Shown: in pieces, positions 1-64,000 of the stretch
How the letters are laid out: every line of letters starts with the position of its first letter
How positions within the stretch are numbered: the first letter of the stretch is position 1
Source: Gnetum montanum
Taxonomy: Eukaryota > Plantae > Gnetophyta
Direction of reading: 5' to 3'
Assembly: GCA_015680685.1 (NCBI GenBank)
Contig: MNCI01000737.1
Coordinates: forward strand, 678,440-742,439
DNA length: 64,000 nucleotides
Translations under genes and position numbers: made by a program
The notes under the pieces: generated by a model
The model's database searches: none
What the model was told of the DNA's origin: nothing
Seen by the model: the letters and a program-made list of their open reading frames with translations, nothing else

Positions 1-1
1 A

Positions 2-1440
2 ACCCATCAATTACAAGAGCTTATTAAGTGGGTAGCAAAAGAAGAAGTAGAAATGGCTACATGGGAGAGTGTTGAAAAACATCAACGGGACCANNNNNNN
101 NNNNNNNNNNNNNNNNNNNNNNNNNNNNNNNNNNNNNNNNNNNNNNNNNNNNNNNNNNNNNNNNNNNNNNNNNNNNNNNNNNNNNNNNNNNNNNNNNNNN
201 NNNNNNNNNNNNNNNNNNNNNNNNNNNNNNNNNNNNNNNNNNNNNNNNNNNNNNNNNNNNNNNNNNNNNNNNNNNNNNNNNNNNNNNNNNNNNNNNNNNN
301 NNNNNNNNNNNNNNNNNNNNNNNNNNNNNNNNNNNNNNNNNNNNNNNNNNNNNNNNNNNNNNNNNNNNNNNNNNNNNNNNNNNNNNNNNNNNNNNNNNNN
401 NNNNNNNNNNNNNNNNNNNNNNNNNNNNNNNNNNNNNNNNNNNNNNNNNNNNNNNNNNNNNNNNNNNNNNNNNNNNNNNNNNNNNNNNNNNNNNNNNNNN
501 NNNNNNNNNNNNNNNNNNNNNNNNNNNNNNNNNNNNNNNNNNNNNNNNNNNNNNNNNNNNNNNNNNNNNNNNNNNNNNNNNNNNNNNNNNNNNNNNNNNN
601 NNNNNNNNNNNNNNNNNNNNNNNNNNNNNNNNNNNNNNNNNNNNNNNNNNNNNNNNNNNNNNNNNNNNNNNNNNNNNNNNNNNNNNNNNNNNNNNNNNNN
701 NNNNNNNNNNNNNNNNNNNNNNNNNNNNNNNNNNNNNCATTTGGGCCGCTACACTCTATCTCACCACAATACTATTCCCCACAATCCTATCAGCCCATAC
801 CTCCAACAAAACCACCACCTTGTGCACCTTACATTCCTCCTAACTTTCAACATTCTCATCCTTTCCCTCCTTCTACAATGCCACCAACTGTTCCTAAGGT
901 GTTTGTACCACTGCAACCCACGAACAACACTTATGCTGCTACTCTAACAGCAGTGAAGAGCCTCCTCAACATCAAAGGCGTCCTTTCTTTAAACACGGCC
1001 ATAGGAAGGGACAACACAACTCTGAGGCCACTGCATCTTCCAACCTAGCACAAGTTTCACAATGTGGTGCACCCTTACCTTCGAATCTAGCACCTCATGT
1101 AACTTCATCAGGGCCACCAACTAACACTCCAACAACCACACAGCCCAATGAACACAACCATGGGAGGCATCAGCCCAATCCTTGCATACCATCTAACGGT
1201 CCTAAACATCATAGTGGGTCAACTCGTTATCCGAGAACTACATTGTATGAAGTGCCCCACTGTGTTTATTATAAAGTGCGTGAAATTCAAGGTGATAAGT
1301 ATGGACCAACTTTAATATTTCCAATATGCAAGGATCCTCATTTTCCATTTATTAATCCTAGCCATACTCAACCGTTTAGTTATGGGGGATATCCCCCATT
1401 TCAATAACAAGCAGGATTAATAAATATTTTTNGGACCAAG
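2..1440 (+). pseudogene. Degenerate Pro/His/Gln-rich coding segment, possibly a gag C-terminus
   Basis: THQLQELIKWVAKEEVEMATWES precedes the gap, and Pro-rich frameshifted ORFs follow it. No diagnostic domain was recognised with certainty. Confidence 0.3.
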
Positions 1441-2485
1441 AGGGAATGATTAGGGTGTGACATCAAGGGGACTTGTGGATTCTCTTTGGTGTCATCTGTG
1501 GGTGTTATCATGCAACTTGGTTGTACTAAGATCCTTGTAAATCTAAAGAAAAAAAAGGGAGTAAGAGTAATCAAAAGAGCACTCGACAATCAAACGCTGT
1601 TCTAGGGGGTCCCACTGGAAAGACATGCACCCATGCCTGAAGGTTGGCGATTTCTCTGGATTCAGTAAAGTGAAAAAACAAGAGAAGAAAAGAAAAAAAA
1701 AGAAAAAGGAAGTGCCATAAAACAAAAACATCACTCCTCCCTTGGACTAAACGCCAAGTGATTGTACGCCTTGTTGTTATGGTACTCTCATAGTTGTTCA
1801 TCATGGGATGAAACAATGCGATGTCACTGTTTAGATGGATGGACTTGGTCCTGATCTTGGAACAATGGGTTAATGACATGTTAATCATGCTTCTCACGTA
1901 GGATTCATTGTGCCCCGAGTCAGTTACCTCATGTCCCGATCTCTACGATCCCTTTCTCTCCTTCGTCTCATCTCACTGTTCGTGTAATTGTAGCTCGTGT
2001 CCCGTGTAACATAGAATTTTCATCTCATTTCGGTGATATTTACATGCGTGTGTTTTGTGGATTTAGTGCAGATTACAATTAACCCTTCTAGTGCCCACGG
2101 ACACTTTAAGTGTGATTACACAAGGGCATAATAGGTTGAAACCTGCTTTGGGGAGGACCCACTTGTGTAATTTTGTTGTAATCTTCATTAATTCTCTAGC
2201 TAGAACACACAATTTCTTACCCTTAGCTTAGTTTTTCATAATTTTCTTTCCCATTTATTAACCCTCAAATTTTAACGTTCCAATGTACCATTACATTCCC
2301 TTTTCTTTATAACCGCCAAAGTTTTAATTGTTAAATTCACACCAATTTCATTCAAAGTGCCTCTCGAATTCATGTAATTACCCTTGAATTCATTAATTCT
2401 TGTTAATGTCCTAGTTTTACACATTAATTTCAAGAAAAATCATTTAAAATTCGGTCTTTGTCAGTTATCTCACTTTAGCCAGGCT

Positions 2486-2574
2486 GAGATATCGCATACG
2501 CGATATCGCGTCCCACGAGATATCACGTATGCGATGTACCGTACGCGATATCGCGTCCCCCCTTCCTATAAATA
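2486..2574 (+). promoter_or_regulatory. Internal promoter: GCGATATCGC box array plus TATAAATA
   Basis: Perfect GCGATATCGC at 2500-2509 and 2545-2554, degenerate copies between, and TATAAATA at 2567-2574. The layout matches the LTR U3 at 62090-62171. Confidence 0.7.
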
Positions 2575-3040
2575 GGAACCCCCGCCGCAACACTTAGCAT
2601 CATTTGGCATTTACGCAGGGGGGAAGTTTTTGAATTTTTTCTATGCGACTTGCGCTTGAGTGACCCTTGCTTTTTCAACTCTATTTCGCGCACTGGTACT
2701 CCGATTTTAATTCCGTTTGAACCTGCTTGAACCTGGAGTGTTCAGTTTAGTCGTGGGGGAGAGACACTTGCCGAAAAAGTGCCTAACTTTTTTGAAATTT
2801 TTCATCGCCCAAAGGACATCAATTAGGGTAATTAATACTAACACTTAGCAAATTGTTCCAAAATGCTATAACCTTAAGTGTATCGGGAGATTAAAACGAA
2901 AATCCGCCTAAGTCGTAGGACCCATTATCATAATTTTTGGGCTCGATCACACAATAACATAAGCTCTTTAATTAAGGCAAGTAGTAAGGTATAACTTGAT
3001 TTCCAAAACAACCGTACTAACGTTGGCCGTGTGATTGCAG

Positions 3041-5626
3041 ATGGCCCCGAAACGCTCCCAGCAGAAGAGTCCGACCCAAGGTGGAGCAAAACAACCTAGG
3101 AGAGGTCGAAAGCAAGGCCCTGCCGGACAGCATAATGAACAGGAGGCGCATTCATTCAGCATCCAACAAGACGGACCTCCTACCAGACGATCCGGGCAGG
3201 CAGAAGGAGGAGTTGCTGCGCCTGAACTGGGACAACAACTCACGTTGCCCCCGGAATGTGTTCAGGCCATCCACACGAAGTACACAATTGCTTCAGTGAT
3301 TGTGGACTCAACTTCGAACCTTTTGCAAAGTTCGCTCCTGAGGCTGTTAGGGATCACCTCAAAGGGTCTCCCTTATGGCTTGTCCTCTCTAAACAAGGTG
3401 CCTAGTACTTAGGAGAAACGTACCTATTTTGGCACAATAAAGAGCAAGGCACCACGGTAAACATCGGTGGTGTGACGGTGGATTTTTCTGCACAGGCGAT
3501 TTCGGAAGTGTTAAACCTTCCGAACTCAAGCATCCATGTTGCTCGATTATCCACCTGATTCGACCCTGATGTGCGAAAGGATTGGCTAGAGAAGGCTTAT
3601 GGCAGAGATAAGGCTTTTGGTGAGCTGACTACGGAAGAGCGAGTCTATTTCAAAATCGGGACCTATCACCTCTTCCCCACAAAAGGTTTAAAAAGAATAT
3701 CAACGTATGCGGCAAGAGGATGTGCAGTGTTGATGGGAAAGGTTAACGCTAACCTTCCTCATCTATATTTGACAGAGATCCTAAGGCGATTTGAAGAACG
3801 GAAGACAGGGAAAATGGCACTCCCTTTTCCCTGCCTTATCAGAAAACTATGCCGTTAGGCAGGTATTCGGGGGTATACTAATGATGTCCTTCGAAAAGCC
3901 CAAAATGCTTCTTACGTTGAATTGTTAAAGGCGCCAACTCCAAGAAAGAGCACTGGCGAAGAGTTGGGACCTGATGAAGAAGACGAAGAAGAAATGACTG
4001 GACCACCTACAACTCAACTTGCAGGACCCAGTCAACCTCCAGCCACAGGTCCCAGCCAACAACAAGAAGCAGGAACCGGTACAGGCCAGGATCAACCGCC
4101 GCCGCAAGACTATAGACCGTCAATGAGCCATTTGAGGGCCATTGCTGAGACGGTCAGTTGGGGAAGTCGTGATGACACCAGTCTCTTCCGTGTCATCGAT
4201 GATGCCAGGCAGCCTACAATTTCAATAGATCGCATAAGGGGTGAGTTATCAGTGCAAACAGGAGGAGGGGAAAGCAGATGGTCACAACAAATTTCTAGAC
4301 GTGCGGCATCTTTTCAAGTGCAATTAGAGACTGGTGAAGGGGCCACTGTGGTGGTCATGCAACACGAGGATGCTGCGGGAGCAGCTGAAGTGGTCGCTGA
4401 CCACATCAAAGAATCTTGTAATGTACCTGTTGTGCCACCGGCTGATCTCTCAGGAGCACAGGATGCTCAAACTATCGCCAGAACCTCAATGACTCCTGCA
4501 GAACATGAGGATGTATTGGATAGATTGCTTCAAACAGGGCAAGTTTTAACGTCTCTGTTTGACATCCCCCAGGATGTAACATTTCGACAAAGGGGAAGCT
4601 AGTCATATCTGAAGTGAGGGCTGAGCATGCTGAAGCTGCAGTGCAGAAATTACAAGAGCAGCTCATCTCCTTGCAAGCAGCACAGCGGGATCCCTTGCGA
4701 TTGGTTCCCGCAGACCAGTTAGATAATTTTAAAACTGAGCAACTCACAAAATTAATCGCAGAAAATAAGAAGGTGGCAGAAGAAAAGGAGACGGCCACTT
4801 GGGATGCCTCCACAGCAAAAGTGAAAACTCATGCGCATCTTAAGGCACTCAAGGCCTTGCAAGAAGAGAACCAGCAGTTGGTTGCAGATAACCTTCGGTT
4901 GACTTCTGTGGAGAAGCAGAAGAATGTTCTCGATGAGCACTTCCATCGGCTGCGAGAATAATTTATTCGAGTCAACCAAGATGTAAGCCATTTAGCCAGA
5001 GAAAATCGAACCCTCTCAATGGAGGAGGTATGCGCTATTCGACAGAAATCAGCCATCGAGATTAGCGCATGGCAGAATCAGGCTAAACGACACAAGAAGC
5101 TGAAGGAGCACTTCCGTGATTAGGTGGGGATGTACAAACAGATCCTGGAGAAGGAGATCCATATGGCCAAAGCTCAAATCAACAGCATCAGTGCCCAGCA
5201 CACTGATTGGGGGGCCATTTTGGACACTTATGCCTACGCCCACCAGGCGGAAATTAAGAACCGAGACCTGCAGATCCAAGACTTAACTGAATACATGGAG
5301 TTGGCAAATCTTTGATATGCCAACCTAGTCATGTTAACAGCAGGACGCCTGAGGTCAGAGCTCGAGCAGCAGGTAGCTTCCACCCATATTAAATATGAAG
5401 CAGAATTTGCAGAACGAAAGAAGTTGGCTGAAAAACTTGAGGTTGTAAATTCTGAACTCGGGGTGGTAAAAGAAAGATACCAAGGACAGAAAGATGTGGC
5501 AACCGACTTGGCTCGTCGGCTAACAGAACTTCATGAATACAAGGACAGAGACAGGGCCTACAAAGAGGAACGATGGGTGTTCGCGGCATGGTACGTCAAG
5601 GCTAATCAGATGTTTCCGCAACTACC
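3041..5626 (+). pseudogene. Retrotransposon accessory ORF (Athila env-like / plant-transposon-protein-type domain plus long coiled coil), disrupted
   Basis: MAPKRSQQ... start; VTVDFSAQAISEVLNLP and LPFPCLIRKLCR*AG motifs; heptad-rich E/K/Q/L C-terminal half. It has several stops and frameshifts and runs into the gap. Confidence 0.7.
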
Positions 5627-6515
5627 NNNNNNNNNNNNNNNNNNNNNNNNNNNNNNNNNNNNNNNNNNNNNNNNNNNNNNNNNNNNNNNNNNNNNNNNNN
5701 NNNNNNNNNNNNNNNNNNNNNNNNNNNNNNNNNNNNNNNNNNNNNNNNNNNNNNNNNNNNNNNNNNNNNNNNNNNNNNNNNNNNNNNNNNNNNNNNNNNN
5801 NNNNNNNNNNNNNNNNNNNNNNNNNNNNNNNNNNNNNNNNNNNNNNNNNNNNNNNNNNNNNNNNNNNNNNNNNNNNNNNNNNNNNNNNNNNNNNNNNNNN
5901 NNNNNNNNNNNNNNNNNNNNNNNNNNNNNNNNNNNNNNNNNNNNNNNNNNNNNNNNNNNNNNNNNNNNNNNNNNNNNNNNNNNNNNNNNNNNNNNNNNNN
6001 NNNNNNNNNNNNNNNNNNNNNNNNNNNNNNNNNNNNNNNNNNNNNNNNNNNNNNNNNNNNNNNNNNNNNNNNNNNNNNNNNNNNNNNNNNNNNNNNNNNN
6101 NNNNNNNNNNNNNNNNNNNNNNNNNNNNNNNNNNNNNNNNNNNNNNNNNNNNNNNNNNNNNNNNNNNNNNNNNNNNNNNNNNNNNNNNNNNNNNNNNNNN
6201 NNNNNNNNNNNNNNNNNNNNNNNNNNNNNNNNNNNNNNNNNNNNNNNNNNNNNNNNNNNNNNNNNNNNNNNNNNNNNNNNNNNNNNNNNNNNNNNNNNNN
6301 NNNNNNNNNNNNNNNNNNNNNNNNNNNNNNNNNNNNNNNNNNNNNNNNNNNNNNNNNNNNNNNNNNNNNNNNNNNNNNNNNNNNNNNNNNNNNNNNNNNN
6401 NNNNNNNNNNNNNNNNNNNNNNNNNNNNNNNNNNNNNNNNNNNNNNNNNNNNNNNNNNNNNNNNNNNNNNNNNNNNNNNNNNNNNNNNNNNNNNNNNNNN
6501 NNNNNNNNNNNNNNC

Positions 6516-6734
6516 CATCAGGAGTAGCATTAGATTTAGGAACACATCATACACCTCATCTAGACTAAACCATACGTGACATATGCAAAACTAGTCTAGA
6601 TGGGAAGACAGCGAACTGCGACCTAAGGCTAACTATCTAGATGCCACAACTAGTCCATCTGCGGAGTTCGACAGGATCGTGCATGCGACGCTCATTTCGT
6701 ATGGTTAAGTGTAGGGGTACCTCGCCACTCATCA
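6516..6734 (+). repeat. 3' LTR (distal part visible), subfamily B
   Basis: Ends GTGTAGGGGTACCTCGCCACTCATCA; closely matches the LTR at 58353-59212. Confidence 0.85.
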
Positions 6735-7859
6735 CGAGGCAATGTATTTTATGTTACTATGTTTCTATATATTCATGAAAGAACCTTGGAGCATTGGTTG
6801 GTAAGGCATGTACTATGAACTATATGTTACTCCTACATTATGTACTTGTGTGTCTTCCAGGTGATGATATGTTATGTGCATATATCAGTAGTCCCTTGAT
6901 GTATAGGATGTCAAGGAAATGTATTATATGTTATAATGTTTCTATATATGCATGGAAGAGCCCCTCGAGCATTAGATGCTAAGGTAATATATCATGTGTG
7001 GTATTGTGCAATTTCTTATAGCATGGGATGGTAGGAGCCTATGTTGGTATGATGTAGCTTTTGAAACTTGTATGTGCATGATAGTTTAGTTCTAAGATGA
7101 TGTTGTGACAATACTGATGTGTTGCTTATGTGTTAGCCATGTGTGAATATAGATCATGATGGAGTTTTATGATTTGAAATTGTGATATGGGGTATATGAT
7201 GTATGGATTGTTATTAATATGGCTTGGCAAACTATGATAATCTAATATGATTATTATGCATGAGGCATGGTGACCTTGATGCAAGTTGCTCCAAGTACCC
7301 CACAAGCCTGGAAATTCATAATAATATTGTCTATATATTAAGTTTTAGAATACATTTGATATCATTTTAAAAATGTATAAATATAAAGCCTTTAAAATAT
7401 TGATTGTAAGAGAATACAACATTAAAATAAATAATTTTATGGTAAGAAATTAAGTAAAGTTCCCTACTATATTGAAATTAAAATCAACATAAAAAATTTA
7501 TTTCAAGTAATAGCACATTGAAAAAAATTTTAAATAAAATAAAGTTTTCATTGGAAATTAAAAAAATTAGCTATGTATTACAAAATGCAAGTTTTAGTGT
7601 ACATAGCTTTATCCTTTAAAAAAACATTTCATGTTTACTATAATGTAATTAAAATATTTTTGTTCTCAATGCATATTGGTTCCTCCTAAGTAAACATGAC
7701 CTACCAACAATAATAGAAACTGATAAATTATATATATCCAAGCATATAAATAAAAAGATAAAAATAAAATCATGCTTACCAAGCTCCCAAGTCAAGATTT
7801 CTTTTTTATTTCTTATCTTTCAAAATTTTGTATATAACTTTCCAATCTACAGTAATAAT

Positions 7860-10560
7860 TCTAGTTCAACTCATGATATTCTTGTTAAAGCATCAAGAGT
7901 TTGTTTTGTTCTTTTAATATCTTTAATAAGATTTTTCTTGGAAAATCCCCTTTCATAGTCAATTGTGCTAGCTGAAATGGTCATAATGCTTTGCGTTAAT
8001 TTTGTAAGATGTGGAAATTTTGGATGCTAAATTTTATTATTTCAAAAAATTTTCCATGTATCAGTCATTTCAAAATCTCCATAGGAAATATACAATGCAT
8101 GAACAAATGTAGATAACTCTTTTTTATAGCCACCATCCACCATTATAAAAAAACATTACTATTTTCAAGTTGCATATTTTGCACATATGTAAATAGTTTA
8201 TCTAACCATTTACTTATTTTATTCTCCCTTTCTTTTTTATAGCTTAGATAATAAGATGGGCTAAACAATTTAACTAAATTAAATAGAGAAAAACATGGAA
8301 ATCTATTGTTTAAGGAATAAAAAATAGATAAAACATAATGAATAACTAAATCCTTGCAACGCTCTAAACTATCTTTCACAAAGTTGCTCATGTTCTTTTG
8401 ATTAACTTCTGGTAACCTAACATCATTCATTGTAAGCTTATAATAAATTAATTGATGTTTGTTAATTATATTTTCATCATTATGAATAAAGATAAATCAA
8501 TGTTTGGAATCATTCAAGGACTTTAAAAGATATAATGTATCAATAGTAAAATTATCTTTTGAGATTATGTTATTAATTGTCATTTTCAATCTAAAATCAA
8601 GAGTAGTTATATCAAGATATTCTTCTTGAAGCATGCTATTCAATTTATTTAGTTCTAATAATGTATTGGCAAGCATATGAAGAAAAAATTGAAAATAGTA
8701 AATTCTAATCATTTTGTATAATATTTTTTTCTTCTTCCATAAATTTAAACGGCCAAGCATAAAGTTAACTCATCAAACCATTACTTCTTTCCTTGATAAT
8801 CATCTTACATATTGAATTTGTAATACATCTAATATATCTAATGGCAAAATTTTTTAGGAAGTATGATAGCTCATTTGTTCTTTTTGAAGATTGTTTAAAC
8901 CAATAGTATATTAAGTTTGCAACCTTTTCTACAAACAACAATTCTGAAATATTTTTTGAAGTATTTGTTGCTACTAAGGACTTTCTATGATATATGCAAT
9001 GAATAAAAATTAAATTTTAACATTTTCTTTTCATGTAACTGACAAAACCCATTTTACAACCTACCATTTGATGAGTCACGATATTGGACACCTGATATTG
9101 GCTCCCCGATATCGGATACGCGATATCAGAGGTGCCAAAGCGATATTGGGCATGCGATGTCGAAACCTATCTCATTGGCTATAAATAAGAGACAGGGGCA
9201 CTTGGTTTGGTATTTAGTTTTTAATCCCTTAGCCGAACTCTTGCAATTTTTCCCTTCCAGAGTTAGAATTATTTTTGAGTGCCCGCAGTAGGAGTCATAA
9301 AGTAAACGGATCTTTATTCGAGCATTGTGTACCTAAGCACACCTTGTGACTAGAAATAAAGACAAACTTTATGATAAGCCTTGCAACATTCAAAATAGCT
9401 TAATTATTGCATTTCATGTTATTTACTGTTATTTGATGCTTTCAATAGTTAATTAATGTTATTTCTATTGAATTGTTAATTGTCAACAAATTAGCACACT
9501 CAGCATGACCACTTCGGGCATACATGGAACACTTGGTAACCCAGTAATGACTAGCGTTTGGTAATCCCAGTAGTGTTACACTGGTTCAGGATGTGTTCAG
9601 AGAGTGGGAACGGATGCTGGTGTTAGGGTTTGATTTATATTAAAGTTACAAAAAATTCATTAGTTAATTAAATCTTTTCATTACACACACTTAGGAGATT
9701 AAGAGAGAAAAGATAAAAAGCATAAAAATCATATACCTCAAGTTTACTTAACCATACAATTGTGCCTTACAGGTAAGCTTGGGAAGATAATGATCGCATA
9801 ACCCATCCTTGTTCTGTGTAAGCGCATAAGCACTTAATCCTTGGAGTTCGATTAGATCACACGTCAATGCTTGTATTCGTATGGTTGGACATAGGGGTAC
9901 CTCACCACTCATCACCATCGAAGGTGCACCATCTATAGTAACAACTATTATATTTTCAAAAGATAAACCTTTTGTATTTATCTATTCTTCAACCATCTTA
10001 AATATTGTTTCTCGCTTTCCATTTGTTACTTATACAACCTTTGAAACTTTAGAAACTGGAGCTCTATACCCATTCATTTTTAAATATGTAGCATACATAA
10101 TTAATTGTTTCTTTAATGAGTGATCTATACTCTCATTTGCTACTTTTTTATTAAGATATGAAAAATAGCCATTACTTTTAGGCATATAAGGTGTCTCTAG
10201 TTACATAAGAAGTTCACATAGCTTCTTATATTTGATTCGTAATAGATCTTTTTTACATATCAAGTAAGCTACTTTTACACTTTTTCTGAGCTCTTCACAT
10301 GTTTTGATACTTTTTTGAACTTCATCATTCTTTAACTCAATCCATCTTCTTTGAGCTTCTTGATGTGCTTTTGAGTTTTTATGAGAAATATAAGAATCAT
10401 GTTGGATGTTTGTAAAACCATTTCCTTTTTCCCATCAACCTTCTTTCTCAAAGCTTTACAATGTACACATTTCATTGCAATCCCTAAAACACAACTATTT
10501 ATAGGTTTTAACCAATTATACTTCGACAACAAATCATCTTAAAAATTTTGATATACTTAT
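7860..10560 (-). mobile_element. Degenerate hAT-superfamily transposase (ZNF862-like), split by a solo LTR
   Basis: N-terminal KYNWL..KCVHCK zinc-finger-like segment; VTIDGAPSM|VGCKMG reconstituted across the LTR insertion; C-terminal ISASTIDYERGFS dimerisation motif near 7940-7980. Confidence 0.8.
9069..9914 (+). mobile_element. Solo LTR, subfamily A
   Basis: TGATGAG...CTCATCA; TSD CCATT/CCATC; CCGATATCGG-type boxes; TATAAATA at ~9180. Confidence 0.9.
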
Positions 10561-12623
10561 GTATTCTTTATAATTTTTTGTATTTTGTTCATTTCCTTTT
10601 GACTAAAAAATAGGATTTTCACTTTTTTCTAAGGATGTATCCCTAAATATTTCCTTATAAATTATATTTTTTTCTATTTTGGCCATTTTCTTTACTACAA
10701 CTATAAGTTTCAGTAGTGTTGTTTCATCTAAATATAGCAAATATTGTCTACCTAATTTTTTATCCATTTTTGTGCACCTACTATAGTAATGCTTTTAATG
10801 AAATAGAACTAAATGACTATATTTGTAATTTATTATATATCAAATTAAAACTACAAAAAGATCCAAGGTATTAAGTAATAATATTTTGAAACTACATTCT
10901 AAATGTTTAATAAAATGTAAATTCTAAAATAAATTACATATGAATGCAACTGAAATCCTTTTTATTATGTCTTAGAGCCTTTTGTTAAACTACTTCATCT
11001 TTAGAACTTACATGTAAATTAAATTTTTAATTTATTTTGAAAGATAGTGAAGAGGCTAAATATTTCTATTACTTTTTGTTTTTGAGTCTTTGATTTTTAA
11101 TTTTTTTTTTTTATAAATGAATAGAAGCCAAATGAACAAGGATTAGAAAATTTTCCATCAATTCTAAATATTAGCCCTATGTCATTTGTACACTCTAAGC
11201 AATGATAGATTTTCTTAACACTAAAGTAAATATATTCACTTAGAGGCCCAATGCTCATCATAAGTATAGCTATATAATCAAAAATTAAATCAACCATGGT
11301 CAGTAATAAATAATCTTAATTTAATTAAATAAAGGTAATAATGATTTAATGATTCTTTTTATTTTATGTTAAATTTTTTGCACTATGAATAATAGCTTAA
11401 AAACTTATAGCTAGTTAACATACTTAAGAGCTAGAACCAATGGCTTGATCACTTCTTTATAAACACTCTACTATCTCTATGTATAACTGTTCTTTTAGCA
11501 TTCCTACTCATACACCATAGTATGAAAACTTAACTATGTCAACATCACACCAAAAACCACTGAGCTCGTACAATTAGAAATATTATGAGCTTATTCCTCT
11601 TAACCACATAAACCATTTAACCTTAGTAAATTTTTGCAATGTGTGTTCAAGTTTTGATTTCCAAACCTCTAAAAACATAAATAATGCTATTTCTTCAGAT
11701 AATTCCTTATGTCTATGTAACCACAACATAACTATATCAGTATGAATATCACACAAGAAAGAAAAACATAACCTATTCAAGTGCTTTTTTGGAAAATGAC
11801 ATTATGCTGAAGGTTGCATATATCGTTCAAAATATAAGTTGAGTTTCACAATAAAAAATTTGAGAATATTTCTTTAGCTCCTAAGGGTGGTTATTAGGGG
11901 TGTGCTCACCAAATTAACTAATGTAAACAAAAATTACTTAGGATAATAAAACAGATTTTAGAAATGTTATTTCCATCAATAATTTGATATTGCAAGAGAA
12001 ACAAATCTTGGTTTGAGAACTACTATATGCTACAATCTACAAAATGGTTGTCTTCAAAAAGTAAATTCAAAGAAAAATAATAAAACTATGAATTTAACTC
12101 TCCGTAAATACCTATACCTAGCTTACAAGTACATGTTAATACAATGAAAAGAATAGTAAATTTGAAATCTTTTCATCTCTCTATAGCCAAAGCCCATTAG
12201 GAACCTAAGATGTTCAACTAAAGAAGAACAAATATGATTTAAAAAATCAAAAATTAAGCTTTGTCTTTAATGCATAAATAAAGAGAAAAGCACTTGCACA
12301 AAAAATTCTTAAACCACACAAAATAGTTTCAAGCAAGGGCAAAAAACGATTTTAGAAAACAAGTTTCTATGATTAACCAATATAGAGGATCACAACTAGA
12401 AGATGCAAATTAAATGGCTAACAAAGGCATCTTCAAACAAAATGGATGAGAAACATTCAAACTTTTATTTAAGCTATACAAAAGCAATGCACACAGTGTT
12501 AAAATATCCTAAAGTTAGATCCAACATTGAACTAGAAAAGAAAATCCACAATAAATGCATGTTAGTAAGAACTTCTACCAAAAGTCTAGACATAAAACTT
12601 CCATCTTAAACAAACACAACAAT

Positions 12624-13390
12624 TGATGAGTGGCGAGGTACCCCTACACTCAACCATACGAATACGAGCGTTTCACGCGCAATCTGGTCGAACTCCAAGG
12701 ACTAAGTGCTTATGCGCCCTAATGGAACACTTAAGGGTTAATCAATTGTTGTCTTCCCAGACTTACTTGTATTGTCACGGTTGTATGGTTAAGTAAACCT
12801 GAGGTGTATGATTTTTATGTCTTTTATCTTTTTAACGCCTATGCTAAGAGGGGAAAGGTGAAGAGACTAAATAACTAACTTTCATTAACTAAGTTCTAAT
12901 AGTCCTAGCACCGGTATCCGTTCCCACTTACCGTACACAGCCTGAACCAGTGTAACACTACTGGGATTACCAAACGCTACTCGTTACAGGGTTACCAAGT
13001 GTTACACACGTGCTCAAAGTAGTCGTACTGAATGCACTTAACTAGGAGAGTTGAGGGTTGAGAGAGATTAATTATCTAAGAAAGCATTTAAACATTTAAT
13101 AGTAATTAAATCCTATTTAGCTTAATCCATATGCTGCAAGGTTTATCAGAAATTTTGTCTTTATTGTTGTACACAAATGTGTGCTTAGGTACAATTTGCT
13201 CGAATAAAGATCCGTTCACTTTAAGACTCCTACTGCGAGCACATGGAAATTATTCTAACTCTGGAATGGTAAAACTGCCATAGTTTGGCTAAGGGTCTAG
13301 ATCTAGATGGGAAAACAAGGGAAAGCCTCCTCTTATTTATACGCATGACAGCAAGCTACGATATCGCATACGCGATATTGTAGCTCATCA
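12624..13390 (-). mobile_element. Solo LTR, subfamily A
   Basis: Family termini; perfect TSD ACAAT. Confidence 0.92.
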
Positions 13391-14235
13391 ACAATAATAA
13401 ACTTATCTATCATAAAATCCATTAGCCAATGAAGTTTCAACTTTCATCTCTAAAAGTCATTCACCAATAAAGTTTCAACTTTCATCATTCAAACTAACTA
13501 GGCAAAGGCAAATGTATAACAATTAAACTCAAATAGACATATTATATTCTAAGCGTAGCTCTAAGAAAATATAAATCAAATCAATCATGAATACACAATA
13601 CAATATCACACATAAAATGTTGTGTTCAAAAAATAAGCAATTTTTAATGTTGAAAGCAACCAAATATAACCTCAACTCAAAGAAAAAAATTCTGACTTTT
13701 ACACGTAATTCTAGAAAATAAATGTTACCGGAGCACAAGTCAATTCAAAGTCATATGTCTTCTAGTTTTATGTAAACTAATACAAAGAAATTCATTCATG
13801 CAATAGCTAAATTGCTTTTGATGAAAATAGAGAAAATACAAATTTCTTTTGAAAAAAAAACCTTACATGATAGTTTGAACAATAATAATTTTCTTGTAGT
13901 TGAGCCTCAAAAGATGTTTTTCTTTTAACATGATTTTGTCAATGGTGAAATAAGAAGAAGAAAGAAGTTGTAGAATGTTCTAATGGAACACTAGAAAAAT
14001 TGAAAATAAATCATAATAAAGATTTATGCATTGCCACGAATCAACCATTGTAGTATTTGCAGCCCCAAATCAATCAAATTTTATCCCTACTTCACCCACT
14101 CTCTCCTTGACTAAGCTACCTTCTTCAATTAGTAAGGACTCTTTTAAGAACTATACACTATATAAAAAGAATGTGTTGTTACTTTCCGTAAGCTTTCATA
14201 AACTCAAAATCTACCTACCTTTGTTCAAGTTTAGA

Positions 14236-15104
14236 TCATGAATCATGTTTTTTAGCAGCTAAGATAACTTAGCCTTGATATCTCATGCTACGTTATTAGA
14301 TATTTGATATCTCAGGATGCATGCCTACCTATAAATACAACACTTGGGTGCATGATCTAAATAACTTTCATTTCATCCTTAGGTAGATTCTTGCAGTTTC
14401 ATTTCATAGTTTTAGTGATAGAGTAAATGCCTACAATGTGGTGTTGAGCAACTGTACAAAATCTTTATTTGAGTGAAGTGTACTTGGGCACAATTCATGA
14501 CCAGAAATAAAGATTGAGATTGTTTTTCATCATTACAGCATCCACTTAGTTTTACTGTTTTACTTAGCATATTTTTTACTATTTTTTTAGTTTAATCATT
14601 TACATTTCCAAATACTTTACTTTCTTATTCATTAGTAAAGTAGAATGAGTACAATTGGTTTTGAGCGTTTAAGTGTAATCATTTGGTAATCTCAATAGTA
14701 TTATTGCTTGGTTCACCAAATAGTAATGGTTAATGCTTGGTAACCCAATAATGGTTACATGAGCCCAAGACATGTATGGTAAGCCAAGACCAGATGCTCA
14801 TCACTCTAGGCTAGAGTAGATTTACGTTATCATCATTACTTAGATTTAGAATTAAATTTCATTCTCAATTATGTTTATCACTAGTAGTAAAATGGGCCTA
14901 ACAACATCAATTACCACATGCCTAACTTTGGACTAAACCATACATAGCAAAGCTACCACTAGTCTAAGTGAGAAGACAACGTCTTGAAATCAATGCTTGA
15001 CAATCTAGATGCCACAACTAGTCTTGTCCATAAAAGTCGATTAGATTGTGCATGAACGCTTATGATTCATATGGTTGGGCGTAGGAGGTACCCTCTACTC
15101 ATCA
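14236..15104 (+). mobile_element. Solo LTR, subfamily B, old
   Basis: TCATGAA (degenerate)...CTCATCA; TSD TTAGA on both sides; internal homology to the other LTRs. Confidence 0.8.
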
Positions 15105-15215
15105 TTAGATATTAAGCTATAGGACTATCTTCATTCTTATTTAGAGCTTTAGATATTAGGCTATAAGAGTTGCCTTCATTTGAACTTGAGACATTAGGCA
15201 ATAGGTATACCCTAC
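15105..15215 (+). repeat. Three short degenerate direct repeats (~40-45 bp)
   Basis: TTAGATATTAAGCTATAGG / TTAGATATTAGGCTATAAG / TGAGACATTAGGCAATAGG. Confidence 0.5.
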
Positions 15216-15559
15216 ATAAGGTAGATGAGTAGGTATATTAATGAATTAAAATAGCTATAATAAAAATATACAGTTTCTATCTTTTATGAAATATATATAT
15301 ATATATATATACAATATAGCCTTATGTTACTGCTACTAGTATAGTTGTTATATATGTGTGTGGTTTTGAGACATTTGAAATTGTAATATATGGTCTAGAC
15401 CCCCTCATATAGGCAAAATGCTTATATAATTCCAACCCTGGTATCCCATACCTCACTTCCAAAAAATCATCATACTTCCCATCCACCAGGGATGTGTAAG
15501 GACTTCCACTTAATCATGTATAGATCCTTTTTTACATATAGGTAATAAAGCTAAGAGCA

Positions 15560-15640
15560 CACGAGGCTAGTAGACCTGTAAGAGGTGCTTGTCTCTCAAG
15601 TCATAAAACCTAGGTCCAAGCCTAGGCATAGCCACTTGAA
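15560..15640 (+). repeat. tRNA-like (SINE head) relic
   Basis: Degenerate T-arm CCTAGGTCCAAGCCTAGG and an anticodon-like region; not a functional tRNA. Confidence 0.3.
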
Positions 15641-16299
15641 AGAGATTAGGTTTTTACTCATTCACAAACCTTTCTAGGACCTTGCCTTGGTCTGATGAGC
15701 ATTGAACCTTTGGGTGATGATCCTATTATTACATATAGTAAGGAATTTTGGTGCAATATGCTGTATTATTTTATTTATACTTGTAAATAATAATTTTTAT
15801 GGGTTAAACATTTATTTTATAAGTTAATTAGATCAAGGTTAAATTCAAATCCTTTGATATACATAGCATTTCTATTAGTTATTTATAAAGTATTTTATAT
15901 ATTTAGTATGGATGTTACACATATCACACGAAAACTAATGATCAAATTAAACAAGTAAATTCAATTTTGGAAGGTATTTTACAAATTTATGTGGGATCCA
16001 AGCCCAAAACATCAAAAAATTATATCTATTTAACGAAATTCATGTATAATATTAATTAGAAAAGGTCAATTCAACTAACTCTATTTGAAGTAGTATATGT
16101 ACGAAATTGTTGTACACCCTTAACTTTAGCCAATCTAACCTTACAAGTCAAAGGGAAAAAAGAATAAAATAAAACCATTAAAAATATTATTACAAAAGTT
16201 AAATAGTATCTACAAGCTACTCAAGATAATTATAACAAATATGTTGACTAACATTGCTTGAGAAAAGAGTTTCAAGTAGGAGATAAAGTTCAACCACTT

Positions 16300-16830
16300 G
16301 TTCTATACTCTATTTGGAAGCTTCGGTGTGTAATCATTTTCTAGTAGCAAGAGCATAACTATGACTTCTCTTTAGGATTTAAATACCAAATTCTCAAAGA
16401 TGTTGATTTTCAGCTACAAGTTTAGGTAAATAAGCTCATAGTAAAAGTTGAACAATTAATTTGTTTTCTACAGTATTAATTTGTTATTGTTTTGGAGATG
16501 CAAGAATGGGATGCTTTTAGCTTTTGTTTCTATTTGTTCTTTACTTATGATTAATGTATTATTTTATCTTTAAAGAGAGTTTTCTCCTTATCATTACAAG
16601 AATCCCTTTAGTAAGAAATGAAAACTTGTGACTGCACTTCTAAATAAGGACAAGGCCCAATCCTTTTCCTACCCTAGAGGGAAAGTTTTTAAAGATTGGT
16701 TGTAAGGATAAAAACTTGAAAAGGAATCCCCAAAATCATTGGGATTTTTCTTAGACTCTCTTCTGGATGATATAATGTACTCTAATTTTTTTTAATATTA
16801 TTATTCATTTATTAGGTCAAGACCCCCTCA
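16300..16830 (+). mobile_element. 5'-truncated L1-type LINE 3' end
   Basis: Colinear with 52765-53290 and 26930-27290 (AGCAAGAGCATAACTATGAC, AATAAGGACAAGGCC). Confidence 0.75.
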
Positions 16831-16839
16831 ACTAAAAGC

Positions 16840-17150
16840 TCCTTGAGACTAGGAAAGTATTCCAAGTTGATCCTTCACACAAATTTTAAAATTCACCTAA
16901 TCTTTCATGTATGTTTATTGAAGAAGTTCCATCAAAATGACAACCACTATTTCTTAGAATGAAGCAAGTTATCCTTCAAGTCTCATGTGAATTTCAAAGT
17001 GAAACTCATAACTATAAATGATGAAAGAACAAGGAAACTTAAAAAATAAAATAATTTCTAAAGTACAAGTTCAATGGTCCAACTATGAATAAGAAACCCT
17101 AGAAAATATGGAGATTATGTTCAACTCTTATTCTCATCTTTTTAATCATA
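16840..17150 (+). mobile_element. Ty3/gypsy integrase-chromodomain remnant
   Basis: FHVCLLKKF, then RTRKLK and VQVQW-like segments in shifted frames. Confidence 0.5.
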
Positions 17151-18059
17151 TTGAAAATTAAATACTAAAATATGATTATTTGAGCTATATAGATATAAAT
17201 ATGACTAATAGGTATTTTTCTTTGCATATGATAATGAAGTTGAAAATGATGGATAATAAGGTAAAGGAAGTGAAAACCAAAAAGACATGAAAGTAGGTTA
17301 GATATTCCCTAAAAAGATGTTGAAGATGAGCTCAAGGTTGAGCATGAAACCTAGTTGGGGTAGATTTACGAATGAAGTAAAAACATTATCTATAATTCAT
17401 GTAATTAATTCTCTTTAAACAAAGGAATGCCTTGTTACAAGGGAATGTAATTATTTGTGATATTCTTTATGGTTTTCGCCTATGGCATGAAAACCCTCTA
17501 AATTAGAGGTCATGCTAACATGGAGTTACTAAACTAACAATGACCAGTAATAAGAGCCAAGCAAGTAACAATGAGGTGTTAGCCTAGTAATAAGACTCTT
17601 GATTTGAAAGCTTCAAGTGAGTAATGCTGAGTTATGAAGTTTTAATTAAACTATATGTCTTAGGATATACCTATATGACAATTATATTAGGGTTTTAATA
17701 AGAGGTAAGTGAAGTGGGACAACAAAGAACTGATCATCACTTCATTCATATTGATCTAATTGTGGTGGTAGTACTAGATTGCCTCTAAAATATTAATGTC
17801 ATAGGAAGATAACCTTAAGATCCTTACACTTATAACAATTGGTTATTTTTCCCTATCTTATGCATCATTTGTCTTAAGCTTGTTTACAAGTTAGTGCATT
17901 ATGATCATGTGAATCAAGTTAAATCATGACATCTAGAAATGTGATGTCATGTATTGTGATTGAACCTATAACTTCAGTGTCATAAGCCATATGCTTTAAC
18001 AACGTCAAAAATGCTTCGCTAATTGGGTGTACCTAATAGTTAAATTTTGAAGTATGGAA

Positions 18060-19362
18060 AAATACCTTTAAAATGAAGAAACATCATGTTTGTTTTTATC
18101 TACAAAAATAAAGGAGATTGCAAAAGAGTGCAAATTATAGAGGAATAAAGTTAATAAGTCATACTATAAAGTAAAGGAAAAAACTCATAATGCAACATCT
18201 TAGCTTGAAACAATAGTATTACAAAATATATTTAAATATATGTTAGGAAGATCTATTATAGTGATAATTTTCTTACTATAATAATTAATAAGGAAATTTA
18301 AAAAAACATAGAAAAAATATGCATACCACCTTCATTGACTTGGAAAATGTATATGATAGAGTGCCTAGAAATATTATTTAGTATGTCTTGCAAACGAAAA
18401 ACATCTTTGATAAATATATTAAGTAATTCAAGACACATATAAAAGAACCACTATTAGAATAAAAAAAACTTGTGGAATTACATTTGATCTTCCAATGATA
18501 ATAGGTCCACATCAAGTGTTTGCACTTAGCCCACAGTTATTTGCTATTGTTGTAGATGAATCAACAAAGAAGATACATGATGAAATCTTCTAGTGTATGC
18601 TATTTGTAGATGTCATTATATTGGTGTATATAACTCAAGAAAATAGTTCTTTTAAAAGGAAAAAGTGGACATGTTCTAGAATCAAAAAGCTTAAAAATCA
18701 ATAGAAGTAAGTCAAAATTTATGGTAAGTAAATTTAATAGGAGTACAAATAATAATGAAATAGAAGTGACAATTCAAGGTGAAAAAGTCTCTCATTGGAA
18801 ATAGTTTCACTATCTAGGATTAATGTTTTAGATAGTGAAATTGATAATGATATAAGAAATAGAATTAAGATAGGTTGGCCAAAAGAGAGACAAGCTAGTG
18901 TTGTTCTATGTGATAAAAGAATTCCAATAAAGCCAAAGAAAAAATTTTATGAGATAATAACTATACATTCTATCTTATAATATTGGACTCTACAAAAGAA
19001 AGAAACAACAAATCCATGTGATAGAAATGTGAATGCTTATATTGATGTTGACTATTACAAAAATAGATAAATTATATACTATAGATGTTAGAGAAATTAG
19101 ATAGCCTATATGATTAATGTCTAATATGATTTTGGCATATGTAAAAAAATTAGATAATGAGCCTACTATAAAAGATTACTACATCACTATCCTAGGAAAG
19201 CCATAAAAAGATAGCCAAAAAGACATGATAATAACTAATTAAAGATGATTTGAAGAAATTGCAAATAATTAATGATCTAGCTCTTCATAGATGTAAAAGG
19301 TGAAAGATAACTCATGTAGTTGACCACATTTTTGTTGGAATAAGACTTATGATGATAATGAT
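18060..19362 (+). mobile_element. Degenerate RTE-clade LINE (RT and 3' end)
   Basis: FIDLENVYDRVP, LSPQLFAIVVDE, CMLFVDV, DIRNRIKIGW; RTE-type tail CATGTAGTTGACC...GGAATAAGACTTATGATGATAATGAT. Confidence 0.85.
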
Positions 19363-19599
19363 ATCCCTATCTAGTATGATTTGAAGCTTCGTATAAAAAA
19401 TAAAATGTAAGCTATAAAGGGTACAATAGCTATTTTATTGTCTAATAAGTATTTTTATAGAGTGTTTGATTGGTGAGGGTTTCTACATTGATCTGAGTTA
19501 GCAAGAATTCTGGCATTAATATTACGTGAATGCCACCAAATTCAGTAGATGATCCTTTAGGTAAAACCACTACCTTTTTACCTTTCTATGAATTACTTG

Positions 19600-22500
19600 A
19601 TGATTTATATAAATCTATTACTCAAGAAATTTTCTGAAAGTTATGCTTTCATGCAAATTTTGAGTTATTTACCTCATTTCTCAAGTTTTTATAGTCAATT
19701 AAATTTTGTTGCAAAAGATCGAGGTTTGAATGTTGTCCATGCTCATTATTTGTTAAACTCATTTTTGCTAATAAAATTTGTTGATTCAATGATGGTTTCT
19801 AAAAACTTGATATATTAGTATTTTCAATCATCATCATGGTTCATTAATTATTCAAAAGTGGACTCTCTTTTAATTCAATATCTTCTGAATTCTGAAAGGT
19901 TCCTTGTTTTGTTGAATTACTAAATCTTCCAATAATTTTTGAAAAATTTGAAAGGGATATTGCCTTTCATATTAGGCTAATCAAGCATTATGAAACCCTC
20001 ACTACAGCTAGTAGTTTTCGCAAAATTTAATATATGATTAACATGGATCTTGATTCGCTTAACTGAGAAATTCTTTTACATGCTAGTGAAATTGATTATG
20101 CATAAAAGGTTGTTTATTGCAATCTTCCAAAGTCATGTCACTATTATTATCATAAGCATCAAATGTTTCACTCATGTCCTTTTATGCTATGAAAAAAGGC
20201 AACACAAGCATGTTAGCAACAAGCTACTGTAAATATTACTAAGGTTTCTTTTGCAAATGTTAAGCTACAAATCCTATGATAATTTCTTCTATTGATGTTT
20301 CAATAGCTATTCCATCTCTTTCTTTTACTACTCTTCAATAGAATGTAGCTTCAAGGAATGTTCCAATGAAATAAGTTTCAAAAAAATCTTCAATGATTAT
20401 GGGAAAAAAAATATGTATTCCTAAGGTTTCATAAAATCCTATTGTTGATTCAGATGATTTTCAAATGGTTTTTCATAATAAAAAATATTGATGAAGTCTA
20501 TCTATTGGTTAATATATGTCAAATCTTTAGAAATTGCCATGGGCTTTCTATTTTCAATTAACATCCTTAACATCACTAATTTTATCCTTAGAAATTGCCA
20601 TGAAAATTCTTAGGCCATGGGCTTTCTATTTGATGTGATGTTAAGGAATAATTTTTTTATCTGATGTTTTTAGAACAAATGTTCATTATGATGATTAGTT
20701 TACCTATTCTAACCTCTGTGAAGGATATAATCAAATTTGTGAAAGACTTGACTAGTTTTATTTTTTTCAATTATTCTTCTTGGTTCTATGATGGAAATGT
20801 TATAATTTAGAAAGATACAATTCTTTCAAACCATTTTCCAATTTCTTTTGATTTGGAATTTGGTATTAAATCTTCAATTCAACCTTATGAGGTTTTCCAT
20901 ATGAATACATCCTTATTTCTTACTCCTAGAAAAGGTATTTTGACATCTCTTTGGAATGCAAAAATAAGACCTCTTGGTAAATTAAGTTAGATTAGTTAAT
21001 GGTTTTATGTTATACATCATGTTTGTAATTTTCCTCATTAGTTAGGTAAGCAATATGCTAAGAGACAAAGGGAGATTGAGAAAAAAATCTATGATGAAAT
21101 TCAAAAACTTAGCATTACTTTACATAATGATTCCTGTAATATTAATGTTCAACAATAACTTACTTATTTTTTCTCCATCAAAAAAATGGGATATGCATAA
21201 TGCTAAGAGTACTTTTATTAAGAGTTATTTCAACTAGTTAAAACTAGAGAGAGAACCATGCAAAGAATTTTTTAAATTCTTAAAACGTAAAGGTAATTTG
21301 CCTATTATTGACTTCATGGAAGTTGATGGTCAAAGTTTTGATCCTCTTATTATCGATGGTTTTCTTGAAAAACATTTTCAACATGTATTTGTCTTAGAGA
21401 ATTTTGGTTATGCTAATTTTCTTTCTAATTGTGATCATTTACCTAATATTGTTCATGGCAATCACAACCATCTTCTTAAACATGACATATTTTTACTAAA
21501 ATTAAAGATGCAATCATTGAATAATGTTCTCTTAGTTAAGTGTTGAATGAGAAGTCATCAGACTTATTCCTAAGGATGTTGATCTCTCTCATGTTAGTAA
21601 TTGGTGTTCTATTACTCTTCAAAATTATATTTATAAAATTTTGGCTAAATGTCTTATGAGTAGATTGAAACTAATTATTCCTCAGTTAATTACTTGAGTG
21701 CAAACTGACTTTGTTAAAGGTAGATATATTCTAGATAATGTTATTGCAATTTCAAAGGGTATGCATTAGGCTGAGGATTCCAATCAAGACGTTACTTTTT
21801 AAAACTTGATTATGGTAAAGCATATGATAGAATTGAATGGTGATTTATTATTATTTATCTTTGCAAATATGGTATTAATGAAAAATTTATTAGGATAGGG
21901 AAGACTCATTTTGTAGACACTAATGTACATGTGGCTAGAAATGTTAGGATTACTGAGAGTTTCAACCTTGAATGCTCAGTTAGGCAAGGTTGTCCTCTTG
22001 CTCCTTATCTCTTCATCCTTGCAATAGATTTTTATGTTATGTTATACAGAAGGAAAATGAACATAATTTGCTATAATGCTCTTGATTAAAAACAATGTTC
22101 CCACCTTATTAAATATGCATTTTGCAAATGACTCCTTTTCTATGATAAAAAATGACAAAGCTACTATAGATTATCTTTTTTATAATGTTGATCAATATTA
22201 TAGATTTTTAGCCTCTCAAATTAATTGATTTAAATCTTCTATCTTTTCTAATAAGAAGGTTCAAGAATGGGCTTTGTCTAAATCTTGACATTTCTTAAAA
22301 TAGTCAAATGTTTTCAAATTATTAGGCATTCGCTTTATCTTTGGTGGATCTTGAAAAACTTTATGGAATGTTACAGTGAAAAAAAATGAAGAAATACTTA
22401 TTAAGTGAAAGGAGAAGAAGTTTTAAATGGCTAGAAAGTTTATTTTTTGTAAGCATATAATTCAAGCTACTTATGTGTATTATTCTTCATGTTTGGATCC

Positions 22501-23665
22501 TAGTATTTCTACATATTGTCACATTGATCAGCTTGTGAGAAATTTTCTTTGGAATAACAACCATTCTAGGAAAAGATTTTATTGTGTTGCATGAAACATT
22601 TGTATATCTCACAAAGAGGACGATGGCCTAGGATTTATGAATTATGAAAAGCAAGGTATTATTTTATGTGCCAAGTAGATGGTTAAATGCTTATCTCGTA
22701 GAGAGCCATGGAAGCTTTTCTTTCAAAAGTGCATTCAAATGGGTAAACCTAGAGTTAGTGGTTACTAGAGAGATAATCATTTTTTTAATTGGATCCTTTT
22801 CCCAAAAGGCATTACTATAATAGGTTCTATTGTTATAATGCATATTTGAAAGGCTTGGAGTTTTATCAATGATTTTTTTAACTTCAATAATATTATTATT
22901 TGTACCTCTATGCTTGATAAGCTTTCTCCTTGGTGGCTTTCAATTAATAATGAACCTTGGCTATGAAGTATCAATGCCTTTGTAGTACATGGTGTAAGCT
23001 TGGAATTTCCTCCCTTTCATATCTTTGCATGCATAATTGTTGGATTAGTCCTTCTAAAAAGTCTATTTTTTTTAACTTTTAGATAGTTTGGATAGAAATG
23101 TAGTTATTCAAGATTCTCATAATGATTTTCATGATTTTTCTTAGATTAAGGACTATCATGTTTTTCTATATCAGTCCAAGATTATATATAATCTTATTAG
23201 TTCTAATACTTCAATTATCTTTGGAAGGTTAATCATAATGTGCACTTATGGAAGTAGCAAATTTAGAAGATATGGAATGCCACTACTCCTTCAAAAGGTA
23301 TACATGTTCTATGATACTTAATTTATCAAGGTTTTCCTATTAGGATTCAACGGTCTCATTTTGGTATTCATGACCCAAGATATCCTATTTACAACATGGA
23401 AATACATTCATCCATTTTTTTTTACTTGTCCTCTTGCTTGTAACTCTTGGACTTGGTGTAGCAAGTATTGATATGGTTTTTAACTAAGATTACATGACAT
23501 TTTATTTGGTGATACTCCTCAACATTCAAGATTCCTACTTCTTAGTTGGCATTGCTTTCATCCTCTTATTCTTCATGCCATCTAGAAGTTTTAACATTAA
23601 CTAAGATTCTTTGGATCTATTAGATTAATTTCAAAATTCCCTTTTTATTGATTTTTTTTTTAAAT
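19600..23665 (+). mobile_element. Degenerate L1-type LINE
   Basis: KILAKCLMSRLK, QTDFVKGRYILDNV, KLDYGKAYDRIEW, VRQGCPLAPYLF, MHFAND; many stops; 5' boundary approximate. Confidence 0.8.
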
Positions 23666-23677
23666 TTATAACTCAAC

Positions 23678-23985
23678 GTTGCCTAGTGGAATCAAACCTA
23701 TAACCTAGCATTGCTAACGCAAGACTGTTACCACTAAATTAACACCTAATTATTATAAATAAATATGAACCTTCAACCTCTCACATATTGTTGTAACTAC
23801 ATGCCACTATTCTATATATCTTTTTAAGATATGAGTATTTTGACCACTATGCTACATCCCTAGGTGTTAGCATTTTTAGTTAGTATATATGGATAACTAA
23901 TATGAATTGTTATGTGGCTCAAGTGGTTAGCTAATTATCTTGTTAGACAAGAGGTTGCTAGTTTGACTCATACTTAAGACCTTAT
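23678..23985. repeat. Cluster of tRNA-derived (SINE-like) relics in both orientations
   Basis: The minus strand of 23678-23746 reads as a decayed tRNA (TTAGTGGTA D-loop, GGTTTGATTCC T-loop); plus-strand GTGGCTCAAGTGGTTAG at ~23915; partial copy at 28491-28528. Confidence 0.4.
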
Positions 23986-24964
23986 ATTCCTCTATACTTC
24001 TCTAATATCTCTTGTTGGCCATATGTCTTAAGATATGCCCATAGTCAAATTAAGAAGTAGGATAACACTAATGGCAAAGAATCTCAACTGGATAATTTAT
24101 ATTATCATTTTCTATTGGATATTTATTTCCTATAGAAGTTGGTATATTATCAAAGATTCTTATTACTATAACAAAATTATTTTTGCTATTTTAAGTTCAA
24201 GCATGAATATTGAAAGTAATGCAAATGTTATTAGGATTGGGATCATTCTCCCTATTAATAATTAATTTTCCTATTTTGATTTTTGAAATCATTATTTCAA
24301 TTCTAAGTTTATAAACCTAAGTAGAAATCTCTAAAATTGAAAATTTCTTCATTTTCCATATTATTTTTCCTATTTGCTACTTAGTTCTAAATATATGATG
24401 TATTTTGGTCTAGTTGCATATTCATTTGCTTATGATGTGCCCAATGCATCTCTAACCTTTGACTAATGAGATATGAGCTCCTATGATGTGCTTGCAAGTA
24501 CTCTAACCACTTTGAGTGCACCATTCCTCATTACTATTTGATGACTTTAGGATGGTGCCAAATGGTGTTTTCTAAGGTTAACACTATAAAACTTGGTACT
24601 ATTTTTTGGATCTAAAATGCTCCCATACTCCCCTCCTTATGGCCCCCCATAGCCCCCCTCCCACCATCGATAAAGAAAAAGGGAAAAGAATTTAAATTCC
24701 AATCCCCTCCATCCAAAAAGATAAAAAATAATTAAAAATCATTTAAATCAAAGTTAGCATCTATTTAAAATTATTGTCTACTTACAAATAAAATTGAACA
24801 TTTCAACATATTTTAGTTATTACACATGGATAGCTAACACAAACTAAGTTTTATGGTCATTTGACCCATTTCAAACTCATACTTCTCAAGGTAATTCATA
24901 GTTCATGCACTCCTCAAGGTAGAGGTCAATTCATAAGAGTTGAGTTTGCTAAAGTAGTGCTAGT

Positions 24965-27290
24965 TTTAGCTAAATGCATGGCTTGTCATATTCAGAAGGC
25001 TATTGAAAATATCATTAAACCTAAGCAAACTCATTTTGTTAAAGGTAGACATATCTTAAATAATGTTATTGAAGTTTGGGACTGAATGCAAGGAATGCAA
25101 TGGACTTCTAATACTAACCAAGACATTGCTTTTATTAAGTTAGATTATGCCAAAGCTTATGATAGGATTGAATAGAATTTCATTATTTCTTGTGTATATA
25201 AATTGACATTTGGTGATTATTTTATTTGACTTATCTCTACCTCACTGATGCTAATGCTCAATTTGCTACTAATTTTGGACTAAGTTCCTCTTTTTCTCTT
25301 CAATGGTTCATTTTTCAAGGTTATCCTCTAGCTCCCTACCTTTTTATTATTGTTGTAAACTTTCTTTTACATGATCTACATTATCATTAACAAAGGAACT
25401 TCATTAAAGAAATTTCAATTGATGATCAAGGTACACAATTGCTTAACATGCACTTTGCAAATGATTCTTTTTTATGATCAATAATTCTCTACAACATGTT
25501 AATACTATTTTAGTTAGAGTGAAGAATTACTACATGTTCTCTAGCTCTAGAATCACTTGGAAATTTTTTTTGTTTATTGTAACTATAATCTTGATGAGTG
25601 AGCTACTCTCAAGTCTTGAAAAAAAATATTTGTCTTCAAATTTTTAGGAATACCTTTTTCTTTTGAGCCTCATCTTCATAGTTTGTGGAATAATGTGGTT
25701 GACAAAATTTAAAAGAAAATTGATAAATGGAAAGAAGAAAAAAACTCATCCTTGCTAGCAAAGTTTTAGTTTTTAAGAAAATATTTAATTAACTTATGTT
25801 TATTTTTCTAATTGTTGGGCTCCTTCTAAAACTTCTTATGAGATAATGGATTGTATTATCTGTCAATTCTTTGGTCTACTAAGTAATATAGCAAGGGTTT
25901 TTTAGAGTTTATTGGGATATTTACACTACTAGCATGAAAGATAGAGGATTTGGCCTCATTAATTATTATAACTAGGGTGTTTCTCTTGTAGCAAAATGGA
26001 TTGCAAAGTGCATTAATGGAGATGATATTTGGATGCTCTTCTTAAGAAATAAACTTATGCAAGGAAAACTTAAGAATAATAATAGTTGGTCTTATAATAA
26101 CTTTCTTTACTATCTTCTTTTTTCTTAGGCCATTTCTGTTCTAGGTTCTCTAATTCTTTAACAATTTTGGAAGACATGGTGCAAGCTTAGTAAATATTGG
26201 AATTGTAATCATATTACAGTTTTAAAATATATGATTAAGTAAATTAGCCCATGATGGCTTCTTTTTAATGAAGGATGGGCTACTAAGTACATTTGGTATC
26301 ATTGTAATTTCTTATCTACATATGCATAATACATAGATTTCTTAGAATTGATCTTCTAGCCTCTATGGTTTGAATAGAAAGATGAAAAATAACTTTGAAA
26401 ATTTAATTTCTAATTTTGAGAATTTATTTAAAGTCTACAAAAATTTACATTAGGCATTTCCAAATATTTTTTAGAAGAATGATAGATATGTTTTTCGTTT
26501 TAATTTAAAAGTTATTTATTGGATTATTATAAAGAATGATTTTATTTATAACAAATTTAATGAGACCTAGAAAATGCAATTATCATTGTACTTTTGGAGG
26601 AGGAAAATAAAAGATATTTGGAGAGCTCCTACATATTCTAAAATTCATATTTGTTTACTATGTCTTATTCATCAAGGTCTTCCTATCAATACTCATTTTA
26701 AACATATGAGAAATCTTTCTCCTCAATGTCCTCTTTATCGAAATGAAGACTCATTTTCTCATGTTTCTTTTGAGTGTCATGTTGCTCAGCATGCCTAGAA
26801 ATGGACATTCATAATTTGTAACAGCTTTTAATCAAGCATCAACGAAGTTATTTTTGGTTATCATCCTACTTTGTCTACTATATTTCTTTGCATTTGGAAT
26901 TGTCTTTGACCTCTTATTCTCTACTTTATTTTCTAGCAACAAGAGCATATATATGACCTCTCCTCAAGTGTCAAATGCCAAATTCTTAAAGATGTTACTT
27001 TTCAACTACACCTTTAAGTAAAGAAGTTCTTAGTGAAAGCTAAACAATTAATTTGTTTACTATCATATTAATTTCTTTTTGTTTTGGAGACTCAAGGATG
27101 AGAAGCTTTCAACTTTTGTTGCTATTTGATCTTTATCTTTGATTGATGTATTCTTTTTTCTTTAGAGAGAGTTTTCTTCTTCTCTTTACAAGTAACCCTT
27201 TGGTAATAAGTGAAAGCCCATGAGAGTGCTTGTGAATAAGGACAAGGCCTAATTCTTTTCCTATCATGGAGGGGAGGCTTTTTAAGACTA
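24965..27290 (+). mobile_element. 5'-truncated L1-type LINE (RT to 3' UTR)
   Basis: LAKCMA, QTHFVKGRHILNNV, IKLDYAKAYDRIE, zinc-knuckle-like CPLY..ED..HVSFEC; same family as 49350-53290. Confidence 0.85.
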
Positions 27291-27304
27291 TAATTGATTG
27301 AAAA

Positions 27305-27890
27305 CTATAATTTATTAAGATTTCAATGCAAAAACATTTTTAATATATTAAAATTTGAATTATCTTAATGTTTTTTGTGAGTTCTAAAGTCTCATTTTGG
27401 CCGTGTGTCCTAAGGTGACCCTATGAAAATTTTAATGCAAAAACATTTTTATTTTAACAAAAAGACATTGGTGCTAGTAGGACAACCCTTACCTACATAG
27501 GAGGATAAATGTAACCCATTATACAATAGTGCAGAAATATATTTAACACCATGAAATTTGAATTATCTTTTATTTTTTGAGAGTGTTCTTTTAAAGTCTC
27601 ATATTGGCTATATTTTCTAAGGTGTACTTATTCTAGTTAAATTATTTAGATTCTAAAAACACCCGTCTGATTTCATATACTCCTCAAGGCAAATGAACAA
27701 TTCATAAGAGTTATATTTACCAAAGTAGTACTAGTTTTGCAGTTGACTAAATACTGTAATTTTGAAAATTTCAATGCAAAAACTTATTTAACATTGTCAA
27801 ATTTAAATTATCTTAATGCTTTCTTTTCTTTAATTTTTTTTTTAAATTTGAGTTCTTTTAAAGTTTCATATTAACAATATTTTTTAGGGT
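27305..27890 (+). repeat. Degenerate repeat array
   Basis: Recurrent TTTCAATGCAAAAAC, AAATTTGAATTATCTT and AAAGTCTCAT; 27670-27740 also resembles 24900-24967 on the other side of the LINE. Confidence 0.55.
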
Positions 27891-28689
27891 CAAATTGGTT
27901 GGGTTTTGGTAATACCCTTTTCCATTAAATTTAACAATTATTTAAAGTGATTATATACTAACTAGTTTAGCTATATATTTATGATATATATCTATGATTT
28001 AGCAAAGAGAATTTTTTATATTTTTCAAATTAAAAATGTTAAATTGTTTTCCTAAGAATTGATTTTCCAAGGACAATGTCCAAGTTACAAAGTAGTTGGA
28101 CTCTCACAAATAATAATTCCATGAAAAAGTTCATATCTAATCCCAATATTATCAAGATAATCATTTATTTACCATGGAAAAATCCCAAAAAAAATGACCA
28201 AGAGAGCACCCCCTTAATCATTACCACCATAAGAAGAGGAATCTCCTGGATGGAGCTGGTAATGGGCCTCTAAGCCAAAATGACTAAAATTCAATATTTC
28301 ATTGATTAGCCTATTTTAGTTGGAGGCACTAATTGGCATGTTTTTGGGGTTGTGTAGGGTGGGAGATTAGAACTAGATTTGAGGGTTGAGGGGGAGGGGG
28401 TAATGGTAGAACCAAAAAAAAAATTTAGCATTATTTATCCCTAAGCCATATAGGCAACTTTAAACTTACATAATACTTGAGTAGAACTTTATAACTCAAT
28501 GCTATCTATTGGAATCAAACCCATAACTTATCTTCCAATTAATATAAGATGAATTTTGTAGTTATTTGACTCATTTCAAGTGCATATCTTCTTTAAAGGT
28601 AAATAGATAGGGTGTTGGAACCCAAAAGACTCCCTGAAGAATATAATAATGCCTTGAGTATTGGCCGGGGGGGTGGGGGTGTCAGACCC

Positions 28690-29540
28690 CGAAAAGAAGT
28701 TTTATTGAAATTAAAGGTGCATCAATTACAACAACTTGAATAAGTCATAGGGTTAAGGGAAGGGGAAAACTGAGAGCATCGTGAATGACACTCGGGAAAC
28801 ACCTTAGAAATAAACGAGTATTAGAGGAGGTACCCCAAGTTGGGGCACAACCAAATGTTTGCACAGACTAGCTTTTTACAAAATAGAATGACATAGAATT
28901 AGATGAGGCAAAGAGCTCTCAATTAAGGATAGAGGGAATGCCAATGGTGAATCCACATAAGGAAAACTTCCTTGCAGAGATTACTGATGCTAAGTGTAAC
29001 TGAAACACATAGGTCTTTCCCATAGNNNNNNNNNNNNNNNNNNNNNNNNNNNNNNNNNNNNNNNNNNNNNNNNNNNNNNNNNNNNNNNNNNNNNNNNNNN
29101 NNNNNNNNNNNNNNNNNNNNNNNNNNNNNNNNNNNNNNNNNNNNNNNNNNNNNNNNNNNNNNNNNNNNNNNNNNNNNNNNNNNNNNNNNNNNNNNNNNNN
29201 NNNNNNNNNNNNNNNNNNNNNNNNNNNNNNNNNNNNNNNNNNNNNNNNNNNNNNNNNNNNNNNNNNNNNNNNNNNNNNNNNNNNNNNNNNNNNNNNNNNN
29301 NNNNNNNNNNNNNNNNNNNNNNNNNNNNNNCAAGACATATAGATTGAGGAAAGGAGGAAGAGAAACCGTGTTGACTGAGACTATTATAGAGGAAACATGT
29401 TAAACTTAGCATTCCATAGGGTGTGGAAATGCATTCCAAAGATCAACCATTTGTTGAAATGTGTGTATCTTTTCTTGGATGTGGATTGTGGAATGAGAAC
29501 AAAGGTGGAAGAAAGAGAAAAAAAGCCAAATGGTGTAGAA
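28690..29540 (-). mobile_element. Probable LINE 3' fragment, spanning a gap
   Basis: LINE-like Trp/His/Phe-rich degenerate coding; ends in CAATAAAA on the minus strand near 28700. Confidence 0.35.
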
Positions 29541-29622
29541 AACAATGGCTTAAATAGGAGACTTGCTTCTGAAGCGAGGCTTGATGATGGTGATTATTAG
29601 GATCTCCGATATGACTCCATGG

Positions 29623-29766
29623 CTGAAAGCCCCAGCAAAAGCAAGTGCTGTATACTCGCCTAAACACAAATCACATGTAACATCAACTGAATCAATAATA
29701 TTTTGGCCTCCATCACGAGCTCGTAACAACTCTACTACAGCCAAGCTTGTAACATATATTGCAAGC
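29623..29766 (-). pseudogene. Isolated exon of malonyl-CoA:ACP transacylase (FabD/MCAT)
   Basis: LAIYVTSLAVVELLRARDGGQNIIDSVDVTCDLCLGEYTALAFAGAFS matches plant MCAT, but the catalytic GLSLG is altered to DLCLG. It is preceded by a TTTTGTCAG acceptor, and no other exons were seen. Confidence 0.85.
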
Positions 29767-30139
29767 TGACAAAACTAGCAAAGGGACATTGCCTTGAGTA
29801 TGATTCAAACTAGCAATCTTTTAGCTAACAAAACAATGATATAATCACTTAATGGATAATTCTAACCAGCTTTGACAATTTGGCTAAATCCTAAGTGCTA
29901 GACAAAATTTCTCTGACATTTCTGGGTAAAGTTATTAAAAATAAAAATAAAAAAGCTCAAGCAATTAAAAGTTTAACTCGGGGTTTGCAAAATGCTAATG
30001 CTATTGGTGGACGTGGCTCTGAACCTTACTGAAAGAGAGATTTTTTTTTAGCCTTACACGTTGAGCGTTATAAAGTTTTCAGTTTAGGCCACTATTTCAA
30101 ACTTTTAAGTGACGTTTCCCTAGTTGAAGACAAGCAGCA

Positions 30140-30408
30140 TGTCCCAATTTTTTTCAAAAAATTTTCCCTTTTTAACAGCAGGCAAAATTTTGCTGATTAG
30201 CAAAATCCAATTTTTTTTAATTTTCCCTATTTAACCGCGCACACAATTTTGGGGATTAGCAAAACCCAATTGCTCTTTTATTTTCGCTTTTTAACGGCAC
30301 ACACAATTTTGGGAATAGCAAAATCCAAGTTGGATTAAGTTACGATGAGGATCAAGTCACATTTATTTTAGCAAATTCCAAGTTGGATTAAGTTACGATG
30401 AAGATCAA
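30140..30408 (+). repeat. Tandem repeats in the fructokinase upstream region
   Basis: Three ~60-bp units (TTTAAC.GC...CAATTTT...TAGCAAAA.CCAA) followed by two copies of TCCAAGTTGGATTAAGTTACGATGARGATCAA. Confidence 0.7.
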
Positions 30409-30604
30409 TTCAAATTTATTTCGTCTCGCTGGAACGGATAAGGATAAAAACCAAAAACGCAACACCGACTATTGGGATGGTCCAGTTTGAGAAAGTTGGA
30501 TGTCTCAGTATTCTTATGTTTAGTCAAGATCATAAATTCTTTTTTAATACTTATATTTTGTAGAATTCCCATGCATTGCATGCACGCACCACGCAACAGC
30601 GCCT

Positions 30605-30611
30605 ATAAATT
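30605..30611 (+). promoter_or_regulatory. TATA box of the fructokinase gene
   Basis: TATAAAT about 150 bp upstream of the ATG. Confidence 0.55.
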
Positions 30612-30758
30612 CTGTCTCGCAGCTCTTCCATTTCCCTATCACAAAGTAGTTGCAGTTGCAGATTCATCATCGATCTGAATTATCATCAATTCACAGCGAA
30701 TCAGCAATTTTTGGCGATAAATTTCTTTTCGAGTTTGGCTCTCAGAACTCCAGCAACA

Positions 30759-33692
30759 ATGGCCGGCGTGAACAGTAGTAGGTTTCTGTTTTTATCGATT
30801 TTGTTGTGTTTTCGGTCCCGGGTTTCTTTCCGGATCTTGGTTGAGACTTTTTCTCCTTTTTTCTGAATCCCATCAAAATGTATGAAATCTCATCCAAATC
30901 AGAACTTGTACTCTACGTTTTGTGGGATTTTATTTTTCTCTTCTTTTTCCATATCTGCTGCTTGATTGGCACTGCTGACCTCTCAAGTATCAGTTTAGTG
31001 CTTAGACGAGTGTATAAAATCCTTGATAGTCTGGTTGTGGGTGACATTCATATAGCAAATATATCCTCTTTTTTCCTTGTCAAAGGCTGCCCTGCAACTC
31101 ATTCGTTGGTTTGGAATCTCTGGAATATTATTGGGCAACTTAGATTTTCTTCAGAGATGCCGTCATGTATGGATCATGGCCTCCTGTTTTTTGAACATGT
31201 TTTTGTTTGATTCTGCGTGAATAACGGCTTTCATAGATTTTTTTTTTCGGTTTATAGTTTTGATTTGTCTGGGGATTGGTTTTATAAAATTTGGTCTTTT
31301 GTTTTTTTGGGTTTTTATTTGTACTGGAATTATATCTGGGTCTATCGTTCATTGGAAGAATGTATTCTTACATATGAATCTTGTTTATTGTTGGGTAAGT
31401 TTCAGAAGTTATAACAGTACTGATTTTTTTGGGTTTTTTTTTTTTTGCTTTGCAGCAAATGTTAGTGTTCCAACTAACAGTTCTGAATTAATAGTCTCCT
31501 TCGGAGAAATGTTGATTGATTTTGTGCCTACTGTTAATGGCGTATCGTTGGCTGAAGCCCCTTCATTTAAGAAGGCCCCCGGTGGTGCACCTGCAAACGT
31601 TTCTGTTGGCATTGCCAGGCTTGGTGGAGAATCTGCCTTCGTTGGCAAGGTATTTAATTTCTGGGATTCCCTGATAATTGAATCTTGGATATTTAGTTTC
31701 AGAATTTATTAGTATTTTGGTATTTTTGTCTCGTCATTATGTTTATATTCATTTTTTTTCTAATTTTAAATTTGAATGAGAAGGTGTTTAATTCCTGGGA
31801 TTCTCTGAAAGTTTGATCTTGGATATATAGTTTCAGAATTTGTTAGTGTTTTAGTATTTTTGCCTGGTCTTGTATTTATCTTTGCCTAGTCACTTCTTTT
31901 TTCTAAGATTTGTATAAGAATGCACTTAATTCCTGGTATTCTTCAATAATTTGATCGTCGATATTTAGTTTCAAAATTTATTAGTGTTCCGGTATTTTTG
32001 TCGGGTCATTATATTTGCCTGATCGTTTCTTTGTTTAGAGTTGCATGAAAAGGTAATTTGTTTTAGAGAAACTTAGATCTGATGAAATTGTTTCGTTATT
32101 GTTGGGTTTTGATCTGATTAGTTTGTTTACTGATTTTTTGAAGGTGGGCGATGATGAATTTGGGCACATGTTGGCTGACACATTGAAGGAAAATGGGGTG
32201 AATGGAGATGGAATCCTTTTCGACAGCCATGCAAGAACTGCTTTGGCATTTGTATCTTTGAAAGAGGATGGAGAGAGACAGTTCATGTTTTACAGAAATC
32301 CGAGTGCTGATATGCTGCTAAAAGAGGCCGAACTTAATGTCGATTTACTCAAGAAGGTATAAAATCTTAAGATCCAGCTCCTCCGAATTCACATTAGAAA
32401 AAGAACTACTGTTCTTAAAAATCTATACAGAATGGGTACAGATCAGATCTATAGCTGCATTTACAGGGATTTTTATTTAATTCACATATAAAGAATTCTG
32501 TACAGATCTGCATTTACAGTGGTAGAGATTTTTTTGTCATATTTGTCTTATGCATTGCATAATTTCCAGGCACGGATATTTCACTATGGATCAATAAGTT
32601 TAATTGCAGAGCCATGTAGATCAGCTCACATTGCAGCATTAAAGATTGCAAAGGAAGCTGGTGCTCTTCTGTCCTACGATCCTAACCTTCGTCTGCCTCT
32701 GTGGCCTTCTGCAGAGGAGGCTCGCAAGGGTATTCTCAGCATTTGGAATACTGCAGATGTTATTAAGGTAATTTAGAGTTTAAGTGTACCCTTTTTCTTC
32801 GTCATGCTAATTGACATCATTATTTAGGGATGTGTTAATTCTTTATTTGTTGATTTTATTCTCAAGCAAGACCAGCATTGAGCTCTGGATAATGACCTAA
32901 TTGAGATGATTATTTAGGGTTGTGTTATTATAACGCTAATTGAAATGATTATTTAGGGTTGTGTTAGATTCTTTATTTATTACTTTTATTCCTTGTTGGG
33001 GATTACAGGTTAGTGATGATGAAGTTGACTTCATCACAAATGGGAAAAGTTATGATGACAAGGAGGTCATTGACTCGCTTTTCCACCCTGATTTGAAGCT
33101 CCTCCTCATCACTGAGGGAAAGAATGGATGCAGATATTACACCAAGGTAAAATTTATATTCAATCTGAAACAGTGAAGTTATTCTTTCATTTTTGTTTTT
33201 GTTTTTATCTACTTTCATTTCATGGTTTTTTCGTTTTTCTTTTTCCTTTGTGTGAATACAGGAATTCAGTGGGAAAGTGTCCAGCTTGGTGGTTGAATCA
33301 ATTGATGCAACCGGTGCTGGTGATGCATTTGTTGCAGCTCTGTTAACTCACTTGGTGAAGGATAGAACCATTTTTAAGGTACAGATTCACTTTGATACTT
33401 TAAAATTTGTTTTTGTTAATATCTTAAATATTTTGTTTAAACTTTTGCTGATCCATTAACCTGTCAGCATTTAAGCTCCCAACAATGATCCTTTTTGATC
33501 GAAACATTTTTTCCCTCATCCTGAATGTGTTTTGTTTTGTTTTTTTTTTCTCTTTTTCTCCAGGATGAGAAAAAGCTTGTGGATGCATTGAAATTTGCTA
33601 ATGTTGCTGGAGCAATTACCACAACACAAAGGGGTGCCATTCCTGCCCTGCCCACCAAGCAGGCAGTATTGGATCTGATCAAGAAGAATTAA
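30759..33692 (+). CDS. FRK: Fructokinase (pfkB family); exons 30759-30777, 31456-31649, 32144-32356, 32570-32767, 33009-33146, 33262-33378, 33564-33692
   Basis: [74 protein letters not shown]. All introns are GT-AG and in phase. No transit peptide, so probably cytosolic. Exon 1 is less certain. Confidence 0.95.
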
Positions 33693-35059
33693 AGTTCACA
33701 TTCAATTTGTTGGTTTTTTTGTCCTGTTTTGGGGTGTGAAACAGAGCATATATTTTTGCTCTTTGGCATTGCTGGTATCCACAGCAACAATAATCTGCCT
33801 CTGCAGAAGCTGACAATATTTCACATTTAGGATATCATTTACCGAATCCGGCATTTCATCGAAGTGCTCATTATGGATCTTGAGTTGGACAGTAATTTGC
33901 AAAATTATGTCTGAATTGGGTTTATTTTTTATTGTGGGTTAAACGGCAAATTTGAGATCATAAATTTAGTTTATTGTTTCGTTCGATAATGCGCCTGTGA
34001 AATAACTATTTTAGTTCATTCCATGTTGCAAACTGGAGCTACTTATGGCTTTCGTCCTTGAATTTTATTTTCTTTATTTTTGCGAAGGTTCTGTTCTGTT
34101 ATTTTGCCCCTTCAAAATTTTGCTGGCTAGTATGAAACTCTGCTTTATCAATTTTTGTCAGTTAACTCTAAGCTTGCGATCAAACCGAAATTGAAATCAA
34201 ATTCAGAAATCAGATCAGGGATAGATTGAGCATTTAACCAAAACTTTAATGAGATTATTGGCTTATTAAGCTAAGACTTACATCAAAGATTGAAAATCAC
34301 GAAGCATTTTGTTCGTTCTCAATTTCTCAAATTCTGCGTATCACTTTTCCACATGTTCCAGACCGTTTGTTACGGGAGAATGTGTTCTCGGGAATTCTAA
34401 TTTTACTTGAATAAGATTTTTGAGACGGTTTCTTGAAATTCTAATTTGTTTTCTTTCTCTTCGCCTTCCAACTTTACTTATTTCTCAGTGATTTCTGTTA
34501 CCTTTGGTCTTCATCTTTAAATTTTGTTTGTATTTTTCACATTATTTTCACTTGCCATGTATATTTAGGTTTTTCTTCTTCTTTCTGTCCTCTCAGGCTC
34601 GGCATTTATTTTTGAGGTTCTAGGGGTTGTCTTCCAACAGATTCTATCGTGCAACTTGGGGTTTGTCAACGAACAAATTCCAATGTGCAACGTGTACCAC
34701 TAAACTTTCTCAGCGGAATTACTTCTTTTCTATCATCCTAGTCCAACAACATGGGTTAGATTTATCCTTGAGATGAAGAGTTTATCTTCCTCAATAAGGT
34801 AAGGAAATTTAAATTACTTCTAGATTTTTCTATATCTTAGCTTTGTCTTATCAAAATGGCTGTATCTTAGCCATCCTACACAAGTTGGTATTTCACCAAC
34901 CAAAGCTTTTTATTGCTACATATCTAAAATGATGAAAATGATGTAATAGGGCTGATAACCTTTTGAATTGTTGCAATTTTTTTGGCTTATTATTAATATT
35001 CACCCTTTGTATAAGTTTTCTCCATTTCTACAATTTCATGCCTCTTTTTTACAACTAAT

Positions 35060-38000
35060 AACACAACCCACATCACATAGAGTCTTGAATTGGGTAGAAT
35101 ATGCAAAATCATGGCACTCATCAAAGATTGGTTAGAAGCATAGTGAGAATGCCTTAGCCAACATGCATGCATAAAAGACCTAGGACATACACATGCATAT
35201 GCATGACACATCATAACACAACATGATCCAAGACAACATGACACAATAACAAGAATGAGCTAGAGAGGCAAAGCCTCCCCAACAAGCCTACATATGCTTG
35301 TGATGTAGTTCATTTGGAATCAAGGCCATGTGCTTTTTTTGTGATGATTATCATAGCATGGAACTTGTAAGGATCTACTAATAAGACATATTTTCCTATA
35401 CCCTCTTGCTTGAAAGATGTGATATCCTCAAAGCTTAAGTCTTTGTTTGTATGCTTTCTAAATGTGGAGAGCACATTGAATATAGAGGGACTTCAAACAA
35501 GAAATAGCCTTTTCAATAGTTGCATATAAGAAGGTCTAGCAATTAGGGTTATTTAACCATAAAGCATGAATGTGGAACTTAACTTAATATCCAATAAAGG
35601 CTTAAAGATGTTCACATACCCCAAGTTTAGAAATAAAAGATTTGTCCTTTTTCATGCAAAATATACCAAACTTTCTACCTAAAGTGAATTTGATGAGTCA
35701 TGATTTGCCTGGCCCTGATATCGAATATCAAGCCCTTAGATGCGTTATTGGATATCCGATATCGGGGGTATGGGCTAGCCTGTAAATATGGTGCTTGGGC
35801 ACATGGTTTGGGCATTAGTTTTTGCATAGAGTAACGAAGTTATTGTAGTTTAGTCATTCCATAGTTAGAATATTTCTGAGTGCTTGCAGTAGGAGTGAGT
35901 GTTACGAACCTTTATTCGAGCATTGATGTACTTGAGCACAGCAATGTGATAGGAATAAATATGAGCCCTTTTGATAATCCTTGCATCATTGAGAATATAT
36001 TAATGTTTCATTTAATGCCATTTGATATTCTTGCACTTTACTTTAACGCACTTTAATTAAGCACGACTACTTCGAGCATACATATAGTACTTGGTAACCT
36101 AGAAATGCTTAACGTTTGGTAACCAGTGGGCCTATATGTGTTCAAGATGTGTCTAGGAAAGTGGAATGGGTACTTGTGTTAGGCTAGTTAGATAGTAGAA
36201 TAATTAGATATTAAATTCCTTTGCCTTCCATTCTTGTTTTAGTCGGTTAAATTTATAAAATATAAAATAATAAAAATCATATGCCTCACTTTGAACTAAA
36301 TCATACGTGACAAAGCTACCACTAGTCCAAGTGGGAAGACAACGAACTGTGATTAAGACATAACAATCTAGATGCCACAACTAGTCCCATCCACACATTC
36401 GACCAGATCGTGTGTGAACTCTTGTGATTCGTATGGTTGGGGGTAGGGGTACCTTGCCACTCATCAAAATTCTACTCACTTGACATGCAAACTAGTTCTA
36501 TACCTCTAGTAGTGATACAAGAAAGTAGAGTCAACCCTCTACATCCAAGTGGAAACTACTTCATACCTTGGTGGAAGCACTCCCCATGCTTAGTGGTAGC
36601 CTAATCCTAACATGAGCAAAGCATCTTTGGAACTTTAGCCTCATTGTGGCATCACCCAATTTCTTAATTAAGAGGAAACACACTAGTTCTCTAACTCTTA
36701 GAAGTAGCTCATCTTGGATCCACTTAGCACCATTTGGGTTATCTTACTTTCACCAATTTTTTTTATAGACAACAATATGTCTCCCAAATGCTATGACTTT
36801 CAACATGAACTAGCAACACTAGTGTGGCCACCCCCATAGATCCACAAAGGTAGATCAATATGATTCTCTGCATAGAAGATTACAATGAGTGTCTCCCTAA
36901 GAGTATGCTTGTCCTCCCAGGTATCCTCCTTTGAGAACGTGCCTTGCCAATGAACCAAAAATTCCACCTTTTGATCAAGAGCACATCCAATGGTATGCAT
37001 GTTGACAATGTAATGAATTTTTTATTCTTTCACAACCTCAATGTTTAGAGGCCCATGGATCCTTATCTTTGCTGGATTGACATTTAAAAGATTGAACTTT
37101 TTCAACATGAAAACATGAAATATCGGATGACACTTGCTAGATATGCTAGCAACTACAACTTGTATGCAGGAATATCCATATAAGTAAGGATCTTGAAAGG
37201 TTCATCATAGCACCTTAAGAACTTCTAACTTGCATCCTTCTTTTACCTCAACTACCTTGCATAATCCATCTTCAAGAGAGTTAACTTCTCGACATCAAAC
37301 TACACAAGTTTATGTTTGCTATCACTATACTTTTTCATACGATGAATAGACTTTTTCAAATACAATCCAACCATCTAAATATGATCTATCCATGAATTCA
37401 CAAACTTATCAACTAAAGGATTTTGACTTTGATATAAGAAAACAACAATTGGAGTTGGTTGGCACCTCAAGGCTAACTCTATTGGAGAAAATCTCATGGC
37501 AAAGGACTCATGAATGTTGTAATTGAATTGTGCCACAACTAATAGAGTTACTCAATTTTTTTGATTAAACTAAATGAAATGTTTCAAGTACTCCTCCAAA
37601 ACCCTATTCACTCATTCTATTTATCCATCTATTTGCAGATGATATTCCAAAGATATTCACAGCTTCGTACCCATCATGTTAAATAACTTCCTCTAAAAAT
37701 CTCTCATGAAATAAGAGTCTTGATCAAACAAAATGTTGGTTGGAAATCCAAAGTAGTGAACCACATGATTAAATAATAAAGATGTCACATTCTCAGTCAT
37801 GCAAGGTGTTGGGCATAGAGTGAAAATGGCATACTTAGAGAACTTGTCCATAACGACAAGAATGTTGAAAAATCCCTACATAATGAGAAGCCTAATGATA
37901 AAATCCATGGAAACACTTATTCATGAAAGCTCTAGAATCTCCAAGGGGTGGAGTAAATCATTTGGTCTCTCACTGGAACTCTTATCTTATTGACAAACCA

Positions 38001-41000
38001 AACTGCTTCACACAAAATTTGTCACATCAGCTCCCAAACTTGGCCAATAGAAATTTCTTTCTATCAACTCCATTGTTCATTTGTACCCCAAATAGCTTAC
38101 CTAAAGAGTGCTATGACATTCATCAATGATTTGAAAATGCAAAGCATCCTAGTCTAGAACATGGAGTATGTTTTGTTTGAATATGAATAATTCATCCCCT
38201 TCATTGAAATTTGAATCATCGCCTCCTCCAACCAATTCAAAAATTACTAAGTAGATGAATCATGATGTAGTTTGTCTTGAATTTTCTCTCATAGTTCATG
38301 GTCAACCACCATCCAGGGGTTATTAGGTTGATCCATAACTTTTATCGAATACACTTAAGGACTTTAACTTAACAAATCTTCCACCACATTCTCTTTACCT
38401 AGTTGATACACAAATTGAAGGTTAAACTCTTATAGTAAACTCAACCACCAAGCTTGCTTTAGCTTTAACTTGAATTTATTAAGAAGGTAACTTGTGGTAG
38501 TGTTGTTTATTTTTATTATCATGGGACCATCTAGCACATAGTATCAACACATGCAAAGACAATGCATAATGGCAAATGTCTCATTTTCATGCATCAACCA
38601 TAATTGTTTTATGGGATTCAACTTCTTCAATTAGAATGTCACTTGGTGATTATCTTATAAGAGAACTCTTCTATTGTCTCATCTTAAGCATTAGTGTGAA
38701 CTTTAAATGGCTTTAAGAAGTCAAGGAGGAGTAACATAGGTTGGATTGTAAAGGTTGTCCTAGTCTTGTCAAATGCTTCTTAACAGTTATCACTTCATTC
38801 CTAAGAAACATCATTCTTTTGTAGTTTCATTATGGTTGTTGTTACTCTAAAGAACCCATGAACAAACTTATTGTAAATGTTGGTCAATCCCAAGAATCGG
38901 CTTGACCCATGCATTTTCTTCAAAATAGGCCATGTGGCAATGACATCCATCTTCTTCAAATCTAGCTTCACCCTACTTTCACCAATGATATGACCAAGGA
39001 ACTTCAAATCTATCTTCTCAAACTTGCACTCCTACTACTTGAGATACAACTTATGCTCTCATAATTTGGAGAACACCAACTCCAAGTGTTAAAGATGTTT
39101 TTTCATAAAATGAGAATACATAAGAATGCTATTGAGGTATATCACCACAAACTTATCAAGGTAATGGTCGAACACTTTGTTCATGAGTGTGCAAAAGATG
39201 GCAAGAGCATTACCCTACTCAAAAGGCATGATGTCCTCTTGTATGAGCTATAACAAGTGACATCTATTATCTTCTCCTCATCCTTGCAACAATGCACACT
39301 TGATAGAATCCTTGGTGAAGCTTGAGTCAATAAAAAAAATCAAGCCCTTGCTAGTTGATCAAACAAGTTTGACACCAAAGATAACCAATGCCTATTCTTG
39401 ATGGTGAAATTATTTAGAAGCTTAAAATCATAACATAACCTTAAGGAGTGACTCATTTTCTTTGCAAACAACACTTAAGCTCCATATGAAGATTTTGAGG
39501 GTCTAATATAATCCTTCTCTACCAAGCTTGTCAATTGCTTCTTTAACTCCTCTAGTTTAGGGGTAGTTATTTTGTAAGAGTGTTACATAGGAGGGGTAAT
39601 TCTAGTTAGCACCTCTATCTTGTGGTCCATCACTTATCTTTTCAGAAACTCATTGAGAAAATCTATTAACATTAGGTTCTTATAACTCCATAAAATCTCT
39701 TTGATCTACACATCCATCTGGGTTGAGCCATTCATGTCCATCTTGCTCAACACCGTTAGGAATATTTGTTCAATTAGATCCTGAGAAATCCTCTTCATTA
39801 CTAGTGGCGACATAATTTAGACTTCATGGAGCATGCTAGTTACCCTTAGTGCATAGCTCTTCATTGCATAGGATGACCACTCATGTGAGATGTAAAGAAC
39901 ATCAAGGTATGAGCCAACTTATAACTTTACCTTCTTTAAGAACTCTTGTTCAAGGTTGGGTTAAAAAGAATCAATGTCCAGGATTGAGAAATCCAACTTT
40001 TCATTTCACTATCCCATTCTCACTTCCACATTTTTCACCATTCTAGTACATTTGATTAGGTGGAACTTAACTAATCTATACAATGTTAAAGTTGATTTGA
40101 CTCACAATTTGAGGATGTGAGCAATTTCTAGTGAAATAAAGTTATGGTTGACACTTGTGTCAACTAAGGCATCCACTATCTTTAAAGAAAACTATACTGG
40201 AACTAGTTATACTAAATGTAAGTTGGTTTCTTGCTTTAGCTGCTCTCCTTAAACATTTTGTTGAATTACCATCAAGCTGTAAGATATTTGTTCCATCACA
40301 CCAAGCATTCCAATCTTTTACCTATTTTCATTTACATCAGTTACCCATAATTAAGTTTATGGTTGTTACTCAAGAGCGTTGAATTGTCGTCCATCATTTA
40401 AACCCCTTCTAGCTAGTCATTGATTTGGGTTCTAATGATAATATTATGCAACATGATTTTTAAGCAGATGAAGCACCTTATGCCTAAAGGCATTGAAGGA
40501 TTATTCATGGGTCCCCCAAAAGCACAAGTACTTATCTTCAAACTTGTTATGATCTTCAAGAGATTGACTCTTCCTGTTACCCTGGTAAGAATCTTGGGAT
40601 CCAAGGGTAATGATAGGGGCATGGACCTTGAAAGTCACCACGAAAGCTCCTTTCTCCAAATCCATCAACTTTGTGACTCATCTTCTTTGGTTCAAAGATG
40701 CATCTATCCATTCTCTCCTACTTCTAAGGCTTGGAATCAACCACCAAATTGGCAGGTAACTCAATCATCTTCCCATAGTTTATGATCTTATGGGTTTTGA
40801 TTTTCCACTAGATCTAAGGCTTCAAGCCATTAAAAAGAGTCAATACTTTTCTTATCTCATTGATGTCAGTGACCCACAAGACCAGGTCCTAGTACTCACT
40901 AATGTAATCTTCTAGCCTCCTAGCTTGCTAGATTTCCTTTAACTTTATTCAAGTCTTGTCAATGGAATTTCCTAGGTGAAAGTTTTTTATCAAGACAGTT

Positions 41001-42368
41001 TTGAATTCTTTTCACATCTCCACTTGTCTCTAAGCTATTGTAGACTTTATCTCATAAATAATGTTAGGCCACCAAGTTTGATCAACTCCCCTTAAGAATT
41101 GGGAAGCAATGCTTATCTTGGTCTCCTTGGGATACTTGTTTATCTTCAAGAACTATTACATCTTATAGAGAAAGGCATCTATGAGCCTATCATCATGATC
41201 AACATTGTAGGCTTTAGGTTCCTTATGCTAGACTTTTGGATGTAGATCACCTTGACTTGGACGTAACTACTTTCACTTGCATAACTTATTGGTCCTCTAG
41301 CTTCTCATTCTTTGCCTCTAGAATCATCAACCTTTGTCAGATGTCCCCCATACAAACTTGCACATCATCAAAAACATCCTCCATTTATTCTATATGGGTT
41401 TGTAGCATAAAATTTTGGGCTGTAGAAAGCTTACACTTGATGATTGAACTTAGCTCCCTCAAGTAAGGCATGTCCATTACATCCACAATTTCATGAATCA
41501 TGTTTACCTGCTCAATACTAAGTAAGTGGCTAAGAACCATGCTAACTCCATAGCTTCTACATCTTTTTGAGAGGATAATCATCGTTTCTCTTAGAAAGCA
41601 TTTCCTAGTTTTTGTTCATGTTTTTGTCTTTGTGCACATCCTCGTGCACTAGACCTTCTAGATTATCATTTCCAACTAGTCCATTATATAAGGGTTGGAA
41701 CTAGGAGGAACATTGCTGTGATTTTAGTTTCGCTTGTTCTTCTTCTTATGCACTATAGTAGCAATTTTTTGCATAAACCATGAGCACAATCTCTCACCAT
41801 GATCACAAATGATTAATCATTACCAACCTTGAACCACAAACCACAACTCTAATACCAAGGTTTATAGTGTCGCCCTTGAAAAGTACTTCATGACACTATC
41901 TAAGATTCTTGAATCAGCTAAGAAATGAGGGTGGACTCAAGGTAGACTACACTTCAATATTCACAACACTTGTAAGCACGATAAAAGTCATGACACTAGT
42001 TAGAGATTGATTAGAAGCATAGCAATAATACCTTAGACAATGTGCATGCATAAAAGACCTAGGACATACACACATACACATGACATACCACAATATAACA
42101 TGACACAAAAACAAGAACTAATCCTAAGTTATGCACAACTAGGGCTAAAACTCACTCCGTAGAGAGGGGTAGTGACTAGATCTAAAAAGGCAATGCCTCC
42201 CCAATAAGCTTACATATCCTTATGACATAGTACATAAGGAATTAAGGCCATGTGGTTATTTTGTGATGGTTAAGATAGCATAGAACCTATAAGGGTCTCC
42301 ATACTCTTCTAGACCTTGTTCTAGAGGGAAATAACCATTGATCTACCAATAAGACATGCTTTCCTATG
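35060..42368 (-). mobile_element. Degenerate chromovirus Ty3/gypsy retrotransposon (Galadriel-like)
   Basis: Similar LTRs at ~35060-35398 and ~41862-42368; Met-type PBS TGGTATTAGAG at ~41847-41857; PPT at ~35399-35412; gag-PR-RT-RH-INT remnants (KFLGHIIGE, FLGLTN); chromodomain EFLVHWQG..EDTWE. Confidence 0.88.
35691..36466 (+). mobile_element. Solo LTR (A/B mosaic) nested in the chromovirus 3' UTR
   Basis: Family termini; TSD GAATT/AAATT. Confidence 0.88.
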
Positions 42369-44968
42369 CCATTCATGGGTATTACTATAGGAAGTTATCT
42401 AAACTTCCTCTAAGTTAAAGTTAAAGTTAATAATGGGTATTATGGAAATTAAAGTCAAAGGTAATAATATGTACCAATGAGGAGTTAGCATAGTGGTAAT
42501 ACATTTGATTTGGAAATTCTAACTTATTTTATTTTAAATTTATACATTTATTATATGCTAAAAGTATAAAATACTAATATTTTAAGATGAAAACATAAAT
42601 AAAAAAGTAGTACTAAGTTTATTCTTAATAAAAACTACAAGATAATATATTCTAACAACAATGATTAGCAAGTGAATTTAGGTTCAAGAGTATTATACTT
42701 CTTGGTAGTAATAGTGCATGTTTGTAGGGCCTAAAAAAAGAAAATAGGTTGCCAATTGATGGTAGAGAGTTGAAACTATTACATGCAATCCAACAAAAAT
42801 ATAATAAAGATAAATGAAGAAATTTGATTTTTTGCTACTGTCATTTCTCACAACTAGTTGGCTAGTGTCTTAATACCGTTACTAAGATTTGATTTGGCTT
42901 ACATAGATGCCAAAAATTAAGTATATTTGTGCATTAGAAAAGAAAATATTTAATAGTTTTTTACTTCTTTTTCTATTGGTTCCTATTTCTTTTATTGGTT
43001 AACTGTAAAGTGTCTATAGACCCAGCTCTAGTGGCTAGGCTTTGACCTTCTTGGGGTCCTTTATGTAAATGTAATGCTTAAGAATTCTTTGCTCTATTAA
43101 TATATTTTTCATTATCACCATGTTGCTTTTTAATCAATGATTCTCTACTACAACTTGAATCTCTCTATATTCCCTCAAAAATAAGGGAATGCAAAGTCTA
43201 CAGAGATGCATTAAAAATAAGTAGCACTTGATGGTAGTGAAATCACAACTAAATCCACAACTAACTAACCATTAGCTTTATCTACCTTTATTTCTATGCT
43301 GAATATAAGTAAAAATTGTAGGTTCAATTTCAAATTGATTATAATGAGGTAGTTGAAAGTAATGAAATGTATGATTTTGTAAGAAATGATTGCACTTTAA
43401 CCATGTCTCTATGTTTATTTGAAATGATGCTTAAGAATTCATGTATCATTTTCAATGCTAAGACTTTAATCATCATTAAAAAAATTGTTTAAAAAGAATT
43501 TTATAATCAATATCTACTCTAGCTTATATGTTACTAATGCCTAATATTTTCTTTTTAGATGTTTGTAACTTGGCATCACCATGGAGAAAGTCCAATGGGA
43601 GACAATTTTTGAAAATCGATTACCAAAACTTGGTACTTTATAAAAGGTTGACAATAATATTGAAACCTCATCTTCTTTGAGTTAACTTAAATTCTTAAAT
43701 GCCTTTGACACTTTTATGCCTCTTCATTTTCTTCTATGAATATTTTTTAATTAATTATTTACTCCTTACCTCATACTTCTTAAGCATACGACCCATAATG
43801 AGGTAGTTCACATTGATAAGATCAAAGATGGTTCATAAAAGGCACCAAAATAATGAAGATGATGAAAACTCAAACTCCTATCCTATGAAGGTCTCAACCA
43901 TAGGCTGTGCGCCTAAAATCATGGTGGGATGTGTGGAAGTTGATTTCCCATTGTCTATACCAATTCAATAATAACAAAAACCAAAAATAAAGATAAATTT
44001 CCTTTTTTGGAAGTAGATCTTCCCACATCCGGGCCTTAGAAAAGATCTCTTCCACTTCCTTTAACCGCAACAATACGAACCTACATGAGCCAGCACGCGC
44101 ATCGTCTTCAAGTCCAAACTCACTTACACATGTCCTTGCCATGGGAGATATCTCTATACGGACATAAAACTCTAAAGGAGAGATTGTAGGTTTACAACTC
44201 TATTCAAACTTATCCAACGTGGCATTTTTGTTAAAAAGCTGGGCACAAAGACATATCACATAACAAACTTGGCAGTCAAGCATTTGGCTAAAGGTCATGT
44301 AGACTTGATAGGTATTGAAGGTACATGCAAAAGCAGAGATTTTTCAACCAGGGAGACGTGACTTCTTGGTTTGGTTGTGGAGGAAAAAAAGGATAACATG
44401 GCCTCATGGAGGTTTGATAAACAGCATTTTGTAGAGGACAACTCATACTCTTTTTCAAATCCCACCAAATTCAAAGCCTTGTAGTTGTCTTGTACCCTGC
44501 AATGGAAATGGCAGAACCAGGGAAACAGTGCCAAAAGCTAAGCAATACTTTTGACTTGGCATACAGCAAGGCATTAATGGCCACGTTGAATTCTAGGGCC
44601 CTTGAAAAAGACCCACAATTAGCCCCTCAGCATGCCATATCATGTTTAGGATGATTCTTAGAGATTTTTTTTAAAGCTCCCACAGGATATTTGTGGGTTT
44701 AGGATATTTTTTTGTTGCCTTGAATCTTTTCCATTAGGGGTGCCTTTTTCACTGTACAAATAGGCATTAGGGTTGTGTGCCTGTCTCCATCCATTGAATA
44801 TATTTTTTGCAGCGGCTACAGGGCCTCTCTGGGCATTTTAAAGGGCAGAAGCAAGCACAGGCAGCAGAAAGAGGGAACTCAAAAGGTGGGGGGTTTCTGG
44901 GCTGATTTTGTTTGGTTGATTCACTGCTTGTTTTTGAGAAGTTGTGTTCTGATTTACTGCTGCTGATC

Positions 44969-45917
44969 ATGAATTGGATTCAGCCTGAGAGAAACAATCC
45001 TGGCTTTGCCATGATGCAGCACCAGGGTGGGGAAAACAAGAGGAGGCTCAGTCTGGATCAGGTTAGAGCACTTGAGATGACTTTCAGGGAAGATACAAAG
45101 CTTGAGCCAGCCAAGAAACTGCAACTTGCCAGGGATTTGGGGCTGGAGCCAAGGCAGGTTGCAGTGTGGTTCCAGAACAGAAGAGTCAGGTCTAAGAACA
45201 AGCAACTTGAGAAGGATTTCCAAAATCTGCAACAAGACTACCAGGTGCTCAAGGAAAGCTATGACAGCCTGTTTGACGAGATCATGAAGCTTCAATCTGA
45301 GGTATTTCCAAAATTCCAATGCACTTCACAATCACCATCATCATTATACCTTGTTGCAGGAAAATGAGGGTTTGCTACGTGAGTTCTCTTTTGCCATTAA
45401 CCTCTGTAAAGAAGTATAGATCCTTATTATCATCATAATGCAGTTAACAATCACAATTGCCACAATCTGCACTTAACAATCATGATGCAAAAGTCACTGC
45501 CCCTGTTTTTCCTTTTTACCTCCACTTCTTCTTGTTAATGCTTCATTTGTTTGAAGTTTTGGTTTAGGCTTGATTTTTGGTTCTGGGTTGTTGTGGGTTC
45601 AGGTTCAGAGACTGAGCTGCAGCACCAGCCAGGAACAGGAGGGGCCCCATGAATCAACAGCCACTGTTTCACCATGTGATGAAGCCAACAACAATCATGG
45701 AGGAGAATCCAATTCCACGGTAGCAGCAGACATGCATGAAAATGTGAAGAAAAAGGAAGCCCAACAACAACAATCAGACAGCCAAAGTCAAGAATATGGA
45801 CAGGAAAGCATGGATCACTGTTCCTCCCTCAATGTAGTAGAGCTGCAGCAGAACAGTTCTGGTCCTGGATTCTGGTGCAGTACAGACCACTGGTATTCAC
45901 TGGATTGGGCTCAATAG
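44969..45917 (+). CDS. Class I homeodomain-leucine zipper transcription factor; exons 44969-45301, 45603-45917
   Basis: [14 protein letters not shown]....[29 protein letters not shown], then a leucine zipper; GT-AG intron in phase 0; Trp-rich acidic C-terminus. The start codon, or an extra upstream exon, is uncertain. Confidence 0.93.
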
Positions 45918-48900
45918 TTAGAACAACAGAAGAAGCAAGAAACAACCACAAATTCTGTCCTTACACAGCAGAGCACAATTTATTCTCTCTGCCATGCTAA
46001 TCTGCTATGCCAATAAAAGAGAAAATGCCACAGCATGGGCGTCCTTGCTTCTGCTCTGCTTTCTTTTTCTCCTGCATCTAATCATTAAAGCACATTAGAA
46101 CCTAGAAGCATGATTAGGATTTTGGATCCGTCAAGTTTTTATAAGGTTGTCAATATTTGTCTTTTAGTAATCCACCCAAACAATCAAAACCTCCTTAATC
46201 AGATGCTTAACTTTTAAATAATCCTGCTCATCAAGCTTCTCAACGGTAATCATGCAAGATATCTTGCAGCAGACAGGGTCCCATGACATGATTACTGGTT
46301 CCACCTTTAAAAATTTTTGCATAACGGACGGATGGACGCTTGCAGGATTTATTTATTGATATTTTTAATGATCTCTCTGCTTTTCTCTGCTCTGATGGTT
46401 TTGGGTTGGGAGAGAGTTGCTTTCAATTTGACTGGAATTGCAGCATCAGATCATACACATTGCTTTCATGGCGACTGCCAACCACCACATGGATTGTTTC
46501 ACAGAGATGTATAATAATTTTTTTTGGCCCCAAAAAAAAAAGAAAAAAAAAGCTGCAATTGTTCTCTCTCTTCACTAGCACCGCATACATCACTGTGCTT
46601 GCTTGTCCTCATCAAGATCTGTTGGATTATCTTACTCGTCTGTTTTAAAGGCTGATCCAGTAAAACCTCGCTTCCAAATTGAATATTATTGTTGGCAGAT
46701 TTTAATTGGGTTTCTGTTGCTGATTGGGTATGTGGATTTTTCACAGAATCGGATTAGATGAAGAGCACTGTGATTTAATGCAAGGATTTGGTTGATGGTC
46801 CTCTCAAAACAGGCTGCTGCTGCCAGACAACGTAGCAAAGATCAATCAATCTCGAATATGTTCACGGCGTAAAACATGAAATTCGCTGTCTGATTTTGAT
46901 TCATCGATCTCTTGTTGAATAAAAACGAAGAAAAGCCGTTGTACGTCATTGGTTTTTAGACAGGCTGGTCTGATGAAAGAGCCACGCCATTGAATTCTTG
47001 TCGTTTCTGCTGCAAAAATAAAACAGTAAAAACAGTGATGTGTGGGAGGTCAAAGAAAAACAATAACAGTCCAAATATAAGACACTTTCTTCAGAGACAT
47101 CCGGTGTTTTTAAAGAACTAACCTTGGTTAATAAAAAAATCAAAGTGGAAAAGAAAATCCAGTTTTATACGCAATTTTGCAATTAAATCTGTGTTATTTT
47201 TGTAATTTATTTAAAAACTGCCTTCGGTAAACCTGGGTCATAAACTTCTGTGTCAATTTATTATTTTTAATTGACTGAAACTCTGAAAGGCTTACTTCTC
47301 GTGAGCCCTCAGAAGTTTCTTTTCTTACAGGTAAAATCTTGGATCTTGTAGCTTAATTAACAAGGTTTGTTTGACATAAGAACAAATCTGAATCGGGAGG
47401 TGGGTTAAGTTCAGACTGCATCAAAGATAATGTAGGATATGGATTAACCTCCTCAGAAAAAGAAACAGGTGATTTAAGAGCTTTTGAGGATAGAATTCAT
47501 ATTTTTCTTAATTATCTTTGACTGAACATTTAGGATAAATATATAATATTGCAGAAAACACTTTCTATGATCTAGTTTTACTGTGGTGCTTAACTAGTCT
47601 GTTGAATCTATATTTATTTTTATTGCATTCAGTGTTAAATCTATATTTATTTATTTATTTATTGTATTTAGTGGTGCTTAACTTGTTCATTGAATCTATA
47701 AAAACTTTTATCTTTTTACTCTATTAAGTATATATATATATATGTTTACAAACTTATAAAAATTTATAATTTTCGTTTCAATTTCGATTTTTACCATGAA
47801 TCTTTAATTATTTGTTAATGAAGCAGTGAACATCAATATCAATATACGGTAAATAAAAATAATATCATGTAGCAAAGGAAACATCAATACCTTAAAATAT
47901 GGTAAAAGAGATGATGCTATTATTTATTCTTGAGAATGAGAAAGTTGTTGAAAAATACAAAGGACACAAGTACATAGGGTTTATTAACGATCATCATATT
48001 TTATTACATTGCTATTTCTTTGAGGCTATTATATAGCAATCAATGCGATATGGTCAATAAATGAGACAACATAAAGGCCATGAATACTTCATAGCTATTT
48101 ACTTTGCTAATAAAATTGAAGCTATTCTATAGCCATCAATGCACCATGGTCAATGCAACATAGTCAAGAAATTTAAAAAAAGCAAATAATATGTAAGCAT
48201 CTACTTTTGCTTAGAAAACTCAAGCTATTCCATAGCAATCAATGCACCATGAACATGAAGAAAAAATAAAGGCTATAGAATAATTCATAAACATATTCTT
48301 TATCTTCACTAGTACAAATTCCCCTTGCCCTATTGCTCAACCTTCTTAGCCCTATTGCTCAACCTTATCAAGAGAATTAATGCAAAAGGTAAGGAACACA
48401 AATTTTGGTTGCCAACAACAATTCCGTAGGCTATGTATTTGGAGTTCTCAATTGGTTGATAAGAAAATCAACATTATTCAATGTTAATGTTTATTTGGTT
48501 AAATCAATGCCATACCATGCAATCTTAGAAAATATATGCAATTTGGTGACTAGTCCCAAAAGTCACCTTGCACTTTTTGATTTGGCCTTCAAAGTCTCTA
48601 GAAGTAGCAAAAGAAGATAGCATGCAAGCATAGTTTTCCAACATTAAAGGTCACACTACACAGTTGATGACTAGAAATGTTTAAATCATTTATTGCATTT
48701 CTCAAAAAATACTTTTTTAAACATTTCTTTATTATCATGAATGGAAATTGTCATTAATGAAAAGGTTGACCAATAGTGAAGTGAATTAGCTCTTCCATAT
48801 TTTAAAAGATTCGTTCAATTAAATTTATTAAGTTAAAATTAAAATTTTATTATTAGTCTTCTTAGTAACATTTTGACCAAATAAACCAAATTTCATTTAT

Positions 48901-49349
48901 GTGTAATGTGTTTAAATGTAGAACATTGCTTGAAAAGATATAAGGTTCATCTTCAATATTATCTGTACTACATAGTTGACATATTCATTCTTCAGAAAAT
49001 GAATTTTGAGCCATCTACTTATTTTAACTCTTATGTGATGAAATCCCACTCCCACAAATGATGGAGAATAGGGACAAATAAATAGTTTGTCTTTAAATTA
49101 AAACCTCCCTTGATATTATTCATATAGAAATGTTTTCTTCTTTCTTTCTACATTTTTTCAAAGTTATTGAAATTCTAGTTGTTTCACAAATTTGGGAACT
49201 TGCTTAGGATTAGAATAAAGAATATACTCTTGAAGTTTTCATTTTTTAAGTCATAGAACTCCTTTATGAAGCTATTCTTTATCTTGGATTTCTAACATCA
49301 CTTAATAAACTATGTATAATTCTCTCTTAATTGGCAAAGAATGTGAAAA

Positions 49350-52300
49350 GAATCTATGAAAAGGTAAAAATTTTTAATAATTGATGTAGTTGATGAAATT
49401 TTCATACGATGATGTGGTTGCTCGTTACATGCTTCAACAGACATGGTAGCATGGGTTCCTTGTTTTCTTGATGCATGCCATGAGATTAATATATTTTTCC
49501 TCTAGCAATCTAGTATTACCAACTTCTCATTTCTCATCAACAAGGTTTTTATTTAGAGGGAGGTTCCATGGGTAACATAATATTAGAAACATTTCTTTGG
49601 CCAATATGTACCATGTCACAAATTTGGAAGCCTACAAAGAAAGTAGAAATGCATAGAGATGCTACTTTGTTAGACCATTTTCATATTAGCATTTTTCTTT
49701 TTGGAATTTATTCTTCCTCCTTTCAAAAGCACGAGCTTTTATGTATGAATATCTAATATGTTCACAATGCCTAGTACAAAAATATTTTGAAGTTTTAATG
49801 AAATGGAGTAAAAGAACCTACTAGTAATATTGATTAGATTGATTGGTGATAGCAAAATACTTGTAGAGTCAAAAGTTATGATAGACGGTTTAAAAAGCAA
49901 TTTTCCAAGCATAAACGTCAACTTGAAGAAGATCTTATAAAATCTGTTAAGCAAATGTAAATTCTTTGAGACCAAAATCTCTTTGATTTTGAAACTCAAA
50001 AAGCCTTGGCCAAAGCTTGTTATGTTAAATAATGTTAGGATACTTTTGAAGCTAAGTACCCTCACTAAAAATCACATAGGTTAGCTAATAATTGAAGATG
50101 AATATTGCAAGGAATTTTTTAAATTTCTAAAAGAAAAAGGTCAAGTACCTAAACTGGAATTACTTTATATAAATGATTTCATCATTAAAGATCCTAAGGC
50201 TATTAATAACTTTTTAGCAAATCATTTTTTGTCTATTTTTTCTTCTAAATGTTTCACCAAGGAATCTTTCCAAGCCTCTAGGAAGCATATTCCTCATCTT
50301 ACAACAAAAGCATGTTGAAGTATTCTTGAAGCTGAAATTGCAATAGAAGAAATCAAAGCAACGACCTTTAGTTTAGCAGATGATAAAGCTCTAGGTTTTG
50401 ATGGTTTTCCAATTGAAGTTTTTAAAAAGCATTACGACATCCTTGGAGATGATCTCTTTCATGTTTTCCAAGAAATGATTTAAAAAGTTTCTTTTGGTAA
50501 AAATTTTAATAAAGGTATGATTCGTCTTCTTCTTGAAAATGGAGATCTTTAACATATTGGTAATTAGAGGCCTATTAATCTTCTTAACAATTCTTATAAA
50601 AATTTAGCTAAATGCATGGCTTGTTGAATTCAAAAGGTTATTGAAGATATCATTAGACTTGAGTAAACAAGATTTGTTAAAGTTAGACATATCTTAAATA
50701 ATGTTGTTGCAGCTTGAGAGGGAATGCAATAGGCCCATGATACTAAACAAAACATTGTTTTTATTAAGTTAGATTATACTAAAGGTTATAATAAGATTAA
50801 AAGAAATTTCATTATTTCTTGTCTCTATGAACTAGAATTTGGTGATTATTTTATTTGTCTTGTCCATACCTTGCTCATTGAAGTTAATGCTTAAGTTGCT
50901 ACCAATTTTGGATTAATTTTCTTTTTTTCTTTTTAATGGTCAATTTGTCAAGGTTGTCCTCTAGCTCCCTCTCTTTTTATTATTGTTGCAGACTTTCTTT
51001 CATATAATCTACATTATGATCTACAAAGGAATATCATTAAGGGAATTTTAATTGATGATCAAGGTACATAATTGCTTAACATGCACTTTGTAGATAATTT
51101 TTTCATGATCAATAATTCTTTGCAATATATCAATACTCTTTTAGCTAGAGTGGAGGACTATTGTATGTTATTTGGCTCTCAAATCAATTGGTGAAACTTT
51201 TTGTTTATTGTAATGGTAATATTAATGAGTGGGTTACTCTCAAGCTATGGAAAATCTTGAAGATAGATTTTATCTTTAAAATTTTAGGAATACTGTTTTC
51301 TTTTGAGAATAATATTACTATTTTGTGGAATTATGTAGTTGATAAAATTGAAAACATGCCTGGTAAATAAAAAGAAAAAAAGTTTATCCTTTGATGAGCC
51401 GCGATATTGCATCCGCCACGTGATATCGCGTCCTGCCTTATCTTCTATAAATAAGAGACGGCTTCCTTTGTTCAAGGGGGTAAGACTTAGACCCTTAGCC
51501 AAACTCTTGCAGTTTTACCATTCCAGAGTTAAAGTAATTTCTGTGTGCCTGTAGTAGGAGTCATAGAGCAAACGGATCTTTATTTGAGCAATTTGTACTT
51601 GAGCACACATTTGTGTACGACAATAAAGACGAACTTTATGATAAACCTTGCAACATACAAACTAAGCTAATTAGTAATTAATTATTGTTGAATGTTTAAT
51701 ACTTTCCTAGTTAATTAATCTCTCTCTCAACCTTTGACTCTCTTAGTTAAGTACACTTAGTACGACTGCTTTGAGCATGTGTGTAGCGCTTGGTAACCCA
51801 GTAACGATTAGCGTTTAGTAATCCCAGCAGCGTTGCATTGGTTAAGGATGTGTACGGCAAGTGGGGATGGATACTGGTGTTAGGAACAATTAGAACTTAG
51901 TTAGTGAATAGTTAATGTAAGTTAGTCACTTAGTTATCTTTCCCTTCCCTTATTAGCATAAGACATTAAAAAGATAAAAGCTATAAAAAATCATATACCT
52001 CAAGCTTACTTAACCATACAACCATGACAATACAAGTGAGTTTGGGAAGACAACGGTTGATTAACCCTGAGTGTTCCATTAAGGTGCGTAAGCATTTAGT
52101 CCTTGGAGTTCGACCGGATCGTGCGTGAAACGCTCGTATTTGGATGGTTGAGTGTAGGGGTACCTCACCACTCATCATCCTTGTTTGTAAAGTTTTAGTT
52201 ATCAAGAAAATGCTTCAATCAACTCATGTTTATTACTTTAATTATTAGGCTCCTTCTAAAACATCATATGATAGAATTGATCATATTATCCATTGGTTTC

Positions 52301-53290
52301 TTTGGTCAGTTAAGCAACATAGAAAAGGTTTTGCTAGAGTTGCTTGGGATTAATTACAATGTGCATTAATGGAGATGTTGTTTGGATGCTCTTTTTAAAA
52401 AATAGTCTTATGCAAGGAAAACATAAAAATAATAACAATTGGTCTTCTAACAATTTTCTTCACTATCTTCTTTTTCCTTGGGCCATTTTTATTTTTGGTT
52501 CTCTAATTCTTAAACAAATTTGGAAGACATGATCCAAGCTTAATAAATATTTGAATTACAATCATATTATAGTTTTAGAAGAAATGCTTAAACAAATTAG
52601 CCCATGGTGGCTTTCTTCTAATGAAGGAGCTTGGGCTACTAATGCATCTGGATTATGTATAATAACTTTTAACCAAGCATCAATGAAGTCATTGTTGGTA
52701 ATCAACTTACTTTATCTACTTCCTTTCTTTGCATCTAGAATTGTCTTTAATCACTTATTTCCTACTCTATTTGGAAGCTTTGGTATGTAATTATTTTTTA
52801 GCAACAAGAGCATAACTATGACATCTCTTTAGGAGTCAAATACTATATTTTGAAATATGTCACTTTTTAGCTACAACTTCAAGGAAAAAAGCTCCTAATG
52901 AAAGCTAAATAATTAATTTGTTTTCTACAATATTAATTTCTTTTTGTCTTAGAGGCTCAAGGATGGGAAGCTTTCAGCTTTTTTTTGCTATTTATTCTTT
53001 ATTTTTTATTGATGTATTCTTTTATCTTTAAAGAGAACTTTCTCCTTCTCTTTACAAGAAACTCTTTAGTAAGAAGTGAAAACCCGTGAAGGCTTCTAAA
53101 TAAGGGAAAGGCTTGATCCTTTTCCTACCTTAGAGGGGACATTTTTTAGGATGGTTGTAAGTATGAAAACCTAGAAAGGTATCTCCAAAATCATTGGGCT
53201 TTTTCTTTAGACTTTATCTTCAATGATTTGATGTACTATAAATTTTTTAAATATTATTATTCATTTTTTTGGGTTTAACACCCTTTCCCA
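49350..53290 (+). mobile_element. Degenerate L1-type LINE (EN-RT-3' UTR) interrupted by a solo LTR
   Basis: DKALGFDGFPIEVF, RPINLLNNSYKNLAK, QGCPLAPSLF, MHFVDN; 3' UTR shared with 16300-16830. Confidence 0.85.
51392..52177 (+). mobile_element. Solo LTR, subfamily A
   Basis: Family termini; perfect TSD TCCTT. Confidence 0.93.
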
Positions 53291-54052
53291 TTCATATTTC
53301 TTTGCTGATGTGTCTTGACAATAGCTACTTGTCTTTCTATTTAAGGAAGGTATGATGTGCTAAATTCTTTGCCACGTTCTTTAATTATAGTAAGAAAATG
53401 ATCTTTCTCCCCCATTAATATTTTATTTTATTTTATTTATTATTGTAGAACTTCTTTTCTTTTCTTCTTGTCATCAAACAAGGTGCTTATGTGAGTCTTT
53501 ACTCTCATACATTATGTAGCCACCCAAAATTCTCATGGTGTAGGTTGATGTAGAATAAAATCCCTCTAGATTCTCATTGATCTCATCTTCCTACTTGAGC
53601 TAAATTTCAAGGTCCTTGATCTTTGCTTAGAAAATATCATTCCACTATTTAAGAGACCTAAGCATGTGCTACTTAAAAACTACAATAATTTATTAGAGTT
53701 GTTTTGCATATTTTGCATTAATCTCTTTTGAAACTTTGACATGATTCTTGTCTTTTTATTTTAATCCTTGTTAGATTCTAGACCTTAAGTTTCTAGGTAG
53801 TTATTGCAATGACCTATTGTTATCTCATAATTTGTACTTTTCATGTTGCAACCTATCTACTTCTACATCTACTTCAGATTTTTGTTACTTCATGTAGAAG
53901 ACATAATTTTTATAATTATTTCTTTGCCTTTCTAATTTCTCTAGCTTTGTAGCTTTGGCATTACACTATTTTTATTTTTTTCTTTAAGATGATGCTTTCT
54001 TTATTAAAGAGGTAGTGTTTTGCTTGTTCAAGCCCTACATTAAACTTTGCCT

Positions 54053-54216
54053 ACACCTTCTAGCTTATTAACATCTTCACTTGCCAATGTACTTGTTTGA
54101 TGATATGTACATAGAGAGTATTGAAATGTTTAGAACACCTTCTAGCTTATTAACATCTTCACTTGCCAATGTACTTGTTTGATGATATGTACATAGAGAG
54201 TATTGAAATGTTTAGA
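54053..54216 (+). repeat. Perfect 82-bp tandem duplication
   Basis: ACACCTTCTAGC...AAATGTTTAGA starts at both 54053 and 54135. Confidence 0.9.
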
Positions 54217-54293
54217 AGGAATCAACCTAGATAGTGCAACAAGCTATGATCAACAATTAGCAAGCTATATTTTAATGTGTTCAATTTGTACCT

Positions 54294-55960
54294 TGATGGG
54301 TCATCATTGTGTCTACCCCAATATCAGATACTCGATATTGAGGCTTTGATATCGGGTACGCAATATTGGGTCCCAAGAAACAATGTTGAGTATCTGATAT
54401 CATCTCCTTTGTGCTAGCCTATAAATACAACACTTGGGTGCACGATTGGGACATAGTTTTAGTTCTCAGTTTTTGATAGTCTTTCTTAGATTTTTGAATT
54501 CTAGTTTTGCTATTCCTAGTGCATGCCCACAATGTGATGTTTGTAATCATATGGCACCTTTGTTCGAGTGTGATGTACTTGGACATAGTACATGACTGAA
54601 AATAAAGATTGAGATTACTTCCATCATTGCCACATTCACTTAGATTTATTATTGTTTTTATTATTTAATTATTTACTATTTTTTAGTTAATGTTTAAATT
54701 TATTGCTATTTACTATTCCTATCATTAAGTGGAATGAGTATGACTTAATAATGAGTGCTTAAGTGTAAGTACTTGGTAATCCAGCAGTGTATTGTTTGGC
54801 ACACCCAGTGATGTAGGCTTGGCAATCCCAGCGGTAGTTATATGAGCTCCAAGGCGTGTATGAACGATTGGAGATTAATGAGTGGCAAGGTACCCCTACA
54901 CTCAACCATATGAATACGAGCATTTCACGCATGATCCGGTCGAACTCCAAGGACTAAGTGCTTACGCACCTTAATGGAACACTCAGGGTTAATCAATCAT
55001 TGTCTTCCCAAACTTACTTGTATTGTAACGGTTGTATGGTTAAGTAAGCTTGAGGTATATGATTTTTATAGCTTTTTGTCTTTTTATGTCTTCTCCTAAT
55101 AAAGGAAAAAGAGAGAGAACTAAGTGACTGACTTACATTAACTAGTTCTAAATGTTCCTAACACTAGTATCCATTCCCACTTGTCATACACATCCTGAAC
55201 TAGTGCAACGCTACTGGGATTACCAAATGCTAATCGTCACTGGGTTACCAAGCACTACATGCATGCTCGAAGCGGTCGTACTGAGTGTATTTAACTAAGG
55301 GGGTTGAACGTTGAGAAAGATATTAATTAGCTAAGAAAGAATTAAAAAATCATTAATTACTAATTAGCTTAATTTATATGCTGCAAGGTTTATCATAAAG
55401 TTCGCCTTTATTGCCGTACAAAAAATTGTGCTCAGGTACAAGTTGCTCGAATAAAGATCCGTTCACTCTATGACTCCTACTGCGGGCACACAGAAATAAT
55501 TCTAACTCTGGAATAACAAAACTTCAAGAATTTGGCTAAGGGTCTAAGTCTAACTACATGGAACCAAGGGCGCCGCCTCTTATTTATAGAAGATGAGGCA
55601 GGACGCGATATCGCATATGCGATATTGCGTGGCGGATGCGATATCGCAGCTCATCAGAGATGGATACTCATCATTCATAGGCTAGTTTAGATCTTATTTT
55701 CCATTGTTCATTAGCTTAGTTAATTTATCTCTTTATTGTTATTAGGAGCAGCATAGAATTAGACAAATATCATATGTGTCACTTTGGACTAAACCATACA
55801 TGACAAAGCTAGCACTAGTCCAAGCGGGAAGACAGTGAACTGTGATTAAAGCATAATGATCTAAATGCCATAACTAGTTTCATCCATAGAATTCGACTGG
55901 ATCATGCTTGAACACTTGTGATTTGTATGGGTGGGTGTAGGGGTACCTCGCTGCTCATCA
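54294..55960 (+). mobile_element. LTR, subfamily B, hosting a nested LTR
   Basis: TGATGGG...CTCATCA; flanks TACCT/TTGGC do not match, so there is no TSD. Confidence 0.8.
54876..55656 (-). mobile_element. Solo LTR, subfamily A, nested antisense in a subfamily B LTR
   Basis: TAATGAG...CTCATCA; perfect TSD GAGAT. Confidence 0.92.
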
Positions 55961-56079
55961 TTGGCATCATTGCCGATGATGGTGCTAGTTATCTAGATTA
56001 GTTATATCATGAAAACACCCAATCATATAATCCATAAGTATTGTGAGGGATTGTATCATAATTTATGGATGAAACTATC

Positions 56080-56831
56080 AAAGTATCTAGATAGTTAAAC
56101 ATGAGATCGTGAGCTGCTATCTTCCCACTTGGACTAGTAGTAATTCCTAGTGTATATGGTTTAGTCCAAGGTGAGGCATATGATCATAATGTTGTTTGAC
56201 ATTTAATAAAACAAGGTAAAAACATAGAAATTAACTAATTAATCTAACAAATAATAAAGTAAATAATCCTAAGCTAGCGTAAGAGTGATGAATATTAAAT
56301 TTCCTATTTATTATACATGTCTTGAGCTCACATGCCTACTACTAGGATTACCAAGCTTTATGCGACAAGGCAAACCAAGTAATAGCATTACTAGGATTAT
56401 CAAGAGAATACACATTTACACTCAAAACTAGTCATGCTTGTTCTACCATGATTAATGTGCATGAAAATGTAAATTATTATGCTAATTGCAAGGAAAATAA
56501 TTGCAAGAAAGTAAATGTATTCTAAGTTAGAATGCTGGAATGAAATGAAATCAATCTTAATCTTTATTTTCATTCATGGAACATGTTCAGGTACATCCCA
56601 CTTAAATAATGAATCCAAAAAATTGCCTCAAAATGACTCAAAACTATGTTATGGACACTTGCTAACTACTACAGAAACTAAGAAAATAAACTAATAGAGT
56701 TTGGCTACGCTATGACCAAATGGTATTATAAGTGCAATTGGTGAACCCTATTTATAGGCATTTATTATGATTGTAAATCATATCCTAGCTACAATCTACA
56801 ATATGACAAATGTATCACTCAATTTTCATCA
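56080..56831 (-). mobile_element. Old partial LTR, subfamily B
   Basis: TCTTCCCACTTGGACTAG...ATGGTTTAGTCCAAGGTGAGG stem block, GGATTACCAAG repeats, TATTTATAG, terminal TTCATCA; the LTR 3' end is missing. Confidence 0.7.
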
Positions 56832-59452
56832 ATTCTAAGACAAGGACTATGTTTGTGTTTCCTTGCAAAAATGTCATCTTAGCCTTAAGCTTCCCAACAT
56901 ATGGTGCTTCATCACATATTATGATCACACATTATTTAACACTTGTAGTTATCACAGGGTATAGTTAAATGTAGTTGAGGCATATTATTAACTGTATTAT
57001 TTTCCTCAAAATAGTAGTAAAGAACATCATAATAATGAATATTAAATTAATTAACAAATATAATTAAAATGATCTAACTCATAGTATGAAATGAATAAAT
57101 TCTAAACTTGTTAAGTAATCACTCTATCAACCTATCAATAAGCGTCTAGATCTTACATGTTAACTATTACATGAACAAAGTTAAGTGTTAAGGCATCGAA
57201 GCTTCGATGTACTCAATTTATGATAATTATCATTAACTATCATTAATAATTAATGTATAATGCTTAAAAGTAAATTGTATGAAAAGTAAAAGCTAAAGTA
57301 AAACTATTATAATATGTTTGGAATCAATCTTGATATTCTTGCCAAATATGGTTATATTCAGGCATAACCAATAAAATAAGATTGTCAATTAAAACTAAAA
57401 CATACTATGCATGTGTTTATTGGACTAGAAATGCTACTTTCTTGATTTTTATGTGGAGCATTTATCAGTAGGGTATCACATGGTATTGATAAGGTTAATG
57501 TTGCATGGACATTAGTACATTGACACAATCCCTAATAGCATGATTCATTATACCTTAAAAAATTATTCAAAACTCATCCTCATATTTATAGAAAATGAAC
57601 TATATACAATTACAAAAATTTCAACTCATTTGATTAACAAAATTACAAGCATTGCATACAACAAAATTTCAAAGTGATTAGTCTTAAAAACAAAATTACT
57701 CTATCTTCCATAGCTTGCATATTATTTCTTAGCATGATGTTTTAAATCATAGTATATATATCATCAGCTACAGTTAATTTCTTAAGGATTAGAGGATAAA
57801 TAAATAGCTTTACAGTTAATGACTAGTTGAGATGTAGTAGGCAGTTATTAGTCTTAGAATAATAAAAATAGCTAGTTATAAGAAAAAAGAAAAAAAAAAT
57901 TTAAAAAGATATAATGACTAGTTTTAGGAAAAGTCAAATTCATCATCATCATCATCATCATCCTAGTGTTATCCTAACAAAAGCTATACTATTATTAAAA
58001 AAACAAGCAACAAGAGAAAAATGACAAAAATAACAACAATAATTTAAACAAATAAAGGTAAATCAAAATAACTAGTTAAAAAGTATTAAAAAAATCATAA
58101 TGTTATTTCAATTATAATTAAACTCATAACCTCTAACATATAAGATAATGAACTTATAAATACACATAAAAAAATAAGAAACATATAAATTATTAAAAAG
58201 AGTATGTGAGATGGAGCATATTAAATTAAGTAAGATTTTTAAAAATATTTCTAGATTTCTTAATTTGTATTATAAAAGGCTACCAAACCAAATGGGTAAA
58301 TGTCATACCCTGAAATTAACTATAGGAAAACATAAGAAATTACTTGCAAGACTGATTAGTGGCGAGGTACCCCTACACTCAACCATACGAATGCGAGTGT
58401 TTCATGCATGATCCGGTCGAACTCCGCAGAAGAGCTAGTTGTGTTATCTAGACAGTTATCCTTATATCACCGTTCGCTATCTTCCCATCTGGACTAGTGT
58501 TAACTTTGTCACGTATGGTTTAGTTCAGAGTGAGGTGTATGATGTGTTCCTACACTAATGCTACTCCTGGGTATGATGGTAAAGAATATGAACTAACTAG
58601 GAAAGGGAGAGGGTGAGAGAGAATGTAACTAGCCTAAGTGCGATGAGCATCCATTCCTTAATCATCTGTACACATCTTGGACCTCATGCATGATTGCCAC
58701 TGGGATTACCAAGCACATGGCCAAAGTATGCTACTAGGTTACCAAGTAGTCACACTTAAATGCTCGTGATTAAGTCGTACTCATTCCGCATTACTAGGAG
58801 ATAAGGGTAAAGAGATATTAACTATGAAAGCAGTGAATAACAATGACAATAACAATAACAATTAAATAATTTAAATTAAGTGAATGCTGCAATGATGAAG
58901 TAATCTTGATCTTTATTGTTGGTCATGTGCATGTCCAAGTACATCACACTCAAATAAGGATGCCGTACAATTACAATCACCACACTACGGGCATGCACTG
59001 AGAGAGAAGGGTTGAGAGAAGAACTACTTAAAACTAAACACTTAAAGAGAACTCTAACAACTAAAAAAATGCCTCCCAGATCTGTCTACCTCTTATTTAT
59101 AGATGAGGAGATAGGCTGCGATATCGTGTACACAATATCACGTCTAGGCTGCGATATTGCGTACGCGATATCATATATGCGATATCGCGGCCAATAAAAT
59201 GATAACTCATCATACCCCCATGACTGAATGAAAACTCGTCCTCGAGTTATAGTGAGAACAAGCTCCAATAATTGCACAGTGGATAGGTATGAGATTATTG
59301 ACTAGTGAATGGGTTCACGTCGCAGTGTGGACTTAGAACAAAATTGAGACACAACACAAAGAATGCGAAAGAGAATCCTATGGCTACAAAATTGATGGAA
59401 CTCATGTAGTCCCAAGTGGCAAGGGCTCCTCCATAGGTGCCTTTCCCTTGTC

Positions 59453-62400
59453 TTATGCTCCAGGTCTTGGGACTTGATGGCGTTGAAGTATGGCCTGGAG
59501 TTTCTCCTCTTCGGTTTGGGGATACTGTGTTGTCCATGCTAATGTTCCAATGTTTGATGGAGTTGGCACCTCCCATAGGCAAGGTAGTTGCGAAAACATT
59601 TGATTTGGCTTGACATACCAAGTTGCAAACACCTGTCGTTCCTCCTCGTAGGCTCTGGCTTTGTCTTTGTATTCTTGAAAGTCTGCAAGAAGTCGACCTA
59701 AGTTTGTTGCGACACCTTTTTGTCCTTGGTAGCTTGCTTTAACCACCTCAAGTTTAGAATTTGCAATCTCCAGTTTTTGCAATATCTTTTTACATTCTGC
59801 AAATTCTATTTCATATTTGATGTAGGTGGTGGCTACCTATTGCTCGAGCTCTGTTCTCAGGTGCCCTACTGTTAACATGGCAAGGTTGGCATATCGCAGG
59901 TTTGCCAACTCCATGTATTCTGTAATGTCCTGGATTTGCAGGTCTTGGTTCTTAACTTCAGCCTGGTGGGCAAATGCATATATGTCCAATGTGGCCCGCT
60001 ACTCAGTGTGTTGAGCACTGATAGCTTTGATGTGGGCTTTGGCCATATGGATCTCCTTCTCAATGATCTGCTTATACATCCCCACCTGGTTCTGGAAGTG
60101 CTCCTTTAGCTTTTCATGCTATTTAGCCTCATTCTGCCACGTGCTTATTTCAATAGCTGTCTTCTGGCGGATGGCGCATACCTTCTCCATTGAGAGGGTT
60201 TGATTTTTCCTAGCTAAATGGTCCATGTCCTGGTTGACTCGGATGAGTTGTTCTCGTAACTACTGAAAATGTTCTTCAAGAACATTCCTTTGCTTTTCCA
60301 TAGAGGTCAACCGAAGGTTGTCGGCAATAAGCTTCTTGTTTTCCTCTTGTAAGGCCTTGAGTGCCTTGATATGCACATAAGTTTACACTTATGCTGTAGA
60401 GGCATCCCAATCAGTCTTCTCTTTTTCTTCTACCACCTTCTTATTCTCTGTTAATAATTTAGTCAGTTGCTCAGTTTTGAAAATGTCCAGTTGGTCTATG
60501 GGAACAAATTGCAAAGGATCTCGTTGTGCTGCTTGTAGGGTCATGAGCCTTTCTTGCAATCTTTGCACCTCTGCTTCAGCATGCTCAGCCCTCATGTCTG
60601 TTAAGACCAACTTCCCTTTGGTGGAAATGAGGTCTGATTGAATTACCATAACATCCTGAGGGATGTCAAACAGAGACATCATTACTTTTCCTATTTGTAG
60701 TAATCAATCAAGTACATCCTCATGTTCCGTAGGAGTCATTGAGGTTCCGGTAAGAGTTTGAGCATCCCATGCTTCTGTAAGATTTGCTGGTGGCACAATA
60801 GGTACGTTGAATGATTCCTTAATGTGGTCTCCGACCACTTCTACGGCTCCTACTGCATCCTGGTGCTACATGACCATCATTGTGGCCCCTTCACCAATTT
60901 CTAATTCCACTTGAAAAGATGCAGCATTCCTTGAGATCTGTTGTGACCAAGTGCTCTCCCCTCCTCATGTATGAATGGACACTTCACCCCTTGTGCAATC
61001 CAAAGAAACTATGGGTTGTATGGCATCGTCGATGACGTGGAAGAGATTTGCATCATCACAACTTCCCCAACTAACTGTCTCAATGATGGCCTTGAGATGG
61101 CTCATCAACAGTCTGTAATCTTGCGATGACGGTGGTTGATCCTACTGGCTCATGTTAGGCCTTGCTTCTTGTTGTTGGCTGGGTCCTATGCTTGGAAGTT
61201 GGCTAGGCCCTGCAAGTTGAGTTGCAGTTGGCCCTGCCGTTTGTTCCTTTTCTTGTTCTAGCCCCAGCATCTCACTAGTGATTTTCCTTGCAATTGGTGG
61301 CTTTAGTAGTTCAGCATATGAAGCATTTTGGGCTTTTTGGAGGACATCATTGGTGTATCCTCTGATACCAGCACGTCTACACAGCTTCCTGATAAGACAA
61401 GGAAAGGGCAATGCAAGCTTCCCTATCTTTCGTTCTTCAAACCACCTCAGGATCTCTGTAAAATATAGATGATGCAGGTTAGCGTTAATCTTTCCCATCA
61501 ACACTACACATCCTATAGCTGCATATGTTGAAATTCTTTTTAAGCCATTTATGGGGAAGAGGTGATAAGTTCCCATTTTAAAGTAAATCCTTTCTTCTGT
61601 TGTCAACTCCCCAAACATCTTATCTTCCTTGCCATACACCCTTTCCAACCAAACTCTTCGTGCATTAGGGTCTGAATGGGTAGACAACTGAGCAACCTTT
61701 GGCCCTGTATTTGGAAGGTTTAATACTTTCGAAATGGCCTGAACAGAGAAATCGATTGTCACACCACAAATGTTAGCCGTGGTGTCTTGTTCCTTGTTGT
61801 GCCAAAATTGGTATGTTTCCCCTAAGTACTAGGCACCGCTTTCATAGAGGATAGGCCATAATGGGGATCCTTTGAGGTGGTCCCTAATGGACTCTGGAGA
61901 AAACTCTGCAAAAGATTCAAAATTTAATTCCACAATCACCACAATGAATATGGACTTTTCATGGATAGCCTGAACACAATCCTGGTGCAACGTGAGATGT
62001 TGTCCCTGTTTAGGCATTGCAGCAGCTCCTCCTTCCACTTGCCTTGATTGTACAGTAGTAGGGTGATGAGATGCGACTTACACTAGGCTGCGATATCGTG
62101 TACGCGATATCGCATCTTCTCTTGCGATATCGCGTACGCGATATCGCGTCCCGCCGCCATTTCTATAAATAAGAGGCGGCACTCCCTTCATTTCCCAATC
62201 CTGGCTAGTGTAGTGAATCTCTGGCCGATTGATCACTCCAGAGTTAGAATTTTTCCCCATGTGCCCGCAGTAGGAGTCCTAGAGTGAACGGCTCTTTATT
62301 CGAGCAGCTTGTAACCTGAACCCAAGTTGTGTATGGCAATAAAGACGAACTTGTTTGGATAAACCTTGCAGCACATGGTTTCATTTATTGCTTTCATTTA

Positions 62401-63046
62401 CTGCTTTCCTAGTGCGTTCAAGTACGACTTGATTACGAGCGTCTACGGACGTGTACAGTTAGTCAAGGAATCGGCTGCTTATCACACGTAGGCTAAATAG
62501 GTGCCTCAGTACGACCACTTCGAGCACTTGCGTTACGCGTGGCGATCCCAGTAACGATTAGCGTTTGGTAAGCTGCAGTTGCATAGTTCAGGGTGTGGCC
62601 GGTAAGTGGGAACGGATGCTGATGCTAGTTAATTTAGACTTAGATCTTAGTTAGAGTTAGTTTAGTTTTCTCAACCCTTTCTCCTGGTAGCATAGAAGAA
62701 AAGCCGAAAAATACCAAAAAAATCACATACCTCAGACTTGCTTAACCATACACCGTGACACATACAAGCAAGCCTAGGAAGACAACGAACGATTAACCCC
62801 AAGTGTTTCTTGTGGCGTTAAGGCATTTAGTCTGCGGAGTTCGACCGGATCGCGCGTGCACGCTCGTATTCGTATGGTGGAGTGTAGGGGTACCTCACCA
62901 CTCATCATAGGGTCTTCTTGGTGGATGCTAAATGATTGTTCCTTCTACTCTGCATGCTTTTCGGCAAGGACTTGTCCTGCACCTCTCCTAGGTCGTTTGC
63001 TCCCACCTTAAGTAGGACCTTCCTGTTGTCCGCATTTCGGGGCCAT
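59453..63046 (-). pseudogene. Accessory ORF (~910 codons after removing the nested LTR), disrupted
   Basis: ATG at 63046 after a GTGATTGCAG acceptor; TIDFSVQAISKVLNLP, LPFPCLIRKLCRRAGI, coiled coil; ends ...VPRPGA*. Confidence 0.78.
62064..62907 (+). mobile_element. Young solo LTR (subfamily A-like) inserted antisense in the accessory ORF
   Basis: Family termini; perfect TSD TAGGG; CpGs largely intact. Confidence 0.95.
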
Positions 63047-63521
63047 CTGCAATCACATGGGGCCAATCATTAGTAAGGTTGTTTTCCAAAGTTAGGTTAT
63101 ACCTTACTACTTGCCTTAATGAATTTATTTTATCTCCGTGTGATGTTTCCTAAAAGATTATAATATTTAGTCTTTTCGCTTAGGTGGTTTTCAAATCTAA
63201 TTTTCCGGTATAACTAAGGGGGTGGAATTTTTTTTGACACATTTATCTTTAATTTTATAACTCATTACCCTTGATAATATCCTTTGGGTGATGAAAAATT
63301 TCAAAAAATTTATGTGCTATTCGGCCTATGCCCCTCCCCCACGACCGAGCTGAACACTCTAGGTTCAAGTGGGTTCAAACGGAATGAAAATCGGAGGACC
63401 AACGAGCGAGATATGGATATGAAAGTAAGGGTCACACAATCACAAGTCGTAGAGAGAAATTTGAAAAAAACTTCCCCCACGTGAATAGTTGATAATGAAG
63501 TTAAGTGGCGCAGGGGGATCA

Positions 63522-63626
63522 CGTATATATAGGTTTGTGGGACGCGATATCGCATACGTGATATCACATACACGATATTGCATTGGCCACGATATTGCGT
63601 GCACAATATCACGGCCTATCGATATT
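63522..63626 (-). promoter_or_regulatory. Internal promoter of the second copy
   Basis: Array of GCGATATCGC and degenerate boxes at 63545-63626, followed on the minus strand by CCTATATATA. Confidence 0.65.
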
Positions 63627-64000
63627 AGGGCATACTACAAGACATCGAGTTTTTAAGATTTTTCTCAAATTACGATGGAAATTAAGGACACCTAGATTGT
63701 TGTTAAAGGGGTCCAAGGTAATGTAACTTAGTTTTGAAGGCACGAAAATTATGATGGTGTGGAATTGATCAATAAGGGCCTTGGGTGGTAAGGGAGAGAA
63801 AAAGGCTATGTGATGGTTCATAGGAACTGTTAAATCAGAGGGGTAGTAATGACGAAAAGAATATCATTGAAAATATGTCGAGGGTAATAGATGGTATGTG
63901 GAAGATGTGTTATGAGGGAAAATTACAAAGATTACGCAAGTGGGTCCTCCCCAAAGCAGGTTCCAACCTATAATGCCCTTGCGTAACCACACTTACAAGT

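Follow-up and report, generated by a model that had tools for sequence, protein, structure and literature searches.

A covarying U5 hairpin and candidate tRNA-Asp docking boxes in an Athila-type LTR family

Athila elements occupy large parts of plant genomes and centromeres, and to our knowledge their LTRs are regarded as unalignable beyond the terminal few bases. Among retroviruses, HIV-1 has a primer activation signal and an A-rich loop that contacts the tRNA anticodon, and RSV has a U5-IR stem. The family described here resembles retroviral U5 in having a hairpin beside the PBS whose loop appears complementary to the primer's anticodon loop, but it differs in the tRNA and the sequence involved, in a 7-bp, G/C-containing anticodon complement in place of an A-rich loop, and in a predicted long-range helix. 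Primer pairing outside the PBS is described for HIV-1, FIV and RSV and, in Ty3, for the D arm of the primer and the element RNA (excerpts of PMC5371799). Like Ty3, the present family belongs to the gypsy elements and has a candidate D-arm partner outside the PBS; the Ty3 partner, however, lies in U3 about 4.8 kb away, whereas the candidate here lies 5-23 nt before the LTR end. In the Ty1 leader, BOX0 and BOX1 anneal the primer tRNA and a 5' pseudoknot is needed for reverse transcription (excerpts of PMC7969010). Extra tRNA-annealing boxes and a leader pseudoknot, here predicted from sequence, would be shared with Ty1, but the two are unrelated in sequence: Ty1 is a copia element primed by tRNA-iMet, while the boxes here lie in U5 upstream of the PBS and the primer is tRNA-Asp.

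A tRNA-Asp PBS is that of the Athila/Calypso group (excerpts of PMC2844528 and of the ATHILAfinder preprint). The Athila LTR-PBS junction, as outlined in excerpts of the ATHILAfinder preprint and of FIDEL, combines an ATCA end, a short spacer, a tRNA-Asp/Asn PBS and an extra 3' ORF, and the present family is alike in this; those excerpts treat the terminal pentamer, spacer and PBS only, U5 folds and tRNA boxes being absent from them, and the Athila LTRs they describe are longer than those found here. Our full-text search, which covered few subscription papers and did not extend to the original Athila4/Calypso work or to supplements of preprints, likewise met with no account of U5 folds or additional tRNA boxes for LTRs of the Athila lineage, the accessible texts including excerpts of PMC3601003, PMC6317226, PMC10886601, PMC2633040, PMC12218528 and 10.1101/085043. 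Cassandra and Helenus carry tRNA-related sequence within the LTR, as sense copies that serve as Pol III promoters in miniature elements (excerpts of PMC10886601). Unlike these, the match described here is antisense and the LTR has a TATA box and a poly(A) site; ARAGORN detected no tRNA, and sense runs numbered 0-1 per copy.

The LTR family and its U5 region

The window, the 64,000-nucleotide stretch of DNA analysed here, is AT-rich plant DNA with a GC content of about 0.3. It contains 11 copies of a 180-nt motif, each at the 3' end of an LTR, where the first-pass annotation had placed it (Table 1). LTRs of the family measure 770-860 bp, start with TGATGAG and finish with CTCATCA. Four of the seven complete LTRs are flanked by exact 5-bp TSDs and two by TSDs with one mismatch, the remaining one being the 3' LTR behind a purine tract. 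By the sequence of its PBS, its LTR termini and its extra 3' ORF, the element is of the Athila type (Ty3/gypsy, OTA): a tRNA-Asp PBS follows the 5' LTR, with DNA as well as RNA runs showing loose ends behind 62908, the TG...ATCA ends come with a 5-bp TSD and a purine tract ahead of the 3' LTR, and the 3' part of the internal region holds the extra ORF. The internal region is multi-kb, unlike that of miniature elements of the Cassandra/Helenus type. The element closed by the U5 at 6515..6734 retains an internal part with a broken extra ORF, and a homologous element, which terminates in the LTR at 58353-59212(-), is the paralogue in which PF20167 was detected. That match reaches 45 bits at a cut-off of 45 in a frame interrupted by stops; we found no longer protein relatives of this piece, and no pol domain among the 23 frames scanned in the window.

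Table 1. Coordinates of the motif, its parts and related features in the window.
Feature	Position	Strand	Remark
U5 of 3' LTR, subfamily-B element	6515..6734	+	remainder of LTR inside N gap 5627-6514
P1, 5' strand	6555..6567	+	
Loop box AACCATAC, predicted pseudoknot strand	6568..6575	+	97% identical between subfamilies
CGTGACA in P1 loop	6575..6581	+	7-nt complement of tRNA-Asp anticodon loop nt 33-39
P1, 3' strand	6592..6604	+	
AAGAC + ACARCGA, weak candidate complement of tRNA 5' end (nt 2-8)	6605..6614	+	AAGAC conserved
Hairpin around AGTTCGA	6657..6677	+	88% paired; homologue of GG..CGAY box in other Athila-type LTRs
GTATGGTT, predicted pseudoknot partner of AACCATAC	6699..6706	+	
Terminal U5 hairpin	6707..6730	+	overlaps anti-D-arm box
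Anti-D-arm box (putative)	6711..6729	+	antisense to tRNA-Asp nt 14-31; inside terminal hairpin region
Solo LTR, subfamily A	9069..9914	+	TSD with one mismatch
Solo LTR, subfamily A	12624..13390	-	5-bp TSD
Motif copy, decayed subfamily-B LTR	14915..15104	+	
Solo LTR, B-type motif	35691..36466	+	TSD with one mismatch
Solo LTR, subfamily A	51392..52177	+	5-bp TSD
Solo LTR, subfamily A, within B LTR	54876..55656	-	5-bp TSD
Motif copy ending a subfamily-B 5' LTR	55771..55960	+	
Decayed tRNA-Asp-type PBS right after that 5' LTR	55962..55974	+	sole match in window
Eleventh motif copy, strongly decayed	55977..56182	-	53.8 bits
3' LTR of B element	58353..59212	-	purine tract precedes; sets LTR orientation
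Broken extra 3' ORF piece, PF20167 Transposase_32	61142..61828	-	E 1.5e-11; counterpart ~3200-5626(+)
Solo LTR, A-like	62064..62907	+	5-bp TSD; TATA 62164-62171; AATAAA 62338-62343

Two subfamily-A solo LTRs are nested in B elements, one in a B LTR (54876-55656) and one in an internal region (62064-62907), so A inserted later than B here. An X17 contig skips 849 nt of 62059-62909, that is, represents a paralogue or allele without the latter solo LTR. A U3-like block with GCGATATCGC repeats lies internally at 2472-2575 (+) and 63494-63617 (-), upstream of the PF20167 ORF, with TATAAATA present in the + copy; the block probably provides the extra ORF with another promoter. The window also holds another repeat family in 2-3 copies (16289-16816, 24965-27287 and 50603-53272, broken by the solo LTR at 51392-52177), and pieces of host genes, namely PfkB kinase exons and an HD-Zip homeobox exon, at 31221-32359 and 44906-45364. 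Mapping across sequencing runs, with the low-share runs X19 and X20 excluded, found the LTR family at very high copy number in four organisms (19,844-30,791 matching contigs per run), and exact-pattern scans for further members found none in metagenome contigs and none in viral contigs.

Transcripts allowed us to refine the position of the motif. RNA reads placed poly(A) addition behind 62352-62363, just past the AATAAA signal (214, 184 and 363 reads with poly(A) loose ends behind 62352/62363) and, in the LTR at 62064-62907, some 370 nt upstream of where the motif lies, and 150 reads in X21 and 207 in X24, which may include DNA carry-over, crossed the LTR end into the PBS. Since poly(A) is added upstream of the motif and a tRNA-Asp PBS comes after the LTR end, the motif corresponds to U5; it is thus found only in the 5' leader, adjoining the PBS. 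Over the R region (62123-62370), RNA reads of runs X21 and X22 were strongly stranded and carried poly(A) tails, and the promoter and poly(A) site of the family LTR appear to be active in organism A.

The P1 hairpin and the predicted loop helix

The first-pass annotation read the motif as a selected, covarying, pseudoknot-like RNA fold, a view that is supported for its long stem, P1, and plausible for the loop helix. P1 covaries and is real. At the coordinates originally proposed, all 13 positions pair, one of them as U-G, and, as had been claimed, the stem letters differ between copies while pairing is kept: six of 12 P1 pairs are changed on both sides, mostly on a single split between subfamilies A and B, so that independent events are few. 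When one bulge was fitted per copy in ten copies, 124 of 130 cells were paired (107 Watson-Crick and 17 G-U, against 3 A-C and 3 other), and 91.6% of cells were paired on the unfitted MAFFT alignment. None of 500 shuffles reached the score of the whole structure, in a comparison that ignores the relatedness of the copies. Common family variants within P1 (62769, 62773 and 62776, among 40 of 46 variants listed) keep or restore pairs. The stem quoted in the first-pass annotation for the 62064 copy contains an A-C mismatch, but in family reads a letter that makes the pair is common at this place (62773 C>T, 62776 A>G). The antisense strand of P1 is more stable than the sense strand in 6/10 copies and eight of the 17 G-U cells represent a single inherited pair; the case for RNA as the strand concerned is consequently weak.

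The remaining stems fared unevenly. The AGTTCGA hairpin (88% paired) and the terminal hairpin, with 86-93% pairing, are fairly supported, whereas pairing in the proposed GCGT-GAA-ACGC hairpin reaches a weak 66.7%. For the second stem the figure is 80%, but the CTAG/CTAG pair that had been suggested for subfamily B lies in other columns than those aligned with the A stem. The region as a whole folded no better than shuffled sequence (z of -0.84, +0.35 and -1.28).

For the loop helix, the complementarity noted between 6568-6576 and 6698-6706 was borne out, with 93.8% of cells paired, but the claim of covariation was not: none of its eight pairs is changed on both sides, so that of the two helices P1 alone covaries. 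Letters of the loop helix vary little in the ten copies, which gives the covariation test low power. Between subfamilies, identity is 0.97 for AACCATAC and 0.89 for GTATGGTT, compared with 0.33-0.62 in the P1 strands and linkers. In three intact copies the two boxes form 8-9 perfect pairs (P of 0.002, 0.004 and 0.045), and in two mutated copies 7 bp (P about 0.2). Measured against Ty1, then, a helix longer and more conserved than expected by chance was found, and a compensatory change within it was absent from the ten copies. The potential to form a AACCATAC/GTATGGTT helix is thus conserved and improbable by chance, and the pseudoknot itself is a plausible candidate. An upstream ATCATAY box, with which RNAalifold paired GTATGGTT, was rejected as its main partner; this pairing has weaker energy in the eight copies parsed correctly and is mismatched in the 62907 copy.

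Complementarity to tRNA-Asp

Because no tRNA-Asp gene was found in the sequence collections, we used published small-RNA pieces, all from papers of which excerpts were available: the first 18 nt (labelled tRNA-Asp; PMC6521008), 32 nt (PMC5831935) and a 40-nt piece with G at position 20 (PMC10068972), PMC6852985 and PMC3519564 serving as a source for tRNA fragments only. These pieces stem from pea and okra small-RNA papers and may differ from the host tRNA-Asp, and the complementarity tests cover tRNA-Asp without nt 41-53.

With this non-host tRNA, nt 9-32 had their best 24-nt site at the invariant terminal box GTAGGGGTACCTYRCCACT in 10/10 copies. The complementarity had a median z of -2.35 and p<=0.05 in 8/10 copies, for a G20 form, piece and search-window size chosen post hoc and in copies that amount to a single family; when the A20 form was tested against the whole final 150 nt, none of the window copies reached significance (z from -1.5 to +1.2). 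D-arm complementarity outside the PBS is therefore above chance in a manner that depends on the G20 form and on a region chosen after inspection. Common family variants of GTAGGGGTACCTYRCCACT are wobble-compatible. The predicted anti-D duplex amounts to -17 to -24 kcal/mol, compared with -3 to -11 for the hairpin that it overlaps, the cost of opening the modified tRNA being uncounted. On these sequence comparisons, we regard the putative D-arm box as well supported. The contact with the anticodon loop is suggestive: CGTGACA is perfect in 5/10 copies, drawn from both subfamilies (p 0.003-0.067 within the loop), and p ranges from 0.08 to 0.88 in the other five. The total of perfect antisense runs exceeded shuffles at P<=0.05 in only 1/10 copies, and a reversed-tRNA control gave as many perfect runs as the true tRNA.

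In addition, we scanned metagenome and genome contigs for LTR ends followed by a PBS, which yielded at least 144 junctions. Among the matches listed, 115 junctions were kept (upstream GC <0.5, AT-rich spacer, >=200 nt) and grouped into 49 families, which presumably come from other plants. Athila LTR-PBS junctions were also seen inside contigs of several bacterial GTDB genomes (for example L125, L131, L132 and L134), where they are most likely plant contamination. A model built from the window copies had no match outside the window at E<0.5 among the 84 loci searched; P1 and the loop helix thus appear to be particular to this family.

The D-arm complementarity, by comparison, recurs. In the 49 families, the terminal 150 nt of the LTR pair with the 5' piece of the tRNA better than shuffled sequence does, with a median z of -1.32 and z<-2 in 14/49, compared with 3/38 upstream and 0/45 downstream controls. 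A YY..GG..CGAY box, like GGAGTTCGAC of the window, occurs in 31/49 families listed (2.5 in shuffles, 0/38 upstream), and the 30 nt that follow its CGAY part rank in the top decile of D-arm pairing sites for 22/29 testable families and beat shuffled tRNA at p<=0.05 in 15/29. The last 45 nt fold at z<-2 in 13/49 families, compared with 2/49 controls, and ACGAC, which overlaps the CGAY box in part, occurs in 17/49 (4.7 in shuffles, 200 nt). Many of these families (L003-L146) combine a terminal hairpin in the last 45 nt with an ACGAC-like box that complements the 5' end of the tRNA. A possible R-TC/GA-Y stem within the shared box is no more than suggestive (Fisher p 0.035 on 16/31 families); in the remaining 15, which begin with a pyrimidine, it is unpaired. 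The anticodon complement was not enriched in the 49 other families listed.

New here are the LTR-terminal box that is putatively antisense to the tRNA-Asp D arm, the anticodon complement in the P1 loop, and the D-arm complementarity in other Athila-type families. The tRNA complementarity, which the first-pass annotation had missed, would explain the boxes that vary least better and would link the motif to a lineage-wide feature of Athila.

A proposed role in primer docking, and alternatives

We consider it reasonably probable that the U5 leader forms a folded platform on which the primer tRNA docks beyond the PBS, and that it regulates the initiation of reverse transcription, each functional step being inferred by analogy with Ty1, Ty3 and retroviruses. 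The 3' end of tRNA-Asp would anneal to the PBS, and the terminal U5 hairpin would open, its box pairing with the D arm and the anticodon-stem strand (nt 14-31). The predicted AACCATAC/GTATGGTT helix would tie P1 to the 3' end of U5, with CGTGACA in the loop reaching the anticodon loop. Reverse transcriptase would then have to unwind the tRNA contacts, by which the right primer may be selected and initiation paced. A far-reaching extension of this proposal, which we think unlikely, is that the pseudoknotted leader wraps the whole primer tRNA, with the P1 loop at the anticodon loop, the terminal box at the D arm and a third box at the freed 5' strand, and that the loop helix, gated by the tRNA, switches the leader from translation to reverse transcription or back; a eukaryotic mobile element would then carry a T-box-like device, the D-arm half of it Athila-wide.

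The first-pass annotation had itself offered packaging or dimerisation, translation and a ribozyme as possible functions. That Gag reads the fold, chiefly as a signal for packaging or dimerisation, with secondary or chance tRNA matches, we likewise judge unlikely. The restriction of the motif to the 5' leader would suit such a signal, as would the GGTACC palindrome in the terminal hairpin of 9/10 copies and the absence of the P1 and loop-helix layout from the other 84 loci, Gag-recognition signals often being family-specific; the palindrome, however, sits within the anti-D box, which accounts for it, and D-arm complementarity recurs in unrelated families without P1.

A second reading, improbable in our estimation, holds that only P1 and the small hairpins are real, that AACCATAC and GTATGGTT are conserved separately (as DNA or RNA protein sites or integrase-proximal sequence), and that P1 owes the renewal of its symmetry to template switching at a quasi-palindrome and not to RNA-level selection. 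An 8-bp helix that does not covary, double changes in P1 that fall mostly on one A/B split and possibly reflect one block event, the unremarkable folding of the whole region and an equally stable antisense P1 are all compatible with it. Correction of a palindrome would nevertheless erase the U-G and the several G-U pairs that P1 keeps (17 G-U compared with 3 A-C), and this reading has also to contend with two boxes that are perfectly complementary and far better conserved than their neighbours.

Control of leader translation or splicing, for instance of access to the gag start site, would agree with a motif in the transcribed 5' leader, but we hold it to be very improbable, as the motif adjoins the PBS and not a start codon, no joint falls inside it among 15 of 21 joints listed, and the tRNA complementarity would be left unexplained. 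An unknown self-cleaving ribozyme, for which the compact multi-stem layout and invariant single-stranded boxes might speak, is extremely unlikely, since the Rfam covariance models gave no match at or near threshold (the best, mir-1788, reached 24 of 57 bits on the P1 hairpin) and, among the ends listed for three RNA runs of raw reads, there were no sharp ones and no pile-up of molecule starts or ends, though fragmentation of the libraries may mask these; in addition, reads span U5 into the PBS, and cleavage here would split R-U5 from the primer site.

Taken together, the docking of primer tRNA-Asp by the U5 leader is the reading that we favour. A conserved U5 box with D-arm complementarity would provide a lineage-wide marker for solo LTRs, and it offers a short and cheap in-vitro test of how reverse transcription starts in plant gypsy elements. 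We further predict that 5' tRNA-Asp fragments, which are abundant in plant small-RNA sets and often filed as miR6300, could bind Athila leaders.
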